Shown here: positions 1-36,361 of the stretch, piece by piece | Position numbering within the stretch: position 1 is the first letter of the stretch | How the letters are laid out: the number at the start of each line of letters is the position of its first letter | IMG/VR virus record: IMGVR_UViG_2579778635_000006 | Direction: 5' to 3' (one strand) | Length of the DNA: 36,361 bases | Origin: a virus | Lineage: Duplodnaviria; Heunggongvirae; Uroviricota; Caudoviricetes | Program-made: the position numbers and the translations under genes | Notes under the pieces: model-generated | The model's input: the letters and a program-made list of their open reading frames with translations, nothing else | What the model was told of the DNA's origin: nothing | Databases searched by the model: none

Positions 1-1056
1 TTATGACGGGGTAATGCCAACCGCTGCCGCCACTTTGTCGCCACTTGGCAGCGTTGCCAGAGGATTGAAACGGAGCGCCGTTTCCAGATGATCCGGTGCC
101 AGATGTGCGTAACGCATAGTCATTTTTATATCGTGGTGTCCGAGAATTTTTTGTAAGGCCAGAATGTTTCCACCCGACATCATGAAGTGCGCCGCAAACG
201 TATGGCGCAGAACGTGTGTGAGTTGACCGCGAGGGAGCACGATAGACGTTTTTTCCATTACGGATAAAAATTGAAAATAGCAGTCTGTGAAGAAATTGAA
301 TCCATCAAGCGCCATGATCTCTTCATAAAGCTCTTTACTGATAGGGATGCTTCTGTTTTTCTTCCCCTTCGTTCTTACAAAGGTAATTCGGTATTTAGTC
401 ACCTGTGATCGGGTAAGGTTTATTGCTTCTCGCCAGCGTGCGCCTGTGCTTAAGCATATCTTGACTACCAGTGCCAGAATTGGGTCCTGACGTTTGCAAT
501 CAGCCAGCAGTTCAACAATCTGCTCATGGGTAAGCCATGCCATCTCTTTTTCTGCGATGGTGAATTTTCGCATGTTCTCCAGTGGGTTTGGATACGACCA
601 TTCGCCCAGGCGGGATAGTTCGCTAAAAACACTACTTAGATAGCTTTGCTCCAGGTTAATGGTGACCGGGCTGGCTCCTTTCTTCCATTTCTCGCTGAAG
701 TAGATCTCACCGGTCAGGCGTTTATCTCGATAGTGGGCAAACATTTTAGAGGTGAGATTGGTTGCAAGAGGATTGCCTAGAGCGTCAACCATCAGCAGCA
801 ATTTGTCATAGACATGCTGCCCAGCAGTCAGAGATTTACCATGTAATTTGAACCATAGCTCAACCACGTCTTTCAGGGTTCGACGATCCACTGATTCGCC
901 CAGCCAGGGCTTTGATTCGGTTTCTTCCATCGTGTGACGCTCAAAAGCCAGAGCTTCGCCTTTGGTGGCGAATTGTTTACGCACACGACGCCCACTTCGT
1001 CCGGCGGGGTAACATTCGCAAAGCCATTTCCCTGTGGTGAGTTTTCGTACTGCCAT
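1..1056 (-). CDS. int: Tyrosine integrase, P2/186 Int family
   Basis: 351-aa ORF. The C-terminal catalytic region (LSTGARWREA, HVLRHTFAAHF, ILGHHDIKMTMRYAHL) fits tyrosine-recombinase signatures. It sits next to the att repeat and the cI repressor, as in P2 and 186. Confidence 0.95.
   Translation of the reverse strand: MAVRKLTTGKWLCECYPAGRSGRRVRKQFATKGEALAFERHTMEETESKPWLGESVDRRTLKDVVELWFKLHGKSLTAGQHVYDKLLLMVDALGNPLATNLTSKMFAHYRDKRLTGEIYFSEKWKKGASPVTINLEQSYLSSVFSELSRLGEWSYPNPLENMRKFTIAEKEMAWLTHEQIVELLADCKRQDPILALVVKICLSTGARWREAINLTRSQVTKYRITFVRTKGKKNRSIPISKELYEEIMALDGFNFFTDCYFQFLSVMEKTSIVLPRGQLTHVLRHTFAAHFMMSGGNILALQKILGHHDIKMTMRYAHLAPDHLETALRFNPLATLPSGDKVAAAVGITPS
22..44. repeat. attL: Putative attL core (cgctgccgccactttgtcgccac), overlapping the 3' end of int
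   Basis: Matches 33507-33529 at 21 of 23 positions, both mismatches C/T. It lies at the outer edge of the int gene. Confidence 0.6.
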
Positions 1057-1062
1057 AAAAAA

Positions 1063-1080
1063 GCCCTCATATCAGAGGGC
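1063..1080 (-). terminator. Hairpin (gccctc-atatca-gagggc) with a T-run on the minus strand, abutting the int start codon
   Basis: Inverted repeat seen directly. On the minus strand the stem is followed by TTTTTT and then the int ATG. The 3' arm also contains the GAGGG that would act as the int ribosome-binding site. Confidence 0.5.
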
Positions 1081-1126
1081 TAAATTTAACTGTATATTTG
1101 ACCAGTAGTCAATGTATGGTTTTTAC

Positions 1127-3115
1127 TTAAAAAACATTCTTATCCCCGTGGAAAAAACGTGCAACGTTCAATAGCCAGTCGGGGGTTTTTATTTCATTTG
1201 AATTTGCTAGTATTTCTAAATATTTTTCGCAAAATTCATTTTTTTTTCCTGGTAATTCGAAATAATCCTCAATAGCTTTTTTTTCTGTAATGTTAAGATT
1301 CAAAGCGCCTCCCGATACTGAAGACTCCATTAACTGTGGGGTTTCCATAAAGGACAAACTAGTTTCTCCTTTAGTGTAAAGCATTTTCAGAGTTTCTACG
1401 TAGAAATCAGCATTAAGAGACTGCTCAATTTCTGTAGGTGGATAAACTCGATCATCAGTAACTTTAACAAGGCTTATATTAGATAAGTCTTTATCGAGCA
1501 AGAGTCTTCTTATTTTTATACTTGGTATTGTATCTGTAGCATCATATGGACTATATTTGTGATCTGTATCTAATAATAATAATACTTTTCCTGAGATTGT
1601 TGCTTTGCGATCCTCTAACGCCATAACGAGTAAATTATATATTTTTTTTACTGTAGGGGAGCCACCGACGGATAAAACTATTAGTTTCTCAATGTTTTCA
1701 TAATCCAAGTGAGCGGAAATATATTTTCTATCAGTTTTTCCTTCGCACAATATCCAGTTATAATTATTTCCAGATGTTATTGAATAAACAATTGATTGTG
1801 CTAAGTCGTGATTGCTTTTCATTTCTAAAACGTCAAGGTAAGAGCCATTTGACTCTTTTGCTAGTTCCTTTAATTCATCCTTGTAGTTTTCCAGATCGAG
1901 TGCTTTGATGTATGTTTGAGAGGGGGAAATATATATGGCTGTACCTGAGCCTGTAACAGGTAAAAAACCATACCAATGAGTTGTACAAATAGTCTGTATG
2001 CCTAGGTCGCTAATTTTTTTTATTTTATCAAATTGATTAAAACATGATGTGGCATGTAAGGATAATTCAGGTTCATCAACAGCAAGAATTGTTGAGTGCT
2101 GAGATTTTTGTGGATTATGTTTTAAGAAATTGGTAGCAAGATCTAGCAATGCTTTTCTTTTTTCTCCTGAGCTTAAATTTTGCACAGGGGTATCTTTATT
2201 AACATCATCAATATGATGTAATATTTTATCACTAAAATATGATTCAATTATTTTAGATATCATATGACGTTGAGTGAAACTATTTTGTCGCTGAGATGGT
2301 TTTTTAAATTGATATCGCCCCTCAAGCTTTGTAGTTAATTGTCTAATAAAATCATTTAAGTGCGAATTTATTGCTGTAATATCCTTTTTCTTAATGATTT
2401 TACTGATTTTTTGTTGGAGATTTTCACCTAATAAAGACTGTAATAAATCGCTTTCAATCCTTGAGTATTCGGATGTGGTTATTTCTGCAGGTAGGTAAAT
2501 ATAATTATAGATATCCTTAATTGTTATTAATAGCTTAGGTAGTATATTGTTAAAATGATATTTTTTATTATTCGTCGAACTATTTTCATTTGCGAGATCA
2601 TCAATTTGCAATCGATAATCATCTATAGATTCGAAAATTGACATGTAGGGGCGAGGAATATCATTTGCAGTTTCTTTTATTATCCCAAGGGGAATTAATA
2701 AATATTCATCTGAAGAATATTTGTATTCTAGTTGCTTCCTGTGTGATATAAATTTCTCAGCTATAGGACGTTGCAATGTATTAAAAACTTCACTTTCTAT
2801 TTGCCAAGTGATATCGCTTACGATTTCTAATGCTTTGTATAGGGAATTATTTATCTTTAGCTTGTTTTTATTTATTAAATAAATTGGCACAATGAATGGT
2901 TCTCGAGTATCGAAACCTTGACTGCGCGCTTCATTGTTGATATCAAGTCTATTGATATCAGTTTTATTTAGTACAATATCTAATGCTTGTAATATTGAGC
3001 TTTTCCCGACACCATTTTCACCAATGAGCCAAGAGGATTTATTGTTTAAAGTGAGAGGGATATAATGTTGATTTTTGAAATTCTTGAAATTTCGTAAAAT
3101 AACACCAATAATCAT
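1127..3115 (-). CDS. OLD-family ATP-dependent nuclease: N-terminal ABC-type ATPase fused to C-terminal TOPRIM (class-1 OLD or fused AriA-AriB/PARIS-like)
   Basis: 662-aa ORF. Walker A is GENGVGKSS near the N-terminus and Walker B-like is ILAVDEPELSLH. The C-terminal region has the TOPRIM signatures CEGKTD and LLLDTDHK. The gene is visibly AT-rich against the phage backbone and lies between cI and int. Confidence 0.8.
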   Translation of the reverse strand: MIIGVILRNFKNFKNQHYIPLTLNNKSSWLIGENGVGKSSILQALDIVLNKTDINRLDINNEARSQGFDTREPFIVPIYLINKNKLKINNSLYKALEIVSDITWQIESEVFNTLQRPIAEKFISHRKQLEYKYSSDEYLLIPLGIIKETANDIPRPYMSIFESIDDYRLQIDDLANENSSTNNKKYHFNNILPKLLITIKDIYNYIYLPAEITTSEYSRIESDLLQSLLGENLQQKISKIIKKKDITAINSHLNDFIRQLTTKLEGRYQFKKPSQRQNSFTQRHMISKIIESYFSDKILHHIDDVNKDTPVQNLSSGEKRKALLDLATNFLKHNPQKSQHSTILAVDEPELSLHATSCFNQFDKIKKISDLGIQTICTTHWYGFLPVTGSGTAIYISPSQTYIKALDLENYKDELKELAKESNGSYLDVLEMKSNHDLAQSIVYSITSGNNYNWILCEGKTDRKYISAHLDYENIEKLIVLSVGGSPTVKKIYNLLVMALEDRKATISGKVLLLLDTDHKYSPYDATDTIPSIKIRRLLLDKDLSNISLVKVTDDRVYPPTEIEQSLNADFYVETLKMLYTKGETSLSFMETPQLMESSVSGGALNLNITEKKAIEDYFELPGKKNEFCEKYLEILANSNEIKTPDWLLNVARFFHGDKNVF

Positions 3116-3135
3116 TTTTTGTCCTTTAAAATTAA

Positions 3136-3726
3136 TTATTTACAAGTCATAATTACTTTAGCGATGATATTAACATCACTGATATTGCACTCTATTTTTT
3201 TTGATTTTGACTCTAGCATTATGCGGTTATTAGGTAACCTCATTAATTCTCGAACAGAATATATACCGTCAATGGCAATCAACCATAACCCATCATCAAT
3301 CTCATCCACACCTCGTCTCACGACATAAGTTATATGCTCATGCTCAAGAGCTGAGATATCTTTTAGGTCATTTGGCAATAGTGATAAATCAAAAATTAAA
3401 TAGCCATTATCAATCAGTTTGCCATCGATAATTTTCTCTCTGGTCAGGCTTACAACATGCGATTTTGCATCCACATACATGGGGCCTTCAGCTGCGGATA
3501 GCCAACGAAGTGAAATACCTGTTTCTAACGCACATTGAATTATCCAATCAGCGGGGAATGTATCTCTCATATATCGATTAGCTAACGTGCTTTTAGAAAC
3601 ACCAAGATGTTCAGCCAAAGCCTGTCGTGTCGTAAAGCCATAAGCTTCGACTAATCGCTCAATCGCAGCCTTACCACCTTTATTGGGATTTATTTTGATC
3701 TCACTTGGGTACTTTGATGTTGACAT
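3136..3726 (-). CDS. cI: Immunity repressor, 186 CI family
   Basis: 196-aa ORF. N-terminal HTH region (AYGFTTRQALAEHLGVSKSTLANRY) and C-terminal domain resemble 186 CI (recalled from memory). It is divergent from apl/cII across the switch region. Confidence 0.9.
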   Translation of the reverse strand: MSTSKYPSEIKINPNKGGKAAIERLVEAYGFTTRQALAEHLGVSKSTLANRYMRDTFPADWIIQCALETGISLRWLSAAEGPMYVDAKSHVVSLTREKIIDGKLIDNGYLIFDLSLLPNDLKDISALEHEHITYVVRRGVDEIDDGLWLIAIDGIYSVRELMRLPNNRIMLESKSKKIECNISDVNIIAKVIMTCK

Positions 3727-3821
3727 ATCTCTTTTGCGATCCTAGTATCACTTTTGTCCCCATTTGGGTACTTGTCACGATTACTACAGGCTCACCACAA
3801 GCCAATAGGAGATGTTGCATC
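3727..3821. promoter_or_regulatory. Lysis-lysogeny switch region (pR/pL-type promoters and CI operators expected)
   Basis: Intergenic region between divergent cI and apl, by analogy with the 186 switch. Exact promoters and operators were not resolved by eye. Confidence 0.5.
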
Positions 3822-4043
3822 ATGACCCCTAACATTTCAATAACTCTGAATACGCCACATGTCACAATTGAGCGTTATAGCGAACTTACTGGTCTTTCAA
3901 TCGACACAATTAACGATATGCTGGCTGACGGTCGCATCCCTCGGCATCGCCTTCGGAAAGACAAGAAAAGAGAAAAGGTGATGATCAACCTTGCTGCTCT
4001 TACCGTTGATGCACTTACTGATTGCAATGTTGTATTCAACTAG
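3822..4043 (+). CDS. apl: Excisionase and transcriptional repressor, Apl/Cox-like
   Basis: ATG at 3822 preceded by AGGAG. The 73-aa product ([32 protein letters not shown]...) has an HTH-like N-terminus. It is the first gene of the rightward early operon next to cI. Confidence 0.85.
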
Positions 4044-4075
4044 TTCCATTTTGGGATACATCAGGGGTGTCGACC

Positions 4076-4585
4076 ATGTTTGATTACCAAGTTTCCAAAC
4101 ATCCACATTTTGATGAAGCCTGTCGTGCATTCGCACTGCGCCACAACCTGGTGCAACTGGCAGAACGTGCAGGCATGAATGTGCAGATTCTGCGGAACAA
4201 GCTGAACCCAGCTCAACCTCATTTATTAACCGCACCAGATATCTGGCTACTTACCGATCTGACTGAAGATTCAACGCTGGTAGACGGTTTTCTGGCACAG
4301 ATTCATTGTCTGCCATGTGTACCGATTAATGAGGTGGCAAAAGAGAAACTGCCACATTACGTCATGAGTGCAACCGCAGAGATCGGGCGTGTTGCTGCAG
4401 GTGCGGTATCTGGCGATGTAAAAACCAGTGCAGGTCGTCGTAATGCTATCAGCAGCATTAACTCTGTAACACGACTGATGGCGTTGGCTGCTGTTTCATT
4501 GCAGGCCCGTTTACAGGCTAACCCTGCGATGGCGAGTGCAGTTGATACCGTGGCTGGCCTCGGTGCTTCATTCGGTTTGCTGTGA
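4076..4585 (+). CDS. cII: CII-like lysogeny establishment activator (186 CII family)
   Basis: ATG at 4076. The product begins [24 protein letters not shown] and closely matches 186 CII as recalled. Position after apl is as in 186. Confidence 0.9.
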
Positions 4586-4592
4586 GGTACTT

Positions 4593-4889
4593 ATGCTGAC
4601 GAAAGAACCATCATTTGCATCGCTGCTGGTAAAGCAAAGCCCGGCAATGCACTACGGTCACGGCTGGATCATGGGTGAGGATGGAAAACGCTGGCATCCA
4701 TGTCATTCACAAGATGAATTGCTGTCTGAATTGACCACGAGGAAACGGAGAAAGTCAAAATGTATGCAGCGGAAAGTGAAGTGGTTTATCAGTTTCGTTA
4801 CAGAGGGGAGAGTTATTCAGTACCTGAAGATGATTTGCTCTGTTGTTATCCGTCGTTGTCGGGCGATGGCAGTTACTTTTTCACGCTAA
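4593..4889 (+). CDS. Small early protein (186 fil-like position), hypothetical
   Basis: ATG at 4593 with GAGGT upstream. ORF is open to 4889. It overlaps the next ORF by about 130 nt in another frame, so its true extent is uncertain. Confidence 0.5.
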   Translation: MLTKEPSFASLLVKQSPAMHYGHGWIMGEDGKRWHPCHSQDELLSELTTRKRRKSKCMQRKVKWFISFVTEGRVIQYLKMICSVVIRRCRAMAVTFSR

Positions 4890-4984
4890 AAGATGGGACG
4901 TTTTTACGGGGAGAGCAGGTTAAAGAGACGATACGAAAAAATGTATCTCCTCTTGAACGTTACCGTAATAACAAACAACGATAG
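4760..4984 (+). CDS. Small early protein (186 dhr-like position), hypothetical
   Basis: ATG at 4760 with GGAG 9 nt upstream. 74-aa ORF in the early operon. Confidence 0.45.
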   Translation: MYAAESEVVYQFRYRGESYSVPEDDLLCCYPSLSGDGSYFFTLKDGTFLRGEQVKETIRKNVSPLERYRNNKQR

Positions 4985-5006
4985 TTGCGTTTTGGGGATA
5001 TGAATT

Positions 5007-5348
5007 ATGGCAATTAATGGCGCTGCGGCGACTGTTCCATTAAGCCCCGGTGAACGCCTGAATGGACTTAATCACATTGCGGAGCTAAGGGCGAAAGTTT
5101 TTGGCCTGAATATTGAGTCAGAGCTTGAGCGGTTTATTAAAGATATGCGTGATCCACGGGATATCAATAACGAACAAAATAAACGGGCACTGGCTGCTAT
5201 ATTCTTTATGGCAAAAATTCCAGCTGAACGTCATAGCATCAGCATTAATGAGCTGACCACTGACGAAAAGCGGGAGTTGATTAAAGCAATGAATCATTTT
5301 CGTGCAGTGGTGAGCTTATTTCCCAGACGGCTAACCATGCCGAATTAA
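5007..5348 (+). CDS. Hypothetical early protein
   Basis: 113-aa ORF co-oriented with the early operon. No recognisable motif. Confidence 0.6.
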   Translation: MAINGAAATVPLSPGERLNGLNHIAELRAKVFGLNIESELERFIKDMRDPRDINNEQNKRALAAIFFMAKIPAERHSISINELTTDEKRELIKAMNHFRAVVSLFPRRLTMPN

Positions 5349-5415
5349 CCAACTAATGAAATTAATGGCGTAAACCCGCCGGGTATCCCTTTATCTAAAT
5401 TCAGGAGAATTGATT

Positions 5416-5649
5416 ATGCGTAATATTGAAACCCTCACGACTAAAACCGGACCGGATGATGCAGGGCTTAATATTTTACTGACAGAGGCTCGTCTGGAAG
5501 AACGCCGGGCAAGGGCTGAAGCAATGGCAGCTCGCCTTGATAGCCTGGCGTGTCATATCACATCCCGCCAGCTAAACCATGTCGAAGCAGCAGAACTGCT
5601 GCGTGTGACCGCTGAAGCAATCCAGAACGAAGCGCAGGAGATCCACTGA
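5416..5649 (+). CDS. Hypothetical early protein
   Basis: ATG at 5416 with AGGAG upstream. Its stop overlaps the next gene start (ATGA). Confidence 0.6.
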   Translation: MRNIETLTTKTGPDDAGLNILLTEARLEERRARAEAMAARLDSLACHITSRQLNHVEAAELLRVTAEAIQNEAQEIH

Positions 5650-5876
5650 TGGCTGATGCAATGGATCTCGTACAGCAGCGAGTTGAAGAAGAACGCCAGC
5701 GTCATATCCGTGCTGCCCGTGCCAAAACGCCGGGCGTGTCCCGCGTGCTTTGCGTTGAGTGTGAAGCGCCAATTCCGCCAGCACGCCGCCGTGCCATTCC
5801 GGGTGTGCAACTTTGCATTACCTGTCAGGAAATCGCAGAGCTGAAAGGCAAACATTACAACGGAGGTGCTGTATGA
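5649..5876 (+). CDS. TraR/DksA-family C4 zinc-finger protein (P2 orf82-like)
   Basis: 75-aa product with CxxC...CxxC (CVECEAP...CITCQE). Translationally coupled to its neighbours. Confidence 0.75.
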   Translation: MADAMDLVQQRVEEERQRHIRAARAKTPGVSRVLCVECEAPIPPARRRAIPGVQLCITCQEIAELKGKHYNGGAV

Positions 5877-6730
5877 GCACCATCCTGAAATGGGCGGGAA
5901 ATAAAACCGCCATTATGTCCGAACTGAAAAAACATCTTCCTGCTGGTCCGCGACTGGTTGAACCTTTCGCGGGTTCCTGTGCAGTGATGATGGAGACGGA
6001 TTACCCCAGCTATCTTGTTGCGGATATTAATCCTGATTTAATCAACCTCTATAAAAAGGTTGCTGCTGATTGTGAGGCGTTTATATCTCGTGCCAGAGCT
6101 TTATTTGAGGAAGCAAACAGAGAGGTGGCTTATTACAACATAAGGCAGGAGTTTAATTACTCCACTGAAATTACTGATTTCATGAAAGCGGTATATTTTC
6201 TGTATCTCAATCGTCATGGTTACCGTGGGTTATGTCGTTATAACAAGAGCGAGCATTTCAACATTCCATACGGTAATTATAAAAATCCGTATTTCCCTGA
6301 AAAAGAAATTCGCGCATTTGCAGAGAAAGCCCAGCGAGCAACGTTTATCTGCGCCAGCTTTGATGAAACGCTGGCGATGCTGCAGGTGGGGGATGTGGTG
6401 TATTGCGATCCGCCTTATGACGGTACGTTTTCCGGCTATCACACTGATGGTTTCACTGAAGATGACCAGTATCACCTGGCATCTGTTCTTGAATATCGAT
6501 CATCAGAAGGTCATCCAGTCATTGTTTCTAACAGTGACACATCCCTGATCCGTTCGCTGTATCGAAATTTCACTCACCACTACATCAAGGCAAAACGCAG
6601 CATCGGCGTGTCGGCTGGCGAGAGTAAATCTGCAACAGAAATCATTGCTGTTTCCGGGGCGCGCTGCTGGGTGGGATTTGATCCTTCGTGTGGCGTGGAT
6701 AGTTCTGCTGTGTACGAGGTGCGTGTATGA
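5873..6730 (+). CDS. dam: DNA adenine methyltransferase (Dam-like, GATC-type N6-adenine MTase)
   Basis: Product begins [11 protein letters not shown] and contains the catalytic DPPY motif (VYCDPPYDG). ATG at 5873 overlaps the upstream stop. Confidence 0.9.
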
Positions 6731-9141
6731 GTCATGACGATATGAGCAACTCTAGCGGCTTTAACGAGGCCGCTGTAGCATTTTCATGGAACGGCCCGAA
6801 AAAGGCCATTAACCCTTATCTGGACCCGGCGGAAGTTGCGCTGGAGTCTGCACTTTCAAACCTGATCACTCTGTACGCTGCCGATAATGAGCAGGAACAG
6901 CTGCGCCGCGATGCACTGAGTGAGCAGGTCTGGGAGCGTTATTTCTTTAATGAATCCCGTGATCCTGTCCAGCGTGAAATGGAGCAGGATAAGCTCATTA
7001 GTCGGGCAAAGCTGGCGCATGAACAGCAGCGTTTTTACCCGGACATGGTCATTCTGGCGGACGTCAGCGCCCAGCCTTCCCACATCAGCAAGCCGCTGAT
7101 GCAACGTATCGAATATTTCAGCAGCCTGGGCAGGCCAAAGGCTTATTCTCGCTATCTGCGTGAGACGATTAAGCCATGTCTGGAACGACTGGAGCATGTA
7201 CGCGACAGTCAGCTATCCACTTCTTTTCGCTTTATGGCAAGCCATGAAGGGCTGGACGGCCTGCTGATCCTGCCTGAAATGAGTCAGGATCAGGTGAAAC
7301 GCCTGTCTACCCTTGTCGCTGCGCATATGAGCATGTGTCTTGATGCCGCTTGTGGTGATTTGTACGCCACCGATGATGTTAAGCCAGAAGAAATCCGCAA
7401 GACATGGGAAAGGGTGGCAGCGGAAACCCTACGTTTGGATGTCATCCCGCCTGCGTTTGAGCAACTCCGTCGGAAAAGAAACCGCCGTAAACCAGTGCCC
7501 TATGAACTCATTCCGGGCTCGCTGGCGCGTATGCTGTGCGCCGACTGGTGGTATCGGAAATTGTGGAAGATGCGTTGCGAATGGCGGGAAGAGCAGTTGC
7601 GTGCTGTCTGCCTGGTCAGCAAAAAAGCATCTCCCTATGTCAGCTATGAAGCTGTGATGCATAAACGTGAGCAGCGCCGTAAGTCGCTGGAGTTTTTCCG
7701 TTCTCATGAACTGGTGAACGAAGACGGAGACGCGCTGGATATGGAAGATGTGGTAAACGCCAGCTGCAGCAACCCGGCGCATCGCCGCAATGAGATGATG
7801 GCCTGTGTTAAAGGTCTGGAGCTTATCGCGGAAATGCGCGGTGACTGCGCCGTTTTCTACACCATTACCTGTCCGTCATGTTTCCATTCCACGCTAAATA
7901 ACGGCAGACCCAACCCGACCTGGAAAAACGCGACGGTAAGACAAAGCAGCGATTATCTGGTCGGTATGTTTGCTGCATTTCGTAAGGCGATGCACAAAGC
8001 CGGGTTGCGCTGGTATGGCGTGCGGGTGGCTGAGCCGCATCACGACGGCACAGTTCACTGGCACCTGTTGTGTTTCATGCGCAAAAAAGACCGCCGCGCC
8101 ATTACTGCATTGTTGCGTAAGTTTGCTATCCGTGAAGACCGCGAGGAGCTGGGCAATAACACGGGGCCGCGCTTTAAGTCTGAGCTGATTAACCCGCGCA
8201 AAGGAACGCCGACAAGCTACATAGCGAAATACATCAGTAAGAACATTGACGGGCGTGGTCTGGCTGGCGAGATCAGCAAGGAAACGGGTAAATCTCTTCG
8301 TGATAACGCTGAATACGTGAATGCCTGGGCGTCTTTGCATCGTGTTCAGCAATTCCGCTTCTTTGGTATTCCGGGGCGTCAGGCTTACCGTGAACTGCGA
8401 TTGCTGGCTGGTCAGGCGGCAAGGCAGCAGGGTGACAAAAAAGCAGGTGTGCCGGTACTGGATAACCCGCGCCTTGATGCCATTCTGGCTGCTGCTGATG
8501 CTGGTTGTTTTGCCACCTATATCATGAAGCAGGGAGGTGTACTGGTTCCCCGTAAATATCACCTCATCAGAACTGCTTATGAAATTAACGAAGAGCCGAC
8601 CGCCTATGGCGATCACGGTATTCGTATTTATGGCATCTGGTCACCCATTGCAGAGGGCAAGATCTGCACTCATGCAGTGAAGTGGAAAATGGTTCGTAAG
8701 GCCGTTGACGTTCAGGAGGCGGCAGCCGACCAGGGCGCTTGCGCCCCTTGGACTCGTGGCAATAACTGTCCCCTTGCTGAAAATTTGAACCAACAAGGGA
8801 AAGACAAATCAGCTGATGGGGACTCCAGAACGGATATTACCCGTATGAATGACAAGGAGTTGCACGATTACCTGCACAGTATGAGCAAAAAAGAGCGCCG
8901 GGAACTGGCTGCAAGGTTACGCCAGGTGAAACCGAAACGGCGTAAAGACTACAAACAGCGAATTACAGACCATCAGCGACAGCAGCTCGTCTATGAACTG
9001 AAGTCCAGGGGATTTGATGGCAGCGAGAAAGAAGTCGATTTGCTCCTTCGCGGCGGCAGTATTCCGTCAGGAGCAGGCCTGCGTATCTTCTATCGGAACC
9101 AGCGTCTGAAGGAAGATGATAAGTGGCGGAACCTGTATTAA
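6727..9141 (+). CDS. A: Rolling-circle replication initiator, P2 gpA family
   Basis: 804-aa ORF with the HUH-type motif VHWHLLCF and a tyrosine-containing region (YIAKYISK). Position before the cos-proximal region is as in P2. Confidence 0.95.
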
Positions 9142-9233
9142 TTACGCGGGTTAACAATTCGTGCTCTTAATAATACCAGGCATATCAGGCCGATGAACGT
9201 AAAAAAACGTTTTACATCAGTAAGATTATTATA

Positions 9234-9253
9234 TACTGTAAATATAAACAGTG
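9234..9253 (+). promoter_or_regulatory. LexA (SOS) box TACTGT-N8-ACAGTG overlapping the promoter of the tum-like operon
   Basis: CTGT at 9236-9239, an 8-nt AT-rich spacer, ACAG at 9248-9251: this fits the CTGT-N8-ACAG consensus. It lies about 40 nt upstream of the 9294 start, as for the 186 tum promoter. Confidence 0.7.
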
Positions 9254-9293
9254 GTTATGTGTACAGTATTGTTTTGGTGTCATAGGAGGAAAG

Positions 9294-9482
9294 ATGCAGG
9301 ACTATTTTTTGGAGTCTTTGAAGCTCCAGCGCATTGATTTTTTTCTTAAGCTTGTAGCGGCTAGTGAGTGTAGTGATGAAGAGAAGGGGCTGGCTCTGCA
9401 GTGGGTTTCTGAATTGACTGATGAACTCATGGCAAAAATCAGAAGCCACGAATACAACCGCTCAATGGATGTCATCAGCTGA
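9294..9482 (+). CDS. Small SOS-controlled protein at the position of the 186 Tum antirepressor N-terminal region (hypothetical)
   Basis: ATG at 9294 with AGGAGGA upstream. It directly follows the LexA box. 62 aa. Confidence 0.6.
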   Translation: MQDYFLESLKLQRIDFFLKLVAASECSDEEKGLALQWVSELTDELMAKIRSHEYNRSMDVIS

Positions 9483-9492
9483 GGTGACTTTT

Positions 9493-9726
9493 ATGCGCAT
9501 TGAAATAATGATCGATAAAGAGCAGAAGATTAGCCAGTCTACCCTGGACGCCCTTGAATCCGAGCTTTACCGCAATCTGCGCCCCCTGTATCCCAAAACG
9601 GTAATTCGCATTCGCAAAGGTAGCTCTAACGGTGTGGAACTAACCGGACTGCAACTGGATGAAGAAAGAAAACAAGTGATGAAAATTATGCAGAAGGTGT
9701 GGGAGGACGACAGCTGGCTGCATTAA
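9493..9726 (+). CDS. DinI-family protein
   Basis: ATG at 9493 with GAGGTGA upstream. The product (MRIEIMIDKEQKISQSTLDALESELYRNL...VWEDDSWLH) matches the DinI pattern: MRIE start, central aromatic, C-terminal acidic W. Confidence 0.8.
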   Translation: MRIEIMIDKEQKISQSTLDALESELYRNLRPLYPKTVIRIRKGSSNGVELTGLQLDEERKQVMKIMQKVWEDDSWLH

Positions 9727-9734
9727 GAAATGTT

Positions 9735-9763
9735 GCCCCCAGGAGGATTCATTCTGATGGGGG
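9735..9763 (+). terminator. Possible hairpin terminator after the dinI-like gene
   Basis: gccccca ... tgggggc inverted repeat followed by a T-containing tract. The loop is long, so this is weak. Confidence 0.3.
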
Positions 9764-9918
9764 CTAGTTTGGGCAATGAGTGAAATAAGGCGTAAGGTGG
9801 GCGGTTATTTTGATCAGTGATCGTCCGCTTTGTGTCAGAAGCAGAAGTGGGAGTGTCTGAGACTCTCTAAAAGTTGATGATTCACTTACAAAACCATTTT
9901 CCTGATGGATGCTTACAC

Positions 9919-10254
9919 TTACGAATGATCATTCTGTTTAGTCTTCATGAGAAAATCCCGAATCTTTGCCAAGTTTGAATTTTCGGGGATTGAATCCATG
10001 TACGGATCACGCTCAAACACTAATTGCTCAGATTCAACGAAAGCCTGCCACTCTACTGGGTCTAGCTCAAATCCCATTGCTGTCATATCACTTTCATCTT
10101 CCCCCTCGATCCAGTGGACTAAATAAAACAATTCATCATCAGGAGAATCATCCTCACCATCAACAATATCAACATCGGTTACAGTGATACGTAGGGTGGG
10201 ATCGATTTTTGAGACATAAATTCCTAACTGTGGTATAGGGGGAATATTGTTCAT
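9919..10254 (-). CDS. Highly acidic small protein (111 aa), hypothetical; candidate DNA-mimic/anti-restriction or immunity-type protein
   Basis: ATG with AGGAG about 6 nt upstream on the minus strand. About 26 D/E against about 7 K/R by eye. Opposite orientation to the flanking early genes, in a cos-proximal accessory region. Confidence 0.6.
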   Translation of the reverse strand: MNNIPPIPQLGIYVSKIDPTLRITVTDVDIVDGEDDSPDDELFYLVHWIEGEDESDMTAMGFELDPVEWQAFVESEQLVFERDPYMDSIPENSNLAKIRDFLMKTKQNDHS

Positions 10255-10633
10255 GGAAACTCCTTTTATTGGTGTTTGCTATTTGAATAAAAATACGCCA
10301 AACAGAGTGTTAACTGTGAATATGGAAAGAATCGTTGTAAGTACCCCGCTTAGGTGTCCCATTCTATTTTAGAGGTTCTCGTGCATATGGATTATGTTAT
10401 CTGAAAGTTAACTTCCGCTTCCCGTTCACAGCGAACATTCATCTTTGTAAACCCGTATGGTCCGTTTTTCAAGTGGCCATTCAGATACGGATTTTTACTT
10501 CTTTGACAGTGCATGACTATGCTGCATGAAATCGCATGATCGATTGAGGATCGTCTTTGCTCAGATCCGCCAGAACTGGCGGGCTTTTGCTCATGTCATG
10601 CATGTGCATGAAAACCACTGCATAAAGCGGGCA

Positions 10634-10652
10634 GGCGTGGCGGGGATACGAG
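10634..10652. other. cos: Candidate cos site (cohesive-end region)
   Basis: ggcgtggcgggga matches the first 13 nt of the 186 cohesive end as I recall it (GGCGTGGCGGGGAAAGCAT). Location between the early-region end and the portal gene is the expected one. Confidence 0.4.
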
Positions 10653-10733
10653 CGCGCGGATGAGTAATCTATACCATCATCTTGATAAAAGTATTAAAAA
10701 TGGTAAATTTAGCAAGCTACATATTAAAGGAAA

Positions 10734-12131
10734 ATGAAGATGTATGAAGTAATTGATATATCAGCGCAGGAAATTAAGGCGTTGTTAAACACTGCTGAAG
10801 ATCATTTCAATGATTTTAAAAGTAAGCAAATAGCGCCTAATAAATTACAAGAAACTTTTGTAGCATTTGCAAATGCTGATGGCGGTAATATTTATATTGG
10901 CATAGAGGATGCAGCTTCGGGGAGAGAGCGTATATCTGGTTTCAATGAGCCAGAGGAAGCGAATGCTATTATTTCGACCTTATTGGAAAATACTAATCCA
11001 GCTGTTGAGAATGTTGAGGTGGAATATTTAAGAACACCTTCCAATGGATTGATTTTACATGTGGATATACCAAAAAGCCCCAAAGTTCATTACACGGCCT
11101 CTGGCGATTGCTTTATAAGAGCTAACGCGCAAAAATTAAAAATAAAAGGTGAGCGAATTACTCAGCTTTCCTATTCTAAAGGCGCAGAACCTTATGAAAA
11201 AAAAGCAGTGGATATAGTTGAAGTAGAAGATATTCTTGAAAGTGAATATTATTCTGATTATTTACGTAGAATAGGAACGACTCAGTCACCGAGAGTTTTT
11301 TTAAAAAAACAACGACTGTTAACTAAGAAAGATGGTGAATTTGTCCCGAATGTAGGCTGTGTTTTACTATTTGATGAAGAGCCTCAAGGATGTTTAGATA
11401 CTCGATGTGCTGTAAAAGTATATCGGCTTAGAACAACTGAAGCAGAGTACAAACGTGAACAATTACAGGAAGATCCTGTAACGATTGAGGGGCCACTTGA
11501 AGTGGTTATTTTAAATACAATAGCAAAAGTAAAAGAATATGTTGATGGAGCATCATTCAAAGACGGCGAAAATCTAGTAAAACTTAGCTATCCTGCAGAA
11601 GCATTGAAGGAAATATTAGTTAATGCTGTTATTCATAGAGATTACAGCCAAAAGGATGATGTGCACGTAAAAGTTTATGACAACCGGATTGAAGTTCAAA
11701 GTCCAGGCAGATTGCCTGGATACATGACTATTAATAATTTATATGAAGAGCGGTTTTCTCGTAATCCAAATTTAGTGCGTTTGTTGCATAAACTTCCCAA
11801 TCCAGTGAACCATGATATTGGTGAGGGGCTTGATACTGCAAAAAATGAATTGCGTAAGGCCGGGTTGGTAGCCCCGGTATTTGAAGAAAGGGGCAATAAT
11901 TTTGTTGTAATAGTTAAGCATCAAACAATAGCCTCAATTGAGGATGTGATTATTAATTATTTTAAAGAAAATCCAACGGGACAGCTCACAAATAAGTTGG
12001 TTAGACAATTAAGTGGCGAAGATGACCTTCAAAAGGTTAAAAAGGCATTGCAAAAGTTAAGGGAGGAGGGCGTAATAAAACCATTAGATCCTAACGCGAA
12101 TCCTTTCAAATTTAAATATATTAAAGCTTAA
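10734..12131 (+). CDS. AlbA_2 (Schlafen-like) + HATPase_c_4 + C-terminal wHTH protein; candidate defence/exclusion cargo
   Basis: 465-aa ORF with AAGGA upstream. N-terminal AlbA_2-type signature (DFKSK...FVAFANADGGNIYIGIED), central HATPase_c_4-type signature (NAVIHRDY...DNRIEVQSPGRLPG...SRNP), then a helix-rich tail. Strongly AT-rich against the backbone. Followed by a bidirectional terminator. Confidence 0.8.
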   Translation: MKMYEVIDISAQEIKALLNTAEDHFNDFKSKQIAPNKLQETFVAFANADGGNIYIGIEDAASGRERISGFNEPEEANAIISTLLENTNPAVENVEVEYLRTPSNGLILHVDIPKSPKVHYTASGDCFIRANAQKLKIKGERITQLSYSKGAEPYEKKAVDIVEVEDILESEYYSDYLRRIGTTQSPRVFLKKQRLLTKKDGEFVPNVGCVLLFDEEPQGCLDTRCAVKVYRLRTTEAEYKREQLQEDPVTIEGPLEVVILNTIAKVKEYVDGASFKDGENLVKLSYPAEALKEILVNAVIHRDYSQKDDVHVKVYDNRIEVQSPGRLPGYMTINNLYEERFSRNPNLVRLLHKLPNPVNHDIGEGLDTAKNELRKAGLVAPVFEERGNNFVVIVKHQTIASIEDVIINYFKENPTGQLTNKLVRQLSGEDDLQKVKKALQKLREEGVIKPLDPNANPFKFKYIKA

Positions 12132-12135
12132 GTTA

Positions 12136-12165
12136 AAGGTGGAGGTTGTCTCCACCTTTTTTCAT
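12136..12165. terminator. Bidirectional rho-independent terminator between the cargo gene and portal gene Q
   Basis: aaaggtggag-gttg-tctccaccttt hairpin flanked by A- and T-runs, between convergent genes. Confidence 0.65.
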
Positions 12166-12182
12166 AGGTAATGATTTTTAAA

Positions 12183-13208
12183 TTATAGTTTATAGTGTTC
12201 GAAAGTTATTGCTTCTTCATTGATCCAATAGTTGAGATCTTGTAACTTCTTCTGAAGTGGCATCAGTTCATTCCGAACAAATACCCGGCTGGCCTTCTCC
12301 ACATCCCCAAACCCTCCAACATTATTAGGCATAATCCCCATCATTTGCGGCGGCACGCGGTGCGCAGCCATCATGTCGTCGCGGCTGACATTTTTGATAT
12401 TCAGAAATTCATCCTTCGCCGCGACTTCTGATAACGGGATGATTTGAAGCCCGTCCTTTTTGCCGTTAGGCGAGTACATAAACAGATTGCGGAAGTTGCC
12501 TGGACCTTTGGCGCTTTTCATTGCGTTGCGGAGGTTGTTCACATCCTCCTGGTTCTGCGCGGCATCGGTCATGTACATGATGAAGCCTGCATGGCTGCCG
12601 TTGATGTAATACTTACGGCGGAACAGCGTGGCGGACTCGTTGAGCAGGGCTGACGGAATGGCAGAAAGATAGCCGGGCAGGCCGTAGATCTCCTGGTTAA
12701 TGTCCGGTTCCATCAGATGAAAAATGCTGCCTTTCGTGAACTGATACGGCTGGGTTGTCATACCGTATTGCACAAACCAGTAGGTATCCAGGTCTAACCC
12801 GCGTCGGGTGTATTTTGCCAGAGCAGGCTCAAGGGCGATAACTTCACCGAAGCGGTTCGTGCGTTTCTCCAGGTAGGAGTTACCAAATACCAGATAGTCC
12901 TGCACAAAACGTGAAAAAGCCTGCTGGCTGAGCAGCGGATGGGGGATGTAGGTACTGGTCAGAATGTTGCATTTCACCGCAATTGGTGAACTGTGATGCA
13001 CGGCGGCGCGGAAGGTGCGTGCCAGTCCGTCAAAGCTTACTGGCGGCTCATACCAGCGATCTGTCTGTACGCATTCCACATAGTCCAGTAGTTCGCGGCG
13101 GTCCAGAACAGGAACGGGATCACCGAAGCTGAATGCTTCGGCTGTAGTTTGACTTTTATGCTGGATCTGGTTCGTCGACGCAGCGCGGTTCTTCTTACTC
13201 TTTCCCAT
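12183..13208 (-). CDS. Q: Portal protein (P2 gpQ family)
   Basis: Strong similarity to P2 Q as recalled (WYEPPVS, KDEFLN, SRDD, AHRVPPQ, MGI). ATG start overlaps the stop of P by 1 nt. Confidence 0.95.
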   Translation of the reverse strand: MGKSKKNRAASTNQIQHKSQTTAEAFSFGDPVPVLDRRELLDYVECVQTDRWYEPPVSFDGLARTFRAAVHHSSPIAVKCNILTSTYIPHPLLSQQAFSRFVQDYLVFGNSYLEKRTNRFGEVIALEPALAKYTRRGLDLDTYWFVQYGMTTQPYQFTKGSIFHLMEPDINQEIYGLPGYLSAIPSALLNESATLFRRKYYINGSHAGFIMYMTDAAQNQEDVNNLRNAMKSAKGPGNFRNLFMYSPNGKKDGLQIIPLSEVAAKDEFLNIKNVSRDDMMAAHRVPPQMMGIMPNNVGGFGDVEKASRVFVRNELMPLQKKLQDLNYWINEEAITFEHYKL

Positions 13209-14974
13209 CAAAAAATCTCCACAATATTACTGGTATTGGCGGACTCGCCCTGCAGTGGTTCGTTAAACAGTGCGTGCATTGTTGCCCAGGCCAGATCGGC
13301 GTGGCTGGCTTCTTCGCTGCGGCTGGCTTCATAGGTCGGGCGGTTGCCGCTGGCGGTGGTGGCGCGACGGATTGCCATGAATGACTGCGCAATGTCGGTG
13401 TGCCCGGCGTCAAACTCCAGACGGCGGTGGCTGATAATGTCGTAGGCCTTGAGCACCAGGGCGTTTTTAACGTTGGGGTTGTAGACAAACTCCCGGACGG
13501 CAGGAAAGAATGCTTTCACGTTCTCGTAAACCCCGTGACCAACGCCGGTTGAGTCGATACCGATATAAGTCACGTTGTACTGTTCGGTCAGTTTTTTGAT
13601 GGCGTCAGCCTGAGCGCGGAAGTCCATCCCGCGCCACTGGTGACGCTCAAGAATGCGGAATTTACCGCCCGATACGGCTGGCGGTGCCACCACCACGCAT
13701 CCGGCACTGTCGCCGTTCTGAGTACCTTTTGCGGGGTCATAACCGATCCATACTTCGCGCCAGCCAAACGGGCGCAGGGCCAGTGCATGAAAGTCGGTCC
13801 AGATTTCCCAGCTGTCCACCATGCACGCCTGCAGTTCGCTGAGCGGGAACACGGACGCGAGATCGTCCACGAACTCGCACATCAGCAGGTTCTGGTATTC
13901 GTCCGGGCTGTACTCCATGCGCAGCTGGTCGAGGTCGAACAGGTTACAGCCGCCGCGCACCGCATCTTCCACGGTGACTATCTGGCGGTATTGCCCGTCT
14001 GCGCACAGCAGGCCGGGGGCCAGATTGCTGTGGGACAGGTCGATGTCCACCTTGTCAGCTTTGTTGCGTCCACGGTTGAACAGCGCACCGGACCAGAACG
14101 GATAAGCACTGTGGGTCAGGCTGGATGGCGTGGAAAAATAGGTTTGTCGCCATTTCTTGTGAATAGCCATCCCGGAAGCCACTTTGCGCAGCTCCTGGAA
14201 TTTCGGGATCCAGAAATATTCATCCAGATACAGGTTGCCGTGGTAACTCTGGGCCGTGCGGGCATTGGTTCCGAGGAAGTAAAGCGTGGCCCCATTAGGA
14301 AGCACCATCGGATCGCCTTTCAGCTCCACCTCCACTTCTTTGGCGAAGTCGATGATGTACTGCTTAAAGACGTGGGCCTGTGCCTTACTGGCGGAAAGGA
14401 AAATCTGGTTACGTCCGGTCAGCAGGGCGTCAATCAGGGCTTCACGGGCAAAATAGAAGGTCGCGCCGATCTGGCGTGACTTCAGCAGGTTGCGGATGCG
14501 GTTGGTTTTTCCGGCTTCCCACCAGTGGCGCTGGTAGTTGAACATGGAGGAATGAAAGATTTCTTCCAGCTTCTCAATCTGTTCATCGGTGAAAACATTC
14601 TTTTCCGGCTGACGGCGCGGGCCTTTGTTACGGTTGGCGACGTTAGGGTTTAAGTCGGCTTCGTTGCCGCCATTGTTAAACTTGCCGATCCGCGCGTGGC
14701 GTTCCGACTGGCGCGCCAGCAGGTCAATCTCTTTGAAATCTTTCCCTTCTTTGTGCTCCTTCATAATGAGCTGGCAGTAGCGTGCGGCGGTGGTGAGCTG
14801 CATCTGATCCAGCGGCCCATAGTCACCCCACTTGTCGCGTTTTTTCCAGCTGTGAACGGTTGCAACTTTCTCGCCCAGCATTTCAGCAATGCGGGCGACG
14901 CGGTATCCCTGAAAGTACAGCAGCATGGCCTGCCGACGGGGATCGAGATCTGCGGGTGTCAGTGTGGTGTTCAT
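13208..14974 (-). CDS. P: Terminase large (ATPase) subunit (P2 gpP family)
   Basis: 588-aa ORF upstream of and co-oriented with Q; classic P2 P-Q arrangement. Confidence 0.95.
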   Translation of the reverse strand: MNTTLTPADLDPRRQAMLLYFQGYRVARIAEMLGEKVATVHSWKKRDKWGDYGPLDQMQLTTAARYCQLIMKEHKEGKDFKEIDLLARQSERHARIGKFNNGGNEADLNPNVANRNKGPRRQPEKNVFTDEQIEKLEEIFHSSMFNYQRHWWEAGKTNRIRNLLKSRQIGATFYFAREALIDALLTGRNQIFLSASKAQAHVFKQYIIDFAKEVEVELKGDPMVLPNGATLYFLGTNARTAQSYHGNLYLDEYFWIPKFQELRKVASGMAIHKKWRQTYFSTPSSLTHSAYPFWSGALFNRGRNKADKVDIDLSHSNLAPGLLCADGQYRQIVTVEDAVRGGCNLFDLDQLRMEYSPDEYQNLLMCEFVDDLASVFPLSELQACMVDSWEIWTDFHALALRPFGWREVWIGYDPAKGTQNGDSAGCVVVAPPAVSGGKFRILERHQWRGMDFRAQADAIKKLTEQYNVTYIGIDSTGVGHGVYENVKAFFPAVREFVYNPNVKNALVLKAYDIISHRRLEFDAGHTDIAQSFMAIRRATTASGNRPTYEASRSEEASHADLAWATMHALFNEPLQGESANTSNIVEIF

Positions 14975-15020
14975 GGCACAAACCTACAGCCTTGAATGAA
15001 GGCTTTCCCCGCCTGCGGTT

Positions 15021-15038
15021 TGTGTGGTTGTCGGTACA
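15021..15038. promoter_or_regulatory. Ogr-type late promoter dyad TGT-N12-ACA in the divergent P/O intergenic region
   Basis: tgt-gtggttgtcggt-aca seen directly. The TGT-N12-ACA dyad is the activator site of P2/186 late promoters. Confidence 0.5.
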
Positions 15039-15116
15039 AATACCGCGCATTGTTTCACTGCCCCTATCACCGCAACCATAAGGCTCCAGTAAGTTTTTTC
15101 TAACGGAGCACGGCTC

Positions 15117-15950
15117 ATGACAGTGAAAGCAAAGCGTTTTCGCATCGGGGTGGAAGGTGCCACCACCGACGGACGCGAAATCCAGCGTGAATGGCTGGAA
15201 CAGATGGCAGCCAGCTACAACCCGGCGGTGTATACCGCGCTGATTAACCTTGAGCACATCAAGTCTTATCTGCCGGACAGCACCTTTAACCGCTACGGCA
15301 AGGTGACGGCGCTGTTTGCTGAAGAAATCAAGGAAGGTCCGCTGGCAGGCAAGATGGCGCTGTATGCCGACGTTGAGCCAACGGAGTCCCTGGTGGAACT
15401 GGTGAAAAAAGGCCAGAAATTATTCACCTCTATGGAAGTCAGCCCGAAGTTCGCTGATACGGGCAAAGCCTACCTGGTCGGCCTGGCTGCCACTGATGAC
15501 CCTGCCAGTCTGGGCACTGAAATGCTGACATTCAGCGCCAGTGCAGCCCATAACCCGCTGGCAAACCGCAAGCAGAATCCTGCCAATCTCTTTACCGCTG
15601 CAGAAGAAACGGTGATCGAACTGGAGGAAGTCCAGGACGACAAACCGTCCCTGTTTGCCCGCGTCACGGCGCTGTTCACCAAAAAAGAGCAGTCAGACGA
15701 TGCCCGGTTCTCTGATGTGCATAAGGCCGTGGAGCTGGTCGCCACTGAGCAGCAAGACCTGAGTGCGCGCACCGAAAAATCCCTGTCTGAACAGGAAGAA
15801 CGCTTGTCTGAGCTGGAGACAGCCCTGCAGGCACAGCTGACCGCCTTTGACGAACTGGTGGACAAGCTGAGCCATGAAGACAGCCGCCAGGACTACCGCC
15901 AGCGTGCAACAGGCGGTAACGCCCCCGCTGACACTCTGACCAATTGCTGA
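15117..15950 (+). CDS. O: Capsid scaffolding protein (P2 gpO family)
   Basis: 277-aa ORF divergent from P and preceding the major capsid gene. Confidence 0.9.
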   Translation: MTVKAKRFRIGVEGATTDGREIQREWLEQMAASYNPAVYTALINLEHIKSYLPDSTFNRYGKVTALFAEEIKEGPLAGKMALYADVEPTESLVELVKKGQKLFTSMEVSPKFADTGKAYLVGLAATDDPASLGTEMLTFSASAAHNPLANRKQNPANLFTAAEETVIELEEVQDDKPSLFARVTALFTKKEQSDDARFSDVHKAVELVATEQQDLSARTEKSLSEQEERLSELETALQAQLTAFDELVDKLSHEDSRQDYRQRATGGNAPADTLTNC

Positions 15951-15966
15951 TGGAGCACAAAACCTG

Positions 15967-17025
15967 ATGAAGAAGAATACCCGCTTTGCTTTTAACGCTT
16001 ACCTGCAGCAGCTGGCGCGTCTGAACGGTGTGGCAGTTGAAGAACTGTCCAGCAAGTTCACCGTGGAGCCGTCTGTGCAGCAGACGCTGGAAGACCAGAT
16101 CCAGCAGTCCGCCGCTTTCCTGACGCTGATTAATGTCACCCCGGTGACTGAACAGTCCGGTCAACTGCTGGGGTTGGGTGTTGGCAGCACCATTGCCGGA
16201 ACCACTGATACCACCGCAAAAGAGCGTGAGCCTGTCGATCCGACGCTGATGGTCGATGTGGAATATAAATGCGAGCAGACCAACTTTGATACGGTGCTGA
16301 CCTACGCGAAGCTGGACCTGTGGGCGAAGTTTCAGGATTTCCAGGTGCGTATCCGTGACGCCATCGTGAAACGTCAGGCACTGGACCGCATCATGATCGG
16401 CTTTAACGGCGTGAAGCGTGCGAAAACCTCCAACCGTAGCGAAAACCCGTTGCTGCAGGATGTGAACAAAGGCTGGCTGCAGAAAATCCGTGAGGATGCA
16501 CCGGATCACGTCATGGGCAGCACCACCACGGGCGGTAAAACCACACCGGGCGCAGTGAAAGTCGGCAAAGGTGGCGAATATGCCAACCTGGACGCTGTAG
16601 TGATGGATGCGGTCAATGAGCTTATCGACGTGGTCTACCAGGACGATGACGATCTGGTGGTGATTTGCGGTCGTGAACTGCTGTCTGACAAGTATTTCCC
16701 GCTGGTCAACAAAGAGCAGGAAAACAGTGAAAAACTGGCTGCCGATATGATCATCAGCCAGAAACGCATGGGTGGCCTGCAGGCCGTGCGTGCGCCATTC
16801 TTCCCGCCGAATGCGCTGCTGATCACCCGTCTGGATAACCTGTCCATCTACTGGCAGGAAGACACCCGCCGCCGTTCAGTTATCGACAACCCGAAACGTG
16901 ACCGGATTGAAAACTTTGAATCCGTTAACGAAGCCTATGTGGTTGAGGACTACCGCTGCGCAGCACTGGTGGAAAACATCCAGATTGGCGATTTTAGCGC
17001 CGCTGCAGCAGAAGCCGGAGCGTAA
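15967..17025 (+). CDS. N: Major capsid protein (P2 gpN family)
   Basis: 352 aa, strong similarity to P2 N as recalled (TRFAFNAYL, FTVEPSV, KEQENSE, LSIYW). Confidence 0.95.
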   Translation: MKKNTRFAFNAYLQQLARLNGVAVEELSSKFTVEPSVQQTLEDQIQQSAAFLTLINVTPVTEQSGQLLGLGVGSTIAGTTDTTAKEREPVDPTLMVDVEYKCEQTNFDTVLTYAKLDLWAKFQDFQVRIRDAIVKRQALDRIMIGFNGVKRAKTSNRSENPLLQDVNKGWLQKIREDAPDHVMGSTTTGGKTTPGAVKVGKGGEYANLDAVVMDAVNELIDVVYQDDDDLVVICGRELLSDKYFPLVNKEQENSEKLAADMIISQKRMGGLQAVRAPFFPPNALLITRLDNLSIYWQEDTRRRSVIDNPKRDRIENFESVNEAYVVEDYRCAALVENIQIGDFSAAAAEAGA

Positions 17026-17028
17026 CCC

Positions 17029-17679
17029 ATGAGCCTGAGTCCCGCACGGCAGCATCGCCTGCGCGTTCAGGCTGAACAGGCCGCTCGTGAGGGTGGCAGT
17101 GTTCGCCATGCGTCGGGCTATGACCTGATGCTGCTGCAACTGGCGGAAGACCGCCGCCGTCTCAAGGGCGTTCAGTCCACGGTCAAAAAAGCGGAAATCA
17201 AAGTGGAGCTGCTGCCGAAGTACGCCGCCTGGGCGGAGGGTGTCCTGGCTGGCGGAGGCGCCCAACAGGATGACGTGCTGATGTACGTGATGCTGTGGCG
17301 CATTGATGCCGGAGATTATGCCGGGGCGCTGGAGATTGGGCGTCATGCTCTGCGTCATGGCTGGGTGATGCCGCTGGGTAACCGCAACGTGCAGACCGTG
17401 CTGGCAGAGGAAATGGCAGACGCGGCACAGAGCGCAATGCTTGCCACTACCGGCTTTGATGTCGATCTGTTGCTGCAGACGCTGGAGCTGACAGATGGTC
17501 TGGATATGCCGGACCAGTCACGGGCGCGTCTGCATAAAGCGATTGGCGCTGTCCTGAGTGAAAGCAACCCGGCTTCCGCCCTTAATCATCTCAACCATGC
17601 GTTACAGCTCGATCCCCGCAGTGGCGTGAAAAAAGACAAACAGCAGCTGGAGCGCAGACTGCGCAATGACAGCCGCTGA
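17029..17679 (+). CDS. M: Terminase small/endonuclease subunit (P2 gpM family)
   Basis: 216-aa ORF directly after N. Confidence 0.9.
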   Translation: MSLSPARQHRLRVQAEQAAREGGSVRHASGYDLMLLQLAEDRRRLKGVQSTVKKAEIKVELLPKYAAWAEGVLAGGGAQQDDVLMYVMLWRIDAGDYAGALEIGRHALRHGWVMPLGNRNVQTVLAEEMADAAQSAMLATTGFDVDLLLQTLELTDGLDMPDQSRARLHKAIGAVLSESNPASALNHLNHALQLDPRSGVKKDKQQLERRLRNDSR

Positions 17680-17774
17680 CAGAACGTGCCCCCGCGCACG
17701 GGCGGCACGGAGTGGCGAAAGGCACTGCCACATCAAAACCCCGTCCACCGCCCTCTATTTCAGGAGAAAGCAGC

Positions 17775-18239
17775 ATGAAGTTTGTTGCGCCAGAACAGGC
17801 ACCGGAACAGGCGGAAATCATCAGAAACACGCCGTTCTGGCCTGATGTGGACCTGTCGGAGTTTCGCAGTGTCATGCGCACTGACGGCACGGTGACGCAG
17901 CCGCGTTTAAAGCAGGTTGCGCTGTCGGCAATTTCGGAGGTCAACGCAGAGCTGTATGAGTTTCGCAGACGCCAGCAGATGCTGGGATATGCCTCGCTGG
18001 CAGAGGTTCCGGCGGAGCAGCTGGACGGCAAAAGTGAGCGCATTCAGCACTATTTCAACGCGGTTTACTGCTGGGCACGCGCCATGCTCAACGAACGATA
18101 CCAGGACTATGACGCCACGGCATCCGGTGTGAAGCGAGGCGAAGAACTGGCAGAAGCCAGCGGTGATTTGTGGCGTGACGCCCGCTGGGCCATCAGCCGG
18201 GTGCAGGATGCGCCGCACTGCACAGTGGAGCTTATCTGA
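17775..18239 (+). CDS. L: Head completion/stabilisation protein (P2 gpL family)
   Basis: ATG at 17775 with AGGAG upstream. The product contains NTPFWPDVDLSEFR, like P2 L (RFWPDVSLADFR). The upstream in-frame GTG at 17712 lacks a ribosome-binding site. Confidence 0.85.
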   Translation: MKFVAPEQAPEQAEIIRNTPFWPDVDLSEFRSVMRTDGTVTQPRLKQVALSAISEVNAELYEFRRRQQMLGYASLAEVPAEQLDGKSERIQHYFNAVYCWARAMLNERYQDYDATASGVKRGEELAEASGDLWRDARWAISRVQDAPHCTVELI

Positions 18240-18442
18240 TGAAAGTGCGTGCGCATCAGTATGACACGGTGGACGCGCTTTGCTGGCGTCATTACGGGCG
18301 CACGCAGGGTGTCACGGAGCAGGTACTGAAGGCAAATCCGGGGCTTGCCGAATACGGCCCCTTTTTACCTCACGGGCTGCAGGTGGAGCTGCCGGACATT
18401 CCGACCACCACCACCGTGCAGACCGTCCAGCTATGGGACTGA
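18239..18442 (+). CDS. X: Tail protein X (P2 gpX family)
   Basis: 67 aa. Start overlaps the L stop (TGATG). Confidence 0.85.
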   Translation: MKVRAHQYDTVDALCWRHYGRTQGVTEQVLKANPGLAEYGPFLPHGLQVELPDIPTTTTVQTVQLWD

Positions 18443-18445
18443 GTT

Positions 18446-18661
18446 ATGACGCTTGAGCGAATCAGCGCCTTTATCACGTATTGCATCGCCGTCGTGCTGG
18501 CCTGGCTGGGCGATTTGTCCATCAAGGATGCCTCAACGCTGGGCGGCCTGATGATTGGTGTGCTGATGCTGGCTATCAACTGGTACTACAAACACAAAGC
18601 CTACCAGCTTCTGCGCGACGGGCAGATCTCGCGGGAGGACTATGAATCCATCAATCGTTAA
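18446..18661 (+). CDS. Y: Holin (P2 gpY position; small membrane protein)
   Basis: 71 aa with hydrophobic segments and a charged C-terminus, immediately upstream of the endolysin. Confidence 0.75.
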   Translation: MTLERISAFITYCIAVVLAWLGDLSIKDASTLGGLMIGVLMLAINWYYKHKAYQLLRDGQISREDYESINR

Positions 18662-19154
18662 ACGCTGCCTTGTCGGGGCCGTGCTGGCTATTGCTGCCAC
18701 GCTGCCGGGTTTTCAGCAGCTTCACACCTCCGTGGAGGGGCTGAAACTGATTGCCGATTACGAAGGTTGTCGTCTGCAGCCGTATCAGTGCAGCGCGGGT
18801 GTCTGGACCGACGGCATTGGTAATACGTCAGGCGTCATTCCCGGCAAAACCATTACGGAGCGACAGGCAGCAGAAGGGCTGATCTCCAACGTGCTGCGTG
18901 TGGAGCGGGCGCTGGAAAGGTGTGTGAAGCAACAGCCGCCGCAGAAGGTGTATGACGCTGCGGTGTCGTTTGCCTTCAACGTGGGAACGGGCAATGCCTG
19001 CAGTTCCACGCTGGTGAAATTACTCAATCAGCGGCGCTGGGCAGATGCGTGCCGACAGTTGCCGCGCTGGGTTTATGTGAAAGGTGTTTTTAATCAGGGG
19101 CTGGATAACCGCCGTGCGCGGGAGATGGCCTGGTGTTTACAGGGAGCAAACTGA
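18642..19154 (+). CDS. K: Endolysin, T4-lysozyme-like (GH24) with an N-terminal SAR (signal-anchor-release) segment
   Basis: N-terminal hydrophobic stretch CLVGAVLAIAATLPGF followed by a lysozyme motif region (EGLKLIADYEGCRLQPYQC...GVWTDGIGNT). Confidence 0.85.
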   Translation: MNPSIVKRCLVGAVLAIAATLPGFQQLHTSVEGLKLIADYEGCRLQPYQCSAGVWTDGIGNTSGVIPGKTITERQAAEGLISNVLRVERALERCVKQQPPQKVYDAAVSFAFNVGTGNACSSTLVKLLNQRRWADACRQLPRWVYVKGVFNQGLDNRRAREMAWCLQGAN

Positions 19155-19155
19155 A

Positions 19156-19533
19156 ATGAAAAAGAAATTAATCAGCGGACTGTTTCTGATGTTATGGATG
19201 GCGCTGTTAATCGCAGCAATGGTGTATCCGCAGGGGATTTTTCCGGTACTGGCAGCGTCCGGCGTTTGGGTAGCCTGTTTGCTGACATGGGCGGTAATTC
19301 CGGTAGCACTGGCTGCGTTAATTAAGAACGGCCCGCTCTGGCAGGAGTTGAGGGCATCTTTGCTAAAGACCATTACCCGAAAAGAAAACGTATTTATCAG
19401 CTGGGTGATGCGATTGCTGATTGTCGTAAGTTTCGCCTGGACGGGGTGGGCTATTACCCTGGTCTTTTATCTGCTGACCGTTATTGCCTTCTGGATGATC
19501 CGTAATCAGATTGCGCAACAGGTAGCAGCATGA
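19156..19533 (+). CDS. lysA: Lysis accessory membrane protein (LysA-like)
   Basis: ATG at 19156 with AGGGAG upstream. Multi-pass hydrophobic product. Confidence 0.7.
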   Translation: MKKKLISGLFLMLWMALLIAAMVYPQGIFPVLAASGVWVACLLTWAVIPVALAALIKNGPLWQELRASLLKTITRKENVFISWVMRLLIVVSFAWTGWAITLVFYLLTVIAFWMIRNQIAQQVAA

Positions 19534-19958
19534 ACCGGTTGCTGCTGGTTGTGTTGGCGTTATTACTGGCGGCGCTGGGCTGGCAGACGTGGCGGCTGGC
19601 TGATGCCAGCCAGACCATCAGCACGCAGGCAGACGAGCTTCGGAGCAAAAGCCAGGCACTGGCAAAGAGCAACAGCCAGCTTATCAGCCTGTCCATTCTG
19701 ACTGAAACCAATAACCGGGAGCAGGCGCGGCTCTATGCCGAAGCAGAACAGACCAGTGTACTGCTGAGACAACGACTACACCGGATTGAGGAACTGAAAC
19801 GTGAGAACGAGGATTTACGCCGCTGGGCTGATACTCCTTTGCCTGCTTACATTATCCGGCTGCGGGAACGCCCCACACTCACCGGAGGTGCAGCTTACCG
19901 TCAGTGGTTGTCCGCGAGTGACGCCGTGTCGGCTGGGGCAGGCAGCGCCGCGCACTAA
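19530..19958 (+). CDS. lysB: i-spanin (Rz-like, LysB)
   Basis: N-terminal transmembrane segment followed by a coiled-coil-like region. Start overlaps the lysA stop. Confidence 0.75.
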   Translation: MNRLLLVVLALLLAALGWQTWRLADASQTISTQADELRSKSQALAKSNSQLISLSILTETNNREQARLYAEAEQTSVLLRQRLHRIEELKRENEDLRRWADTPLPAYIIRLRERPTLTGGAAYRQWLSASDAVSAGAGSAAH

Positions 19959-20091
19959 CGGTGACCTGAACGCGTTGCTGGATGAAACGGAGGCCGCCTG
20001 GGCGGTCTGTGCAGACAAAGTGGACATGATTATTGCGTGTCAGGAGCGAAACAGTGAACAAACCACAATCCCTGCGCCACGCCCTCAATAA
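19801..20091 (+). CDS. lysC: o-spanin lipoprotein (Rz1-like, LysC), embedded in the +1 frame of lysB
   Basis: Signal peptide with lipobox LTLSGC. GTG start at 19801 with GAGGA upstream. Proline-rich mature region. Confidence 0.5.
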   Translation: MRTRIYAAGLILLCLLTLSGCGNAPHSPEVQLTVSGCPRVTPCRLGQAAPRTNGDLNALLDETEAAWAVCADKVDMIIACQERNSEQTTIPAPRPQ

Positions 20092-20485
20092 AGCGGTGCC
20101 TTATGTCCGCAATAACCCGGACAAACTGCATCTGTTTGTGGATAACGGTTCGCTGGTTGCCACGGGGGCCAGCTCCATGTCATGGGAGTACCGCTATACC
20201 CTGAACGTGGTGATAGAGGATTTCAGCGGCGACCAGAATCTGCTGATGGCCCCGGTTTTACTGTGGCTTCGGGATAACCAGCCCGATGCCATCAATAACC
20301 CGGCGTTACGGGAAAAGCTATTCACCTTTGAGGTGGATATTTTGCGCAACGATGTCTGTGATATCAGCCTTAACCTGCAACTGACGGAACGTGTGCTGGT
20401 CAGTACTGACGGCAGTGTGTCGAGCGTTGAAGCTGTAGCAGAACCCGATGAACCTGAAGAAATGTGGACGGTGAAACGTGGCTGA
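20054..20485 (+). CDS. R: Tail completion protein (P2 gpR family)
   Basis: Likely GTG start at 20054 with AGGAG 7 nt upstream. The product aligns with P2 R (KPQSLRHAL...LFVDNGSL). An upstream in-frame ATG exists at 20033. Confidence 0.8.
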   Translation: MNKPQSLRHALNKAVPYVRNNPDKLHLFVDNGSLVATGASSMSWEYRYTLNVVIEDFSGDQNLLMAPVLLWLRDNQPDAINNPALREKLFTFEVDILRNDVCDISLNLQLTERVLVSTDGSVSSVEAVAEPDEPEEMWTVKRG

Positions 20486-20924
20486 ACTGCAGAAGGTGGA
20501 CGACTGGCTGAGTGCCTTGCTGGCGAATCTGGAACCAGCCAAGAGAAGCAGCATGATGCGCCAGCTGGCGCAGGAACTGCGCCGGACACAGCAGCAGAAT
20601 ATCAGGATGCAGCGCAATCCAGATGGCAGCAGTTATGAACCGCGCAGGGTAACAGCACGCAGTAAAAAAGGCCGTATCAAACGGCAGATGTTTACAAAAC
20701 TTCGCACCACAAAATACCTGAAAACCGCCGCCAGCGAGGACTCTGCCAGCGTGCAGTTTGAAGGTAAGGTGCAGCGCATTGCCCGCGTCCACCATTATGG
20801 CCTGCGTGATCGCGTCAGCCGCAAAGGACCGGAGGTCCGTTACGCAGAGCGTCGCCTTCTGGGCGTAAATGATGATGTTGAGGCAATGACCCGCGACATG
20901 ATTCTGCAATGGTTGGCGGGGTGA
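20478..20924 (+). CDS. S: Tail completion protein (P2 gpS family)
   Basis: 148-aa ORF overlapping the R stop; GTG start. Confidence 0.85.
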   Translation: MAELQKVDDWLSALLANLEPAKRSSMMRQLAQELRRTQQQNIRMQRNPDGSSYEPRRVTARSKKGRIKRQMFTKLRTTKYLKTAASEDSASVQFEGKVQRIARVHHYGLRDRVSRKGPEVRYAERRLLGVNDDVEAMTRDMILQWLAG

Positions 20925-20928
20925 TTTT

Positions 20929-20946
20929 TGTATCAGCACTGATACA
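20929..20946 (+). promoter_or_regulatory. Ogr-type late promoter dyad TGT-N12-ACA upstream of V (inside the palindrome ttgtatcag-ca-ctgatacaa)
   Basis: Perfect 9-bp-arm palindrome seen directly between S and V. It contains TGT-N12-ACA at the position of the P2 V-operon late promoter. Confidence 0.6.
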
Positions 20947-20992
20947 AGTTGCAGCACTGCCGCCTTTCTTCCCCTGATGGCAACCTTTCCCT

Positions 20993-21571
20993 ATGAACGC
21001 ACAATTAACCGAAATCATGCGCCTTATCACCAATCTGATCCGCACTGGTGTAGTCACCGAAGTGGACCGGGAACACTGGCTTTGTCGGGTGAAAACGGGC
21101 GACCTTGAAACCAACTGGATTAACTGGCTGACGCTGCGCGCGGGCAAATCGCGCACCTGGTGGAAACCGTCTGTGGGTGAGCAGGTTGTGCTGTTCAGCC
21201 TTGGCGGCAATCTGGAAACCGCGTTTGCCCTGCCTGCGGTCTACTCAAACCAGTTTCCGCCACCTTCAGGCTCTGAGGACGGCAACGTGACGGAATACCC
21301 GGACGGCGGCTGGTTTGAATACGAACCCGCCACCGGGCGCTGGTATGTCAGGGGCATCAAATCAATGGTCATTGAGGCCGCTGACAACATCACCATGAAA
21401 ACCAGTGAGTTTGTACTGGAGGCTGACCGCACGCGCATTAACAGCGAAGTGGTGATCAATGGTGGCGTTACCCAGGGCGGCGGAGCGATGAGTTCTAACG
21501 GGATCGTGGTTGATGCGCATCAGCATACTGGCGTCCTGAAAGGCGGCGATACAACCGGAGGCCCGGTATGA
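20993..21571 (+). CDS. V: Baseplate spike (P2 gpV family)
   Basis: N-terminus resembles P2 V (LIRTGVV, RAGKSRTWW, PSVGEQV). Confidence 0.9.
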   Translation: MNAQLTEIMRLITNLIRTGVVTEVDREHWLCRVKTGDLETNWINWLTLRAGKSRTWWKPSVGEQVVLFSLGGNLETAFALPAVYSNQFPPPSGSEDGNVTEYPDGGWFEYEPATGRWYVRGIKSMVIEAADNITMKTSEFVLEADRTRINSEVVINGGVTQGGGAMSSNGIVVDAHQHTGVLKGGDTTGGPV

Positions 21572-21927
21572 CGCTTTATATCGGGATGAACAATACCAGC
21601 GGTAAAGCCATTACTGATATTGACCATCTGCGTCAGTCGGTGCGGGACATTCTACTGACACCGCAGGGTAGCCGCATTGCCCGTCGTGAATATGGTTCCC
21701 TGCTGTCGACACTGATAGCCCAGCCACAAAATCCGGCATTACGCCTGCAGGTCATGTCGGCAGTGTATGTGGCGCTGAGTCGCTGGGAGCCACGGCTGAC
21801 GCTGGATTCCATCACCATTAAAAGCAATTTTGACGGTTCAATGGTGGTGGGGCTGACCGGGCGGCGTAATAACGGTGTGCCTGTTTCCCTTTCCGTATCA
21901 ACAGGAGCAGAGAATGGCAGTGATTGA
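21568..21927 (+). CDS. W: Baseplate wedge protein (P2 gpW / gp25-like)
   Basis: 119 aa, translationally coupled to V. Confidence 0.9.
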   Translation: MTLYIGMNNTSGKAITDIDHLRQSVRDILLTPQGSRIARREYGSLLSTLIAQPQNPALRLQVMSAVYVALSRWEPRLTLDSITIKSNFDGSMVVGLTGRRNNGVPVSLSVSTGAENGSD

Positions 21928-22822
21928 CCTTTCGCAGTTGCCTGCGCCGCAGATTGTCGATGTGCCGGACTTTGAGACGCTGCTTGCCGAACGCAGGGCC
22001 GAATTTGTTGCGCTTCATCCGAAAGATGAGCAGGAAGCCGTGATCCGCACGCTGGAACTGGAATCTGAACCCGTCACCAAATTGCTGCAGGAGAACGCTT
22101 ACCGTGAGTTGCTTCTGCGCCAGCGCATTAACGAAGCCGCGCAGGCTGTGATGGTGGCTTACGCGATGGGCGGCGATCTTGACCAGCTCGCTGCCAACTA
22201 CAACGTGAAACGCCTGACGGTGACGCCTGCTGATAATGACGCTGTGCCACCCGTTGCGGCTGTGATGGAAAGCGATGAAGCGTTACGCCTGCGTGTGCCC
22301 GCAGCCTTTGAAGGGCTTTCTGTTGCGGGGCCAACTGCCGCTTATGAATTTCATGCCCGAAGCGCCGACGGTCGGGTGGCGGATGCCAGTGCAACCAGTC
22401 CGGCACCTGCAGAGGTGGTACTGACTGTCCTGAGTCGTGAAGGCGACGGAACAGCAGAAAAAGACTTGCTGGATGTGGTGGAGAAAGCCCTGAACAGTGA
22501 GAACGTCCGCCCGGTGGCTGACCGTCTTACGGTTCGCAGCGCAGAAATCATTCCGTATCGCGTGGAAGCCACCATTTTTCTCTATCCGGGACCGGAAGCA
22601 GAGCCGGTAATGGCAGCGGCAAAAGCCAGTCTGCAGAAGTACATTGCCAGCCAGACGAGGCTTGGTCGGGATATTCGCCGTAGCGCCATCTTTGCTGCTC
22701 TGCATGTTGAGGGTGTTCAACGTGTGGAACTGGCTTCTCCGCTGGCGGATGTGGTCCTGAACAAAACACAGGCGGCATCATGTACGCAGTGGAGCGTAAC
22801 CAACGGAGGAGCGGATGAATAG
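21914..22822 (+). CDS. J: Baseplate protein (P2 gpJ family)
   Basis: ATG at 21914 with AGGAG upstream. N-terminus MAVIDLSQLPAPQIV resembles P2 J. Confidence 0.9.
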   Translation: MAVIDLSQLPAPQIVDVPDFETLLAERRAEFVALHPKDEQEAVIRTLELESEPVTKLLQENAYRELLLRQRINEAAQAVMVAYAMGGDLDQLAANYNVKRLTVTPADNDAVPPVAAVMESDEALRLRVPAAFEGLSVAGPTAAYEFHARSADGRVADASATSPAPAEVVLTVLSREGDGTAEKDLLDVVEKALNSENVRPVADRLTVRSAEIIPYRVEATIFLYPGPEAEPVMAAAKASLQKYIASQTRLGRDIRRSAIFAALHVEGVQRVELASPLADVVLNKTQAASCTQWSVTNGGADE

Positions 22823-23420
22823 TCTGCTGCCACCGGGTTCAACTTCACTGGAGCGCCGACTGGCGCAAACCTGTAGCGGGATTTCTGATTTGCAGGTGCC
22901 GCTGCGTGACTTGTGGAATCCGGCTACCTGTCCGGTCAGTTTCCTGCCTTATCTCGCCTGGGCGTTCTCTGTGGATCGCTGGGACGAGGGCTGGACAGAA
23001 AGCGTCAAGCGCCAGGTGGTGAAGGATGCTTTTTATATTCATCAGCATAAAGGGACCACCAGTGCCGTGCGGCGGGTGGTGGAGCCGTTCGGCTTTCTGA
23101 TCCGCATTATTGAGTGGTGGCAGACCGGAGAGGCACCGGGCACGTTTCGTCTGGATATCGGCGTGCAGGACCAGGGCATCACTGAAGATACCTATCTGGA
23201 ACTTGAGCGACTGATAAGCGATGCCAAACCATGTAGCCGTCACATGAGCGGCATGTCCATCAACCTGCAGACCAGCGGCCCGCATTGGGTGGGAGCCGCC
23301 AGCTATCTTGGCGAAGAAATCACGATCTATCCGTATATCAACGAAACAATTATTTCCGGCGGCACCGCGCATGAAGGCGGGGCGGTCCATGTTATTGACA
23401 CAATGAGAGTGAATCCATGA
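22815..23420 (+). CDS. I: Baseplate/tail-fibre attachment protein (P2 gpI family)
   Basis: 201 aa, overlapping the J stop and preceding H. Confidence 0.9.
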   Translation: MNSLLPPGSTSLERRLAQTCSGISDLQVPLRDLWNPATCPVSFLPYLAWAFSVDRWDEGWTESVKRQVVKDAFYIHQHKGTTSAVRRVVEPFGFLIRIIEWWQTGEAPGTFRLDIGVQDQGITEDTYLELERLISDAKPCSRHMSGMSINLQTSGPHWVGAASYLGEEITIYPYINETIISGGTAHEGGAVHVIDTMRVNP

Positions 23421-25840
23421 GCACAAAATTTTATACCCTGCTGACGGATATTGGCGCGGCGAAACTTGCCAGCGCCGCCGCGCTTGGTGTGCCGCTAAAA
23501 ATTACCCATATGGCGGTGGGCGATGGCGGCGGAGCATTGCCGACGCCGGACGCAAAGCAGACTGCACTGGTAAATGAGAAACGCCGGGCTGCGCTGAATA
23601 TGCTCTATATCGACCCGCAGAACAGCAGCCAGATTATTGCTGAACAGGTGATCCCTGAAAACGAGGGCGGTTGGTGGATACGTGAAGTGGGCCTGTTTGA
23701 TGAGTCAGGGGCATTGATTGCCGTGGGGAACTGCCCGGAAAGCTATAAACCGCAACTGGCTGAAGGCAGCGGGCGCACCCAGACCGTGCGCATGGTGCTG
23801 ATTACCAGCAGTACGGACAATATCACCCTGAAAATCGACCCTGCTGTAGTACTGGCAACTCGCAAGTATGTGGATGACAAAATATCAGAGCACGAACAGT
23901 CACGACGTCACCCGGACGCCTCGCTGACCGCAAAAGGTTTTACTCAGTTAAGCAGTGCGACCAACAGTGAATCCGAAATACTGGCCGCAACACCGAAGGC
24001 TGTGAAGGCTGCATATGATCTTGCAGCAGGTAAAGCATCCGCCAGTCACACACACCCGTGGAATCAGATAACAGGTGTACCTGCAGCCTCGCTGACGGTA
24101 AAAGGCACTGTGCAACTCAGCAGCGCCACTAACAGCACATCAGAAACGCAGGCCGCCACTCCAAAGGCAGTGAAGGCGGCATATGACCTTGCAGCAGGTA
24201 AGGCACCTGTCAGTCACACACACCCGTGGAATCAGATAACGGATGTGCCTGCAGCTTCACTGACGGTAAAAGGCACCGTGCAACTCAGCAGTGCCACTAA
24301 CAGCACGTCAGAAACGCAGGCTGCCACACCAAAGGCAGTGAAGGCGGCATATGACCTTGCAGCAGGTAAGGCACCTGTCAGTCACACGCACCCGTGGAGC
24401 CAGATAACGGATGTGCCTGCAGCTTCACTGACGGTAAAAGGCACCGTGCAACTCAGCAGCGCCACTAACAGCACGTCAGAAACGCAGGCTGCCACACCAA
24501 AGGCAGTGAAGGCGGCATATGACCTTGCAGCAGGTAAGGCACCTGTCAGTCACACGCACCCGTGGAGCCAGATAACGGATGTGCCTGCAGCTTCACTGAC
24601 GGTAAAAGGCACCGTGCAACTCAGCAGCGCCACTAACAGCACGTCAGAAACGCAGGCTGCCACACCAAAGGCAGTGAAGGCGGCATATGACCTTGCAGCA
24701 GGTAAGGCACCTGTCAGTCACACGCACCCGTGGAGCCAGATAACGGATGTGCCTGCAGCTTCACTGACGGTAAAAGGCACCGTGCAACTCAGCAGCGCCA
24801 CTAACAGCACGTCAGAAACGCAGGCTGCCACACCAAAGGCAGTGAAGGCGGCATATGACCTTGCAGCAGGTAAGGCACCTGTCAGTCACACGCATCCGTG
24901 GAGCCAGATAACGGATGTGCCTGCAGCTTCACTGACGGTAAAAGGTACCGTGCAACTCAGCAGCGCCACTAACAGCACGTCAGAAACGCAGGCTGCCACA
25001 CCAAAAGCTGTGAAGGCTGTATATGACCTTGCCAATGGAAAACAACCTGCCGACGCCACACTGACCGCACTGGCAGGCCTTGCCACTGCGGCAGACAAAC
25101 TTCCGTATTTTACGGGGAATGATACAGCCAGCCTGACAACCCTGACTAACGTTGGACGGAATATTCTGGATAAAGCAAGTACACAGGCGGTTATTCAATA
25201 TCTTGGTCTGAGCGATGCAAGTGGATACGTTGGACGCTGGCTGAATACCCGGGTTTTCACCTCATCAGGTACGTACACCCCGACGCCAGGAACAAAACGG
25301 ATCAGGGTCACAATAACGGGCGGCGGTGGCGGAGGGGGCGGCTGCAAGGCTACATCCAATAATGAAACGTTTTTCGGCGCTGGCGGTGGGGCCGGTGGAA
25401 CAATAATTTCAATAATGACCCCAACACAGAATAGTTATCCAGTCACTATCGGCGCAGGTGGGGCCGGTGGTGTTAGTGCGACGAACGGCACCAGTGGCGG
25501 GAATAGCGTATTCGCATCGTTAATTGCTCCTGGTGGCGCAGGTGGCGGGAAAGTGGGAGTTACAAACACAAACGGCGGTAACGGAGGTGTGCCGAGTACT
25601 GGCGATATCCGCATCACTGGTGGAAATGGAGGCGACGGTCAGTCCGGAAATATCGGCGTCAGCGGTGAAGGCGGAACATCGCACTGGGGCGGCGGTGGAC
25701 GCGCAGGCGCTGGCGGTGGTGTTAGTGGTAAGGCATATGGTTCAGGTGGCGGTGGCGCATACGATGCCGGTTATAGCGGAACCAGTATGACAGGCGGGAA
25801 AGGTGCTGCTGGGATTTGTATTATCGAGGAGTTTGCATAA
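23417..25840 (+). CDS. H: Tail fibre protein (P2 gpH family): conserved N-terminus, internal 56-aa tandem repeats, glycine-rich C-terminal domain
   Basis: N-terminal ~160 aa are P2 H-like (MSTKFYTLLTDIGAAKLASAAALG...). The middle holds about 6.6 tandem 56-aa repeats. The C-terminus is Gly-rich (GGGGGGGG, GAGGAGG, NGGNGG). Confidence 0.9.
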   Translation: MSTKFYTLLTDIGAAKLASAAALGVPLKITHMAVGDGGGALPTPDAKQTALVNEKRRAALNMLYIDPQNSSQIIAEQVIPENEGGWWIREVGLFDESGALIAVGNCPESYKPQLAEGSGRTQTVRMVLITSSTDNITLKIDPAVVLATRKYVDDKISEHEQSRRHPDASLTAKGFTQLSSATNSESEILAATPKAVKAAYDLAAGKASASHTHPWNQITGVPAASLTVKGTVQLSSATNSTSETQAATPKAVKAAYDLAAGKAPVSHTHPWNQITDVPAASLTVKGTVQLSSATNSTSETQAATPKAVKAAYDLAAGKAPVSHTHPWSQITDVPAASLTVKGTVQLSSATNSTSETQAATPKAVKAAYDLAAGKAPVSHTHPWSQITDVPAASLTVKGTVQLSSATNSTSETQAATPKAVKAAYDLAAGKAPVSHTHPWSQITDVPAASLTVKGTVQLSSATNSTSETQAATPKAVKAAYDLAAGKAPVSHTHPWSQITDVPAASLTVKGTVQLSSATNSTSETQAATPKAVKAVYDLANGKQPADATLTALAGLATAADKLPYFTGNDTASLTTLTNVGRNILDKASTQAVIQYLGLSDASGYVGRWLNTRVFTSSGTYTPTPGTKRIRVTITGGGGGGGGCKATSNNETFFGAGGGAGGTIISIMTPTQNSYPVTIGAGGAGGVSATNGTSGGNSVFASLIAPGGAGGGKVGVTNTNGGNGGVPSTGDIRITGGNGGDGQSGNIGVSGEGGTSHWGGGGRAGAGGGVSGKAYGSGGGGAYDAGYSGTSMTGGKGAAGICIIEEFA
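23913..25030 (+). repeat. In-frame tandem repeat array, 168-bp unit, about 6.6 copies, inside H
   Basis: Unit starts (ctgcagc) at 24081, 24249, 24417, 24585, 24753 and 24921, with a diverged first copy near 23913. Copies 3-6 look nucleotide-identical by eye. Confidence 0.9.
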
Positions 25841-26253
25841 TGAATGCGTCATATGCAGTTATTGAAAATGGGATGGTTGTGAATGTCATTGTCTGGGATG
25901 GCGAGGCTGAATTCACAGTGCCGGATAATCAGCAGCTCATTGATATTTCTGATATCAGTGAGCATCCAGGAATTGGCTGGGGGTATTCAGACGGGGTATT
26001 TACTGCGCCGCTCCCTCCGGAACGTTCTCATAATGAACTGGTAGCTGACGCTGAACAGAAAAAACAGTCGCTGATAGACGCAGCAATGGCCAATATCAGC
26101 GTGATTCAGTTAAAGCTGCAGGCCGGGCGCAAACTGACGCAAGAAGAAACTACCCGACTTAACGTTGTGCTGGATTATATCGAGGCTGTGACGGCAACAG
26201 ATACCAGCACCGCACCTGATATCATTTGGCCTGTTTTCCCTGCAAGCAGATAA
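25840..26253 (+). CDS. G: Tail fibre assembly chaperone (P2 gpG / Tfa family)
   Basis: ATG at 25840 overlaps the H stop (TAATG), with GAGGA upstream. It follows the tail fibre gene. Confidence 0.85.
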   Translation: MNASYAVIENGMVVNVIVWDGEAEFTVPDNQQLIDISDISEHPGIGWGYSDGVFTAPLPPERSHNELVADAEQKKQSLIDAAMANISVIQLKLQAGRKLTQEETTRLNVVLDYIEAVTATDTSTAPDIIWPVFPASR

Positions 26254-26265
26254 ATACCGTCATTT

Positions 26266-26283
26266 TGTGTGAATAACGGTACA
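26266..26283 (+). promoter_or_regulatory. Ogr-type late promoter dyad TGT-N12-ACA upstream of FI
   Basis: tgt-gtgaataacggt-aca seen directly, about 75 nt upstream of the FI start. Confidence 0.55.
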
Positions 26284-26359
26284 ACTGCGCTTAGCTGCTT
26301 GTCAGACACAATCACTTCAACATAGGGCGAAGCCTAATCCAATCAGGAGGTTCGCCACT

Positions 26360-27532
26360 ATGGCTCAGGATTACCACCACGGAGTGCGCGTTGTTGAAGT
26401 CAACGAAGGCACTCGATCCATTACTACGGTGAGCACCGCCATCGTGGGCATGGTCTGCACGGGCGATGATGCCGATGCAAAAATGTTCCCTCTTAATAAA
26501 CCCGTGCTGATCACTGATGTGCTTACTGCCAGCGGTAAAGCGGGTGAGTCAGGTACGCTGGCCCGTTCGCTGGATGCCATCGCTGACCAGGCAAAACCCG
26601 TGACCGTTGTTGTGCGTGTGCCGCAGGGTGAAACGGAAGAAGAAACCACGACCAATATCATCGGCGCAGTGACTGCTGAAGGTAAAAAAACTGGTATGAA
26701 AGCCCTGTTATCTGCCCAGTCACAGCTCGGTGTTAAACCGCGCATTCTCGGCGTGCCGGGGCACGATAACAAAGCCGTTGCTACTGAGTTGCTGGGCGTG
26801 GCGCAAAGCCTGCGTGGGTTTGCTTACCTGTCAGCGTATGGTTGCAAGACGGTGCAGGAAGCAATCACTTACCGTAAAAACTTCAGCCAGCGTGAAGGGA
26901 TGCTGATCTGGCCCGACTTTACTGGCTGGGACACGGTGCTGAATGCCGAAGCAACGGCATATGCCACCGCCCGTGCGCTTGGTCTGCGCGCCAAAATTGA
27001 TGAGCAGACCGGATGGCACAAAAGCCTGTCCAACGTGGGCGTGAACGGTGTCACCGGAATTTCTGCTGATGTATTCTGGGATCTGCAGGACCCGGCAACT
27101 GATGCGGGACTGCTTAACCAGAACGATGTTACCACACTTATCCGCAAAGACGGCTTTCGCTTCTGGGGTTCCCGCTGTCTGAGTGATGACCCACTCTTTG
27201 CCTTTGAAAACTACACCCGCACGGCGCAGGTGCTGATGGACACGATGGCAGAAGCGCCAATGTGGGCGGTCGACAAACCGCTGAATCCGTCGCTGGCCCG
27301 CGACATTATCGAAGGTATCCGCGCCAAAATGCGCAGCCTGATCAGTCAGGGCTATCTCATTGGTGGCGATTGCTGGCTGGATGAGTCGGTGAACGACAAA
27401 GACACTCTGAAAGCTGGAAAACTCACCATCGACTACGACTACACACCAGTGCCGCCACTTGAAAACCTGATGCTGCGTCAGCGCATCACCGATCAGTACC
27501 TGGTGAATTTCGCCAGCCAGGTCAGCGCGTAA
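26360..27532 (+). CDS. FI: Contractile tail sheath protein (P2 gpFI family)
   Basis: 390 aa with AGGAGG upstream; first gene of the F operon. Confidence 0.95.
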
Positions 27533-27541
27533 GGGGACAAC

Positions 27542-28057
27542 ATGGCTTTACCACGCAAATTAAAACACCTGAACCTGTTTAACGACGGGAACAACTGGCA
27601 GGGGATCGTTGAGTCGCTGACGCTGCCGAAATTCACCCGCAAATATGAGAAGTATCGCGGCGGCGGAATGCCGGGAGCAGTGGATGTGGATCTGGGGCTT
27701 GATGACAGTGCGCTGGACACAGAATTTTCCATTGGTGGTACTGAACTGCTGCTGTTTAAGCAGATGGGCAAAGCCACGGTGGATGGCATCCAGTTGCGCT
27801 TTACCGGCTCTATCCAGCGTGATGATACCGGGGAAGTGCAGGCCGTGGAGCTTGTGGTGCGTGGACGTCACAAAGAAGTGGATTCCGGCGAGTGGAAGAC
27901 GGGCGAAAGCAATACCACCAAAGTGACCAGTACCAACAGCTACGCGAAGCTGACTATCAATGGTGAGGTGCTCTATGAAGTGGACCTTATCAACATGGTG
28001 GAAATTGTGGACGGTGTGGACCTGATGGAAGCGCACCGCAACGCCCTCGGCCTCTGA
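27542..28057 (+). CDS. FII: Tail tube protein (P2 gpFII family)
   Basis: 171 aa directly after the sheath gene. Confidence 0.95.
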   Translation: MALPRKLKHLNLFNDGNNWQGIVESLTLPKFTRKYEKYRGGGMPGAVDVDLGLDDSALDTEFSIGGTELLLFKQMGKATVDGIQLRFTGSIQRDDTGEVQAVELVVRGRHKEVDSGEWKTGESNTTKVTSTNSYAKLTINGEVLYEVDLINMVEIVDGVDLMEAHRNALGL

Positions 28058-28111
28058 TGTATCTGAACGGCGCGGAATGCCGCGCCAGAACCTAATTTAC
28101 AGGACAGCAAA

Positions 28112-28414
28112 ATGAGCGATAAGCAGACTGAAAAGACCATTCAACTGGATACCCCCATCATGCGTGGTAAAACTGAAATCACCGAAATTGTGCTGCGTAA
28201 ACCGCAGTCCGGTGCGCTGCGCGGTACACGCCTGCAGGCCATTATGGATATGGATGTGAACGCGATGATGACCGTGATCCCCCGCATCTCCAGCCCGGCG
28301 CTGACTGCACAGGAAATTGCAGAGATGGACCCGGCAGATCTCACTGCCATGTCGGTTGAGGTTGTCACTTTTTTGTTGAAGAAGTCGGTGCTTGCCGGTT
28401 TACCGACAGCCTGA
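28112..28414 (+). CDS. E: Tail assembly chaperone E
   Basis: 100-aa ORF between the tube and tape-measure genes. Contains the slippery heptamer T TTT TTG at 28369-28375. Confidence 0.85.
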   Translation: MSDKQTEKTIQLDTPIMRGKTEITEIVLRKPQSGALRGTRLQAIMDMDVNAMMTVIPRISSPALTAQEIAEMDPADLTAMSVEVVTFLLKKSVLAGLPTA

Positions 28415-28548
28415 CGGTTGACGATCTGGTGGCAGATATCGCCACCATTTTTCACTGGCCGCCATCCGTTACTGACGTTATGCCGCTGACCGAAGTGCTG
28501 GAATGGCGGTATAAAGCGATTCAGAGAAGCGGGGCCAACGATGAGTGA
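28112..28548 (+). CDS. Tail assembly chaperone E+E' made by a programmed -1 frameshift at T TTT TTG (28369-28375)
   Basis: The -1 frame is open from the slip site to TGA at 28546-28548 and encodes ...VTDVMPLTEVLEWRYKAIQRSGANDE. This mirrors the known P2 E/E' arrangement upstream of T. Confidence 0.65.
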
Positions 28549-31500
28549 TAATAACCTGCGCCTGCAGGTCATTCTTAATGCGGTTGACAAACTCACCCGC
28601 CCATTCCGTGCTGCACAGGCCAGTTCGAAAGAGCTGGCTGGCGCAATCAGAAACTCCCGTGACGCATTAAAGCAACTCAATCAGGCGGGTAACAGCCTGG
28701 AAAAATTTCGCAAGCTGCAGGCCGATAACAAAAAGTTAGGCGACAGGCTGAACTATGCCAGACAGAAGGCAAATTTGCTTAGTTCTGAGCTGGAAGCGAT
28801 GGAACAACCATCACAAAGGCATCTTGTGGCTTTAGGTCGGCAAACGCTGGCAGTCCAACGCCTGGAAGAACAACAAAAATATTTGCAGAAGCAAACGGCG
28901 CTTGTGCGTGCAGAACTGTACCGGGCGGGAATTTCTGCGAAAGATGATGCGGGAGCAACTGCCCGTTTAGCCCGTGAAACATCACGTTATAACCAGGAAC
29001 TTTCGAAACAAGAGGCGCGGCTGAAGCGACTGGGGGAAGCTCAGCGCAGGATGAATGCGGCGCGTGCCAGTTATGCCCGTTCGCTGGAGGTGCGTGATCG
29101 TATTGCAGGTGCCGGAGCCACCACCACGGCTGCAGGGCTGGCAATGGGCGCACCAGTGATGGCGGCAGTAAAAAGCTATACCAGCATGGAAGATGCCATG
29201 AAAGGTGTAGCAAAGCAGGTCAATGGTCTGCGTGACGATAATGGCAACCGCACCGCGCGTTTTTACGAAATGCAGGATGCCATCAAGGCTGCCAGCGAAC
29301 AGTTGCCGATGGAAAACGGTGCTGTGGACTTTGCCGCACTGGTTGAAGGTGGTGCGCGCATGAACGTCGCAAATCCTGACGACAGCTGGGAAGACCAGAA
29401 ACGTGACCTGCTGGCCTTCGCCAGCACGGCCGCAAAGGCGGCAACAGCCTTTGAGCTGCCAGCGGATGAACTGTCAGAAAGTCTGGGGAAAATCGCCCAG
29501 CTCTACAAAATCCCTACCCGCAATATTGAACAGCTCGGTGATGCGCTGAACTATCTGGATGATAACGCCATGTCGAAAGGGGCAGACATCATTGATGTCA
29601 TGCAACGCCTGGGCGGTGTGGCTGATCGTCTGGATTATCGTAAAGCGGCGGCGCTGGGTTCCACCTTTCTGACACTGGGCGCTGCGCCAGAGGTTGCAGC
29701 CAGTGCAGCAAACGCGATGGTGCGTGAATTGTCCATTGCCACCATGCAAAGCAAGAGTTTCTTTGAAGGGATGAATCTGCTGAAACTCAATCCTGAAGTG
29801 ATTGAAAAGCAGATGACGAAGGATGCGATGGGAACTATCCAGCGTGTGCTGGAGAAGGTGAACGCACTGCCGCAGGACAAGCGTCTGTCTGCCATGACCA
29901 TGTTGTTTGGTAAAGAGTTTGGCGATGACGCGGCGAAACTGGCAAACAACCTGCCGGAACTACAGCGCCAGCTAAAACTGACAGCGGGCAATGATGCGCT
30001 CGGTTCCATGCAGAAAGAATCCGACATCAACAAAGACTCACTTTCCGCTCAGTGGTTGCTGGTCAAAACCGGAGCGCAGAACACCTTCAGCAGCCTGGGC
30101 GAAACGCTGCGCCAGCCGCTGATGGATATTCTGTACACGGTGAAAAGCATCACGGGGGCGTTGCGCCGCTGGGTGGAAGCTAACCCGGAACTGACAGGCA
30201 CACTGATGAAAGTAGCGGCTGTTGTGGCTGCGGTTACCGTAGGCCTCGGCACCTTAGCGGTGGCGCTGGCTGCAGTGCTGGGGCCGCTGGCAGTCATCCG
30301 TCTGGGATTCTCTGTGCTGGGTATCAAAACGTTACCTTCCGTTACGGCAGCAGTAACACGAATCAGCAGCGCGTTGTCCTGGCTGGCTGGCGCTCCACTG
30401 GCACTGCTGCGACGCGGGCTTGCTTCATCGGGCAACGCAGCGGGTTTACTTACTGCGCCGTTGTCGTCTTTGCGCCGCACGGCATCACTGACGGGGAATG
30501 TCCTGAAAACTGTAGTAGGTGTGCCGGTTGCACTGTTGCGGTCTGGATTATCCGGTTTACGTGCTGTTGCTGTGATGTTTATGAATCCACTGGCAGCACT
30601 ACGCGGTGGACTGGCTGCCGCAGGCGCGGTGCTGCGAGTACTGGCATCCGGTCCGCTGGCGATGCTGCGCGTTGCCCTGTATGCCATATCTGGTCTGTTA
30701 GGTGCTCTGCTCAGTCCGATAGGTCTTGTGGTTACTGCACTGGTGGGCGTAGCGCTGGTTGTCTGGAAATACTGGCAACCCATCACCGCATTTCTCGCTG
30801 GTGTGGTGGAAGGATTCAAAGCGGCGGCAGGTCCCATCAGTGCAGCATTCGAACCACTTAAGCCTGTGTTTCAGTGGATTGGCGACAAAGTGCAGGCGTT
30901 GTGGGGCTGGTTTACTGATCTGCTGACGCCCGTTAAGTCGACCTCTGCCGAACTGCAGAGCGCAGCGGCAATGGGGCGACGATTCGGGGAGGCACTGGCG
31001 GAAGGGCTAAATATGGTCATGCATCCGCTGGACTCCCTGAAATCCGGCGTTTCCTGGTTGCTGGAGAAACTCGGCATTGTCAGTAAAGAGGCTGCAAAGG
31101 CGAAACTGCCGGAAAGAGTGACGCGTCAGCAACCTGCGACGGTGAATGCAGACGGTAAAGTGATGATGCCATCGGGTGGTTTTCCATCATGGGGATATGG
31201 CTTTGCGGGGATGTATGACAGCGGCGGGTATATCCCGTGCGGGCAGTTTGGCATTGTCGGTGAAAACGGGCCTGAAATTGTCAACGGCCCGGCAAACGTT
31301 ACCAGCCGGAGAAATACCTCTGCACTGGCTGCGGTTGTCGCCGGAATGATGGGCGTTGCTGCCGCGCCAGCAGAGCTTCCACCGTTACATCCTTTGGCAC
31401 TTCCCGCGAAAGGCGGCGAAGCGATGGTGAGTCGTGCAGCCACTGTGCCGCCCGTTCAACGGATTGAGGCACCGACGCAGATCATCATTCAGACGCAGCC

Positions 31501-31618
31501 AGGACAAAGTGCGCAGGATATTGCGCGGGAGGTGGCCCGCCAGCTTGATGAACGTGAACGCAGGCTGAAGGCAAAAGCCAGGAGTAACTACAGCGATCAG
31601 GGGGGATACGACGCATGA
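28541..31618 (+). CDS. T: Tail tape measure protein (P2 gpT family)
   Basis: 1025 aa, coiled-coil N-terminus and hydrophobic Gly/Ala-rich central region. Confidence 0.95.
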   Translation: MSDNNLRLQVILNAVDKLTRPFRAAQASSKELAGAIRNSRDALKQLNQAGNSLEKFRKLQADNKKLGDRLNYARQKANLLSSELEAMEQPSQRHLVALGRQTLAVQRLEEQQKYLQKQTALVRAELYRAGISAKDDAGATARLARETSRYNQELSKQEARLKRLGEAQRRMNAARASYARSLEVRDRIAGAGATTTAAGLAMGAPVMAAVKSYTSMEDAMKGVAKQVNGLRDDNGNRTARFYEMQDAIKAASEQLPMENGAVDFAALVEGGARMNVANPDDSWEDQKRDLLAFASTAAKAATAFELPADELSESLGKIAQLYKIPTRNIEQLGDALNYLDDNAMSKGADIIDVMQRLGGVADRLDYRKAAALGSTFLTLGAAPEVAASAANAMVRELSIATMQSKSFFEGMNLLKLNPEVIEKQMTKDAMGTIQRVLEKVNALPQDKRLSAMTMLFGKEFGDDAAKLANNLPELQRQLKLTAGNDALGSMQKESDINKDSLSAQWLLVKTGAQNTFSSLGETLRQPLMDILYTVKSITGALRRWVEANPELTGTLMKVAAVVAAVTVGLGTLAVALAAVLGPLAVIRLGFSVLGIKTLPSVTAAVTRISSALSWLAGAPLALLRRGLASSGNAAGLLTAPLSSLRRTASLTGNVLKTVVGVPVALLRSGLSGLRAVAVMFMNPLAALRGGLAAAGAVLRVLASGPLAMLRVALYAISGLLGALLSPIGLVVTALVGVALVVWKYWQPITAFLAGVVEGFKAAAGPISAAFEPLKPVFQWIGDKVQALWGWFTDLLTPVKSTSAELQSAAAMGRRFGEALAEGLNMVMHPLDSLKSGVSWLLEKLGIVSKEAAKAKLPERVTRQQPATVNADGKVMMPSGGFPSWGYGFAGMYDSGGYIPCGQFGIVGENGPEIVNGPANVTSRRNTSALAAVVAGMMGVAAAPAELPPLHPLALPAKGGEAMVSRAATVPPVQRIEAPTQIIIQTQPGQSAQDIAREVARQLDERERRLKAKARSNYSDQGGYDA

Positions 31619-32100
31619 TGATGGTGCTGGGATTGTACGTGTTTATGCTGCGCACCGTGCCGTATCAGGAACTGCAGTATCAACGCAGTTGGCGACATGC
31701 GGCAAACAGCCGGGTAAACCGTCGTCCGTCCACGCAGTTTCTGGGACCGGAAAACGACATGCTGACGCTTTCCGGTGTTCTTATGCCGGAGATAACAGGC
31801 GGCAGGCTGTCGTTGCTGGCACTTGAGCAGATGGCAGAACAGGGGAAAGCATGGCCTCTGATTGAAGGCAGCGGCACGATTTACGGCATGTATGTGATTG
31901 AGGGACTGAATCAGACTAAAACGGAGTTTTTCCGCGACGGTATGCCGCGCCGGATTGAGTTCACCCTGTCGCTCAAACGGGTGGATGAATCCCTGTCCGA
32001 TATGTTCGGTGATCTCAGTGCGCAGCTGAATAATCTGCAGGGAACGGCAACATCTGCCTTAAGCGATATCAGTAAAACGGTGGGAGGGCTTCTGTCGTGA
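31615..32100 (+). CDS. U: Tail protein (P2 gpU family)
   Basis: 161 aa, overlapping the T stop (ATGA). Confidence 0.9.
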   Translation: MMMVLGLYVFMLRTVPYQELQYQRSWRHAANSRVNRRPSTQFLGPENDMLTLSGVLMPEITGGRLSLLALEQMAEQGKAWPLIEGSGTIYGMYVIEGLNQTKTEFFRDGMPRRIEFTLSLKRVDESLSDMFGDLSAQLNNLQGTATSALSDISKTVGGLLS

Positions 32101-33197
32101 ATTTCAGCTCTGAACTGCTTAACAAAGGCAACAAAACTCCGGCATTCAGCATCAGTATTGAAGGCAGGGATATCACCACTGTGCTGGACAACCGCCTGAT
32201 TGGGCTGACGCTGACGGATAACCGGGGATTTGAAGCGGACCAGCTTGATCTGGAGCTGGACGACGCCGATGGAAAAATCGTGCTGCCGCGCCGTGGTGCG
32301 GTCATTACGCTGGCGCTGGGCTGGAAGGGGCAGCCGCTTTTCCCGAAAGGGGCATTCACGGTGGACGAGATTGAACACACTGGCGCACCGGACCGCCTGA
32401 CTATCCGGGCGCGAAGTGCTGATTTTCGGGAAACCCTGAATCCCCGCCGTGAAAAATCGTGGCATAACACCACCATCGGGGAAGTGGTGAAGGAAATAGC
32501 CGCGCGGCACAAGCTGAAGATGGCACTGGGTAAAGAGCTGTCGGATAAGCCCGTGGAGCATATAGACCAGACTAATGAGAGTGACGGCAGTTTTCTGATG
32601 CGACTGGCGCGACAGTACGGTGCCATCGCGTCGGTGAAAAATGGCAATCTGTTATTCATCCGGCAGGGGCAGGGCAAAAGCGCCACTGGTAAACCACTGC
32701 CAGTGATCACTATCACACGCAAGGACGGCGACAGTCACCGATTTACCCTGGCAGATCGCGGAGCCTACACGGGCGTAATTGCCAGCTGGTTGCATACCCG
32801 TGAACCCGCGAAGAAAGAAAGCACCACGGTGAAGCGTAAGCGCAGAACTAAGAAGCAGAAGAAAGAGCCGGAAGCGAAGCAGGGCGATTACCTGGTGGGT
32901 ACGGATGAAAACGTGCTGGTACTTAATCGCACTTATGCCAACCGGAGCAACGCCGAACGGGCAGCGAAAATGCAGTGGGAACGCCTGCAACGCGGCGTTG
33001 CATCATTCTCGCTACAACTGGCGGAAGGGCGGGCAGATCTCTACACAGAAATGCCTGTGAAGGTCAGTGGCTTTAAACAGCCGATAGATGATGCGGAATG
33101 GACCATTACGACTCTGACGCATACCGTCAGCCCGGATTACGGTTTTACGACCAGTCTGGAGCTTGAAGTGAGGATTGATGATTTCGAAATGGAATGA
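32097..33197 (+). CDS. D: Tail protein D (P2 gpD family, late control D)
   Basis: 366-aa ORF with GTG start overlapping the U stop; last gene of the tail operon. Confidence 0.9.
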   Translation: MNFSSELLNKGNKTPAFSISIEGRDITTVLDNRLIGLTLTDNRGFEADQLDLELDDADGKIVLPRRGAVITLALGWKGQPLFPKGAFTVDEIEHTGAPDRLTIRARSADFRETLNPRREKSWHNTTIGEVVKEIAARHKLKMALGKELSDKPVEHIDQTNESDGSFLMRLARQYGAIASVKNGNLLFIRQGQGKSATGKPLPVITITRKDGDSHRFTLADRGAYTGVIASWLHTREPAKKESTTVKRKRRTKKQKKEPEAKQGDYLVGTDENVLVLNRTYANRSNAERAAKMQWERLQRGVASFSLQLAEGRADLYTEMPVKVSGFKQPIDDAEWTITTLTHTVSPDYGFTTSLELEVRIDDFEME

Positions 33198-33287
33198 TTC
33201 TTCGCAATGGAGAACTTTTAAGTTTGCAAAATGGAATAATGCGGTATCATTATTGTGAATTTAGCAAAAATGGGGAGAACTCGAAAA

Positions 33288-33506
33288 ATGATGATTTGCC
33301 CACTGTGTGGAAGTGCCGCCCATACTCGCAGCAGTTTTCAGGTATCTTCATTGACCAAAGAGCGTTACAACCAGTGCCAGAACATTAACTGCAGCCATAC
33401 TTTTGTTACCCATGAAACTTTTGTTCGTTCGATTGCAACGCCAAAAGAGTCAAATCCGGTTCAGCCGCATCCAATGAAATCAGGACAGGTGGCGCTCTCT
33501 CTTTGA
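33288..33506 (+). CDS. ogr: Late gene transcriptional activator, Ogr/Delta/186 B zinc-finger family
   Basis: 72-aa product MMICPLCGSAAHTRSS...KERYNQCQNINCSHTF with four Cys, matching the P2 Ogr pattern (CPLC...CQNxNC). Located just inside the right att repeat. Confidence 0.9.
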   Translation: MMICPLCGSAAHTRSSFQVSSLTKERYNQCQNINCSHTFVTHETFVRSIATPKESNPVQPHPMKSGQVALSL

Positions 33507-33529
33507 CGCTGCCGCCATTTTGTCGCCAT
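33507..33529. repeat. attR: Putative attR core (cgctgccgccattttgtcgccat)
   Basis: 21/23 match to 22-44. It starts right after the ogr stop; host genes follow. Confidence 0.6.
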
Positions 33530-33741
33530 CGTTAAAAAACAGTGCTTCTAACATCATGATTTTAAAAGGCATAAATTTCAGGCAACAAAAAACCCATCAA
33601 CCTTGAACCGAAATGGCGGGGTTGATGGGCTCCACAAAATGGGGACATCAAAGAAAAGCAGTGGCACTAATTAAGACTGATGCCCTGCGGAAAAGTTCTG
33701 CGGTTGTGCAAAAAAATTTCATTTTCAGGGCAACTTCAGTT

Positions 33742-35427
33742 TTATCCTAATCCTGGCCATACCATGACGATGATTGTCCCTGCCAGCGTCAGCAGGACGT
33801 TGGCGATTGCGTAGGTGCCCGCATAGCCCAGCGCAGGGATGTTACTGCGAGCTGTATCACTGATGATCTCCATTGCCGGCGCGCAGGTGCGTGCGCCCAT
33901 CATTGCGCCGAACAACAGTGCGCGGTTCATTCGCAATACATAAGCACCGAACAAGAAACAGATAACCACGGGCACAAGACTGACAATTAATCCGGCAATC
34001 AACATCTGACCGCCAATCGCGCCCAGGCCGTTATTAATACCGCTACCGGCGCTCAGACCAACGCCTGCCATAAACACCATCAAGCCGAACTCTTTCACCA
34101 TGCTTAATGCACCTTGCGGAATGTAACCGAAGGTCGGGTGGTTAGCACGCATAAAGCCCAGCATAATTCCGGCGAATAACAACCCGGCAGCGTTCCCCAT
34201 GCCGAAACTGAATGTGCTGAACTGGAAGGTGATCATCCCGATCATCAGCCCAATAACAAAGAAGGCGCAGAATGCCAGCAGGTCAGTGACCTGGCTGTGA
34301 ATCGAGATAAAGCCGATGCGATCGGCGATGGTTTTTACGCGGCGGGCATCGCCGCTGACTTGTAAAACGTCACCTTTGTTAAGCACGACGTTGTCATCTA
34401 TCGGCATCTCAATCTGGCTACGAATGACGCGGTTAAGGAAGCAACCGTGATCGGTCAACTTCAGTTGTGCGAGACGTTTACCTACAGCGTTATGGTTTTT
34501 AACGACCACTTCTTCAGTGACGATACGCATGTCGAGAAGGTCACGATCGAAAACTTCTTTACCGTTACGGAAGCTGGGATCGAGTCGGGCATGGGCGTCG
34601 GGATAGCCTACCAACGCTATTTCATCGCCCATTTGTAGCACGGCATCACCGTCTGGATTTGCCAGAATCCCGTTACGTCGAATACGTTCAATGTAGCAGC
34701 CGGTTTGTCGATAAATACCCAGTTCACGCAGATTTTTGCCGTCGGTCCAGGCCACCAGTTCCGGGCCGACGCGATAGGCGCGGATCACCGGTAAATAAAC
34801 CTTACGGTTGGCATCAGTGTCCAGGCCACGTTCGCGGGCGATTTGCTGGGCGCTGGTCTGTAAGTCCTGATGCTGCAATTTCGGCAAGTAACGCGCACCA
34901 ACAATCAAACTCACCAGACCGATTAAATAGGTTAAGGCATACCCGAGGCTCAGATTATCCAGTGCCAGTGAGAGCTGCCTGCTTTCCATGCCGGAATGAC
35001 GCAGTGTATCGCCAGCACCGACCAGAACCGGTGTCGACGTCATAGAGCCTGCTAACATACCGGCCGTCAGGCCAATATCCCAGCCAAACAGCTTACCTAA
35101 CCCTAAGGCGATCACCAGCGCACTGCCAACCATCACCAGTGCTAACATTAGGTAATTTTTCCCATCGCGAAAAAAAATGGAAAAAAAGTTCGGTCCGGCT
35201 TCGACCCCGACGCAGAAAATAAACAGCATAAAGCCAAGATTAAGCGCATCGGTGTTAATGCTGAAATGTTGTTGGCCTAATAACAGCGATACGACTAAAA
35301 CGCCAATGGAATTACCCAGTTGGATCGAACCAAGTCGTAACTTTCCGAGACATAGCCCAAGCGCGAGGACCACAAATAATAACAGAATGTAATTCCCATT
35401 TAACAATTCGGCGACGTTTATATTCAC
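33742..35427 (-). CDS. ybjL: Putative transport protein YbjL (AAE-family transporter with two TrkA_C domains), host gene
   Basis: 561-aa product recognised as E. coli YbjL. Apparent GTG start. Confidence 0.93.
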
Positions 35428-35696
35428 GGAGGCTAACTTCTTGTTTACTAGTAAGCTGTTGAAAGAAATGGTAATTTACGATAATGTTTTTTACCAGAAT
35501 TCAGGGCGCAGATTCATTCAGCGCACCTAAACGATAGTAAAGTAACAATATATTTTACTAGTGTAATCACATTAGGTATCAACGGCTATATGAATTGCGT
35601 TGGCCTATATTAGCATGGAATGCGAAGCGGCTTTATCTTACTGAACGCCACACTGGCGAAAAATGTGTTCGATAGACGCAGTGTCAGGAGGAACGA

Positions 35697-36074
35697 GTGA
35701 AACATAAACAACGTTGGGCGGGGGCAATCTGCTGTTTTGTCCTCTTCATTGTGGTGTGCCTTTTTCTGGCGACGCACATGAAAGGCGCTTTTCGGGCTGC
35801 CGGGCATCCTGAAATCGGCTTGCTATTTTTCATTCTTCCTGGAGCAGTCGCCAGCTTCTTTTCACAGCGTAGAGAAGTCCTGAAACCTCTGTTTGGCGCA
35901 ATGCTGGCGGCACCCTGTTCGATGCTCATTATGCGGCTGTTTTTTTCACCGACGCGCTCATTCTGGCAAGAGCTGGCATGGTTACTAAGCGCGGTGTTCT
36001 GGTGTGCGCTGGGGGCACTGTGTTTCTTATTTATCAGTAGTTTGTTTAAACCACAGCACAGAAAAAATCAGTAA
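35697..36074 (+). CDS. ybjM: Inner membrane protein YbjM, host gene
   Basis: 125-aa hydrophobic protein with the conserved ybjL-ybjM-grxA synteny. Confidence 0.9.
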   Translation: MKHKQRWAGAICCFVLFIVVCLFLATHMKGAFRAAGHPEIGLLFFILPGAVASFFSQRREVLKPLFGAMLAAPCSMLIMRLFFSPTRSFWQELAWLLSAVFWCALGALCFLFISSLFKPQHRKNQ

Positions 36075-36095
36075 AGCCCTCAACGCGAGGGCTTG
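36073..36095. terminator. Bidirectional terminator between ybjM and grxA
   Basis: aagccctc-aacg-cgagggctt hairpin between convergent genes. Confidence 0.6.
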
Positions 36096-36103
36096 TCAGA
36101 CGA

Positions 36104-36361
36104 TCAGGCGTCCAGATTTTCTTTCACCCATGCAGCAAAATCGGTATAGCCGCCGATATGTTGCTGATCGACAAAAATCTGCGGCACGGTTTCTACGGGT
36201 TTACCTGCCTTTTGTTGTAGATCTTCTTTAGTGATCCCTTCCGCACGAATATCTACATACTGATACTGAAAATCATCGCGTTCATTGCTCAATTTCTCAG
36301 CCAGATCTTTTGCACGCACACAGTAAGGGCAACCCGAACGACCAAAAATAACGGTTTGCAT
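36104..36361 (-). CDS. grxA: Glutaredoxin 1
   Basis: 85-aa product with the CPYC active site (GRSGCPYCVRAK). The start codon is at the window end. Confidence 0.95.
   Translation of the reverse strand: MQTVIFGRSGCPYCVRAKDLAEKLSNERDDFQYQYVDIRAEGITKEDLQQKAGKPVETVPQIFVDQQHIGGYTDFAAWVKENLDA

Follow-up and report, generated by a model that had tools for sequence, protein, structure and literature searches.

An OLD-family ATPase-TOPRIM gene between cI and int of a 186-like Escherichia coli prophage is predicted cargo for anti-phage defence

[quoted passage not shown] In phage 186 itself, the corresponding genes cI and int are immediate neighbours, as a sequence-only reading of this locus had stated, with a 1-nt overlap in the NC_001317 annotation. 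The stretch of DNA analysed here (36,361 nt, hereafter the window) carries a prophage integrated between rcdA and rybB/ybjL, in which a 662-aa ORF with an ATG start is wedged between these two genes on the same strand; its coordinates agree with that reading (Table 1). Exactly 20 nt separate the cI stop from the ATG, and this spacer (TTAATTTTAAAGGACAAAAA) contains AGGA, while 70 nt lie between the stop of the ORF and the int ATG. The same ORF is present in RefSeq as WP_032286372.1, labelled "AAA family ATPase", from genome NZ_CP119006.1, whose DNA is 100% identical and where the gene also stands alone. A literature search on the accession found no mention of it.

Table 1. Features of the locus, with positions in the window.
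Feature	Coordinates	Strand	Evidence or remark
OLD-family ATPase-TOPRIM gene, 662 aa	1127..3115	-	ORF, Pfam, PADLOC, hhalign, Foldseek
186-type CI repressor gene, 196 aa	3136..3726	-	Pfam Phage_CI_repr 2.6e-30, Phage_CI_C 3e-23
Tyrosine integrase gene (int), 351 aa	1..1056	-	Pfam Int_N 2.4e-32, Phage_integrase 6.9e-22
cI-to-old spacer, 20 nt, SD-like AGGA	3116..3135	-	without terminator; too short for a promoter
AT-rich variable cassette, 32% GC: cargo gene and the cI segment for the C-terminal domain	1122..3517		blastn breakpoints, GC
Promoter-like TTGACT-18-TAAATT with LexA-box-like palindrome ACTGGTCAAATATACAGT (1089-1106) in the spacer	1083..1112	-	scan; kept in sister prophages
Hairpin AGCCCTC-TGATAT-GAGGGCT, then T6 and the int ATG; terminator-like	1062..1081	-	z -3.0
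ABC-type ATPase region with helical insertions, about residues 1-400	1916..3115	-	
Walker A GENGVGKSS, residues 32-40 (K38)	2996..3022	-	G32, N34, G35, G37, K38 and S39 invariant
ABC signature-like LSSGEKR, residues 314-320	2156..2176	-	S315, S316, G317 and E318 invariant
Walker B LAVDEPELSLH, residues 344-354 (D347, E348)	2054..2086	-	aligned to P2 Old IFIDEPELYLH
H-loop region TTHWYG (H380)	1967..1984	-	H380, W381, Y382 and G383 invariant
TOPRIM domain and C-terminal helical region, about residues 450-662	1130..1768	-	
TOPRIM glutamate motif CEGKTD, residues 457-462 (E458; D462 at +4)	1730..1747	-	aligned to P2 Old VEGKTE and YbjD VEGETE
TOPRIM DxD motif LLLDTDHK, residues 513-520 (D516, D518)	1556..1579	-	aligned to YbjD VDGDE
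PPTEIE, where the helical region starts; T561 and E564 probably coordinate metal B	1424..1441	-	T, I and E invariant; position probably analogous to BpOLD T506/E508 (PMC6755086)
K625, invariant lysine in C-terminal helix	1241..1243	-	candidate equivalent of BpOLD K562, by order and spacing only

The evidence supports the protein as a member of the OLD family, with an ABC ATPase and a TOPRIM domain bearing its glutamate and DxD motif both present. Pfam AAA_15 matches residues 1-380 (1.1e-20), and the PADLOC Old model (1.5e-17) spans the ATPase into the TOPRIM region. The Pfam OLD-like_TOPRIM model is matched by 14 of the 41 family members (best 8.8e-6) and reaches only E 0.05 on the 662-aa sequence itself. 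A profile comparison with the OLD classes, GajA and PARIS had been proposed earlier. By hhalign, the family aligns with P2 Old at 98% probability (E 1.5e-13) over 215 columns that include Walker B and the TOPRIM glutamate, and DUF4435 was found in none of the 41 members. The significant P2 Old match rests on the ATPase C-lobe and the first TOPRIM strand; the C-terminal profile alone matches P2 Old weakly. That C-terminal profile had no significant match in the PDB and retrieved no solved TOPRIM, so that fold comparison was needed. Against the same database, the whole-family profile matched ATPase regions and nothing else, and phmmer gave only marginal matches to SMC P-loops. With the full model (pLDDT 83.5), Foldseek ranked GajA, the retron Eco8 OLD and TsOLD on top (E 1e-11 to 1e-9), and SMC and Rad50 heads below them. 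No NCBIfam model came near its cutoff for this protein, and the PHROGs matches were to families of unknown function only.

The four motifs quoted in the sequence-only reading (GENGVGKSS, LAVDEPELSLH, CEGKTD and LLLDTDHK) are all there. They are not chance matches, since K38, D347, E348, E458, D516 and D518 are invariant in a family alignment of 41 sequences with 33-87% identity. The LSSGEKR motif aligns with the signature region of retron ATPases and SMC. Four further positions, D/E462, T561, E564 and K625, are conserved or invariant; by order and spacing in the sequence, they are candidate counterparts of the BpOLD set E404, T506, E508 and K562, the last being the catalytic lysine (PMC6755086).

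By context the gene belongs to Class 1, because it is a lone gene without a partner. No helicase, reverse transcriptase or DUF4435 partner was found in the window or beside the homologues in Citrobacter, Serratia, Aeromonas, Vibrio and Pseudomonas, and no retron RNA was found in the window, where RybB is the sole Rfam match at the gathering threshold. The locus differs in this from Gabija GajA (Class 2), as there is no adjoining GajB-like UvrD/PcrA helicase here or at the homologues examined, and from the retron Eco8 OLD (Class 3), as the same places have no adjoining reverse transcriptase or msr-msd ncRNA. P2 Old and other Class 1 OLDs are stand-alone genes as well. At 662 aa, the protein falls outside the usual Class 1 range of 500-600 aa, and full-length family members measure about 625-700 aa. 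A length filter of about 500-600 aa was used by Patel & Seed, after Schiltz et al., and proteins above 600 aa were dropped from the Vc OLD phylogeny (PMC12392090); such a filter would therefore remove most of this clade. The clade is small and separate (about 225 clusters at 50% identity), with homologues in Enterobacterales, Aeromonas, Vibrio and Pseudomonas in which every catalytic residue is invariant.

Phage P2 Old, the protein that excludes phage lambda and is expressed from its prophage, is likewise a lone prophage gene in a P2-family hotspot with an ABC ATPase fused to a TOPRIM nuclease, and the alignment of the two covers Walker B, the H-loop and the TOPRIM glutamate. However, only about 24% of the aligned positions are identical, and the pair is not linked by phmmer. 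P2 Old has 586 aa, and the surplus residues of the 662-aa protein are scattered and form no added domain. The P2 gene has a promoter of its own in the gpA|portal hotspot, whereas the gene described here lies behind cI. Triggering of P2 Old is linked to RecBCD, and the protein cleaves tRNA anticodon stems (tRNA-Thr) in an ATPase-dependent manner (PMC12445682). Vc OLD of Vibrio cholerae and YbjD/OldB of E. coli are also lone OLD genes, very distantly related to the one described here, and the anti-phage phenotypes in this comparison are theirs. Vc OLD nicks DNA and needs both ATPase and nuclease (PMC12392090). For YbjD, the hhalign probability is 42%; its TOPRIM glutamate, DxD and downstream acidic glutamate align with E458, D516/D518 and E564. 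The YbjD TOPRIM is dispensable for its anti-phage phenotype (PMC13261556), and the nuclease therefore need not be the effector.

The AT-rich, acquired character of the insert is borne out by composition and by presence/absence variation between sister prophages: GC is 31.4% in the OLD ORF versus 52.8% in the rest of the prophage and 48.5% in int. The unit of acquisition, on the other hand, is larger than the gene alone. Breakpoints from blastn against sister prophages fall at about 1121-1137 and about 3500-3518, the latter inside cI, and comparison with a prophage carrying PD-lambda-1 gives 72/81 identical residues in the cI N-terminal domain versus 37/107 in the C-terminal domain. The acquired cassette thus takes in the gene, as supposed, and with it the stretch of cI that codes for the C-terminal domain. 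A strict linkage between that domain and OLD cargo was considered and is ruled out by a Serratia prophage with a 58%-identical OLD and a cI whose C-terminal domain differs, with 36/101 residues identical.

The slot between cI and int is a hotspot for cargo. The same att site and flanks surround the OLD gene, SNIPE/PD-lambda-1 (PADLOC 3e-120), a KAP NTPase (PDC-S20, 8e-84) or unknown genes in sister E. coli prophages, and in ESSI2_ev040 the slot is empty. SNIPE is an experimentally validated defence (10.1101/2025.11.03.685801). Among 5426 complete E. coli genomes, 8 have the OLD gene and 336 more share only the int-proximal spacer; in the phage GenBank collection no copy of the gene was found, and only the int-proximal spacer was matched. 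Elsewhere, homologues occur in an Aeromonas prophage, at 62% identity and within the gpA|portal defence hotspot classically known from P2, and in a lambdoid prophage of V. cholerae, at 37% identity and as an accessory (moron-like) gene. The position had been put forward as one not usually described. This claim fails because the slot has already been published: of the passages retrieved from two sources, those of Rousset 2022 (PMC9122126) describe that cI and int flank a defence hotspot in P2-related (K139-like) Vibrio phages, and those of a 2026 preprint (10.64898/2026.02.27.708500) assign 8% of the defence systems of P2 to the interval from integrase to primase. As in the hotspot of those passages, cargo is varied here and includes SNIPE/PD-lambda-1 and KAP NTPases, in this case in a 186-like lineage of E. 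coli, Citrobacter and Serratia. The same retrieved passages do not mention a left cassette junction inside cI, nor a LexA-box promoter and hairpin on the int side. We infer a defence function for the OLD gene, which is very probably an anti-phage gene in this already recognised variable slot.

How the gene might be expressed depends on the two spacers. Between cI and the OLD ORF, we found no terminator and no minus-strand promoter-like site, and the consensus scan detected no promoter of the gene's own. The scan also missed the lysogenic promoter upstream of cI, giving only a rightward pR-like site at 3720-3748. Judging from this arrangement, co-transcription with cI is plausible. The int side looks different from the "cI-int operon" of the sequence-only reading, a notion that is doubtful in this lineage because a conserved terminator-like hairpin and a LexA-box-like promoter separate the cargo from int. 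The hairpin is kept in six lineages with differing sequences (-11.7 to -14.9 kcal/mol), and the SD-like GAGGG of int sits in its 3′ arm. LexA-box-like palindromes occur at two loci in the window versus 0.08 expected.

In E. coli, H-NS frequently silences genes of about 31% GC, and for this reason the "constitutive" expression proposed earlier is uncertain. It is reasonable to ask whether the gene is silent or nearly so in the lysogen, through H-NS or polarity after cI, and hitch-hikes on a swapped immunity module with no native phenotype. Its low GC, its rarity among E. coli genomes, the lack of a detected promoter and its physical linkage to the swapped cI C-terminal domain would all fit. However, the ORF is intact and its catalytic residues are invariant across homologues from four bacterial groups, which requires selection on the protein, and the 20-nt spacing with an SD-like sequence behind the essential, expressed cI favours expression. 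We regard silent cargo as improbable. Another possibility is a role in the prophage life cycle, be it DNA processing in excision or replication, control of lysogeny, or killing of hosts that lose RecBCD function. The gene does lie inside the lysogeny module beside int and cI, P2 Old was first noticed through a lysogenisation phenotype (PMC10568477), and some OLD proteins work outside defence, such as the archaeal Cran1, which has a role in the cell cycle. Such a role is nonetheless very unlikely, given that close relatives lack the gene and carry unrelated defence genes or nothing in the same slot, and that the same family is found at unrelated positions and in non-P2 elements.

The sequence-only reading had also likened the architecture to fused AriA-AriB (PARIS, Class 4), in which the ATPase would sense a phage anti-restriction protein such as Ocr and the attached TOPRIM would cut tRNA-Lys-type targets. 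The P2 Old half of that comparison stands, on the hhalign match and the lone gene, but the PARIS half has no backing from its marker. AAA_15 is present, yet the AriA model of PADLOC has the same length and coverage as this Pfam model and is therefore generic. At E <= 0.01, none of the 41 family members matches this marker, DUF4435 (PF14491); the profile of this single polypeptide can be aligned with P2 Old without a break between ATPase and TOPRIM, and its full-length fold matches are GajA, the Eco8 OLD and TsOLD. We consequently set the PARIS reading aside, granting it about the same small chance as silent cargo.

The best overall explanation, and one that we consider probable though far from certain, is that this lone OLD ATPase-nuclease, carried as slot cargo, would be expressed with cI and act in defence triggered by infection. 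We hypothesize that one transcript from the lysogenic promoter covers cI and OLD and stops at the hairpin before int; with such a cI-linked transcript, a low level of OLD protein would always be present in the lysogen. The single polypeptide joins an ABC-type ATPase (K38, SSGE, D347-E348, H380) to a predicted two-metal TOPRIM nuclease (E458, D/E462, D516xD518, T561/E564, K625); it would oligomerise via the ATPase domain and stay inactive until a cue from another infecting phage. ATP binding or hydrolysis may then license the TOPRIM site to cut double-stranded nucleic acid. P2 Old and AriB offer the analogy for tRNA stems as substrate, which we favour slightly; Vc OLD and GajA offer that for DNA nicking, which would be nearly as likely. 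Either way, the superinfecting phage would be stopped, probably by abortive infection.

No branch of this widespread defence family is less well understood than the lone (Class 1) OLDs. To our knowledge, tests have been limited to P2 Old, Vc OLD and YbjD, and the three differ: tRNA is cut, DNA is nicked, and the phenotype is TOPRIM-independent, respectively. The clade described here offers an easily cloned single-gene example from E. coli in its native expression context behind cI. More tentatively, and with doubt prevailing, we suggest that these lone OLDs of about 650 aa may have a trigger and a substrate of their own, and that in 186-like prophages they may travel with a repressor oligomerisation domain and form part of the immunity transcript, with defence on precisely while the prophage is repressed and at no other time; the hairpin and an SOS-controlled int promoter would insulate the integrase. 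This is a further member of the OLD kind and no new type of system; known concepts are extended and none is overturned. The enterobacterial 186-like cI|int slot is a well-used cargo site, SNIPE included, and the locus suggests how 186-like prophages keep integrase expression apart from the transcript for immunity and cargo.

The 662-aa ORF between cI and int is an OLD-family ATPase-TOPRIM nuclease by domain, profile, fold and residue evidence, as the sequence-only reading had proposed. Pfam AAA_15 (1.1e-20) and related models of the ABC/SMC type hit the N-terminal 380 residues. On the C-terminal part of the protein itself, Pfam OLD-like_TOPRIM gave no better than E 0.05, so the TOPRIM claim was checked by further routes. 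A family search returned 290 relatives, mostly of 640–665 aa, from Enterobacterales, Aeromonas, Vibrio, Shewanella and Pseudomonas; within a family alignment of 41 members (33–87% identity), 14 match OLD-like_TOPRIM, the best at 8.8e-6. Profile comparison of the family with P2 Old gave 98% probability (E 1.5e-13, 215 columns) over a stretch spanning the ATPase C-lobe (Walker B, H-loop) to the first TOPRIM strand, with CEGKTD opposite VEGKTE; E458, D516xD518 and E564 align, though weakly (E 2.7e-4), with acidic motifs in YbjD/OldB from E. coli. The AlphaFold model of the full-length protein (pLDDT 83.5) has GajA, the retron Eco8 OLD and Thermus TsOLD as top Foldseek matches (E 1.5e-11 to 1e-9), with SMC and Rad50 heads ranking below them. 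Invariant across the family are K38, D347, E348, H380, E458, D516, T517, D518, T561, E564 and K625; every member has D or E at position 462. The conserved TOPRIM residues appear to correspond, in order and spacing, to the BpOLD catalytic set (E400, E404, D455, D457, T506, E508, K562; PMC6755086); we infer the counterparts of T506, E508 and K562 by order and spacing, without superposition.

OLD classes are set by gene context (PMC10568477). The ORF is flanked by cI and int, with no helicase or reverse transcriptase beside it and no retron RNA found by Rfam in the window, and homologues are lone genes in all contexts examined; the protein is therefore Class 1 by context. The same cI|int slot holds the homologues of Citrobacter (87% identity) and Serratia (58%). 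The Aeromonas rivipollensis homologue (62%; locus L019, 4001–5980) lies in the classical gpA|portal hotspot of a P2-like prophage, so that one OLD cargo family is found in both P2 hotspots. The V. cholerae homologue (37%) occupies an accessory, moron-like position in a lambdoid prophage; others lie in small chromosomal islands of Pseudomonas and Aeromonas or, on a metagenomic contig, adjoin an MqsRA toxin-antitoxin pair. At 662 aa, the protein falls outside the Class 1 length range of 500–600 aa, and alignment offsets relative to P2 Old distribute the extra length along it, with no added domain. When 1.84 billion cluster representatives were searched exhaustively, the relatives numbered only 438 with E <= 1e-3 and 225 with E <= 1e-30, nearly all of 625–700 aa and aligned end to end. 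The protein thus belongs to a small, well separated clade that stands apart from most GajA and P2-Old-like sequences. The architecture had been likened both to P2 Old and to fused PARIS proteins: the former likeness stands by profile, and the latter is not supported, since DUF4435 is matched by none of the 41 aligned members. A PADLOC "AriA" match was rejected as a sign of PARIS: it equals Pfam AAA_15 in length and coverage and is thus unspecific.

Gene order, the 20-nt gap, all four motifs and the low GC read from the sequence were confirmed. The spacer from the cI stop to the OLD ATG, TTAATTTTAAAGGACAAAAA, includes AGGA, and GC is 31.4% in the OLD ORF versus 52.8% in the remainder of the prophage.

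Features of the prophage and its host flank in the window
Feature	Position	Strand	Remarks
int, tyrosine integrase	1-1056	-	at window start
Terminator-like hairpin	1062-1081	-	AGCCCTC-TGATAT-GAGGGCT + T6 run; after promoter-like site, abuts int ATG
Promoter-like site	within 1056-1112	-	TTGACT-18-TAAATT; in 70-nt spacer downstream of OLD ORF
LexA-box-like palindrome	1089-1106	-	ACTGGTCAAATATACAGT; between TTGACT and TAAATT
OLD ORF	1127-3115	-	662 aa; upstream of int
OLD motifs	residues 32-40, 344-354, 457-462, 513-520
cI, 186-type repressor	3136-3726	-	upstream of OLD ORF
LexA box	9235-9252		ACTGTAAATATAAACAGT; perfect palindrome, ~170 nt upstream of DinI-like ORF
DinI-like ORF	9421-9726	+	Pfam DinI 1.2e-22; just after gpA
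465-aa protein	10734-12131	+	Schlafen AlbA_2 3e-18, HATPase_c_4 3.5e-17
RybB sRNA	33584-33662	-	host DNA; Rfam 105 bits
ybjL (Asp-Al_Ex permease)	33742-35427	-	host DNA
ybjM	35697-36074	+	host DNA

No terminator-like or minus-strand promoter-like site was detected between cI and the OLD ORF, and, with the pL/pE lysogenic operon annotated in 186 (NC_001317) as a guide, the most economical interpretation is that old would be co-transcribed with cI. Given its low GC, H-NS silencing of old is a real possibility. That cI adjoins int in 186 proper agrees with the same annotation, where both overlap by one base; in the window lineage, in contrast, a LexA-box-like palindrome and a terminator-like hairpin lie between cargo and int. 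The 3′ arm of the hairpin carries the int Shine-Dalgarno-like GAGGG. Only two loci in the 36 kb fit the pattern ACTGK-N8-ACAGT, versus 0.08 expected, and the second locus precedes the gene resembling DinI, a classic SOS gene. The LexA-like box and hairpin are retained in sister lineages whatever the cargo, with different stem sequences in two lineages, and the box of phage ESSI2_ev040 is a perfect CTGT-N8-ACAG. This conservation points to int being expressed under SOS control and kept apart from the transcript of cI and cargo: transcription reading through from cI and cargo would stop at the hairpin, which would also mask the int ribosome-binding site, and integrase would be made from an SOS-derepressed promoter starting within the hairpin. 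If this model holds, the cargo would be part of the cI transcription unit and not of a cI-int operon. Of the proposed insertion into such an operon, the placement directly behind cI is upheld; a single unit with int is doubtful, as the predicted hairpin and LexA-box promoter intervene.

Of 5426 complete E. coli genomes, 8 have the OLD gene, at 99.7–100% identity and each time in the order rcdA-int-old-cI, and 336 more match only over 60–73 bp adjoining int. Alternative cargo, in a sample of those 336 genomes and related phages, comprises SNIPE/PD-lambda-1 (558 aa; PADLOC 3e-120), a validated defence (10.1101/2025.11.03.685801), KAP-family NTPases (PADLOC PDC-S20, 8e-84) and uncharacterised genes of 314–349 aa, downstream of an unusually long cI, that have no Pfam or PADLOC match; the slot is empty in ESSI2_ev040. 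As a hotspot for cargo and defence genes, the cI|int slot is already published: the view that this position is not usually described as one is outdated, as Rousset et al. 2022 report it in K139-like Vibrio phages (PMC9122126) and, in a 2026 preprint, the int-primase interval accounts for 8% of P2 defence systems (10.64898/2026.02.27.708500). Some sister cI genes (loci L023, L024, L004 and L025) encode 292–313 aa, versus 196 in the window; the L025 prophage has two cI-like genes in tandem, then a KAP NTPase, and another, L029, has ISKox3 inserted between cargo and int. The queried 2079-bp segment (1057–3135) is 100% identical to strain CE0021a (NZ_CP119006.1; loci L001 and L016). The int-to-ybjL distance is ~1 kb greater in that genome, so the prophage copy in the window differs slightly from the one there.

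Homology to sister prophages ends at ~1121–1137 and returns at ~3500–3518, within cI; the exchanged AT-rich cassette thus has its left junction in this gene, at the boundary between the HTH and C-terminal domains of CI. The DNA-binding domain is identical to that of a SNIPE-carrying prophage at 72 of 81 positions, and the C-terminal domain, whose coding part is also AT-rich (34% GC), at 37 of 107. Among the prophages, near-identical CI DNA-binding domains are paired with very different C-terminal domains and different cargo. A strict linkage between the C-terminal domain and OLD cargo was considered and is not absolute: an OLD-carrying Serratia prophage has another C-terminal type.

The classical P2 gpA|portal hotspot of the window (9142–12182), a 39% GC region, is occupied too; the 465-aa AlbA_2/HATPase_c_4 protein has partial PADLOC matches to pAgo-associated models and may be a second defence cargo. 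Host DNA (RybB, ybjL, ybjM) at the right window end places the prophage between rcdA and rybB, possibly with the rybB gene end as attachment site.

The ATPase and the two-metal TOPRIM site look intact and, judging from family alignments, under purifying selection; the gene that encodes them stands alone, is mobile and is associated with prophages. We hypothesize that the protein would be a standing sentinel in the lysogen: a superinfecting phage would give a cue upon which it would cut nucleic acid, and ATP turnover would gate its nuclease. Of the three best matches to the C-terminal domain, two are defence-system Toprim effectors, namely that of retron Eco2 and AriB, which cuts tRNA-Lys. P2 Old, the lone OLD of a prophage that has been characterised, cuts off the anticodon stems of tRNAs, with ATP hydrolysis required (PMC12445682). 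For both reasons the target is perhaps slightly more likely to be tRNA or structured RNA, with abortive infection as the outcome, than DNA, which is nicked by Vc OLD (PMC12392090) and also by GajA. The phenotype of YbjD is independent of its TOPRIM (PMC13261556).

The OLD protein of the window is an unstudied lone OLD nuclease at a known type of prophage hotspot. The swap junction in cI, together with the hairpin and LexA box in front of int, may tell more about prophage design than the OLD gene itself.

What the first reader, a model, noticed from the sequence alone, without database searches (positions are those of the whole stretch)
1057..1085. Hairpin that acts as a terminator for the cargo gene while containing the int ribosome-binding site
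On the minus strand the gccctc/gagggc hairpin is followed by a T-run that ends at the int ATG, and the GAGGG arm is the only Shine-Dalgarno-like element for int. Transcripts from the lysogenic operon would terminate here or fold so as to occlude int translation, which would keep integrase low in the lysogen despite the inserted cargo gene.
Basis: inference. Interest (0 to 1): 0.4.

Follow-up and report, generated by a model that had tools for sequence, protein, structure and literature searches.

The report
Insulating hairpin inside an integrase promoter
The small hairpin just before this prophage's integrase gene is real and conserved; it probably stops and silences transcripts arriving from the upstream repressor and defence genes, while an overlooked DNA-damage-responsive promoter that appears to start inside the hairpin lets integrase be made only when needed.

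Summary
On the minus strand, AGCCCTC-TGATAT-GAGGGCT (1081..1062, about -12.9 kcal/mol) is followed by a T-run that ends at the int ATG (1056). GAGGG in the 3' arm is the only Shine-Dalgarno-like element.

The hairpin is not a cargo accessory. It is the last element of a roughly 80-bp int control cassette that stays with int whatever lies upstream. The cassette occurs in 931 of 5426 complete E. coli genomes and in many other Enterobacterales.

Reading towards int, the cassette holds:
- an inverted repeat of the 186 CII-site type (1137..1112)
- a TTGACT -35 hexamer
- a LexA box in the spacer (1107..1088)
- a TTAAAT/TAAATT -10 hexamer
- the hairpin, the T-run and the ATG

The hairpin arms co-vary between genera. 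The predicted transcription start falls inside the 5' arm in 41 of 41 hairpin variants.

Best reading: transcripts reading through from the cI-cargo operon form the hairpin, so they terminate or have the ribosome site masked. Transcripts from int's own promoter lack the 5' arm and are translatable. That promoter is predicted to be LexA-repressed and CII-activated.

Relatives with the 186 arrangement, where cI abuts int, lack the whole cassette. No function was tested experimentally. I class this as a new variant of known kinds.

The parts
1..1056 (-). int, a tyrosine integrase of 351 aa. The start ATG is at 1056..1054.
   Evidence: ORF. Pfam Int_N and Phage_integrase domains. The start context ATGGCAGTACGAAAA is conserved in relatives.
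1057..1062 (-). T6 (U6) run between the hairpin and the int ATG. It serves both as a terminator U-tract and as the SD-to-ATG spacer.
   Evidence: It is kept in all relatives with Int identity of 76% or more except L019 (85%), and lost in the more distant ones.
1062..1081 (-). RNA hairpin AGCCCUC-UGAUAU-GAGGGCU. The 5' arm is 1081..1075, the loop 1074..1069 and the 3' arm 1068..1062.
   Evidence: -12.9 kcal/mol. Covariation.
1064..1068 (-). Shine-Dalgarno-like GAGGG, lying inside the 3' arm and 7 nt from the ATG.
   Evidence: Read directly from the sequence. An SD-like motif sits in the 3' arm in 40 of 45 unique relatives.
1076..1077 (-). Predicted transcription start of the int promoter (inferred, about +/-2 nt). 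It lies inside the 5' arm.
   Evidence: It is 7 nt after the -10 hexamer and 38 nt after the centre of the right half-site, as at 186 pE (PMC6593788).
1083..1089 (-). -10 element, either TTAAAT (1089..1084) or TAAATT (1088..1083).
   Evidence: Promoter scan gives TTGACT-18-TAAATT. The position is conserved in relatives.
1088..1107 (-). LexA (SOS) box TACTGGTCAAATATACAGTT, filling the promoter spacer.
   Evidence: Heterology index 4.6, the second-best 20-mer of 36,342 in the window. CTG-N10-CAG sits at -45..-52 in 67 of 98 unique relatives.
1107..1112 (-). -35 hexamer TTGACT.
   Evidence: TTGAC(N) or TTTACA is found in most of the 57 unique cassettes.
1112..1137 (-). Inverted repeat ATGTTTT-N12-CATACAT of the 186 CII binding-site type. 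The right half is 1118..1112, centred at about -38. The left half is 1137..1131, at about -57, and overlaps the last codons of the cargo gene.
   Evidence: one of only two such sites in the window at up to 1 mismatch, against 0.06 expected. Geometry equals that of pE (PMC6593788).
1127..3115 (-). Cargo gene, a 662-aa ABC/OLD-type ATPase (AAA_15; AriA/Old-like). GC is 31%. It starts 20 nt after the cI stop.
3136..3726 (-). cI, a 186-type immunity repressor and the first gene of the leftward lysogenic operon.
4076..4102 (+). pE-type CII site ATGTTTG-N13-CAAACAT at the start of cII. It is the reference copy for the int-upstream repeat.
   Evidence: The same element is annotated as the CII binding site in phage 186 and is conserved in all CII homologues seen.
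9234..9253 (+). LexA box TACTGTAAATATAAACAGTG of the tum/p95-like promoter. It serves as an internal positive control showing that this phage uses LexA.
   Evidence: HI 3.6, the best in the window. The p95-tum system of 186 is described in PMC7708051.

Best explanation
The hairpin is the downstream element of a compact control cassette, about 80 bp long, that belongs to int.

Transcripts that enter from upstream carry both arms. In this window these are the pL/pE-driven cI-cargo operon. The hairpin forms in them. It then acts as an intrinsic terminator (stem plus U6) and, in any read-through RNA, buries the only Shine-Dalgarno sequence of int. This uncouples int from the lysogenic operon and from whatever cargo sits there.

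Int is instead made from its own sigma-70 promoter, TTGACT-N17/18-TTAAAT/TAAATT. The predicted start of that promoter lies inside the 5' arm. Its mRNA therefore has a leader of about 21 nt, cannot form the hairpin, and has a free SD.

That promoter carries a LexA box in its spacer and a 186-CII-type inverted repeat centred at about -38/-57. It is predicted to be silent in the lysogen, de-repressed by the SOS response to supply Int for excision, and activated by CII after infection to supply Int for integration. The last role would be the functional analogue of lambda pI.

Shown here: the sequence elements, their geometry, their conservation and the covariation. Inferred: LexA and CII binding, the exact start site, and actual termination and translational masking.
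For: Hairpin:
- Its existence and stability are shown.
- In 19 close relatives 95.4% of cells are paired and 3 pairs changed on both sides. None of 500 shuffles reached the observed pairing or covariation score, and slid controls give 38-62% pairing.
- In ten lineages with unrelated arm sequences, native stems average -11.4 kcal/mol against -4.9 for arm-swapped chimeras. Only 4 of 90 chimeras are as stable as the native stem.
- G-U pairs occur in the int-sense strand only, and the antisense fold is weaker in the common variant (-9.5 vs -14.1 kcal/mol). This points to RNA of the int strand.
- The SD lies in the 3' arm in 40 of 45 variants.

The cassette is linked to int:
- Homology with 1135 E. 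coli genomes runs from int to window position about 1117-1129 and then breaks, whatever the cargo.
- The cassette also precedes int where D-ogr lies upstream.
- It is absent from all 17 loci where cI abuts int, and from 186 itself.
- Median MFE over -40..+3 is -13.4 kcal/mol with the cassette and -4.3 without.

Promoter and LexA box:
- locate them.
- With my approximate matrix, the int site (HI 4.6) and the tum promoter site (HI 3.6) are the two best 20-mers in the window. All 38 distinct relatives' boxes score 1.0-9.5, the range of the known E. coli boxes used.

CII-type repeat:
- It is one of two sites in the window, against 0.06 expected. The other is the pE site at the cII start.
- That element is annotated as the CII site in 186.
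- CII half-sites at pE are centred at -38 and -58 (PMC6593788), which matches the geometry here.
- Half-site variants at int (CATACAT, CAAACAT, CACACAT) also occur at pE sites of CII homologues.
- The left half-site is kept although the spacer and everything upstream differ between cargo variants.

Start site inside the arm:
- This holds in 41 of 41 hairpin variants, leaving 0-5 arm nucleotides.
- Median predicted P(SD unpaired) is 0.00 in read-through RNA and 0.42 in promoter-initiated RNA.

Termination appears to be selected:
- Hairpins with a T-run and separate upstream terminators are complementary. Counts are 47/1 vs 9/11, Fisher p = 1e-6, though this reflects few independent lineages.
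Against: - Nothing was measured. There is no TSS, LexA-binding, CII-binding, termination or translation data.
- The start-site argument is sensitive to position. In this window a start only 2 nt further upstream would keep the hairpin, with P(SD unpaired) 0.02. The predicted +1 region is a pyrimidine run (CCCTCT), which is not a preferred start.
- The -10 is imperfect. TTAAAT lacks the -11 A, and TAAATT needs an 18-bp spacer.
- The window's left half-site (ATGTTTT) has a mismatch. Spacing is 19 bp rather than the 20 bp of pE in 33 of 57 cassettes.
- 186 itself is said to have a single CII-activated promoter (PMC7708051).
- LexA repression and CII activation at one promoter are in tension. After infection of an unstressed cell LexA would still be bound.
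- The LexA matrix was rebuilt from memory.
- The stem is short (7 bp), so termination may be partial.
- The covariation rests on few independent evolutionary events.
- Some distant relatives with the promoter elements have weak or no hairpins (L028, L039, L042, L047).
Confidence: 0.55

Rival explanations
1. Plain operon terminator. The hairpin plus T-run is only the intrinsic terminator of the cI-cargo operon. Its overlap with the int ribosome site is incidental, and int mRNA from its own promoter is unaffected either way.
For: It scores as the best terminator-like site in 1..5000. It lies 45 nt after the cargo stop. Hairpins with a T-run and separate upstream terminators are mutually exclusive.
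Against: The SD-in-3'-arm hairpin is kept in Serratia, Yersinia, Rahnella, Pantoea and Brenneria relatives that have no T-run. In many of these a separate terminator already sits upstream. So pairing with the SD is conserved independently of termination. The 5' arm always abuts the -10 hexamer, which a simple terminator would not require.
Confidence: 0.15
2. 5'-UTR element of the int mRNA itself. Under this reading the promoter starts at or before A1081, so the hairpin sits at the extreme 5' end of every int transcript. There it would act as an attenuator, a translational brake or an mRNA stabiliser, perhaps relieved by a factor such as Int autoregulation or antitermination.
For: If the start is at least 2 nt upstream of the prediction, the hairpin still forms. 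Purines A1081 and G1080 are the nearest preferred start nucleotides. Int is needed only in small amounts.
Against: A1081 and G1080 are only 2-4 nt from the -10 hexamer, which is too close for normal start selection. The CII half-site geometry taken from pE independently places +1 at about 1077 (PMC6593788). A terminator acting on all int transcripts would need an unknown antiterminator. Across 41 variants the arm always straddles the predicted +1 instead of lying a variable distance downstream.
Confidence: 0.2
3. DNA-level palindrome. The inverted repeat would be a binding site for a dimeric protein, such as Int or a host factor, or a cruciform. It would not be an RNA structure.
For: Palindromic protein sites also show symmetric changes on both sides.
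Against: G-U (T-G) pairs are frequent. Pair 13-26 is U-G in 9 of 19 sequences, which preserves RNA pairing on the int strand but breaks DNA symmetry. Arm sequences are unrelated between lineages apart from the SD, loop length varies from 3 to 10 nt, and no common recognition sequence exists. The 186 Int arm consensus YAYCGCCAYTY is absent.
Confidence: 0.04
4. Chance hairpin in an AT-rich spacer.
For: Short stems are common. The scan finds 8 terminator-like sites against 3.9 expected in 5 kb.
Against: The evidence includes conservation in 931 E. coli genomes and across genera with covarying arms. The z-score is -5.8, and the geometry relative to the promoter and the ATG is fixed.
Confidence: 0.01

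Closest known systems
IS10/Tn10 protection from external promoters ('fold-back inhibition'; Davis, Simons & Kleckner 1985, Cell 43:379). The citation is listed in PMC13181058, which notes that IS10 translation signals are sequestered in a secondary structure. The mechanistic details given here are from my own knowledge.
   Same: Transcripts that read in from outside contain a 5' segment that pairs with the ribosome-binding site of a recombinase gene and blocks its translation. Transcripts from the element's own promoter start inside the structure and lack that segment. The purpose is the same: to insulate a DNA-rearranging enzyme from neighbouring transcription.
   Different: Here the gene is a phage tyrosine integrase, not a transposase. 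In the enteric clade the stem is also followed by a U-run, so it can terminate as well as mask. The promoter carries LexA- and CII-type sites. There is no antisense RNA or dam control. None of this has been shown experimentally here.
Phage lambda int control: the CII-activated pI promoter, with tI/sib retroregulation of pL transcripts. The role of lambda CII in activating integrase expression is stated in PMC7708051. The sib details are from my own knowledge.
   Same: The logic matches. Int expression depends on which promoter made the transcript. A CII-type activator would drive a dedicated int promoter during establishment of lysogeny.
   Different: Lambda discriminates at the 3' end, where RNase III processing at sib degrades antiterminated pL transcripts. 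Here the discrimination is at the 5' end, through a hairpin that overlaps the start site. 186-type CII is unrelated to lambda CII. Lambda pI has no LexA box.
Phage 186 pE, the CII-activated establishment promoter (NC_001317 annotation; PMC6593788; PMC7708051).
   Same: The same 7-bp inverted half-sites (ATGTWTG / CAWACAT) lie about two helical turns apart. The promoter-proximal half-site abuts the -35 region and lies 22-23 nt before the -10 hexamer.
   Different: The int copy has a near-consensus -35 (TTGAC), a LexA box in the spacer, 19-bp spacing in many variants, and a hairpin at +1. 186 itself is described as having only one CII-activated promoter and transcribes int with cI. CII binding here is untested.
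LexA control of integron integrase promoters (PMC3108266) and of the 186 tum promoter p95 (PMC7708051).
   Same: A LexA box overlaps the promoter of a tyrosine-recombinase gene, or of the phage antirepressor gene. This couples DNA rearrangement or induction to the SOS response. The window has both a tum-type box (9234-9253) and the int box.
   Different: I found no description of a LexA box at the int promoter of P2/186-like phages in the literature searches. In 186, SOS acts through Tum only.
The cI-int variable locus or defence hotspot of P2-related phages. Rousset et al. 2022 (PMC9122126) describe it for Vibrio K139-like phages. PMC13586616 places 8% of P2 defence systems in an integrase-primase hotspot.
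   Same: Diverse defence-like cargo lies between the repressor and the integrase.
   Different: The passages of those papers that I searched describe the cargo. They do not mention a regulatory cassette next to int.

Membership tests
Intrinsic (Rho-independent) terminator | G+C-rich stem-loop immediately followed by a U-tract on the transcribed strand. | tested here: met
   The stem has 7 bp with 5 G-C pairs, a 6-nt loop and an energy of -12.9 kcal/mol. It is followed by U6, with the first U lying in the stem.
Intrinsic (Rho-independent) terminator | Lies downstream of a co-oriented transcription unit, with no other terminator before the next gene. | tested here: met
   It lies 45 nt after the cargo stop codon. 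It is the only minus-strand terminator-like site in 1..5000.
Intrinsic (Rho-independent) terminator | Actually releases transcripts. | not testable with these tools
   This needs an in vitro termination assay or 3'-end mapping. The only support is indirect: complementarity with separate upstream terminators in other lineages.
SD-sequestering (translational masking) hairpin of the fold-back-inhibition type | The Shine-Dalgarno sequence is base-paired within a conserved stem. | tested here: met
   GAGGG lies in the 3' arm. The same holds in 40 of 45 variants. P(unpaired) is about 0.00 in read-through RNA. Covariation is shown.
SD-sequestering (translational masking) hairpin of the fold-back-inhibition type | The gene's own promoter starts inside the structure, so its mRNA lacks the masking arm. 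| tested here: inconclusive
   The predicted +1 lies inside the 5' arm in 41 of 41 variants. However, the start is inferred from promoter geometry only, and a shift of -2 nt restores the hairpin in this window.
LexA (SOS) box | CTGT-N8-ACAG palindrome with an A/T-rich centre and a heterology index in the range of known boxes. | tested here: met
   The site is TACTGGTCAAATATACAGTT, with CTGG as in ruvAB. HI is 4.6 against 1.0-9.5 for 26 remembered E. coli boxes. It is the second best of 36,342 20-mers. The matrix was rebuilt from memory, so values are approximate.
LexA (SOS) box | Overlaps a promoter and is conserved in position. | tested here: met
   It fills the -35/-10 spacer. CTG-N10-CAG sits at -45..-52 from the ATG in 67 of 98 unique relatives, at Int identities of 53-100%.
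LexA (SOS) box | Binds LexA, and the gene is SOS-induced. | not testable with these tools
   This needs EMSA or ChIP, and expression assays in lexA mutants or after mitomycin C.
186 CII-activated promoter (pE type) | 7-bp inverted half-sites ATGTTTG/CAAACAT about two helical turns apart. | tested here: met
   The window has ATGTTTT-N12-CATACAT, with 1 mismatch to ATGTWTG/CAWACAT. It is one of two such sites in the window, against 0.06 expected. Spacing is 19 bp in 33 cassettes and 20 bp in 21 of 57, where pE has 20 bp.
186 CII-activated promoter (pE type) | Half-sites centred at -38 and -58 of the start site (PMC6593788). | tested here: met
   The right half-site centre (1115) is 38 nt from the +1 predicted independently from the -10 hexamer (1077). 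The left half-site is at about -57. The start itself is predicted, not measured.
186 CII-activated promoter (pE type) | Negligible basal activity and strong CII-dependent activation. | not testable with these tools
   The -35 here (TTGACT) is much better than at pE, so basal activity may be substantial. This needs a reporter assay with a CII supply.
Moron-type cargo cassette (gene with its own promoter and terminator) | The terminator travels with the cargo gene. | tested here: not met
   The hairpin stays with int while the cargo, and cI with it, is replaced. The cargo starts 20 nt after the cI stop, with no promoter room.

The most novel reading that the evidence does not exclude
The cassette is a portable insulator-plus-switch, and it is what makes the cI-int junction a permissive slot for swapping immunity and defence genes. 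Three elements are superimposed within about 80 bp: a terminator/anti-SD hairpin overlapping the transcription start, a LexA operator and a CII site. Together they would make int expression independent of anything inserted upstream. Int would respond to only two signals: CII for integration and SOS for excision. Lineages without the cassette, arranged like 186 with cI translationally coupled to int, cannot accept cargo at this position.
Probability: 0.3. Interest if true: 0.65.

Novelty: new variant of a known kind. Interest (0 to 1): 0.5.

Why it matters
About one in six complete E. coli genomes carries this cassette, including the laboratory B/BL21 lineage. If the model holds, it has four consequences.

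- It explains how a large family of 186-like prophages keeps integrase off in the lysogen while a constitutively transcribed defence gene sits directly upstream.
- It gives these phages a lambda-pI-like, CII-driven int promoter that 186 itself lacks.
- It adds direct SOS control of int to the known Tum route of induction.
- It offers a mechanistic reason why the cI-int junction can serve as an exchange slot for defence genes.

It would also be a compact natural part for synthetic biology, combining a terminator, a promoter and a ribosome-site mask in 80 bp. If the model is wrong, the element is still a well-conserved terminator and SD hairpin of ordinary kind.

Tried and rejected
- **Rfam scan of 950-1250.** Only sub-threshold hits appeared (RyhB at 26 bits against a gathering score of 55, Trp leader and others). 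These are driven by the terminator-like stem plus U-run. There is no known RNA family here.
- **Naming the cargo.** NCBIfam gave nothing above its cut-offs. It remains an AAA_15 / AriA-Old-like ATPase.
- **Multiple alignment of all 31 hairpin variants with MAFFT (A1).** Distant lineages were misaligned structurally. Column-wise pair counts were therefore restricted to 19 close sequences (A2). The deep comparison was done with an arm-swap (chimera) energy test instead.
- **A CI-operator explanation for the CTG-N10-CAG palindrome.** The only other AT-rich copy in the window is at the tum promoter, and there is none at pR/pL. Rejected.
- **A plus-strand terminator role.** In this window the plus-strand stem is as stable, but its tail is TAAATTTAA, a poor T-tract. 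In the common variant the antisense stem is weakened by A-C mismatches. This is not the main function.
- **The short ORF 873..1070 (-) that starts at the AUG in the hairpin loop.** It has no SD, is out of frame with int, and the loop AUG is absent in the common variant. Rejected as a gene.
- **Literature.** Murchland et al. 2014 (PMC4231686) is not held in the library. The search for papers on P2 int regulation returned nothing I followed up. Searches for a LexA box at a P2/186-like int promoter found nothing.

Full report
**1. What is at the coordinates**

The window is a 186/P2-like prophage. Reading leftward on the minus strand, the order is cI (3726..3136), a 662-aa AAA_15/AriA-Old-like ATPase 'cargo' (3115..1127) and int (1056..1). 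Reading rightward there are apl and cII.

Between the cargo stop and the int ATG, the minus strand reads as follows:

...AGA ATGTTTT TTAAGTAAAAAC CATACA TTGACT ACTGGTCAAATATACAG TTAAAT TT AGCCCTC TGATAT GAGGGCT TTTTT ATG

The hairpin AGCCCUC/GAGGGCU spans 1081..1062. It has 7 bp, 5 of them G-C, and a 6-nt loop. Its energy is -12.9 kcal/mol, with z = -5.8 against shuffles. The T-run ends at the ATG. GAGGG, 7 nt from the ATG, is the only SD-like element. It is the only minus-strand terminator-like site in the first 5 kb.

**2. The hairpin belongs to int, not to the cargo**

A megablast of 1-3800 against 5426 complete E. coli genomes finds 1135 genomes with int. In nearly all of them the match runs through the hairpin to about 1117-1129 and then breaks. 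Beyond that point each relative has a different gene. Examples are DUF4041, KAP P-loop NTPase, SNIPE-associated, Panacea-domain and hypothetical proteins. The commonest variant has only a 63-aa secreted Cys-rich peptide.

The 96-bp region itself is found in 931 genomes, including BL21.

I fetched 157 loci through the Int protein. In every locus where cI abuts int (gap 11-26 bp, 17 loci), the cassette is absent. In every locus with the cassette, at least 413 bp separate cI from int, or the upstream context is different. In Rahnella, for example, tail gene D and ogr lie upstream.

Phage 186 itself has the cI stop overlapping the int ATG (TAATG) and no hairpin. The median MFE over -40..+3 is -13.4 kcal/mol with the cassette and -4.3 without.

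**3. The hairpin is a selected RNA structure that holds the SD**

- Among 45 distinct sequences from the -10 hexamer to the ATG, 40 have an SD-like motif in the 3' arm of a hairpin.
- In 19 close relatives, 95.4% of cells pair. Three of 8 pairs show changes on both sides: A-U to U-A, C-G to U-A, and A-U to C-G/U-G. None of 500 shuffles reaches the observed pairing or covariation score. Slid controls drop to 38-62% pairing.
- Ten lineages have essentially unrelated arms (E. coli types 1 and 2, Kluyvera, Serratia, Yersinia, Rahnella, Ewingella, Pantoea, Brenneria). Their native stems average -11.4 kcal/mol against -4.9 for arm-swapped chimeras. Only 4 of 90 chimeras match the native stability.
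- G-U pairs are frequent and make the antisense fold weaker. The structure is therefore selected in int-sense RNA, not as a DNA palindrome.

**4. The T-run and termination**

All relatives with Int identity of 76% or more have the T-run, except L019 (Kluyvera, 85%). More distant ones keep the SD hairpin without it.

Of the 48 distinct upstream regions whose hairpin scores as a terminator, 47 have no other terminator within 200 nt. Of the 20 without a T-run, 11 have a canonical terminator immediately upstream of the cassette. Fisher's exact test gives p = 1e-6, but this reflects few independent lineages.

This complementarity suggests that stopping upstream transcripts before int is a selected function. 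The function would be carried either by the hairpin itself or by a separate terminator. SD masking is the more widely conserved role.

**5.

Directly upstream of the hairpin lies TTGACT (1112..1107), followed after 17/18 bp by TTAAAT/TAAATT. The spacer is filled by TACTGGTCAAATATACAGTT (1107..1088), a LexA-box palindrome.

I rebuilt a heterology-index matrix from 26 E. coli SOS boxes that I remember, so values are approximate. With it, the two best 20-mers of the whole window are the box after gene A (9234, HI 3.6) and this one (HI 4.6). The first corresponds to the tum/p95 promoter of 186 (PMC7708051). The training boxes span HI 1.0-9.5.

CTG-N10-CAG sits at -45..-52 from the int ATG in 67 of 98 distinct relatives' upstream regions, at Int identities of 53-100%. 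All 38 distinct boxes score HI 1.0-9.5, and several are near-consensus, such as TACTGTTTTTATATACAGTA.

**6. A CII-type site**

Abutting the -35 hexamer is the inverted repeat ATGTTTT-N12-CATACAT (1137..1112). The pattern ATGTWTG-N12/13-CAWACAT, allowing up to 1 mismatch, occurs only twice in the window against 0.06 expected. The other copy, ATGTTTG-N13-CAAACAT at 4076-4102, lies at the start of cII. The 186 GenBank record annotates exactly that element as the CII binding site of pE.

CII half-sites at pE are centred at -38 and -58 (PMC6593788). At both pE and the int cassette, the proximal half-site is followed 22-23 nt later by the -10 hexamer. The int half-sites therefore sit at about -38 and -57.

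Across cargo variants the spacer and everything upstream differ, yet the distal half-site is retained. ATGTATG is the commonest form. The half-site variants seen at int also occur at pE sites of diverged CII homologues.

The literature states that 186 has a single CII-activated promoter (PMC7708051). A second, int-specific one would therefore be a difference between this lineage and 186, and a functional parallel to lambda pI.

**7. Where the promoter starts relative to the hairpin**

Two independent rulers put +1 at about 1077-1076. One is 7 nt after the -10 hexamer. The other is 38 nt after the centre of the proximal half-site. Both place +1 inside the 5' arm.

The same holds in 41 of 41 hairpin variants, leaving only 0-5 arm nucleotides in the promoter's own RNA. 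The predicted probability that the SD is unpaired is 0.00 (median) in read-through RNA and 0.42 in RNA started at the predicted +1.

This inference is fragile at the level of 2 nt. In this window a start at 1079 would keep the hairpin.

**8. Model**

Transcripts from the cI-cargo operon contain both arms. The cargo starts 20 nt after the cI stop, with an SD and no room for a promoter. These transcripts terminate at the U-run, or if they read through, carry a masked SD.

Transcripts from the int promoter lack the 5' arm and are translated. The promoter is predicted to be LexA-repressed, hence SOS-inducible and supplying Int for excision together with Apl. It is also predicted to be CII-activated, supplying Int for integration.

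The mechanism most resembles the fold-back inhibition by which IS10 protects its transposase gene from external promoters. That work is Davis, Simons & Kleckner 1985, cited in PMC13181058; the details are from my own knowledge. The logic resembles lambda pI and sib. The LexA input resembles that of integron integrases (PMC3108266).

**9. What remains open**

- No binding, start-site, termination or translation data exist.
- LexA repression and CII activation on one promoter are in tension.
- The -10 hexamer is imperfect.
- The window's distal half-site is the most degenerate of those seen.
- The covariation rests on few independent events.

The main rival (0.2) is that the promoter starts upstream of the arm and the hairpin is a 5'-UTR brake on all int mRNA. 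A plain terminator with an incidental SD overlap (0.15) does not explain why the SD hairpin is retained without a T-run.

**10. Novelty**

The cI-int variable or defence locus of P2-related phages has been noted (PMC9122126, PMC13586616). I found no description of this int cassette, or of a LexA box or second CII site at int in 186-like phages. Every component is of a known kind, but the combination and the overlap of terminator/anti-SD hairpin with the start site appear undescribed. I class it as a new variant of a known kind, with interest 0.5.

Noticed in passing
window 9231-9270: There is a near-consensus LexA box, TACTGTAAATATAAACAGTG (HI 3.6), with a weaker adjacent one at 9249 (HI 9.2). 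They lie just after replication gene A (6727-9141). Downstream are a 62-aa ORF (9294-9482) and an overlapping 101-aa DinI-like ORF (9421-9726). This looks like the 186 p95-tum SOS antirepressor module, possibly split into two frames here.
   Followed up: partly
window 1127-3726, and loci L082-L161: The unit that varies between otherwise 97-99% identical prophages is cI plus cargo together. CI identity is only 39-57%, while Int is 99% and CII 97-98%. Immunity type and defence cargo therefore seem to be exchanged as one block, between the int cassette on one side and apl-cII on the other.
   Followed up: partly
L003 about 5060-6500 (NZ_OX460335, E. coli EC0880B laboratory derivative): An IS4 element is inserted within the 5' arm of the hairpin. 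The 3' arm, T-run and int remain, but the promoter, LexA box and CII-type repeat are separated from int. This is a natural 'hairpin-open, promoter-less' mutant.
   Followed up: no
L139 5621-5812 (commonest variant, about 40 loci): The minimal cargo between cI and the int cassette is a 63-aa signal-peptide-bearing, Cys-rich peptide of the NCBIfam PRK10040 'hypothetical protein' family. Its function is unknown.
   Followed up: partly
L029 4700-6000 (Rahnella bonaserana) and similar loci L030-L038, L080: The same int cassette (CII-type repeat, LexA box, SD hairpin) precedes int in a different genome arrangement. Here int follows the tail gene D, an ogr-like zinc-finger gene and an oppositely oriented 175-aa membrane or zinc-ribbon ORF, not cI. 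No cI or cII homologue lies within the 6 kb fetched.
   Followed up: partly
L036, L040, L041, L044, L045, L046 (Pectobacterium, Brenneria, Budvicia): These relatives have 550-2100 bp between cI and int but no LexA box, no CII-type repeat and no SD hairpin upstream of int. So cargo at this junction does not always come with the cassette. How int is expressed there was not examined.
   Followed up: no
window 1127-3115: The cargo is an AT-rich gene, 31% GC against 51% for the whole window. It encodes a 662-aa ABC-type ATPase with AAA_15/AriA-like N-terminal region (residues 1-380) and an Old-like match over residues 287-496. It is probably a single-gene OLD/PARIS-like defence protein. It was found essentially intact in only 8 of 5426 E. 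coli genomes.
   Followed up: partly
window 1131-1137 vs 1127-1129: The distal half-site of the CII-type repeat overlaps the last three codons (Asn-Val-Phe) and precedes the stop codon of the cargo gene. The cargo's 3' end and the int promoter's upstream element therefore share sequence. In other variants the half-site follows the stop codon directly.
   Followed up: no

Follow-up and report, generated by a model that had tools for sequence, protein, structure and literature searches.

The dam-like gene and its prophage setting

The window, by which we mean the whole stretch of 36,361 nucleotides analysed here, holds a P2/186-like prophage of E. coli. Its phage character is seen in int, CI, CII, gpA, portal and terminase genes and a cos-like site, and host genes adjoin it on the right. 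Within this prophage a dam-like gene is read rightwards between a TraR-like gene and replication gene A. The setting is defined by the following features:

1-1056, minus strand: integrase (Pfam match)
1127-3115, minus strand: OLD/AriA-like ATPase, 662 aa (AAA_15; PADLOC AriA 2e-23, Old 1.5e-17 (aa 287-496))
3136-3726, minus strand: CI repressor (Phage_CI_repr), divergent from the rightward cluster
3720-3748, plus strand: candidate pR-type promoter TTGACA-17-TAGTAT (consensus scan only), heading the dam-containing cluster
5649-5876, plus strand: TraR/DksA-type C4 zinc-finger gene, 75 aa (PF01258 4.4e-11; TIGR02419 1.5e-18)
5862-5866, plus strand: Shine-Dalgarno-like GGAGG, read from the sequence, 6 nt before the dam ATG and within the end of the TraR-like gene
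5873-6730, plus strand: dam-like CDS, ATG at 5873 and TGA at 6728-6730, 285 codons plus stop, uninterrupted
6716-6721, plus strand: Shine-Dalgarno-like GAGGTG of gene A, inside the last codons of dam (GAG GTG CGT)
6727-9141, plus strand: replication initiator/endonuclease gene A, 804 aa (Phage_GPA PF05840, 8e-126)
9919-10254, minus strand: acidic ORF of 111 aa between the DinI-like gene and cos
10734-12131, plus strand: Schlafen AlbA_2 + HATPase_c_4 protein, 465 aa, in the slot between cos and portal
33742-35427, minus strand: ybjL, a host gene (Asp-Al_Ex/TrkA_C transporter), at the right end of the window
35697-36074, plus strand: ybjM, a host gene, at the right end of the window

The preliminary description of this DNA had placed a phage-borne Dam-type gene with ILKWAGNK and DPPY motifs at 5873-6730, next to a TraR-like gene and gene A in the early region, and the present analysis bears this picture out. 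The ORF is intact at these coordinates and encodes 285 aa, both motifs are found (ILKWAGNK at aa 4-11, DPPY at aa 179-182), and profile matches identify the two neighbours as the genes named, each joined to dam through an ATGA. The upstream 75-aa product scored 67 bits against TIGR02419, which is above the cut-off of 59.7. The TGA of the TraR-like gene and the ATG of dam share a 4-nt overlap at 5873-5876, and the TGA of dam shares another with the ATG of gene A at 6727-6730. From these ATGA overlaps we infer that dam is probably translationally coupled to both the TraR-like gene and gene A. An earlier start, the TTG at 5813 taken from the mechanical ORF list (305 aa), was rejected because the alignments to Dam models start with the first residue of the protein translated from ATG 5873; it is also disfavoured by the Shine-Dalgarno-like sequence 6 nt before that ATG and by the RefSeq/GenBank relatives, which are annotated as 858-nt CDSs.

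The rightward cluster consists, in order, of an apl/cox-like ORF, CII (PF06892), a Fil-like ORF, DUF5347, DUF2732, TraR, dam, A and a DinI-like gene. A P2/186-like early layout is evident from the Pfam matches to integrase, Phage_CI_repr, Phage_CP76 and Phage_GPA, together with the cos-like core at 10634. Downstream of the DinI-like gene follow this core and a cargo gene, and after these the oppositely oriented portal and terminase genes and the genes for P2 morphogenesis, of which an annotated relative has the complete set. The first 25 kb of the window share ~95% identity, across 75% of their length, with Peduoviridae phages that infect Klebsiella and E. coli. In agreement with the early placement noted before, dam stands in the presumed early cluster, among rightward genes downstream of the pR-like promoter and opposite CI, and a scan revealed no strong terminator-like site between that promoter and dam. 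The consensus promoter match, the ORF layout and the organisation of phage 186 suggest that dam would be transcribed as part of an early operon.

The prophage lies between rcdA and ybjL, as it does in E. coli CE0021a, and since the window begins exactly at the integrase stop codon, the left attachment site falls outside it. The 662-aa ATPase sits between integrase and CI and carries the RefSeq name 'AAA family ATPase' in E. coli CE0021a; it is probably defence cargo of the OLD-family or PARIS-like kind. The slot between cos and portal is the insertion place of retrons Ec67 and Ec86 in 186-related prophages, and in the sister prophage of E. coli CE0021a it is occupied by other genes; this slot is likely a hotspot for defence cargo. 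The acidic 111-aa ORF at 9919-10254 had no match in Pfam or PADLOC.

Protein family and GATC-reading residues

By its profile and structure matches, the product is an alpha-class (D12) Dam-family AdoMet-dependent N6-adenine DNA methyltransferase, in agreement with the Dam-type assignment made at first sight. PF02086 (D12-class N6-adenine methyltransferase) was matched over profile positions 1-253 of 253 with an E-value of 4.4e-76 (256.4 bits against 22), and TIGR00571 'dam' with 3.9e-96 (321.8 bits, cut-off 114.85). The best solved-structure matches were E. coli Dam (2g1p/4gol, 6e-73), DpnII methylase 1 (3e-33) and T4 Dam (2e-16); of the 255 positions aligned with E. coli Dam, 47.5% are identical. 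A chance match is excluded by E-values of 1e-73 to 1e-96 together with Ka/Ks values of 0.12-0.17 against four relatives. The motifs, all on the plus strand, are arranged as follows:

5882-5905, plus strand: ILKWAGNK, aa 4-11; K6 and W7 correspond to K9 and W10 of E. coli Dam
5963-5977, plus strand: PFAGS, AdoMet-binding motif I (FxGxG type), aa 31-35; F32 and G34 are kept and the third G is C36
6020-6031, plus strand: ADIN with the acidic residue D51 (motif II), corresponding to D54 of E. coli Dam in the alignment
6212-6283, plus strand: DNA-recognition segment, aa 114-137
6407-6418, plus strand: DPPY, catalytic motif IV, aa 179-182, aligned to D181-Y184 of E. coli Dam
6653-6727, plus strand: C-terminal tail of 25 aa (261-285), beyond the aligned Dam core

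The order of motif I (31-36), recognition segment (114-137) and DPPY (179-182) is that of the alpha class, and the alignment with E. coli Dam shows conservation at the F35, G37 and R95 positions as well. The PDB and NCBIfam alignments stop at aa 260. The D-P codons of DPPY (GAT CCG, 6407-6410) themselves make a GATC site, one of four within the dam-like gene (6407, 6498, 6547 and 6680).

Enzymes of the Dam type bind AdoMet, flip the target adenine out of double-stranded DNA and transfer the methyl group to its N6 within GATC. In the recognition segment, residues Y117, L120, R122, N124, N130, P132 and Y136 equal Y119, L122, R124, N126, N132, P134 and Y138 of E. coli Dam. In the E. coli enzyme, the first base pair is handled by K9 and Y138 and the third is touched by L122 and P134, while at the fourth R124 recognises the G; Y119 inserts itself between A and T, and N120 is a base-contacting residue (PMC4417163); the roles of N126 and N132 lie outside the coverage of that paper, and these two are listed as conserved positions only. 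The GATC-reading set K9, Y119, L122, R124, P134 and Y138 is thus kept in full, with N120 replaced by R118. Because the recognition residues of E. coli Dam are conserved, GATC specificity is strongly implied, and the predicted target is very probably the GATC adenine, as for host Dam.

Compared with E. coli chromosomal Dam (2G1P, 4GOL), the phage protein belongs to the same fold family and has the AdoMet, DPPY and GATC-reading residues in common with it. It differs by R118 in place of N120 and N135 in place of R137, by being 5 residues shorter directly after DPPY, and by carrying at its C-terminus a conserved tail of 25 aa. Against NF008152/PRK10904, the equivalog model for chromosomal Dam, it scored 285.3 bits, which lies below the cut-off of 441. 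R118 was found in all five phage-clade sequences compared, and four phage relatives, down to ~74% identity, retain both the post-DPPY deletion and a large part of the tail. Since they are conserved among these four relatives, R118, the deletion and the tail mark a phage clade. Judged by its sequence, the protein belongs to a phage-borne clade within the Dam subfamily, distinct from the housekeeping orthologue. It should be underlined that part of the tail conservation is explained by the last tail codons (GAG GTG CGT) doubling as the Shine-Dalgarno sequence of gene A. In view of R118, N135, the short post-DPPY loop and the score below the NF008152 cut-off, kinetics or flanking-sequence preference could differ from those of host Dam.

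Orphan status, accessory slot and distribution

The gene had been proposed to be an orphan, and this agrees with what was found: it is flanked by TraR and gpA, no restriction endonuclease was found among the non-structural ORFs tested, and the best PADLOC model was oMTase ('orphan methyltransferase', 2.9e-111). A type II restriction-modification system was rejected on the grounds that neither these ORFs nor the annotated sister prophage of CE0021a include a partner nuclease. The other non-structural ORFs encode the integrase, the OLD/AriA-like ATPase, the DinI-like protein and the Schlafen/AlbA_2 protein, and the rest are without a family match. Judged by substitution ratios, the gene shows purifying selection and appears to have been kept functional (Ka/Ks 0.115-0.165 against four relatives).

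The G+C content is 45.9% for dam, compared with 56.1% for TraR and 52.9% for A. In phage ENT90, A comes directly after TraR, with no dam between them, and in a 186-like Yersinia phage the TraR-A slot is filled by an exonuclease gene and small ORFs; of 60 IMG/VR contigs that share the cos core and have the N-terminus of gpA upstream of it, 10 are without dam. On account of its low G+C relative to its neighbours and of the relatives that do without it, dam is an accessory module in a variable TraR-A slot, outside the core replication genes.

At the DNA level, 56 records of the phage collection matched the gene, 47 of them covering at least 80% of it at 90-96% identity; the matching records are annotated 'DNA adenine methylase/methyltransferase' and have the same two neighbours. 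At the protein level, a Dam-family homologue occurs in 1100 phage records, including P1 (35% identity) and T4 (~22%). Copies are present in 1239 of 5426 complete E. coli genomes, nearly all at 90-99% identity, and an identical copy (RefSeq WP_032286375.1) lies in the prophage between rcdA and ybjL of E. coli CE0021a. The exact protein is found on 153 contigs of a large protein collection under the name 'DNA adenine methylase'. Salmonella phage RE-2010, Klebsiella phages and E. coli CE0021a share the TraR-dam-A order, with equal lengths and overlaps. Clustering at 90% identity puts this Dam into a group of 2341 members, among them 804-aa replication endonucleases, one of which is the representative. 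This mixture of Dam and gpA is probably a clustering artefact caused by gene calls fused across the ATGA overlap; were it real, some copies would carry a frameshift fusing dam and A.

Hsu, Inouye & Inouye reportedly described in 1990 a 285-residue ORF ~44% identical to E. coli Dam. Hsu et al. 1990 is cited for a Dam DNA methylase in the 186-related Ec67 prophage (PMC7826664). In the Fels-2-like prophage of K. pneumoniae kp52145, TraR (228 nt), DNA adenine methylase (858 nt) and replication endonuclease (2415 nt) follow one another (PMC7826664), and this block has been linked to the element carrying retron-Ec67. That element is a 186-related prophage of 34 kb for which a Dam methylase was reported in 1990 (PMC7826664; also PMC6868368). 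The literature searched contained no functional study of a Fels-2/P2-like Dam and no experimentally established physiological role for it, and nothing was found under the REBASE-style name Eco67Dam. A Salmonella study of 'Dam-dependent epigenetic memory' was discarded as a precedent, as it concerns host Dam and ST64B. The gene is a routine, correctly annotated and already known prophage gene; standard pipelines name it correctly, and its discovery value is small.

Probable role, alternatives and relation to known systems

We consider it highly likely that the gene encodes a stand-alone, accessory GATC Dam that is made together with gene A in the early cluster and tops up a limiting host Dam. 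In this prophage, which is of the Felsduovirus type, dam would be read within the rightward pR cluster simultaneously with the replication initiator, and the ATGA overlaps would tie its translation to both neighbours. Endogenous Dam has been described as limiting for high-copy DNA. Because of this limitation, the phage enzyme may supplement it during rapid rolling-circle copying, so that progeny DNA would be packaged fully GATC-methylated whatever the level of host Dam. Full methylation might then protect virion DNA in the next host from m6A-sensitive restriction at GATC-containing sites, and the hemimethylated state, the substrate of MutH and SeqA, would be shortened. Phage Dam homologues and orphan methyltransferases have been discussed as protection of exported DNA, as anti-restriction factors or as regulators of the viral cycle (PMC12707154). 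The roles put forward in the preliminary description, pre-methylation against restriction and a change of host methylation, are reasonable and in line with such reviews.

A strong need for the enzyme is less evident, as the host E. coli is already Dam+, which makes the benefit of a second GATC methylase not obvious, and as the relatives without dam are viable phages. Extra Dam is also known to carry a cost, as its overexpression can activate the toxin of retron-Sen2 via msDNA methylation. The window contains 121 GATC sites against 141-167 expected (observed/expected 0.73-0.86), similar to other 4-mer palindromes. GATC avoidance as a sign of GATC-directed restriction was rejected for this reason, the depletion being mild and in the range of those palindromes.

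In the first alternative the same enzyme would serve mainly phage regulation, with methylation of particular GATC sites, for instance near cos or in the switch region, timing packaging or expression, as at P1 pac. The features near cos that bear on it are these:

10538, 10549 and 10564: three GATC sites, the first two, 11 nt apart, within an imperfect direct repeat, here GATCGATT / GATCGTCTTT
10566-10583: terminator-like hairpin, right after the three GATC sites
10634-10651: cos-like core GGCGTGGCGGGGATACGA

Measured from the cos-like core at 10634, the three sites lie 96, 85 and 70 nt to the left, and the consensus of the relatives for the repeat is GATCGTTT. Of 60 related viral contigs (IMG/VR), 58 have the pair at -96/-85, and in 91 distinct arms the conservation of its columns is 93-99%, compared with 85% on average. 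In P1, pac cleavage needs GATC methylation and the P1 methylase is essential in Dam- hosts (PMC12707154). Against this, the pair is equally present in all ten related contigs that lack a phage Dam, and for this reason it lends no specific support to a packaging role. The first eight loci had suggested a link between dam carriage and the GATC pair, which was dropped after the 60 informative IMG/VR contigs. Moreover, three GATC within 30 nt are unremarkable by chance (an estimated ~0.6 expected per window of such size), and the sites belong to a generally conserved arm beside the terminator-like hairpin. For P2-like phages we are aware of no experiment that connects Dam with cos cleavage, nor of a packaging role. 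A mainly regulatory function is, in our judgement, unlikely.

A related reading is that the phage-clade Dam has a distinct property, such as coupling to the gpA machinery or action on sites that host Dam leaves unmethylated, and/or that the GATC pair is methylation-sensitive. It arises from the clade-specific R118, the short post-DPPY loop and the 25-aa tail reaching the start of gene A, and we give it a low probability. If it were true, packaging or transcript termination could depend on methylation through the near-invariant GATC pair, whose members are spaced by one helical turn at ~90 nt from cos.

In the second alternative the chief target of the same enzyme would be the host: Dam produced in a burst upon induction would hyper-methylate the chromosome and disturb mismatch repair, oriC/SeqA sequestration or Dam-sensitive promoters, from which the phage would profit. 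Such action in trans has a parallel in the msDNA methylation by which overexpressed Dam triggers the retron-Sen2 toxin, and excision of the P2-like prophage SopE-phi is reportedly favoured by Dam methylation (PMC7380047). These data, however, concern host or P1 Dam, other than the phage clade considered here, and nothing in the sequence points to a host target; any influence on the host would follow incidentally from the one activity, with no separate mechanism. We regard a primarily host-directed function as very improbable.

The D12 family also includes enzymes with other target sites. That the gene encodes a D12-class methyltransferase of non-GATC specificity, or an inactive remnant, is hardly credible: R118 in place of the base-contacting N120, the shorter post-DPPY loop and the score under the chromosomal-Dam equivalog cut-off would fit it, but the discriminators of the first, third and fourth GATC base pairs are all conserved, the identity to E. 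coli Dam is 47.5%, a Ka/Ks of ~0.13 and intact motifs speak against decay, and the 186-related Ec67 prophage is cited as Dam-encoding (PMC7826664).

A GATC Dam that supplements the host enzyme during phage replication is our preferred reading. A prophage Dam in lysogens can confound dam-mutant phenotypes and the interpretation of methylomes, and the phage enzyme may serve in anti-restriction and could set off abortive-infection systems of the retron type.

With regard to known systems, this Dam differs from E. coli Dam in being phage-borne and presumably expressed only during lytic growth. P1 Dam (dmt) and T4/T2 Dam are likewise orphan phage GATC methyltransferases of the D12 family; their identity is 35% for P1 Dam and ~22% for T4 Dam, and their genomic context is unlike TraR-dam-A. 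In the Felsduovirus-type phages (Salmonella phage RE-2010, ADQ92385.1; Klebsiella ST11-VIM1phi8.4, 4LV2017 and others) the gene is also 858 nt long, at 94-96% nucleotide identity, and dam, its neighbours, the overlaps and the product name are alike, only the cargo slots (int-CI and cos-portal) being different. The retron-Ec67 prophage (Hsu, Inouye & Inouye 1990; Dodd & Egan 1996) likewise has a Dam gene in a ~34-kb 186/P2-like prophage; its cos-portal slot holds a retron, whereas the slot here holds the Schlafen/AlbA_2-type gene.

Follow-up and report, generated by a model that had tools for sequence, protein, structure and literature searches.

The module at positions 9234-9726 of the window, i.e. 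the whole stretch of 36,361 nucleotides that was analysed, most probably (a probability of about 0.9) represents the SOS operon that a Fels-2-like prophage normally carries as two genes. In this operon, LexA would hold back a small antirepressor and a DinI-like protein, and the 186-type CI repressor of the same prophage would be the target. The anatomy of the module, its homology to known tum genes and its conservation are observed directly and carry this reading.

The prophage in the window belongs to the P2 family and is of the Fels-2 type (Felsduovirus). On the minus strand are found the integrase (1-1056), a gene for an ATPase of 662 aa (1127-3115) and the 186-type CI immunity repressor (3136-3726), which exhibits the Pfam domains Phage_CI_repr (residues 20-84) and Phage_CI_C (residues 94-192) and matches the structure of 186 CI (PDB 2FJR) with an E-value of 7e-26. 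CI is followed, in this order, by cII (Pfam Phage_CP76), DUF5347, a Dam methylase ORF and the replication gene A (6727-9141; Pfam Phage_GPA, E 8e-126). The SOS module begins 93 nt past the end of gene A and is transcribed in the gene A direction, and this position after gene A is common to 186, PsP3, Fels-2, HS, BL21(DE3) and the distant members of the family. Downstream of the module, the first ORF after the DinI-like gene is a convergent one of 111 aa on the opposite strand (9919-10254), beyond which lies a variable gene. The Rfam search found no RNA family inside the module. Elsewhere in the window, it matched the host RybB at 33584-33662, and the right end of the window is therefore chromosomal.

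Upstream of the first gene of the module, the plus strand presents a LexA (SOS) box, TACTGTAAATATAAACAGTG, at 9234-9253 (box 1), located 41 nt before the 62-aa ORF and sharing 17 of the 20 consensus bases. This is the sole site with three or fewer mismatches to the 20-mer consensus TACTGTATATATATACAGTA in the 36-kb window, and none of 100 shuffled windows contained such a site. The 16-mer CTGT-N8-ACAG alone is not significant, with 0.54 occurrences expected and at least one in 46 of the 100 shuffles. Considering that the bare core is frequent by chance, the significance of box 1 rests on the full 20-mer, on its position and on its conservation. The box 1 sequence is the same in E. coli HS and in Fels-2, and each of the 11 Tum-family loci examined has a full CTG-N10-CAG box 35-61 nt ahead of its start codon, kept despite unalignable flanks and down to 37% protein identity. 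It is scarcely credible that this LexA-like sequence would be a chance AT-rich palindrome or promoter element serving another regulator, e.g. CI or Apl. The AT-rich character of the region and the expected frequency of the core, 0.54 per window, would allow it, but no shuffle out of 100 came within three mismatches of the 20-mer, the box holds the same position in 11 of 11 loci, and a lexA(Ind-) background blocks the induction of the HS prophage (PMC12055606).

The initial annotation had located the LexA box at 9234-9253, where it is indeed found, but had overlooked another, degenerate one on the plus strand, CAGTGGTTATGTGTACAGTA (9249-9268; box 2), which shows 14 of 20 consensus matches and has GTG in place of CTG. 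The 16-mer cores of the two boxes (9236-9251 and 9251-9266) overlap by one base. Colicin-type operators are recognized by 16-mer cores overlapping by one base, the second box starting with GTG (PMC2994835); with both features found here, the stretch 9234-9268 is, as far as its letters tell, a colicin-type double overlapping SOS operator. Positions 9235-9276 match the DNA that precedes the pesticin gene of pB1172_4241 (95.2% over 42 nt), and the promoters of the pPCP1 pesticin gene, of a colicin E1-like gene and of a klebicin-like gene share 86-88% identity with the operator. A total of 774 plasmids match the double-operator stretch, and box 2 of Fels-2 is the same as box 2 of a ColE1-like plasmid. 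A single LexA box is present in 186, PsP3 and the more distant family members, and this clade appears to have gained a bacteriocin-type double operator; if true, induction would have a higher threshold and come later than in the single-box phages 186 and PsP3. Occupancy of 9234-9268 by LexA is predicted from the sequence, its conservation and its likeness to the bacteriocin operators.

A -35-like hexamer, TTTACA, of a putative SOS promoter equivalent to 186 p95 lies on the plus strand at 9211-9216, 17 nt upstream of TACTGT (9234-9239). This arrangement resembles the annotated 186 p95 (TTCACA-18 nt-TACTGT), whose -10 hexamer TACTGT is the beginning of its annotated LexA box. By analogy with p95, we infer a promoter at TTTACA-17-TACTGT, in which box 1 would cover the -10 hexamer and box 2 the start region. 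A promoter arranged as in the colicin genes, where the -10 hexamer precedes both boxes, was rejected as the sequence does not fit it, whereas the 186 p95 geometry fits. The consensus scan gave no sigma-70 promoter at its thresholds.

The first gene (9294-9482, plus strand, ATG start) encodes the predicted Tum (TumA-type) antirepressor of 62 aa. The ORF reported after the LexA box in the initial annotation is thus present, and it is preceded by a Shine-Dalgarno sequence, AGGAGG, at 9284-9289 of the plus strand, 4 nt ahead of the ATG. The protein is 100% identical to ECHS_RS04495 of E. coli HS, which is named tum in the supplementary methods of the Phollow paper (PMC12055606). In the HS prophage DuoHS, an in-frame tum deletion abolishes the mitomycin C-induced lysis and the viral foci, and lexA(Ind-) likewise abolishes both (PMC12055606). 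The requirement of the identical protein in HS supports the strategy of the 186 type, proposed for this module from the start, in which a LexA-repressed antirepressor is used rather than RecA-mediated cleavage of the repressor.

The 62-aa protein belongs to the family phrog_698 (E 5.9e-38), and no family was found for it in Pfam or NCBIfam. Just 67 relatives, nearly all of 50-100 aa, came out of an exhaustive search with HMMER over 1.84 billion representatives. In an alignment of 27 diverse members, W37 is invariant and D3, E7, R13, C26, E40, L41 and L45 are near-invariant. The AlphaFold2 model (pLDDT 86.9) presents helices at residues 2-23 and 28-61, and the protein is predicted to be a two-helix hairpin. 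A sequence search of the PDB with the family profile gave no match, and Foldseek of the model against the PDB and BFVD returned generic helical hairpins only, all with E-values above 0.1. RefSeq labels the gene 'hypothetical protein', PHROGs give it 'unknown function', and it is at times called 'levan regulatory protein'. The chief practical value of this work is one of annotation: the gene can safely be named a Tum-type antirepressor.

The relationship to 186 Tum is observed at the profile level. The 186 protein has 146 aa, its DinI-like C-terminal half corresponding to residues 71-145, in agreement with the initial annotation, which describes a single larger protein with a DinI-like C-terminal part. 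Pairwise BLASTP detected no similarity of the 62-aa protein to 186 Tum or PsP3 TumA, and BLASTP of PsP3 TumA against 186 Tum gave nothing either; these short helical Tum-type proteins are too diverged for BLASTP to link them. The profile methods, hhalign and PHROGs, overturned the view, drawn from the negative BLASTP, that the 62-aa protein is unrelated to 186 Tum. Using hhalign, the profile of the 62-aa family aligned with 186 Tum, residues 3-45 on residues 3-45, with a probability of 94.9% and an E-value of 4.7e-8. Additionally, 186 Tum matches phrog_1993 (1e-22), phrog_8554 (1.4e-11) and phrog_698 (2.4e-5) in register, and the 62-aa protein weakly matches phrog_1993, the TumA family, also in register (E 0.002). 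Against PsP3 TumA taken singly, the profile of the 62-aa family gives a weak match (E 0.0048, probability 7%). The second ORF of the module is 41% identical to residues 71-145 of 186 Tum and 78% identical to PsP3 TumB. Together, hhalign, the PHROG matches and the 41% identity uphold the assignment of the 62-aa ORF to the N-terminal part of Tum and of the 77-aa ORF to its DinI-like part.

This second ORF, the DinI-like (tumB-type) gene, encodes 77 aa at 9493-9726 of the plus strand. It matches Pfam DinI (PF06183) over all of the profile (positions 1-63 of 63) with 81.3 bits for a cut-off of 24.2, phrog_189 with an E-value of 1.5e-29, and the DinI structures 1GHH/7YWA of the PDB with an E-value of 2.7e-6. 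The equivalog of chromosomal DinI, NCBIfam NF007893, misses its cut-off (42.7 versus 111 bits), and by these profile scores the 77-aa protein is a phage DinI-like paralogue of the TumB type and not the host DinI. It is identical in HS, BL21(DE3) and Fels-2.

Between the tum stop codon (9480-9482) and the DinI-like ATG (9493) there are 10 nt and the two frames differ; the gap, the frames and the 77-aa length had all been correctly given at the outset. The Shine-Dalgarno sequence of the DinI-like gene, GAGGTGA (9481-9487, plus strand), overlaps the tum stop codon (TGAGGTGA), an overlap shared by HS, Fels-2, BL21 and the 52%-identical loci L010-L012, and the intercistronic gaps range from 3 to 11 nt across all split loci. 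This suggests that tum and the DinI-like gene may be co-translated or translationally coupled. A coupling based on RNA structure was dropped, the local hairpin sequestering the Shine-Dalgarno sequence (9470-9488, −9.4 kcal/mol) being no better than in shuffled sequences (z −1.09). Downstream of the DinI-like gene, two plus-strand hairpins (9735-9764 and 9796-9829), with TTTGTGT just after the second one, form a candidate transcript end. The RNA fold of 9727-9830 has an energy of −37.6 kcal/mol (z −2.9), and the terminator scan made no call on the hairpins at 9735-9829. The hairpins together with the convergent ORF at 9919-10254 suggest that the two-gene transcript may end after the DinI-like gene.

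Since the DinI-like gene is the only one of the two that the databases name, one record calling it 'SOS induction modulator', and the 186 record states that truncated DinI-like Tum products 'modulate SOS induction', it could be proposed that the DinI-like protein triggers induction, via RecA or CI, and that the 62-aa ORF is an accessory or leader peptide. This is very improbable. The in-frame deletion in HS removed ECHS_RS04495 only, with start and stop codons fused, and abolished induction, a polar or coupling effect of the deletion being possible. Additionally, the antirepressor of PSP3 is reported to be encoded by the upstream gene (PMC3121763), and distant members of the family with 37-50% identity stand after gene A and behind a LexA box in the absence of any DinI gene. 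The 62-aa protein is then retained as the antirepressor.

The initial annotation had left open whether the two ORFs are a natural two-gene version or a tum gene split by a frameshift, and the first is borne out by conservation in E. coli genomes, Fels-2 and PsP3 and by the lack of a fused homologue. At the DNA level, Fels-2 and many P2-family phages of Klebsiella, Salmonella and E. coli share 96-98% identity with the module. Of 5426 complete E. coli genomes, 1126 contain it, and in 1071 of these (about 20% of the 5426) a single place spans 80% or more of the query. Where the sampled rows reach this coverage, a 'hypothetical protein' and a 'DinI-like family protein' are annotated separately, with no pseudogene flag. 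The window, HS, BL21(DE3) and Fels-2 have one and the same junction sequence. Each of the two cistrons has its own Shine-Dalgarno sequence. The homologues of the 62-aa protein conserve its C-terminal tail at the protein level as far as the stop codon, and this tail shows no similarity to the linker of 186 Tum. Among 182 clusters of homologues, no fused tum-DinI gene was found, apart from a 52-aa fragment (P0139) resembling a deletion fusion.

Among the relatives of the N-terminal half of 186 Tum itself, 11 of 120 clusters run on into DinI; the remaining ones are stand-alone proteins of 62-94 aa, several of them named 'Tum protein' at NCBI. The GenBank record of PsP3 contains tumA ('UV induction of prophage') and tumB (DinI-like), and a passage of PMC3121763 describes the tum region as two genes in Fels-2 and PSP3. 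Therefore, as stand-alone forms dominate the clusters and the junction is conserved, the two-gene form is in these sequence comparisons the prevalent intact one, from which 186 departs by its fusion. The initial annotation had also envisaged that the two-ORF arrangement could be the universal intact form with no relation to Tum; the two-ORF arrangement is in fact the usual intact form, but its relation to Tum is supported.

A frameshift that recently broke an ancestral 186-like tum near 9470-9500, with impaired induction as a consequence, can practically be dismissed. It would account for 186 Tum being a single protein of 146 aa with both parts, for two ORFs in different frames just 10 nt apart and for a DinI-like frame that is open upstream to 9421. 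However, the same junction is found in HS, BL21 and Fels-2, 1071 E. coli genomes have the layout, with separate unflagged coding sequences in the sampled rows, and the HS prophage, with this very junction, is inducible and yields infectious phage (PMC12055606). The 62-aa protein's tail, conserved to its stop and unlike the 186 linker, the lack of a fused homologue, the separate tumA and tumB of PsP3 and the dominance of stand-alone forms even among the relatives of the 186 N-terminal half all argue likewise for a natural two-gene operon.

The CI repressor encoded at 3136-3726 would be the target of the antirepressor. Because this CI is just 46% identical to the CI of the HS prophage (approximately 73% in the N-terminal and 35% in the C-terminal domain), activity against it is extrapolated from HS. 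In eight phages with a Tum at least 97% identical, the N-terminal HTH domain of CI averages 73% identity, while the C-terminal oligomerisation domain averages 36% and is no closer than to 186 or PsP3. The identity of the CI N-terminal domain falls with the Tum type, to 54% for ESSI-2, whose Tum is 41-49% identical to the window-type Tum, 45% for PsP3 and 40% for 186. The covariation, which comes from 11 related, phylogenetically non-independent sequences in a setting where DNA-binding domains are often more conserved anyway, fits a Tum type that would track the N-terminal and not the C-terminal domain of CI. The antirepressor thus probably contacts the N-terminal DNA-binding domain, and the 186 record, in which Tum 'inhibits CI DNA binding', is consistent with such a contact.

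More tentatively, and with considerable doubt, a single near-invariant antirepressor (at least 97% identity in E. coli, Klebsiella and Salmonella) could serve many CI types through their conserved N-terminal domain, the C-terminal domains being freely swapped, and this clade would have acquired a bacteriocin-type double operator giving a later induction at a higher threshold. If true, heteroimmune Fels-2-like prophages in one cell would cross-induce, and defective copies, e.g. that of BL21(DE3), could induce an incoming relative.

In the proposed mechanism, LexA would sit on the double operator (9234-9268) of the undamaged lysogen, over the -10 hexamer and the start region. Upon DNA damage, active RecA would lead to the self-cleavage of LexA, and derepression would yield a short bicistronic mRNA encoding the 62-aa Tum/TumA-type antirepressor and the 77-aa DinI-like protein. 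The antirepressor would bind the 186-type CI directly and block its binding to the operator, CI not being cleaved, and with CI blocked the early lytic promoter would be derepressed, resulting in lytic growth. The DinI-like protein, which would not be the antirepressor, probably acts on RecA filaments and modulates the SOS signal, as its family membership suggests.

Earlier publications already cover the mechanism, the two-gene form and the genetic role. The present analysis adds, as incremental steps, the double operator of the colicin type, a formal link of homology, a count of split versus fused forms and the covariation with the CI domains. The module decides whether a very common type of prophage of E. 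coli, Klebsiella and Salmonella wakes after DNA damage, including damage by antibiotics, and roughly 20% of complete E. coli genomes, including BL21(DE3) and the commensal HS, carry it. The double operator and the CI covariation bear on induction thresholds and on the cross-talk of co-resident prophages, for which they are modest leads.

Of the known systems, the SOS operon of 186 (p95-tum-orf97) shares with the module its place after gene A, a LexA box beginning at the -10 hexamer TACTGT, a homologous stretch of about 45 N-terminal residues, a DinI-like part with 41% identity and a CI of the same type; by analogy, induction would also proceed through repressor sequestration and not cleavage. 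Unlike the two cistrons of the window, 186 has both parts fused in 146 aa, with an additional DinI-like product of 76 aa from an internal GTG. It has a single LexA box where the window has a double overlapping one, and orf97 lies downstream in 186, whereas no orf97 homologue is present in the window, where the convergent 111-aa ORF and the variable gene are found instead.

Fels-2 (STM2728 and a DinI-family gene) presents the same two-gene layout, with 97% identity of the module DNA and an identical DinI-like protein. PsP3 tumA/tumB has this layout as well, and TumB is 78% identical to the DinI-like ORF, but TumA belongs to phrog_1993, related only at the profile level to the phrog_698 of the window, and PsP3 differs also by its single LexA box and its intercistronic gap of 3 nt. 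DuoHS of HS has identical 62-aa and 77-aa proteins, the same operator architecture and the same chromosomal neighbourhood on the rybB/ybjL side, and differs in its CI (46% identical) and in the accessory genes, both those separating int from cI and those that follow the DinI-like gene.

The colicin and pesticin operators (ColE1, pPCP1 and klebicin plasmids) likewise have 16-mers sharing one base and a box 2 that begins with GTG. In the bacteriocin promoters, however, both boxes are downstream of TTGACA-17-TAxxTT, whereas box 1 appears to lie at the -10 hexamer in the window, and the genes that they control are unrelated to the tum module. The Gifsy operons of Salmonella (dinI-gfoA/gftA) also combine a LexA-repressed DinI homologue with a small antirepressor acting against a non-cleavable repressor (PMC3121763), but dinI comes first, i.e. 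in the reversed order, the phages are lambdoid and the repressor belongs to another family.

The tum gene (window 9294-9482, + strand) carries the labels 'hypothetical protein', 'levan regulatory (domain) protein' or 'unknown function' across phage and RefSeq records and PHROGs, which leaves an annotation gap for this gene, published genetics notwithstanding. In many distant members of the Tum family, the C-terminus is a glycine-rich tail with the pattern ...NPQxGGxxGGxxLQ. These glycine-tailed members comprise the loci L006 (535-744) and L008 and L009 (4001-4207), and the proteins P0147, P0153, P0156, P0173, P0178 and P0181. For the two members that were looked up, P0147 and P0173 (loci L006, L008 and L009), a downstream DinI gene is absent and a convergent ogr directly follows the glycine-tailed gene. 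A further homologue, P0139, is a single fragment of 52 aa in which Tum residue ~35 is joined directly to DinI-like residue ~11 (…LLAIQQKISQATLGALESEL). Its apparent origin is an uncommon fusion by in-frame deletion, or else an assembly artefact.

The CI repressor encoded at window 3136-3726 (- strand), the putative target of the antirepressor, was compared with the cI product of vB_EcoM-813R9. Residues 1-70 of the two proteins are almost identical, and in the C-terminal domain the identity falls to 34%. From this alignment, the CI of the window looks mosaic at the domain boundary, which suggests a recombination that would swap CI oligomerisation domains behind a common DNA-binding domain.

The BL21(DE3) prophage locus (chromosome 872806-880456) has its cII-to-A region deleted and retains tum and DinI-like genes identical to those of the window. 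Since both genes are kept, the antirepressor should, judging from the gene content, still be produced in this widely used laboratory strain upon SOS induction.

At the right end, the host sRNA gene rybB was found at window 33584-33662 (- strand; Rfam RF00110, 105 bits), and the window therefore reaches past the prophage on its right side and takes in chromosomal DNA. DuoHS, the prophage of E. coli HS, lies between rcdA and ybjL, and the two prophages probably occupy the same chromosomal neighbourhood.

Between int and cI, the window carries a gene for an ATPase of 662 aa (1127-3115, - strand), with Pfam matches to AAA_15 and AAA_21, and with PADLOC matches to AriA over residues 1-380 (E 2.3e-23) and to Old over residues 287-496 (E 1.5e-17). 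The gene resembles anti-phage genes of the OLD/PARIS-AriA-like kind, placed in an accessory slot of the prophage. In E. coli HS and BL21, in contrast, the int-cI slot holds a 63-aa gene only.

Downstream of the SOS operon, a convergent ORF (window 9919-10254, - strand) encodes an acidic protein of 111 aa that matches phrog_17127 (E 2e-70), a family of unassigned function in PHROGs, and gives no match in Pfam or PADLOC. BL21(DE3) has a gene for a 111-aa hypothetical protein (WP_001059831.1) at the same position and on the same strand. The gene at window 10734-12131 (+ strand) encodes a 465-aa protein with Schlafen AlbA_2 and HATPase_c_4 domains, which in PADLOC matches parts of pAgo- and Aga-associated models. 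The slot directly 3' of the SOS operon is a variable hotspot, probably one related to defence: in place of the 465-aa gene of the window, BL21(DE3) carries the retron St85 genes, the related locus L010 carries GAPS4-like genes, and Fels-2 and HS carry other genes again.

Follow-up and report, generated by a model that had tools for sequence, protein, structure and literature searches.

Known anti-restriction genes typically occur in virulent phages and, on conjugative plasmids, in the leading region, and the exclusion genes rexA and rexB of lambda are co-transcribed with the repressor. The old/tin segment of phage P2 is non-essential, AT-rich and variable between P2-like phages; its upstream region abuts cos, and its mRNA starts 150–170 nt from cosR. 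The immunity conferred by old-tin was confirmed, and the gpA–gpQ hotspot described, by Rousset et al. (PMC9122126), and four defence systems of Vassallo et al. come from this location (PMC9519451). TifA (Orf65 of Enterococcus phage phi47), which is 21% acidic and has an SH3-like domain, directly inhibits type IV restriction enzymes (PMC11322646). The Myxococcus xanthus antirepressor CarS is a five-stranded SH3-like barrel in which acidic residues round a hydrophobic pocket mimic operator DNA and sequester the DNA-recognition helix of the repressor (PMC2926617).

The stretch of DNA analysed here (36,361 nucleotides, IMG/VR virus record IMGVR_UViG_2579778635_000006; hereafter, the window) is a 186/P2-like prophage. 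Its genes were read in the order int, a 662-aa AriA/OLD-like protein, CI and the early operon to gpA (6727–9141), followed by a 62-aa ORF, a DinI-like gene ending at 9726 and, in reverse orientation, the gene for an acidic protein; beyond the latter lie a 465-aa AlbA_2/HATPase_c_4 gene (10734–12131) and the portal gene gpQ, again reversed (12183–13211). The acidic gene and its signals are:

9919..10254, minus strand: coding sequence of the acidic 111-aa protein (DUF8087/PF26332, PHROG 17127, WP_001059831.1, UniRef 'Ybl33'), ATG start
10260..10264, minus strand: Shine-Dalgarno AGGAG, 5 bases before the ATG, read from the sequence
10255..10432, minus strand: upstream region (~120–180 nt) that travels with the ORF in other genera, from blastn and alignment of Serratia, Symbiopectobacterium, Lonsdalea and Proteus loci
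10320..10290, minus strand: weak candidate promoter chosen by eye, TTCACA (10320–10315), 19-nt spacer, TATTTT (10295–10290)
10444..10472, minus strand: second promoter-like site chosen by eye, TTGAAA, 17-nt spacer, TACAAA, ~160–190 nt from cos
9735..9764, no strand assigned: GC-rich hairpin GCCCCCA...TGGGGGC between the convergent DinI-like and acidic genes, from an RNA fold of 9720–9925, minus strand

An earlier reading made from the sequence only had described a very acidic 111-aa protein, with 26 D/E against 7 K/R counted by eye, preceded by an AGGAG ribosome-binding site and opposite in orientation to the flanking early genes. The count was exact (D15, E11, K4, R3; pI 4.05; net charge about −19), AGGAG is present at 10264–10260, and the gene runs against the gpA and DinI-like early genes. 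Among 43 non-overlapping window ORFs the protein ranks first in acidity, its D+E content being 23.4% (mean of the ORFs 10.9%, sd 4.3) and its net charge per residue −0.171 (mean 0.001, sd 0.048). GC content is 40% in the ORF, 39% between gene A and the portal gene and 51% in the whole window.

The upstream region at 10255..10432 is presumably the site of the promoter and 5′ leader of the acidic gene. A consensus promoter scan returned none on this strand. The TTGAAA/TACAAA site is confined to the E. coli P2-type module, lies at about the position at which the P2 old-tin mRNA starts, and may be a second promoter. The hairpin at 9735..9764 is likely a terminator serving both directions; it was missed by the terminator scan because its loop exceeds 8 nt. 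A scan of 9100–12300 against Rfam gave zero RNA families.

Two features define the position of the gene relative to the ends of the packaged DNA:

10634..10652, plus strand: cohesive-end sequence GGCGTGGCGGGGATACGAG, 19 nt, single match in the window, aligning with annotated P2 cosR/cosL
10508..10658, no strand assigned: conserved cos region, common to all E. coli loci whatever the cargo

With its left flank, GGCGTGGCGGGGATACGAG aligns to the annotated P2 cosR/cosL sequence GGCGAGGCGGGGAAAGCAC, so the earlier placement of the gene as cos-proximal was correct, and the cos region as a whole is 87–91% identical in 81 P2-like phage records. The divergent acidic and 465-aa cargo genes stand 479 nt apart, and the cos site separates the two, in keeping with the earlier statement that they do not form an operon. 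In virion DNA, therefore, the right end closes with the acidic gene, 379 nt from cos and transcribed leftward, away from it, and the left end opens with the 465-aa gene, whose slot holds almost nothing in P2. As judged from the alignments, cos divides the 'gpA–gpQ hotspot' into a right-end and a left-end slot, which reassort exactly at the cohesive end.

Comparison of loci by blastn bears this out: window 9001–10658 is 97.8–99.9% identical in 12 of the 12 E. coli loci compared, and whatever follows, homology between loci breaks off 6 nt beyond the cohesive end, at 10658 (in one locus, 10657). The cargo found across cos includes retrons (Ec86/St85, Ec67 RT-Toprim and an RT with an SMC-like ATPase), GmrSD, OLD-like nucleases, TIR, PIN, SIR2 with an ATPase, KAP and Sll1717 NTPases, DprA/ShosA, AbiU, PDC-S06, HEC-06, bSEFIR, SieB and AlbA_2, and 8 of the 10 cargo representatives checked matched defence models. 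Over 27 IMG/VR prophage contigs, the same right-end module was joined to at least 18 distinct left-end arrangements and to one empty slot (locus L051). The module is exchangeable in turn:

9839..10508, minus strand: exchangeable right-end module with the acidic gene, delimited by blastn break points and by comparison with locus L003

In L003 this segment is replaced by one encoding a 141-aa signal-peptide protein, and the flanks and the AlbA_2 cargo are unchanged. Because the cargo is shuffled and the module is swapped in L003, the acidic gene is no operon partner of the cargo, nor its antitoxin or dedicated regulator. As an antitoxin or immunity partner of the adjacent cargo it was rejected, there being no conserved partner and cos intervening. 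The co-occurrence with the 465-aa gene that the sequence-only reading had proposed to check did not hold, since the module pairs with many other cargos and, in L003, the AlbA_2 cargo occurs without the acidic gene; its view of the gene as standing by itself in the variable region beside cos, outside any operon with the cargo, did.

A search of 5.8 billion proteins returned 61 homologues, all at least 50% identical and all with PF26332 (DUF8087), from Escherichia, Raoultella, Providencia, Morganella, Citrobacter, Edwardsiella, Enterobacter, Serratia, Pectobacterium, Xenorhabdus and Klebsiella. PHROG 17127 (function unknown) matched residues 1–111 of 111 at E = 2e-70, and the identical protein WP_001059831.1 is named 'DUF8087 domain-containing protein' at NCBI; over its full length the acidic protein is a member of both families. 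Non-conservation of the ORF had been named beforehand as evidence against the mimic idea; the full length is kept across more than 10 genera. When the window copy was paired with those of Serratia, Symbiopectobacterium, Lonsdalea and Proteus and with a second E. coli allele (dS 0.05 to 0.41), dN/dS was 0.07–0.22 for all pairs but one, the exception, at 0.42, coming from 8 differences only. From these substitution patterns, the acidic ORF is well supported as a genuine gene under purifying selection.

A DUF8087 profile search of 1.84 billion representatives returned only 35 proteins, all small and acidic and of the same family (44–132 aa, matched over residues ~5–80). They share the motif P-x-x-G-L-Y-V-S ... 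V-x-D-V ... F-F-L-V ... D-M-x-A ... E-L-D-P-x-E-W-x-x-F-V ... L, in which P8, G11 and W69 are invariant. Columns 27, 32–36, 40–41, 53, 56, 63, 65 and 68 are mostly acidic, the loop at 32–41 varies in length and is missing in some members, and the C-terminal extension (83–111), which is mildly basic, is found in a minority of members only. The family median of D+E is 24%, and full-length members have net charges of about −8 to −19 even at 30–40% identity; by this measure extreme acidity is a conserved, selected trait of the whole DUF8087 family. Two relatives carry the UniRef label 'DUF1292', an identity that was rejected, since no DUF8087 member matches the Pfam DUF1292 model; a search of the DUF1292 literature gave nothing useful. 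The acidic protein had no match in Pfam (hmmscan, E up to 1, library without PF26332), NCBIfam or the defence models of PADLOC-DB 2.0 (E up to 1), and 41 family members scanned against Pfam at E up to 10 gave no match to Ocr. Literature searches with the accession WP_001059831, the gene name ybl33 and the family DUF8087 found no mention, and one combining P2-like phages, anti-defense and acidic protein found nothing relevant.

Structures were predicted in two AlphaFold runs, with a close and a diverse alignment (pLDDT 81 and 83, pTM 0.65 and 0.70). Both models agreed on strands at 11–15, 22–31, 43–50, 60–64 and 78–82 and on helices at 66–75, 84–87 and 94–108. The protein is predicted to be a small acidic beta-barrel core (residues ~8–82) with a C-terminal helical extension (83–111), and it has no enzymatic motif. 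Foldseek of the model against BFVD and PDB gave no significant match, the weak structural neighbours all being SH3, Tudor or chromo-type barrels, and searches of PDB sequences produced no meaningful match, whether the query was the single sequence or a 41-member profile. Structure prediction had been proposed by the earlier reading as a check for DNA mimicry; the predicted fold is probably an SH3/Tudor-like barrel with helices and not that of Ocr or ArdA.

The index of the sequence collection lists 19,248 blocks with the exact sequence. Of 5426 complete E. coli genomes, 214 carry the gene (132 records with a DNA identity of at least 99%, 80 at ~90%), among them BL21(DE3), REL606 and derivatives; in NC_012967.1 it occupies 889084–889419 on the minus strand. 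WP_001059831.1 appears 50 times in the locus list of Rousset et al. The protein was absent by tblastn from 50,697 deposited phage genomes, all isolated P2-like phages included, and a distant DUF8087 member used as query against the deposited phage genomes likewise gave nothing. One plasmid in 72,556, non-mobilizable, carries the gene, which is otherwise confined to chromosomal prophages and islands. The slots occupied by DUF8087 genes are the P2 old/tin position, the repressor-integrase operon and defence islands. Outside P2, defence genes often neighbour DUF8087 relatives: PD-Lambda-5_A and a Dam-type methylase directly downstream (L020), PD-T7-1 (L024), a DUF4365-TPR protein (L023), an Mrr-like protein (L022) and, in the E. 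coli island with the 90% allele, a 1589-aa DEAD/DEAH helicase. Confinement to prophages and islands, together with the exclusion-gene slots, tilts the balance towards a function expressed in the lysogen. Counter-defence at infection, as the earlier reading would have it, fits this distribution less well than does a lysogen-expressed accessory or defence-associated gene.

The gene moves as a cassette of ~550 bp, the part shared with other genera being window 9883–10432 at most, which comprises the ORF, ~120–180 nt upstream and 36 nt downstream. The Serratia, Symbiopectobacterium, Lonsdalea and Proteus copies are 85–90% identical and lie in non-P2 islands or ICE-like elements. At the 3′ end of the ORF the cassette carries a further feature:

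9882..9932, minus strand: 16-codon relic of a P2-type integrase N-terminus, MIIRKCKHPSGKWFCK*, overlapping the 3′ end of the ORF

By itself, the window copy matches integrase weakly (E = 1.6). Three of the four island copies contain ~56 aa of the relic at 59–67% identity to Int (tblastn E 2e-20 to 9e-16), and the fourth (L022) contains ~28 aa at 75% identity (E = 2e-11). Shorter DUF8087 relatives (80–109 aa) occur in the lysogeny operon of another P2-like lineage, in Klebsiella, E. coli, Izhakiella and Edwardsiella genomes and several other contigs, in the order C repressor, 209-aa Flk_N-like tail-anchored protein, DUF8087, sometimes extra cargo, int. In these loci DUF8087 always directly follows the Flk_N-like gene at a gap of 22–25 nt, though Flk_N identity falls to 43–66%, and in two of them the DUF8087 stop and int start codons overlap. 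In another locus of this type (L066) the DNA is 79% identical to window 10305–9883. The int relic and this homology indicate that the right-end cassette descends from a DUF8087-int junction, gained its own upstream region afterwards and then spread. A search for an Flk_N relic upstream of the window copy, and for an Flk_N homologue within the window, found none. When neighbours were clustered across contexts, the Flk_N-like gene was seen only in lysogeny-operon loci, and a 127-aa membrane protein followed the gene in three islands only.

That the acidic gene is a single-gene accessory cassette (a 'moron') of the uncharacterised DUF8087 family, at the P2 old/tin slot, is well supported. As to its role, the preferred explanation, offered tentatively and at a little short of an even chance, is a lysogen-expressed decoy in exclusion or host modulation and not an anti-restriction protein of Ocr/ArdA type. 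The protein would be made from the resident prophage and would act alone, as a stoichiometric binder, with the acidic loops 32–41 and 50–56 and the E63/D65/E68–W69 patch occupying the nucleic-acid-binding surface of the target; it would therefore be a competitive decoy and not an enzyme. The most likely target would be a protein that binds DNA or RNA and belongs to the host or to a competing phage, and the gene would then be a lysogenic-conversion or exclusion-type factor. Composition and conservation are the two lines that suggest mimicry. The fixed acidic positions round W69 (D27, 32–36, 40–41, D53, D56, E63, D65 and E68), the barrel on which both models agree and the precedents of CarS and TifA count for a decoy, and the position and orientation shared with P2 old/tin count for lysogenic conversion. 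Expression in the lysogen is favoured by the relatives lying between the C repressor and int and by the absence from phage genomes and near-absence from plasmids; the weak promoter assignment and the empty scan on the strand of the acidic gene count against it, as does the expression of repressor-int operon genes immediately after infection as well. Purifying selection, the int relic, the shuffling of the module among cargos that are mostly defence-like and the defence-gene neighbours elsewhere count for the preferred explanation as a whole, although such neighbours fit defence and counter-defence alike, since genes of both kinds share the hotspots of mobile elements.

Counter-defence is the most substantial of the alternatives, though an unlikely one: the protein, made when phage DNA enters, would be a DNA mimic like Ocr, ArdA or TifA and would thereby inhibit a nuclease-type defence of the host, such as type I or IV restriction, BREX or RecBCD. 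Extreme conserved acidity, a predicted TifA-like architecture (SH3-like N-terminal domain plus a second domain), the location at the very end of virion DNA beside cos, the spread of an autonomous cassette over prophages, islands and ICE-like elements of many Enterobacterales genera, and the mixing of defence and anti-defence genes in mobile-element hotspots would all suit such a role. The protein has, however, no homology or fold similarity to Ocr, ArdA or KlcA, it is absent from the deposited phages and nearly so from plasmids, in both of which known anti-restriction genes are common, relatives are co-transcribed with the immunity repressor, and a constitutive restriction inhibitor would disarm the lysogen. 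It is improbable that DUF8087 instead has the Flk_N-like protein, the repressor or the integrase as its partner, whether in an exclusion pair of the Rex type or in modulating integration, say, with the window copy as a displaced derivative that keeps part of this role. The close spacing of the Flk_N-like gene and DUF8087 between C and int in several genera, the overlap with the int start in two loci and the int relic attached to the window copy favour it; the window, however, has no Flk_N homologue, purifying selection also maintains the cassette in islands with neither Flk_N nor a functional int, and extra cargo intervenes between DUF8087 and int in some loci.

A regulator, antitoxin or immunity partner of the neighbouring cargo, the 465-aa AlbA_2/HATPase_c_4 protein, would accord with two divergent genes 479 nt apart and with small acidic proteins often being antitoxins. 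The two genes stand at opposite ends of virion DNA with cos between them, though, the identical protein accompanies unrelated cargo arrangements and an empty slot, and the same AlbA_2 cargo is found with a different right-end module; the shuffling already essentially refutes this explanation, which is highly improbable. A spurious or decaying ORF without function is scarcely tenable: the lack of an annotated function or literature and the AT-rich region would fit it, but the low dN/dS in all but one close pair, the retention of full length over many genera, the strong Shine-Dalgarno and the confident structure prediction speak against it. A small share of the probability was given to none of the explanations named here.

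A bolder extension of the preferred explanation, quite improbable, is that in the DUF8087 proteins prophages make nucleic-acid decoys of a new class, built on a small beta-barrel. Ancestral DUF8087 and the tail-anchored Flk_N-like protein could then form a two-gene exclusion module in the repressor-integrase operon, and the solo form, as here and in BL21(DE3), could neutralise a DNA/RNA-binding protein of an invader or a host silencer such as H-NS, which could otherwise shut off AT-rich hotspot genes.

No prophage defence hotspot of E. coli is better studied than the one that holds the acidic gene, and the gene is also present in the expression strains in widest use (BL21(DE3), REL606), yet it has no assigned function; because it is present in BL21, its genetic testing would be trivial. 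Should it prove to be a decoy-type inhibitor, whichever way it acts, the arms race of phages with hosts and with one another would gain a small stand-alone player. The cos-split hotspot and the integrase relic hold whatever the function of the gene, and help to annotate P2-like prophages and to delimit candidate defence systems correctly. DUF8087 and PHROG 17127 are already catalogued, both as uncharacterised families. What appears to be new is the position of cos between the two hotspot genes, the reassortment exactly at cos, the integrase relic in the cassette, the recurring Flk_N-DUF8087 pairing in lysogeny operons and the presence of the gene in BL21(DE3). Nothing about the gene overturns expectations; it is an accessible, unstudied candidate in a heavily studied locus.

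Compared with known systems, the protein shares its size class and extreme acidity with Ocr (T7 gp0.3) and ArdA, and the high, conserved negative charge that is general to DNA mimics is found in it and in its family. It has no HMM match to either, its predicted fold differs, and the gene was missing from virulent phages and from conjugative-plasmid leading regions. Membership in Ocr was rejected on the Pfam, PDB sequence and fold results, and membership in ArdA on the Pfam result and the non-mobilizable nature of the sole plasmid carrier. The DNA-mimic, anti-restriction idea of the sequence-only reading thus survives in part: family-wide acidity, the stand-alone cassette and the CarS and TifA precedents favour it, and kinship with Ocr or ArdA, in sequence or fold, falls away. 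Like lambda rexA/rexB, the ancestral DUF8087 locus combines a membrane protein (Flk_N-like) with a small cytoplasmic protein beside the repressor, but there is no homology and the window copy is solo. TifA and the acidic protein are both small and two-part, with an SH3-like N-terminal domain (a tentative prediction here) and ~21–23% acidic residues; TifA has an electronegative surface with no obvious B-DNA shape mimic. It comes from a lytic phage, whereas the acidic gene resides in prophages and islands, and tblastn in the phage collection detected no sequence similarity between the two. The likeness to CarS lies in the conserved acidic residues that surround the invariant Trp69. With P2 old/tin there is no sequence similarity, and Old is an ATPase-nuclease of ~586 aa and Tin a protein of ~253 aa, in contrast to the predicted 111-aa acidic barrel encoded here; in position the match is full, old/tin lying, like the acidic gene, between gene A and cosR and being transcribed leftward.

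The variable region between gene A and the portal gene of P2-like prophages (the gpA-gpQ hotspot) is divided by cos into a right-end slot, which holds the DinI operon and the acidic gene, and a left-end slot, which holds the defence cargo. The features of the window that bear on this arrangement and on its accessory genes were as follows.

1127-3115, minus strand: gene for a 662-aa AAA_15/AAA_21 protein, flanked by the CI repressor and integrase genes
9882-9932, minus strand: relic of a P2-type integrase N-terminus, 16 codons
10508-10658: cos region, with the cohesive end at 10634-10652
10566-10583, plus strand: terminator-like hairpin, TCCGCCAGAACTGGCGGG and then a T-run
10734-12131, plus strand: gene for the 465-aa cargo protein, with Schlafen/AlbA_2 and HATPase_c_4 domains, in the left-end slot

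Among prophages differing in cargo, homology ends 6 nt past the cohesive end, a limit that, as judged from the aligned sequences, points to reassortment of prophage arms exactly at cos. The hairpin lies within the conserved cos region, with the cohesive end ~50 nt to its right, and could be a recognition structure of the terminase or IHF type, or a terminator insulating both slots. The integrase relic and the final part of the acidic ORF overlap; in island copies from other genera, up to ~56 codons of the relic are retained.

The 465-aa cargo gene, which has a promoter-like site of its own at 10682-10709, is a candidate defence gene; its PADLOC matches were to pAgo-associated models only, all partial. 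The 662-aa gene occupies a second accessory slot, within the lysogeny operon. Residues 1-380 of its product match AriA (PARIS) models and residues 287-496 match the Old model; if this protein senses DNA mimics as PARIS does, the possible identities of the acidic protein would be constrained.

Homologous loci, each in its own coordinates, showed other occupants of the right-end slot and other neighbours of DUF8087, the family of the acidic protein.

L003 3737-4162, minus strand: 141-aa protein with a signal peptide
L014, L027, L029, L066-L069 and L072-L074, around the DUF8087 gene: Flk_N-like and DUF8087 gene pair
L020 6895-9479: distant DUF8087 homologue, PD-Lambda-5_A and Dam-type methyltransferase
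L023 7538-7921, L024 7538-7921 and L025 5416-5799: 127-aa protein bearing a transmembrane segment at its N-terminus
NC_012967.1 889084-889419 (L032 3085-3420): identical acidic gene, E. coli B REL606
CP001509.3 ~877081-877416: identical acidic gene, E. coli BL21(DE3)

Because related prophages fill the right-end slot with different genes, those for the signal-peptide protein and a DUF4145 protein (locus H7), the slot is a small hotspot in its own right. The REL606 and BL21(DE3) copies adjoin retron Ec86 (annotated as St85 family), and since the gene is identical in both, these standard expression strains can be used directly as test beds. Another P2-like lineage has a conserved gene pair in its repressor-integrase operon: the first gene encodes an Flk_N-like protein of 209 aa that carries a membrane anchor at its C-terminus, and a short DUF8087 gene follows after a gap of 22-25 nt, a pairing kept even where Flk_N identity is only 43-66%. 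The L020 homologue bears a basic N-terminal extension (MGEAKRRGSKEDR...) and is encoded 26 nt upstream of the PD-Lambda-5_A and methyltransferase genes, all co-oriented. In the three non-P2 islands, the 127-aa protein gene, which has no counterpart in the window, lies ~200 nt downstream of the DUF8087 cassette, apparently with a -10 box of its own.

One further site lies upstream of a 62-aa ORF and the DinI-like gene.

9236-9251: perfect LexA-box core, CTGT-N8-ACAG, inside TACTGTAAATATAAACAGTG

The motif occurs once in the window, and at least once in 46 of 100 shuffles. Its arrangement with the 62-aa ORF and DinI-like gene resembles the tum operon of phage 186, which is under SOS control.

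Follow-up and report, generated by a model that had tools for sequence, protein, structure and literature searches.

Gene content between cos and the portal gene

The stretch of DNA considered in the current analysis, referred to here as the window (36,361 nucleotides; IMG/VR record IMGVR_UViG_2579778635_000006, Caudoviricetes), belongs to a P2/186-like prophage, of the 186-like kind. Between its cos site and its portal gene it carries a self-expressed single-gene cassette in a cos-proximal defence hotspot. The gpA gene (6727-9141) lies to the left of this slot. The features of the slot and of the encoded protein are as follows.

10508-10658, no strand assigned: conserved cos region, the left anchor of the slot, with a 19-nt cos core at 10634-10652
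10659-12249, plus strand: AT-rich exchangeable cassette, comprising promoter, Schlafen-GHKL-winged helix gene, terminator and swapped 3' end of the portal gene
10682-10709, plus strand: candidate sigma-70-type promoter from a consensus scan, TTGATA, 16-nt spacer, extended -10 element TGgTAAATT
10727-10731, plus strand: ribosome-binding site AAGGA, read off the sequence
10740-12131, plus strand: coding sequence of the Schlafen-GHKL ATPase-winged helix protein, 463 residues (465 from the alternative start at 10734)
10797-11144, plus strand: Schlafen/AlbA_2 nuclease domain, residues 22-137, Pfam PF04326
11589-11918, plus strand: GHKL (Bergerat-fold) ATPase core, Pfam PF13749 (3.5e-17, residues 309-393)
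11919-12128, plus strand: C-terminal winged helix-turn-helix, residues 396-465, from an AF2 model
12135-12165, both strands: intrinsic terminator hairpin common to the Schlafen gene (plus) and the portal gene (minus)
12183-13211, minus strand: portal gene (gpQ homologue), the right anchor, Pfam Phage_portal

The cos-like site noticed in the sequence-only reading is genuine. Its core, GGCGTGGCGGGGATACGAG, has GGCGTGGCGGGGAAAGCAT as its counterpart in phage 186, and an 18-nt cos pattern matches 10634-10651 with 3 mismatches. Of 5426 complete E. coli genomes, 1264 have the conserved cos stretch, as do P2-like phages of Klebsiella, Salmonella and Yersinia. From cos to the stop codon of the portal gene there are 1530 bp here; P2 has 167 bp and 186 has 176 bp. 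The short spacer that had been supposed normal for P2-like phages at this place is thus found in P2 and 186, but other cargo fills the slot in all seven sampled E. coli prophages that share this cos type and are without the Schlafen gene, and the seven cargos are all different.

The open reading frame of 465 residues at 10734-12131 is confirmed. The ATG at 10740 is the more likely start, because 8 nt separate it from the upstream AGGA core (10728-10731), which is a mere 2 nt away from 10734, and because nearly all database homologues have 463 residues; residues are nevertheless numbered throughout in the 465-residue frame. The gene is as AT-rich as had been claimed, with a GC content of 0.361 (0.355 for 10659-12182) compared with 0.519 for the window after the gpA-to-portal interval, 9142-12182, is left out, and in every host examined it is AT-richer than its own flanks. 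It stands alone between cos and the portal gene. Its supposed orientation opposite to the late genes applies to the Q-P operon only, the gpA, capsid and tail operons being on the same strand as the gene. Several small open reading frames in 10247-10663 overlap the conserved cos region and have not been counted as genes.

The consensus scan returned 4 promoters in the region with 7.5 expected, which is no excess over chance, and the promoter call therefore rests on conservation. Both hexamers are kept, with a variable spacer, in the prophage copies of E. ludwigii and in a chromosomal Dickeya copy (TTGCTA ... TGaTAAATT), so that the same promoter accompanies the gene across copies including one outside any prophage. 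The terminator was missed by the consensus scanner and the region was therefore folded directly. On the plus strand a GC-rich stem of 10 bp (12135-12159) precedes a U-run and folds with -15.8 kcal/mol (z = -3.8); its minus-strand counterpart is stable (-16.7 kcal/mol, z = -5.2) with a weak U-tract, only UUUAACUU following it. Its position is equivalent to that of tQ in P2 and tW in 186. An Rfam search of 9100-12400 gave no match. The description of a single-gene cargo with its own promoter, ribosome-binding site and terminator is borne out by these signals.

Exchange of the cassette and distribution of the gene

Homology to a sister prophage carrying retron Ec67, the left flank of which is 99.8% identical, stops exactly after 10658. 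Homology to L002 is absent from 10659 until about 12250-12262, and the cassette region is 99.9% identical to L001. At its right end the exchanged segment takes in about 22 codons at the 3' end of the portal gene (12183-12249), and the C-terminal tails of the portal proteins co-vary with the type of cargo. Retron Ec67, GmrSD, AIPR and a KAP NTPase have been identified as cargo of this slot in sister prophages, and one Schlafen allele occurs with three different left-half cargos. The comparison of related prophages thus reveals the turnover of cargo expected of a variable cos-proximal region. The gene is far from universal at this position, being encoded in just 8 of the 5426 E. coli genomes as against 1264 with the same cos type. 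A protein of 463 residues in the same slot of E. coli HS was considered as a possible homologue and is unrelated (BLASTP E 0.62; no match in Pfam).

The interval between gpA and gpQ of P2 is a validated cos-proximal defence hotspot (Rousset et al. 2022, PMC9122126). The present gene is situated in this very interval, at cos, in a slot whose content varies among close prophages. The tin and old genes of P2 are on the gpA side of cos whereas the present gene lies between cos and the portal gene, and a terminator is all that P2 and 186 have there. An E. coli homologue (WP_001471283), which differs from the present protein by one substitution (99.8% identity), is included as 'HATPase_c_4/AlbA_2' in Table S5 of the same study, and the gene was outside the set cloned and tested there (PMC9122126). 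The family is not mentioned by Vassallo 2022. The novelty claimed for the determinant is not supported, as the site is the known hotspot and a near-identical protein is already catalogued.

Orthologues occupy the same slot in prophages of Enterobacter, Raoultella and Serratia. Among nine orthologue contexts, five are the P2 defence slot and in the other four the gene is found solo among housekeeping genes; no conserved partner or target gene is seen near the orthologues in the contexts examined. The commonest allele is present in 291 contigs. The sequence identity remains at about 70% in comparisons that take in Gammaproteobacteria, Betaproteobacteria and a Bacteroidota-like contig, and the dN/dS ratio is 0.044 in comparison with E. 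ludwigii and 0.066 with Dickeya, so the protein is under strong purifying selection. The nearest larger relatives (37-39% identity) have the whole module fused to a HsdR-like restriction translocase.

These data also bear on a function that would benefit the phage itself during lytic growth, such as host shut-off, remodelling of the tRNA pool or counter-defence, with expression by read-through from the early operon. The gene is at the far left of the packaged genome, on the strand of gpA and the early operon, and just one weak terminator-like site (10566-10583) lies between that operon and the gene. We consider such a role improbable, as a minus-strand open reading frame (9919-10254) intervenes between gpA and the Schlafen gene, the conserved promoter belongs to the gene even in its non-prophage Dickeya copy, the gene has been kept in a decayed prophage that has lost the genes from terminase to tail, and the slot otherwise houses host-protective systems.

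Domain organisation and comparison with known Schlafen proteins

The architecture guessed from signature motifs, AlbA_2/Schlafen followed by HATPase_c_4 and a winged helix, is recovered by profile searches for the first two domains and by fold for the third. The N-terminal region scores 66.9 bits (E 3.1e-18; cutoff 25.3) with the family PF04326 (SLFN_AlbA_2), and the alignment takes in positions 1-117 of the 118 in the profile. The Schlafen motifs E22-x4-D27-x-K29 (E22-DHFN-D27-F-K29), VAFAN (43-47) and E58/D59 are present, as are those of the GHKL ATPase, namely the N-box E293/N297, HRDY (301-304), SPG (323-325) and the G1 box D361-x-G363-x-G365 (D361-I-G-E-G365). The nuclease and GHKL motif residues are invariant across 25 homologues of 69-92% identity. 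The HRDY motif, previously singled out for mutation, is a neighbour of the GHKL N-box; direct experimental precedent favours E22/D27 for the nuclease and E293/N297 for the ATPase.

The full-length AF2 model has a pLDDT of only 68, so it has been used for domain-level matches and the packing of the domains is not established; the C-terminal domain was modelled separately. In Foldseek searches with this moderate-confidence model the Schlafen domain matches SLFN11 (7zel, 1.5e-4), SLFN13 (5yd0, 1.6e-3) and 7fex (8.7e-3), and the GHKL core matches pyruvate dehydrogenase kinases and the CA domains of histidine kinases. The separate model of the winged helix (pLDDT 84) has the topology H-b-H-H-b-b; its top-ranking matches in the PDB are almost all winged-helix proteins, the best being the MarR protein NMB1585 (TM 0.74, rmsd 1.9), and the weak Pfam matches are to RPA_C, MksE and GMT-wHTH.

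The names given to the protein in databases reflect this composition poorly. The reading as a RecG-like DNA helicase, which comes from the JGI annotation and from the PHROG family phrog_12156 ('DNA helicase'), has nothing but the name in its favour: no helicase motor domain is found by Pfam, NCBIfam or fold search, the SF2 motor (DEAD/Helicase_C) and the wedge being absent from the Pfam and NCBIfam results, and PF13749, which represents a GHKL ATPase, is wrongly labelled 'recG C-terminal'. Hapeshi et al. have made the same point for TrlG. The helicase reading has been rejected and is hardly credible.

In its original description AlbA_2 is a domain that binds nucleic acids. A regulator of prophage or host genes that binds DNA or RNA under the control of ATP, with no role as a nuclease, would be in keeping with that description, with the MarR/PadR-like fold of the C-terminal winged helix and with the names 'transcriptional regulator' and 'RNA-binding domain-containing protein' in the databases. 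A pure binder would have no need of Ex4DxK, a metal-binding nuclease motif, and of E58/D59, which are nonetheless invariant in 25 homologues at a dN/dS of about 0.05; this motif performs catalysis in RorSlfn5 and RzAgo, and the contexts examined have no conserved partner or target gene. We consider this role improbable.

The protein is a member of the known pSlfn family, on the evidence of a PF04326 match above the gathering score, an Ex4(E/D)xK motif and a fold similar to the SLFN nuclease lobe. The architecture had been regarded as unnamed; it is in fact the commonest of the family, the HisKinase and HisKinase-HTH classes, which combine Slfn and GHKL, making up 34% and 19.2% of 5,930 pSlfn (Perez Taboada et al., Nat Microbiol 2026, PMC13056530). 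The novelty of locus and architecture therefore does not hold, both being already catalogued. Defence by pSlfn runs through the Ex4(E/D)xK nuclease and tRNA cleavage, and about 30% of the genes are away from defence genes (PMC13056530). The present protein shares with the family the plan of a single-gene effector with an accessory domain, and the Slfn+HisKinase(+HTH) layout in particular, whereas the validated members are fusions to Ig-like domains (RorSlfn5, triggered by the T5 tail chaperone) and to DUF262. It also differs in its location in a prophage hotspot and in its accessory domains, which are very strongly conserved and not variable.

The combination of Slfn and GHKL domains has been named the 'Schlatpase' supradomain (Kuzmenko et al., bioRxiv 10.64898/2026.05.29.728809). 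In the SLFN-pAgo protein RzAgo, ATP at E314/N318 of the GHKL domain leads to tetramerisation and a tRNase cleft (bioRxiv 10.64898/2026.05.29.728809). The present protein resembles the Schlatpase of RzAgo in having Slfn and PF13749 in one polypeptide, a SAFAN-like box (VAFAN), the acidic nuclease motif and the GHKL Glu/Asn pair. Its E293-x3-N297 and D361-I-G-E-G365 are invariant, and E293/N297 have been equated with E314/N318 of RzAgo by motif and not by direct alignment. Unlike RzAgo it is without the PAZ/MID/PIWI core, hence without the guide-RNA sensor or filament, and has a winged helix of 70 residues after the ATPase. Membership of SLFN-pAgo has been rejected, since the protein is of 463-465 residues as against 1071-1187 and Pfam gives Slfn and HATPase_c_4 only. 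The pAgo model of PADLOC aligns with the Slfn-GHKL N-terminus of SLFN-pAgo to residues 36-397, which correspond to profile positions 55-437 of 1121 only, and PADLOC 2.0 and NCBIfam hold no dedicated model for the present protein.

The best full-length structural match is DIP2311 of Corynebacterium diphtheriae (3LMM; Foldseek 8e-16, phmmer 1e-6), an uncharacterised protein that is 16% identical. The nuclease domain of human SLFN11 and SLFN13 matches the present Slfn domain, whereas in the mammalian proteins the Slfn domain is two-lobed and an SF1 helicase takes the place of the GHKL ATPase.

TrlG of Photorhabdus is the sole member of the AlbA_2 + HATPase_c_4 architecture with a genetic phenotype, a growth arrest that is lost by mutations in both domains (PMC7554251); our search turned up no further literature on it. 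Like the present protein it is stand-alone, sporadic and horizontally acquired (PMC7554251). This likeness raises the possibility of a growth-arrest toxin triggered by stress or temperature, serving as a prophage addiction or niche-control factor and not specifically against phages. TrlG arrests replication at 36 C and the loss-of-function mutations are recessive; the extreme conservation of the present protein fits a toxin cue that does not co-evolve, and several orthologues are in plain chromosomal contexts. We regard this reading as unlikely. TrlG-type proteins, which are not prophage cargo, are without the winged helix and are encoded with a TrlF partner (PHP/AAA-like ATPase) and a small regulator. 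The homologue on pYR3, at 25.6-28% identity, lacks a counterpart of residues 394-465 and carries Q where the motif has its second acidic residue, and its gene overlaps TrlF. The present gene is solo, with no TrlF/regulator operon, and has been excluded from the TRL loci on this ground and on that of its low identity to the pYR3 homologue. Five of the nine orthologue contexts are the P2 defence slot, and E. coli carrying the gene, the commonest allele of which is in those 291 contigs, grows at 37 C.

Proposed function and its implications

The reading preferred here, to which we give an even chance, is that this stand-alone Slfn-GHKL ('Schlatpase') protein with a winged helix acts as an ATP-dependent, oligomerising tRNase that blocks superinfecting phage. 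The protein has the architecture of this class with its motifs intact under strong purifying selection, and its gene has its own expression signals, a position in the hotspot and a history of exchange as a cassette. The oligomerisation driven by ATP, the tRNA target, the trigger and the defence phenotype are suggested by homology to the systems described above. Expression from the prophage would be ensured by the sigma-70 promoter of the gene. Binding of ATP by the GHKL domain may lead to oligomerisation in which paired Schlafen domains form an active RNase cleft. On an infection cue the Schlafen domain would cleave tRNA, and the resulting halt of translation would abort the superinfecting phage. 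As this cue the winged helix and the ATPase would probably perceive a nucleic-acid or cell-state signal, rather than a fast-evolving phage protein.

A defence role, as put forward from the sequence, is plausible; to call the gene a strong candidate is an overstatement. The HisKinase-type pSlfn of Enterobacterales so far tested, at most two with one of eight constructs having failed, gave zero protection against a coliphage panel in E. coli (PMC13056530), and one of them could be a 92% orthologue of the present protein (E. ludwigii, E. hormaechei). The conservation of the protein, at about 70% identity and a dN/dS of 0.04-0.07, appears unusually conservative for a sensor engaged in an arms race. 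More tentatively, the Slfn-GHKL-winged helix class as a whole may comprise self-contained abortive-infection tRNases that sense a conserved nucleic-acid or cell-state cue and not a phage protein. Such a cue would explain identities of about 70% across phyla and a dN/dS of about 0.05.

The Slfn-GHKL design accounts for more than half of bacterial Schlafen proteins, and for its stand-alone form no defence phenotype or trigger has been demonstrated, the few members tested being all negative. The present copy has its own promoter and lies in a defence slot of E. coli prophages that is already validated, where it is exchanged against retron Ec67, GmrSD and AIPR; it is thus a natural and easily cloned test case. 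If it proves not to be protective, the question of what role is played by so conserved and widely transferred a gene would become sharper. If it is protective, tens of thousands of genes that now carry the mistaken labels 'RecG-like helicase' or 'transcriptional regulator' would gain a function. The parallel between bacteria and human SLFN11, in which a nuclease is likewise combined with an ATPase, would be widened too. Should the reading as a tRNase responding to a conserved cue be true, the protein would be the first tractable model of its class and could unite the heat-triggered arrest by TrlG with Schlafen immunity.

Gene, expression signals and domains of the encoded protein

The cargo gene has been confirmed as a 465-residue ORF, with a small correction to its start. 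Database homologues start two codons downstream in nearly all cases and have 463 residues, and the AGGA at 10728-10731 has a fitting spacing of 8 nt to the ATG at 10740 and of just 2 nt to that at 10734. The start at 10740 is therefore preferred.

Features of the cargo gene
10734-12131 (alternative start 10740), + strand: cargo ORF (ORF call, homologue starts)
10682-10709, + strand: sigma-70-like promoter (consensus scan, conservation in homologues)
12135-12165, both strands: terminator hairpin (RNA folding)

The putative promoter comprises TTGATA, a 16-nt spacer and TGgTAAATT; promoter-like matches in the region are no more frequent in the consensus scan than expected by chance. Both hexamers are kept, with a variable spacer, in the Enterobacter ludwigii prophage copies and the chromosomal Dickeya copy, so the promoter travels with the gene. 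The hairpin 3' of the gene has a GC-rich stem of 10 bp and a U-run, and folds on the plus strand (-15.8 kcal/mol, z = -3.8) and on the minus strand (-16.7 kcal/mol, z = -5.2), where the U-tract is weaker. Its position is that of tQ in P2 and tW in 186, so the label 'bidirectional' in the sequence-only reading is reasonable. The AT-richness noted there is also borne out: GC content is 36.1% in the gene and 35.5% over 10659-12182, against 51.9% in the window excluding the gpA-to-portal interval 9142-12182.

The three domains guessed from motifs have been recovered, two in Pfam as SLFN_AlbA_2 (residues 22-137, 3.1e-18) and HATPase_c_4 (residues 309-393, 3.5e-17), and the winged helix by AF2 modelling and fold matching. 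The C-terminal 70 residues, modelled separately (pLDDT 84), have the winged-helix topology H-b-H-H-b-b, and their top-ranked PDB matches are nearly all winged-helix domains, the best being MarR NMB1585 (TM 0.74, rmsd 1.9) and the next PadR, the winged helix of RPC39 and Z-alpha of ZBP1. The full-length AF2 model (pLDDT 68) has an end-to-end match in DIP2311/3LMM (8e-16) and further matches in human SLFN11 (1.5e-4), SLFN13, pyruvate dehydrogenase kinases and the CA domains of histidine kinases. The protein belongs over its full length to phrog_12156 (1e-146), whose label 'DNA helicase' is a mislabelling; the annotation 'RecG helicase' is likewise a misnomer. No match was obtained in NCBIfam and no dedicated model in PADLOC, the pAgo model of which aligns to residues 36-397, corresponding to the Slfn-GHKL N-terminus of SLFN-pAgos.

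Invariant throughout 25 homologues of 69-92% identity are, in the Schlafen part, the catalytic motif E22-x4-D27-x-K29, the 'Schlafen box' VAFAN and E58/D59, and, in the GHKL part, the N-box E293/N297, HRDY and the ATP-lid box D361xGxG. With dN/dS of 0.044 in the comparison with E. ludwigii (dS 1.06) and of 0.066 in that with Dickeya, the gene is, as judged from its sequence, functional and tightly constrained across its entire length. A pure regulator is a rival reading of the protein, to be considered with its winged helix on one side and its invariant catalytic motif on the other.

The cos-side slot and its cargo

The cos core reads GGCGTGGCGGGGATACGAG in the window (10634-10652), GGCGTGGCGGGGAAAGCAT in phage 186 and GGCGAGGCGGGGAAAGCAC in P2. 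The spacer between cos and the portal stop is short in these phages (167 bp in P2, 176 bp in 186, holding only the tQ or tW terminator) against 1530 bp in the window. This slot is the gpA-gpQ hotspot that Rousset et al. 2022 (PMC9122126) described for P2. The gene is far from universal at this position: of 5426 complete E. coli genomes, 1264 have the conserved cos flank (10508-10658) and 8 the Slfn gene.

The predicted turnover of cargo has been observed in all seven prophages compared. In the sister prophage NZ_CP027548, 99.8% identical through 10658, the retron Ec67 RT/endonuclease replaces the Slfn gene, and homology returns only at about 12250, within the portal gene. The slots of six more sampled prophages, with cargos all on the same strand, are occupied as follows.

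Cargo of the slot in six sampled prophages
GmrSD-type protein
223-aa unknown
TIGR04255 protein, regulator and unknown
AIPR protein
KAP NTPase
463-aa protein, unrelated to the Schlafen protein

At the C-terminus of the portal protein, the final ~20 residues (12183-12249, - strand), which have AT-rich codons, co-vary with cargo type in 13 prophages and phages. The right border of the cassette thus lies inside gpQ, and a cassette swap rewrites the portal C-terminus.

Of 18 mismatches to the E. coli Slfn carrier NZ_AP025220, 16 lie within 10516-10620 and only 2 in the following 2.9 kb. The other Slfn prophages differ from the window at 16 positions in the cos flank and are 99.9% identical to it on the right of the cos core, whereas on the left the window is 99.8% identical to the retron-Ec67 prophage. 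The prophage of the window is thus a mosaic, with a crossover in the ~38-bp cos core (10621-10658). Identical Slfn alleles pair with three different gpA-side cargos, the window being counted among the carriers. The cos core thus divides the hotspot into two sub-slots that are shuffled independently.

The gpA-side half contains a very acidic 111-aa ORF (9919-10254, - strand; phrog_17127) with no Pfam match. The ORF is shared with the retron-Ec67 sister prophage and lacking in those E. coli Slfn carriers that were examined, and may encode a DNA mimic or an anti-defence protein. A second defence-type cargo, a 662-aa OLD/AriA-like ABC-ATPase protein (1127-3115, - strand; Pfam AAA_15, AAA_21 and SMC_N; PADLOC AriA 2e-23, Old 1.5e-17), is encoded between the integrase (1-1056) and the CI repressor (3136-3726). 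In the NZ_AP025220 prophage (E. coli 2017.11.01CC; 7675-10039 of that locus) the genes from terminase through tail gene D are lost, the portal gene being followed by fragments and ogr, with the Slfn gene intact and the early region kept; this single case fits retention of cargo in a decaying prophage.

Relatives and known systems

Orthologues occupy the same slot in E. ludwigii (92%), Raoultella (92%) and Serratia (72%), and occur as solo chromosomal genes in Dickeya (83%), Photobacterium (70%), Thiobacillus (70%) and a Bacteroidota-like contig (71%), the last identity implying recent inter-phylum transfer. That contig (L009) has T9SS Por_Secre_tail neighbours and a SymE-type toxin gene (7376-7627) adjoining the orthologue. 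In each host examined, AT content is higher in the gene than in its flanks. A lytic-cycle function is another rival reading.

An exhaustive search of representatives yielded 8,522 related 50%-identity clusters (E <= 1e-3). Among the closest larger relatives (37-39% identity) the complete module, with the greater part of its winged helix, is joined to a translocase of HsdR-like type (ResIII/Helicase_C/EcoEI_R_C). Five library proteins of 853-1141 aa (P0132, P0136, P0137, P0141, P0163) have this fusion, their N-terminal module, Slfn-GHKL(-wHTH), sharing 37-43% identity with the window protein. Such a nuclease with a motor resembles restriction enzymes and SLFN11; no description of the fusion as a Schlafen-plus-helicase design was found in the literature searched.

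The architecture, not recognised as a named anti-phage system in the sequence-only reading, has been termed 'Schlatpase' by Kuzmenko et al. (bioRxiv 10.64898/2026.05.29.728809), who report that ATP binding (E314/N318) drives tetramerisation, which assembles an SLFN11-like tRNase cleft, and that the majority of such proteins are small and may or may not have an HTH at the C-terminus. It is also a catalogued class of the prokaryotic Schlafens defined by Perez Taboada et al., Nat Microbiol 2026 (PMC13056530), where Slfn+HisKinase and Slfn+HisKinase-HTH form 34% and 19.2% of 5,930 proteins. WP_001471283, a 99.8% identical E. coli homologue, is labelled 'HATPase_c_4/AlbA_2' in Table S5 of PMC9122126, outside the set of systems cloned there. 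The gene adds a member to a known family, at a hotspot also known, and is not a new kind of system.

Predicted function

The best-supported reading is a self-expressed, ATP-binding, oligomerising tRNase that aborts infection. In the lysogen the protein would be made from the gene's own promoter, bind ATP and oligomerise through the GHKL domain; an infection cue would then lead to tRNA cleavage at the Ex4DxK site. The analysis shows the architecture, the motifs, their constraint, the signals for expression and the behaviour of the hotspot; oligomerisation, tRNA target, trigger and phenotype are drawn from homologues. So low a dN/dS, together with conservation across phyla, speaks for a sensor that reads a conserved cue instead of a phage protein that evolves fast.

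The main counter-evidence to defence lies in the non-defence contexts of several orthologues and in PMC13056530, where, of seven Enterobacterales systems tested, only one DUF262 and one Ig-like fusion protected and the HisKinase fusions (at most two) did not. A stress arrest like that of Photorhabdus TrlG is a rival reading: this AlbA_2 + HATPase_c_4 protein halts growth at 36 C, and mutations that abolish its function map to both of its domains (Hapeshi et al. 2020, PMC7554251). The TrlG-type homologue on pYR3, however, is only 28% identical, has no winged helix and is paired with TrlF. The observations of the sequence-only reading thus stand with small corrections and its interpretation in part: hotspot location and cargo exchange are upheld, a defence role is plausible, and neither architecture nor site is new. 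The gene is of interest as a natural test case, in E. coli, for a class that is the commonest among bacterial Schlafens and is still phenotype-less.

Follow-up and report, generated by a model that had tools for sequence, protein, structure and literature searches.

A core cos signal is common to phage P2 and its satellite P4 (Ziermann & Calendar 1990, as reported in PMC9122126, PMC3931495 and PMC5694545). According to PMC9122126, P4 has nothing but cos in common with its helper. The conserved cos core described in the accessible portions of this literature comprises just 55 bp. A cos sequence has been reported for SEN8, a Salmonella phage related to Fels-2 and RE-2010; as far as the paper says, it was found during annotation and not by end mapping (PMC5427200). 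Hotspots for cargo genes adjacent to cos are also documented (PMC9122126; PMC5694545, citing Dodd & Egan 1996 and Nakayama 1999).

The DNA analysed here, called the window throughout, is a viral sequence of 36,361 nucleotides (IMG/VR record IMGVR_UViG_2579778635_000006). It is a P2-family (Peduoviridae) prophage of the Fels-2/SEN8 type in an Escherichia-like chromosome. Pfam assignments give the order gpA, DinI-like protein, cargo, cos, cargo, portal, TerL and, further on, TerS, and cos has the gene A (replication) side on one flank and the Q/P genes on the other, exactly as in P2 and 186. The following genes are referred to below (Pfam assignments unless indicated).

1-1056, minus strand: integrase
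3136-3726, minus strand: CI repressor
5813-6730, plus strand: D12-class adenine methylase (Dam-like)
6727-9141, plus strand: gpA replication protein
9421-9726, plus strand: DinI/Tum-like protein
9919-10254, minus strand: left cargo slot, open reading frame of 111 aa
10734-12131, plus strand: right cargo slot, 465-aa protein with SLFN_AlbA_2 and HATPase_c_4 domains
12183-13211, minus strand: portal protein, gpQ-like
13208-14974, minus strand: large terminase, gpP-like, with an N-terminal Terminase_5 domain (PF03237/PF17289/PF06056)
17029-17679, plus strand: small terminase, gpM-like (PF05944, E = 2.4e-40)
32097-33197, plus strand: gpD
33584-33662, minus strand: RybB sRNA (Rfam, 105 bits)

The RybB sRNA marks the host flank. 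Beside it, just past the phage late genes, is a 561-aa ORF (33742-35427, minus strand) at the position which in E. coli 2017.11.01CC is occupied by the ybjL antiporter gene. From these two features, the right prophage junction can be put at around 33400-33580. A tRNA was not detected in the window.

The cos region lies in a gap of 480 bp between the divergent ORFs of the two cargo slots. Its conservation was assessed in 122 anchored loci, namely 117 viral contigs collected with a degenerate core pattern, plus reference phages. Because the pattern spans -23 to +13 relative to the top-strand nick, a single type of cos core is favoured in the set. The sequences also share descent, so that all counts among the 122 loci overstate the number of independent observations. 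The following features were annotated.

10509-10658, no strand assigned: conserved cos island of 150 bp, -125 to +25 from the top-strand nick (delimited by blastn and by the information content of the 122 loci)
10510-10515, plus strand: distal box 1, TGCATG, GCAT core at -123 (79 of 122 loci; the least fixed position, -124 to -119)
10523-10528, plus strand: distal box 2, TGCATG, GCAT core at -110 (97 of 122 loci)
10533-10538, plus strand: distal box 3, CGCATG, GCAT core at -100 (106 of 122 loci)
10538-10541 and 10549-10552, no strand assigned: GATC (Dam) sites at -96 and -85 (46 and 47, respectively, of the 47 loci of the window's cos subtype)
10567-10582, plus strand: inverted repeat CCGCCAG-AA-CTGGCGG, followed by TTTT at 10585-10588 (terminator scan)
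10598-10616, plus strand: proximal element (from conservation counts), an inverted pair ATGCA-N2-TGCAT (10598-10602 and 10605-10609) with AAAACC (10611-10616)
10625-10633, plus strand: AAGCGGGCA, conserved bases directly before the top-strand nick; they lie within the collecting pattern, so that their conservation in the 122 loci is partly by construction, and are independently kept in P2, 186, PSP3 and P4
10634-10652, plus strand: cosN, the 19-nt cohesive-end sequence GGCGTGGCGGGGATACGAG (by homology to SEN8, P2, 186 and PSP3)
10653-10658, plus strand: CGCGCG, a short conserved stretch bordering the cut towards the left end; the counterpart in P2 and 186 is TGCGCGC

The locus had attracted attention in a sequence-only reading because a G-rich segment resembles the start of the P2/186-type cohesive end and is followed by divergent bases. 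This segment, GGCGTGGCGGGGA, is indeed present at 10634-10646, and the 19-mer that it opens, GGCGTGGCGGGGATACGAG, is letter-for-letter the cos reported for SEN8 (PMC5427200). The linear SEN8 record terminates exactly at the base equivalent to 10633, the predicted nick. The 19-mer occurs a single time in the window, even when 3 mismatches are permitted, and 0 occurrences are expected by chance. The cohesive ends of P2, 186, PSP3 and P4 have been defined experimentally, and all four records start at the annotated end. They can be aligned with the window over about -125 to +25, and no gap is needed. Identity is 76-80% over -30 to +25 and falls to 16-39% in the next 100 bp on either side. The window thus has the conserved stretch of about 55 bp, including the overhang, that P2-related phages and P4 have in common. 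The overhang has the form GGCG(A/T)GGCGGGG-N7 and is identical to that of P2 at 14 of 19 bases, to those of 186 and PSP3 at 15 of 19, and to that of SEN8 at all 19. The cos-site reading is borne out by the identity with SEN8, the end of the SEN8 record and the gapless alignment within the P2 family.

The last six overhang bases differ between the window (ATACGAG) and P2, 186, PSP3 and P4 (AAGCAC or AAGCAT). However, nine variants of the 19-mer were found in the cos regions sampled, and that of the window is the commonest (47 of 122). The window's cos subtype co-occurs strictly with a terminase clade that is 92-100% (TerL) and 80-99% (TerS) identical to the terminase of the window, while cos lineages of the P2/186 type have terminases with just 62-66% (TerL) and 48-52% (TerS) identity to it. 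The divergent bases are therefore considered a subtype of the Fels-2 lineage and give no sign of decay. A second difference concerns the block from -19 to -15, which is ACTGC in the window and GCCCC or GACCC in P2, 186, PSP3 and P4, and which weakens a hairpin next to the nick. With a gpP-type large and a gpM-type small terminase subunit both encoded on the same element, the locus shows all of the defining features of a P2-family cos site that can be assessed from sequence. Very probably, 10509-10658 is a functional cos (packaging and cleavage) site with a one-sided, cosB-like right arm of GCAT boxes.

The extent of this site exceeds the published core. When the region was compared by blastn with 50,697 phage records, matches were confined to about 10508-10658 and were found in 81-89 records, which are from Klebsiella, Yersinia, Salmonella, Escherichia and Erwinia phages. 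Nearly a quarter of the complete E. coli genomes also match (1303 of 5426), and most of them share 10508/10509-10658 alone. In RefSeq, the matching E. coli island carries no annotation. The island is flanked by unrelated DNA on both sides. Among the 122 anchored loci, each position outside -127 to +27 carries an information content of about 0.1 bit, and the values rise sharply within. The island is strongly asymmetric: it extends 125 bp from the nick towards the right end, but includes just the overhang and about 6 bp towards the left end. Judged by this conservation, the unit under selection is about 150 bp and not the published 55 bp.

The right-end arm carries copies of a short motif. GCATG occurs at 10511, 10524, 10534, 10600 and 10606 on the plus strand and at 10597 on the minus strand, and TGCAT at 10510, 10523, 10599, 10605 and 10619 (plus) and at 10598 (minus). 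Merged, these sites amount to six separate plus-strand (T)GCAT(G) cores (10511, 10524, 10534, 10600, 10606 and 10620), and the cluster of at least six motifs that had been noticed is real, with a span of 115 bp. Elsewhere in the window there are at most two cores per 115 bp. When the 58 observed sites were placed uniformly at random, 2 of 20000 trials gave six cores within 115 bp, and first-order Markov simulation did so in 1 of 300 runs. A test based on the 4-mer GCAT alone was discarded for lack of significance, since a maximum of at least six was reached in 17 of 200 simulations. The significance of the cluster thus comes from the 5-mer definition and, above all, from conservation. An apparent avoidance of GCATG/TGCAT across the window (0.41-0.44 of the dinucleotide expectation) was also considered and discarded. 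The same ratio is 0.55-0.66 in a 50-kb sample of E. coli K-12 and 0.76-0.84 in PSP3, and the maximal-order Markov ratio in the window is 0.83-0.87, so that the depletion largely reflects the host, and any avoidance beyond that is weak at best.

Conservation differs between the individual motifs. Those at 10599-10603 and 10619-10623 occur in just 4 and 3, respectively, of the 122 related cos regions and are thus private variants of the window. In the proximal element, TGCA at -35 is found in 101, TGCAT at -29 in 119 and GCAT at -28 in 121 of the 122 loci. The GCAT cores at -123, -110, -100 and -28 are retained at frequencies of 0.89-1.0 in P4 and in nine P4-like loci, identified as such by their homologues of psu, sid, delta and alpha. 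As cos is all that these satellites share with their helper, the retention of the boxes points to the helper's packaging machinery.

The spacing of the boxes is more constant than their letters. Of 9 lineages, 8 have two GCA(T/G) cores exactly 10 bp apart at -110±1, as do 108 of the 122 loci; pairs with this spacing are almost absent elsewhere within ±300 bp. A GCA(T/G) core at -28 is present in all nine lineages. Among the lineages with the 10-bp pair are phages from four genera in which the boxes are positioned as follows.

Erwinia phage ENT90: distal GCAT at -124, -120, -111 and -101; proximal core at -28
Ralstonia phage YO139_2: distal GCAT at -109 and -99, GCAG at -89; proximal core at -28
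Stenotrophomonas phage Smp131: distal GCAG at -128, -111 and -101; proximal core at -28
Pseudomonas phage phiCTX: distal GCAG at -109, -99, -83 and -37; proximal core at -28

A strict column-by-column conservation test over the nine lineages gave a null result (Fisher p = 1). This can be attributed to shifts of the distal boxes by ±1 bp between lineages, and the spacing test was used instead. In P2, the similarity of the distal arm to the window does not exceed background outside the boxes. Distal GCAT boxes were not found in Aeromonas phage LPM4 (vB_AsaM_LPM4). This phage has three direct repeats AGGATC at -128, -109 and -97 and keeps the proximal TGCAT at -29, and from its sequence the distal recognition motif looks as if it had been swapped. 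The pair at -110/-100 and the core at -28 are repeats at a fixed distance that are conserved independently of the flanking genes. The comparison supports the earlier proposal that the motifs may form an array recognised by terminase. Fixed offsets, retention in P4-like elements and a constant geometry speak for it, with conservation limited to four or five of the six motifs.

The arm also contains the inverted repeat at 10567-10582, which is the small hairpin with a T-run that had been seen between 10566 and 10590 and was picked up by the terminator scan. It has a stem of 7 bp with 5 GC pairs followed by CTTTTG, and in this it resembles a Rho-independent terminator on the plus strand. Its folding energy of -13.3 kcal/mol is not exceptional when compared with shuffled sequence (z = -0.99). 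An inverted repeat at -67 to -52 with at least 5 of 7 complementary pairs was found in 73 of 122 loci, and complementarity is 19-30% with a slid partner. Its sequence varies by swaps between C:G and G:C and by flips of the loop between AA and TT, and it is different in P4. As an example, the central bases at -60/-59 are AA in 18 loci (GCCCGCCAGAACTGGCGGGC) and TT in 9 loci (GCCCGCCAGTTCTGGCGGGC), with unchanged arms. This speaks for a structural or transcriptional role of the repeat rather than for a sequence-specific terminase site. In the lineage of the window, the predicted hairpin and T-run probably keep rightward transcription from running into cos.

This raises the question whether the whole arm might serve such a purpose. 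The locus would then still be a cos site, with recognition confined to the 55-bp core, while the boxes and the inverted repeat insulate against transcription and/or bind a host architectural protein. Several observations fit. Terminator-like hairpins, each with a T-run, occur on both strands of the island (10566-10583 on the plus strand, 10630-10615 on the minus strand), at the corresponding offset ENT90 has a strong hairpin and then T8, and the annotated terminators tQ, tW and t95b bracket cos in P2 and 186. In addition, the accessible parts of the literature mention the 55-bp core alone, and the distal boxes may thus be dispensable or merely stimulatory. However, the T-run is limited to the window's cos subtype and ENT90; 186, PSP3 and P4 have the inverted repeat without it, and in P2 the repeat is absent at -67 to -52. 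A terminator therefore cannot explain the conservation of the arm. Moreover, the boxes are short direct repeats and form no hairpins. Their letter varies by phage lineage (from GCAT to GCAG) at constant geometry, and a phage-encoded reader fits this better than a host protein that is common to the hosts. We consider it unlikely that the arm has a purely insulating or architectural function.

A more specific variant of the packaging reading concerns the GATC sites, which lie between the cos boxes. The pair at -96 and -85 is absent from the P2 and 186 cos types. A third GATC (10564-10567) is private to the window and completes the sole triple GATC cluster in it. A gene for a Dam-class methylase was found at 20 of 23 loci of the window's cos subtype but at 0 of 33 loci of the P2/186 type, a difference which is confounded with lineage. 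The pac site of phage P1 has seven hexamers TGATCA/G, and its cleavage is regulated by Dam methylation (PMC10028697). The window resembles P1 pac in having a GATC cluster inside the putative recognition arm and in belonging to a lineage that encodes its own Dam-class methylase. It differs in having two conserved GATC sites and not seven, and in that a cos mechanism is used and not headful packaging. By analogy, the right arm might be the cosB of P2-family terminases and, at the same time, the GATC pair of the Fels-2 lineage might make cos Dam-sensitive in a way similar to P1 pac. This combination appears doubtful to us. If it were true, packaging would be timed to replicated or methylated DNA, and phased GCA(T/G) boxes at about -110, -100 and -28 would constitute the recognition region from enterobacterial phages to those of Pseudomonas and Stenotrophomonas.

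Cargo genes on both sides of the site had been noted as well, correctly so, and such an arrangement is already documented for the P2 family (PMC9122126, PMC5694545). The 111-aa ORF of the left slot has no match to a Pfam or PADLOC family; E. coli BL21 and numerous further strains carry the same gene at the left of cos. In the right slot, the DNA has 31-41% GC and a promoter-like site at 10682-10709. A close relative of its product is absent from the deposited records of P2-like phages, and the closest matches among phage records, from Gordonia and Mycobacterium phages, are just 24-31% identical. The protein shows a partial match to the PADLOC pAgo profile (E = 1e-19). We consider it a candidate defence protein, and the slots flanking cos would then be slots for anti-phage cargo. 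Elsewhere in the prophage, a 662-aa AAA_15 ATPase is encoded between integrase and CI repressor (1127-3115, minus strand); its PADLOC matches are AriA-like (E = 2e-23) and OLD-like (E = 1.5e-17), and this locus looks like a second cargo or defence slot.

The two slots next to cos have been exchanged separately. E. coli genomes that match 9700-10658/10666 (left cargo and cos) are 99.5-99.8% identical and have a different right cargo; those that match 10509-12200 (cos, right cargo and portal) are 99% identical and have a different left cargo. The exchange breakpoints are thus at 10509 and at 10658-10666. In one strain that shares the left cargo, a reverse transcriptase of the retron Ec67 type is encoded on the right of cos, and in one that shares the right cargo, another gene stands on the left. 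The combination of left and right cargo present in the window occurs in 0 of 5426 complete E. coli genomes. As these genomes match either the left or the right half and never both, the cos island is an anchor between two independently exchanged slots, and from these matches the prophage looks like a recombinant across it. A unit of 150 bp that is unable to change would provide a fixed stretch of homology between the slots. This lends support to the published proposal that the hotspots next to cos are exchanged through recombination at this shared sequence.

Given this exchange, the boxes could alternatively be signals of the cargo hotspots, either operators or sites for a recombinase, with no part in packaging. 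The edges of the island coincide exactly with the exchange breakpoints, and the old-tin transcript of P2 starts about 150 bp upstream of the cut, near box 1. Breakpoints at the edges of an essential site are, however, expected from purifying selection alone, and no recombinase is linked to the cos locus. Identical boxes are found beside wholly different cargo genes in either orientation, and psu is located upstream in P4-like satellites. We therefore regard such a role as very improbable. It is just as improbable that the site is a decayed relic in a defective prophage with an inherited, currently functionless motif cluster: two private substitutions in the island do create the extra TGCATs at 10599 and 10619, but these changes affect positions that vary in the family and all family-wide positions are intact, the portal, TerL, TerS, gpA, Dam, cI and integrase genes encode full-length proteins that match Pfam strongly, and the 19-mer is identical to that of SEN8, an isolated, plaque-forming phage.

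For the preferred reading, a cos site with a cosB-like right arm, the following mechanism is proposed. By homology, the gpP-like large and the gpM-like small subunit would nick the top strand between 10633 and 10634 and the bottom strand between 10652 and 10653, which would generate 19-nt 5′ cohesive ends with the sequence GGCGTGGCGGGGATACGAG. Recognition would be one-sided, with the right arm acting as cosB. Seen from the nick, this arm would present the proximal inverted pair ATGCA-N2-TGCAT with AAAACC at -36 to -18, then about 65 bp with the inverted repeat, and then two to three direct GCAT boxes (-100, -110 and about -123). The boxes would be the likely docking sites for an oligomeric terminase component, and with their spacing of 10 bp, the two distal boxes that are best conserved would face the same side of the helix.

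On the available comparisons, the GCAT boxes probably guide the packaging enzyme, and the gpM-like small terminase (PF05944) is the candidate reader. Residues 11-68 of TerL, in the Terminase_5 domain, show a sub-threshold match to sigma-70 region 4, a helix-turn-helix, so that the large subunit could read the cos boxes besides gpM. No solved structure related by sequence to the small or the large terminase was found. A full-text search of the accessible literature returned no description of TGCAT boxes at the P2 cos, and this literature reports neither binding of gpM or gpP to the boxes nor effects of box deletions. The array is thus a concrete target for a first biochemical definition of DNA recognition by gpM/gpP. 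The 150-bp unit and its box geometry are common to several Peduoviridae genera and their satellites, and this should be useful for P2/P4 cosmids and transducing particles, for which flank length is already suspected to affect the yield (PMC9594776).

The locus can be compared with several known systems. It agrees with cos of P2, 186, PSP3 and P4 in genome position, in the ungapped register and in GCAT boxes at -123, -110, -100, -35 and -28, and the differences are those in the overhang and in the block at -19 to -15 described above. It is also similar to SEN8, to the Fels-2/RE-2010/SopEPhi group (Felsduovirus-like) and to prophages of Klebsiella, Yersinia and E. coli, with an island identity of 86-91%, the conserved GATC pair and an accompanying Dam gene. 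In contrast to this group, the window has different cargo on both sides and the private TGCATs at 10599 and 10619. The cos sites of phiCTX and Smp131 have the same core, with distal cores at -109/-99 or -111/-101 and a proximal one at -28, but their boxes read GCAG(G/A) where the window has GCATG, and phiCTX has further copies at -83 and -37. The GenBank record of phiCTX annotates 'R' repeats R3-R6 around cos; as attP adjoins cos in this phage, some of these may serve integration.

In lambda, cosB consists of R-sites for gpNu1 and an IHF site on one side of cosN. The window resembles it in having short repeats on one side of the nick, spread over about 100 bp. There is, however, no sequence relationship; the boxes have 5-6 bp compared to about 16 bp in lambda, the arm is at the right end of the mature DNA, and P2-family terminase is unrelated at the sequence level to lambda Nu1/A. 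When the arm was read by eye, an IHF consensus was not evident. In summary, the kind of element, its position and the exact 19-mer are already known, and as a cos site the locus is ordinary. What sequence comparison appears to add is, besides the lineage-confounded GATC/Dam observation, the extended architecture of phased boxes.

Follow-up and report, generated by a model that had tools for sequence, protein, structure and literature searches.

In P2, Ogr recruits RNA polymerase through the alpha subunit, as is known from the phage and from the rpoA109 host mutant. In the GenBank records of P2 (AF063097) and 186 (U32222), the activator sites are centred 54.5-58.5 bp from the mapped transcription starts. 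The P2 record gives a single 'activator binding site; pO, pP promoters' at 3057-3087, with the starts 55.5 bp to each side, and the 186 record gives a single B-protein site for 'pV and p12'; in Smp131 (PMC3931495) one dyad is likewise assigned to both promoters. A common site between the divergent P and O operons is already annotated in the P2 and 186 records and is not new. The P2 record also places the start of V transcription on the first base of the V coding sequence.

The window, that is, the whole stretch of 36,361 nt analysed here, is a P2-family (Fels-2-like) Klebsiella/Enterobacteriaceae prophage. Its gene order and Pfam matches, together with 96% DNA identity to Klebsiella P2-like phages, identify the late region as that of the P2 family, and its four late operons, P-Q, O-to-S, V-to-G and FI-to-D, are the same four in the same order as in P2. 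Gene P (13208-14974, minus strand, ATG at 14972-14974) encodes the terminase large subunit, with Pfam terminase domains and 63% identity to P2 gpP from residue 3. The other three operons lie on the plus strand and begin with the capsid scaffold gene O (15117-15950; Pfam Phage_GPO, 5e-113), the baseplate spike gene V (20993-21571; Phage_base_V and Apex) and the tail sheath gene FI (26360-27532; Phage_sheath_1 and related domains).

Pattern search recovered the exact TGT-N12-ACA dyads that had been reported at 15021-15038, 20929-20946 and 26266-26283. The first, TGTGTGGTTGTCGGTACA (centre 15029.5), lies in the 142 bp gap between the divergent P and O genes and would be common to P_P (leftward) and P_O (rightward). 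The second, TGTATCAGCACTGATACA (centre 20937.5), lies in the 68 bp S/V gap and is the candidate activator site of P_V; the third, TGTGTGAATAACGGTACA (centre 26274.5), lies in the 106 bp G/FI gap and is that of P_F. As also described from the sequence, the V dyad is embedded in a perfect inverted repeat (20928-20947) whose 9-bp arms, TTGTATCAG and CTGATACAA (20928-20936 and 20939-20947), are separated by a 2-nt gap.

Hundreds of related prophages carry an exact dyad at a constant distance from the start codons of V, FI, O and P, even amid unrelated surrounding DNA. For V, it is found 54.5-57.5 bp from the ATG in 31/31 unique upstream sequences of close gpV relatives, which between them hold 17 different dyad sequences in flanks that are partly unrelated. 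For FI, the distance is 83.5-85.5 bp in every one of 45 unique sequences taken upstream of gpFI relatives (11 dyad variants), and these upstream regions are of two unrelated sequence types, both with the dyad at that distance. A fixed-position dyad is present upstream of O in 20/20 unique sequences from close relatives; the close gpO relatives in IMG/VR are too similar to inform, and the P/O comparison comes from a species-dereplicated genome scan. There, 50 species-level prophages have one exact dyad each, whose distance from the P ATG is 55.5 bp in every case, while about 25 of the 80 scanned P/O loci belong to other lineages that have TTGTGCCA-type half-sites, some N11-spaced, and no exact N12 dyad. 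Among the relatives' dyads the TGT and ACA are invariant, the N12 spacer is free to vary, and part of the V and F flanking sequence is not homologous. These counts are not independent events, because the relatives share a phylogeny, a concern that is eased by the mosaic V and F flanks. The comparison suggests for this lineage an activator-site consensus of TTGT-R-Y-S-R...ACAA with an exact N12 spacer, one common P/O site and fixed start-codon distances.

The geometry agrees with that of P2 and 186. From dyad centre to start codon, the distance at V is 55.5 bp in the window against 55.5-56.5 bp in P2, at FI 85.5 bp against 82.5 bp in P2, and at O 87.5 bp against 87.5-95.5 bp in 186 and P2. The original prediction that these are P2-type late-promoter sites is supported by these distances as well as by the gene order, Pfam matches and 96% identity. 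All four promoters have a -10-like hexamer, with A at -11 and T at -7, in register with a start at the dyad centre + 55.5. For P_P this is TAGGTT (14981-14986, minus strand), which puts the predicted start at 14974, the A of the P ATG; in this region G-13, T-12, A-11, T-7 and C-1 are invariant in 45/45 unique sequences. P_O has a -35-like TTGTTT (15050-15055, plus strand), whose TTGT is invariant in all 46 sequences at -35 to -32 relative to the dyad centre + 55.5, and a -10-like AACCAT (15074-15079, plus strand), where GCAAMCATARGG is conserved, with A-11 in 46/46. From the sequence the P_O start is predicted at about 15085-15088 rather than to the base. The P_V hexamer, CAACCT (20981-20986, plus strand), predicts a start at 20993, the A of the V ATG, giving a leaderless mRNA as annotated for P2 V; relative to the ATG, 17 non-redundant V promoters have A-11 in 14 cases and T-7 in 12. 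At P_F, CAACAT (26318-26323, plus strand) predicts a start at about 26330, and both of the unrelated F upstream types have xAACAT at -12 to -7 and an A at the dyad centre + 55.5. A search for a consensus sigma-70 promoter (-35/-10 pair) gave no match in any of the three late regions. Core promoters this weak, lacking a consensus -35/-10 pair, argue for activator dependence.

Whether such dyads mean anything at all has to be considered, since TGT-N12-ACA is a low-information pattern. Across the window the bare pattern is not enriched, with nine matches against 9.07 expected, and a further exact match at 14963-14980 is apparently meaningless, as would be expected of functionless chance matches. 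The signal for these sites is in their placement, however, and not in the frequency of the pattern. The three late intergenic regions together are expected to hold 0.066 matches and have one each (P ~8e-6), an arrangement that none of 3000 within-region shuffles reproduced. The extended form TTGT-N12-ACAA is specific to the late sites, its three matches in 36 kb (0.67 expected) being exactly these. Chance would also not keep the position constant in relatives, including those with unrelated flanks; on these comparative data it appears effectively refuted, and we give it a negligible probability. The motifs might instead be real and act without Ogr, either through host CRP or, at the S/V junction, as a terminator or RNA hairpin. 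Within the F site, TGTGA-N6-GTACA matches the CRP core at 8/10 positions, and the RNA of the V palindrome is predicted to fold at -9.8 kcal/mol (z = -2.0). However, a CRP core is spaced as TGT-N10-ACA rather than N12, and none of the other F and V variants has the CRP-like inner bases; a U-tract is lacking at the V hairpin, a terminator scan made no call there, and the extended palindrome is absent from most V variants. Ogr-independent action of either kind is therefore very improbable.

A further question is whether the P/O dyad serves P_O only, P_P having an activator site of its own. Two exact dyads do occur in the P/O area, and a half-site-like TTGT at 15050, 21 bp to the right of the P/O dyad centre, is conserved. 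The original prediction saw one clear dyad here and suggested a shared activator site. The dyad at 15021-15038 is the only TTGT-N12-ACAA in the gap; the prediction overlooked the fourth exact TGT-N12-ACA at 14963-14980, which covers P codons 1-4. This fourth dyad covers the P start codon and reaches downstream of it; ST512phi13.6 has lost it, as have most of the 50 P/O loci. It is probably a chance match, since it is not kept in relatives, and was rejected as a separate P_P site on account of the start codon overlap and the lack of conservation. A site built on the other candidate would be centred near 15059, at -26 of P_O. Moreover, the P/O dyad keeps an invariant 55.5 bp from the P ATG, with an invariant GTAnnnT in register, and in P2 and 186 a single site serves the two promoters. 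A separate P_P site thus seems unlikely, and the suggestion of one activator site common to P and O stands, the site being homologous in position to the single P2 and 186 sites.

The reported intact ogr gene is present at 33288-33506 (plus strand). It encodes 72 aa with a Pfam Ogr_Delta match (PF04606, 6.7e-22) and a C4 zinc finger, CX2CX22CX4C; an in-frame upstream ATG at 33270 is a possible alternative start. The protein aligns without gaps to P2 Ogr (51% identity) and 186 B (54%), with all four cysteines aligned. Upstream is a sigma-70-like promoter, TTTGCA-16-TATCAT (33223-33250, plus strand), at the position that the P2 and 186 records give for the ogr and B promoters. An identity of only 51-54% to the studied activators is a caveat in assigning the sites to this protein. 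The P2 and 186 sites are TGT-N12-CCA, or further off at P_V and p32, and the specificity may therefore differ in detail.

We consider it very likely that the three dyads are bound by the Ogr-family zinc-finger activator which the prophage itself encodes, and drive four P2-type late promoters. Ogr would be expressed downstream of gene D from a sigma-70 promoter of its own and would bind every dyad, the centre of which would precede the transcription start by about 55.5 bp. The bound protein would then recruit host sigma-70 RNA polymerase to promoters whose -10 (xAxxxT) is weak and whose -35 is slight or absent. The symmetric site at 15021-15038 would serve both P_P (leftward, ~14974) and P_O (rightward, ~15086), with starts some 111-112 bp apart, as in P2 and 186, whilst the P_V start would coincide with the V ATG (20993) or adjoin it, and that of P_F would lie at about 26330. 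It is from the sites and their surroundings that we infer Ogr binding, activation and the exact start sites, and with them the Ogr dependence of late transcription in the prophage.

The arrangement at P_P has a consequence for translation. The P ATG is always 55.5 bp from the dyad centre and follows a TAnnnT at -12 to -7, so that the terminase mRNA is predicted to be leaderless; in the 50 species-level prophages, GTAnnnT at -13 to -7 and CA at -1/+1 are invariant around the P start. We think it reasonably probable that in the Fels-2-like branch the gene P mRNA begins with its AUG, the 5' end being fixed by the common Ogr site. No Shine-Dalgarno sequence was seen at P or V, and aligned relatives have no G-rich block at -12 to -6. 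Downstream of the ATG, the P codons show protein-level conservation, with an excess of third-position change among relatives, and the alternative start at Met16 is Leu in many of them. To our knowledge, a leaderless mRNA for a terminase large subunit has not been described, and a literature search returned nothing usable on a leaderless P2 gene V or on Ogr with Fels-2. P2 (AF063097) has TAGCCT (3023-3028) as the homologous hexamer, 7 nt ahead of position 3016, where P transcription is mapped to start. If the prediction is right, transcription and translation of the packaging operon both take their start position from a single symmetric activator site, and leaderless genes stand at the head of two late operons out of four, those of V and P. 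It would be a modest, testable addition to the short list of leaderless mRNAs in enterobacterial phages.

These sites identify the prophage as one with a complete and probably inducible late circuit, which is useful for annotation and for predicting particle production, or support of P4-like satellites, by a Klebsiella-type prophage. The cleaner definition of the activator site could help late-promoter annotation across P2-like prophages, of which there are thousands.

The circuit resembles that of P2 (AF063097) in the activator site about 55.5 bp upstream of the start (a predicted one in the window), in the P_P/P_O site held in common (P2 starts 111 bp apart), in the placing of the V start, predicted likewise, on the V ATG, and in the position of ogr downstream of D with its own promoter. 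It differs in that the P2 sites are TGT-N12-CCA at P/O and F and off-register at V, whereas the window sites are exact TGT-N12-ACA, and the P2 proteins are only ~44-63% identical to those of the window. Phage 186 (U32222), with its B-dependent p12, pV and pJ, likewise has a single B-protein site for p12 and pV, the left half of which, TTGTGTGG, is identical to that of the window P/O site, and shares a CI-type repressor and an activator gene with its own promoter; the right half of its sites, however, is CCA, and p12 has a leader and a distance of 78.5 bp between dyad centre and ATG. A 23-nt leader with a Shine-Dalgarno sequence is carried by P2 (gene P) and by 186, in contrast to the window, where the P ATG is at the predicted +1. 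The satellite P4 delta, PSP3 Pag and phiR73 delta proteins belong to the same Ogr_Delta zinc-finger family and recognise the TGT-N12-ACA consensus, and at PSP3 P_F an exact TGT-N12-ACA and the FI ATG are 82.5 bp apart, but the window has no P4-like satellite or sid-type promoter. The leaderless lambda cI (P_RM) and P2 V mRNAs offer the likeness for V in the window and, by inference, P: a -10 hexamer 7 nt before the A of the start codon and no Shine-Dalgarno sequence. The dyads thus form an ordinary, well-preserved example of a known late circuit, to which a leaderless P probably adds a small twist.

The stretch from 13 to 33 kb shares 96% identity, over about 89% of its length, with P2-like phages of Klebsiella, among them 4LV2017 and the Kp48xx series, and the late genes lie in the full P2 order. 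Q (12183-13211) and P, the terminase large subunit gene (13208-14974), are on the minus strand; O, for the scaffold protein (15117-15950), is followed by N, M, L, X, the lysis genes, R and S, ending at 20924; V (20993-21571) by W, J, I, H and G, ending at 26253; and FI (26360-27532) by FII, E, T, U and D, ending at 33197, after which comes ogr (33288-33506). An integrase gene lies at the left end and a host permease gene past 33.7 kb. Its gpO shares 90% identity with the protein of Salmonella phage SEN8 (Felsduovirus) but only ~44% with P2 gpO, which identifies the element as a Fels-2-like member of the Peduoviridae. Two genes are likely defence cargo: one for an AAA_15/DUF2813 OLD-like ATPase between int and cI (1127-3115, minus strand), and one for a Schlafen AlbA_2 and HATPase_c_4 protein between the replication genes and Q (10734-12131), a slot occupied in 4LV2017 by a reverse transcriptase.

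The original prediction placed Ogr-type TGT-N12-ACA dyads in the P/O divergent region (15021-15038) and upstream of V (20929-20946) and FI (26266-26283). All three are exact matches, and the V dyad does lie within a perfect palindrome, its 9-bp arms separated by 2 nt. The inventory had overlooked a fourth exact match, TGTGGTGTTCATGGCACA at 14963-14980, over the P start codon and codons 1-4. This match has one mismatch in SEN8, does not occur in ST512phi13.6 or in most of a further 50 prophages, and is probably a chance occurrence inside coding sequence. The bare pattern is not enriched in the window (9 matches versus 9.07 in shuffles), so the case for the dyads rests on where the matches fall. 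The three intergenic regions ahead of the P2-type late operons total 316 bp, in which 0.066 matches are expected, and each contains one (P ~8e-6, falling to ~2e-8 when the match must also lie in an 11-nt positional window), a pattern seen in 0 of 3000 within-region shuffles. With the flanking T and A added, TTGT-N12-ACAA has exactly three matches in 36 kb, the three late sites.

Conservation points the same way. Eighty IMG/VR loci were fetched for close relatives of each of gpO, gpV and gpFI, and every unique upstream sequence contains an exact dyad whose distance to the ATG is fixed: 20/20 for O (87.5 bp, four dyad variants), 31/31 for V (54.5-57.5 bp, 17 variants) and 45/45 for FI (83.5-85.5 bp, 11 variants). 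The TGT and ACA never vary, whereas the 12 inner bases do, giving a pooled half-site of T-TGT-R-Y-S-R. The S/V junction serves as a moron slot and there are two unrelated versions of the G/FI junction, so many V and FI upstream regions have in common only the dyad, where it sits and a -10-like block. The S/V junction is empty in the window (68 bp, 20925-20992); in relatives it carries orf30 (P2, locus L001 9439-10224), an FRG-domain protein gene (SEN8, L246 10986-11921) or a hypothetical protein gene (ST512phi13.6, L247 15094-15960). The distance from dyad to V ATG remains within 54.5-57.5 bp regardless of the cargo inserted upstream. The two FI upstream types (window 26254-26359; loci L166-L245) share only the dyad position, a AACATAGG block at -10 and an A at centre + 55.5. 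No terminator is found between G and the dyad in the window type; the other type, as in 4LV2017, has a GC hairpin and T-run there. A species-dereplicated scan of bacterial genomes with the gpO alignment gave 80 further prophages, of which 50 have one exact dyad, and only one, between P and O. The exact motif is absent from the P/O gap in P2-like lineages of Erwinia, Rahnella, Pectobacterium and some Yersinia (loci L302, L304-L310, L314-L319, L326-L331), where TTGTGCCA-type half-sites, some with N11 spacing to ACA, suggest that Ogr-family members have come to differ in site geometry or specificity.

The P/O, S/V and G/FI regions all lack a consensus sigma-70 promoter, as expected for activator-dependent promoters. 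When the dyads are used as anchors, weak core promoters emerge, each with a -10-like hexamer that carries A-11 and T-7 and is placed as a start at centre + 55.5 would require: TAGGTT for P_P (14981-14986, minus strand), AACCAT for P_O (15074-15079; predicted start ~15085-15088), CAACCT for P_V (20981-20986) and CAACAT for P_F (26318-26323; predicted start ~26330). P_O also has TTGTTTCA at 15050-15057, with TTGT invariant at -35 to -32 (46/46 sequences); TTGTTTCA resembles a partial -35 hexamer, yet also an Ogr half-site.

A spacing of exactly 55.5 bp separates the dyad centre from the P ATG both in the window and in each of the 50 related prophages, and in the same 50 the O ATG distance varies from 81.5 to 100.5 bp. 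Counting from the A of the P start codon, G-13, T-12, A-11, T-7 and C-1 are invariant in 45/45 unique sequences and GAAA at -33 to -30 almost so; the ATG lies 7 nt downstream of an invariant TAnnnT hexamer (window 14972-14986, minus strand; loci L252-L306), and no Shine-Dalgarno block precedes it in the 45. In P2 the mapped P start (3016) follows the homologous hexamer, TAGCCT (3023-3028), by 7 nt, and this spacing applied to the window puts +1 on the A of the ATG, 14974. A leaderless P mRNA, as also predicted for V, is thus rather favoured for this lineage, in contrast to P2 and 186, where P has a 23-nt leader (with GAGG in P2). On protein comparison the ATG at 14974 is the real P start, because gpP aligns with P2 gpP from residue 3, codons 2-15 show protein-level conservation with an excess of third-position change, and Met16 is Leu in many relatives. 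Since the 15 codons upstream of Met16 are conserved as protein and Met16 itself is not conserved, the gpP start in the deposited 4LV2017 annotation (L002 13949-15667), at the Met16 equivalent (window 14926 versus 14974), is probably 48 nt too short.

Position and conservation together exclude the reading of the dyads as chance matches, and individual sites fit other functions poorly. The F site contains TGTGA-N6-GTACA, as a CRP site might, but these inner bases vary among relatives and the spacing does not suit CRP, so this identity is rejected. The V palindrome folds as RNA at -9.8 kcal/mol, but it has no U-tract and the extended palindrome is missing in most V variants; a terminator or hairpin is likewise rejected. 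A separate activator site for P_P is unlikely: the candidate at 14963-14980 covers P codons and is mostly missing in relatives, the 55.5-bp distance and the hexamer in register are invariant, and P2 and 186 use a single site. The late-promoter reading of the dyads is supported by position, conservation, geometry and the activator gene.

In P2, 186 and P4 the -55 dyad is bound by proteins of the Ogr family, which act through the alpha subunit to activate sigma-70 RNA polymerase. The window's ogr is intact, as predicted: its 72-aa product, equal in length to Ogr and B, aligns gap-free with P2 Ogr (51% identity) and 186 B (54%), matches Pfam Ogr_Delta (6.7e-22) and keeps the zinc-finger spacing CX2CX22CX4C. 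A sigma-70-like promoter, TTTGCA-16-TATCAT (33223-33250), lies between D and ogr, the same place as the activator-gene promoters of P2 and 186. By analogy, we infer that Ogr, expressed from this promoter, would bind the three sites and switch on four Ogr-dependent promoters, the symmetric site centred at 15029.5 serving both P_P and P_O. The ogr promoter is flanked by direct repeats AAGTTTGCAAAA (33220-33231) and AATTTAGCAAAA (33258-33269), spaced 38 bp from each other, which may be CI operators: in the 186 record two CI sites are annotated as repressing pB, and the prophage encodes a 186-type CI (3136-3726).

The arrangement closely follows mapped systems. For the divergent pair, the P2 record (AF063097) has one 'activator binding site; pO, pP promoters' (3057-3087), whose dyad centre, 3071.5, lies 55.5 bp from both the P start (3016) and the O start (3127). 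In the same record the pV site is at 10239-10266 with a start at 10308, also the first base of the V CDS, and the pF site at 17555-17583 with starts at 17626-17628. The distance from dyad centre to ATG is 55.5 bp for V (55.5-56.5 in P2), 85.5 bp for FI (82.5 in P2, 81.5 in 186) and 87.5 bp for O (95.5 in P2, 87.5 in 186). The predicted P_P and P_O starts would be ~111-112 bp apart, like those of the divergent promoters of P2 (111 bp) and 186 (112 bp). The suggestion of a shared P/O site was correct, and such sharing is already annotated knowledge: the 186 record (U32222) has a single B-protein site (3798-3817) for 'pV and p12' and another for pJ, and in Smp131 one P/O dyad was assumed to be common to both promoters (PMC3931495). 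The dyads are thus a new example of a well-known type of regulatory site, the observation being confirmed and its interpretation supported, and all that is slightly new is the leaderless terminase mRNA predicted for this lineage.
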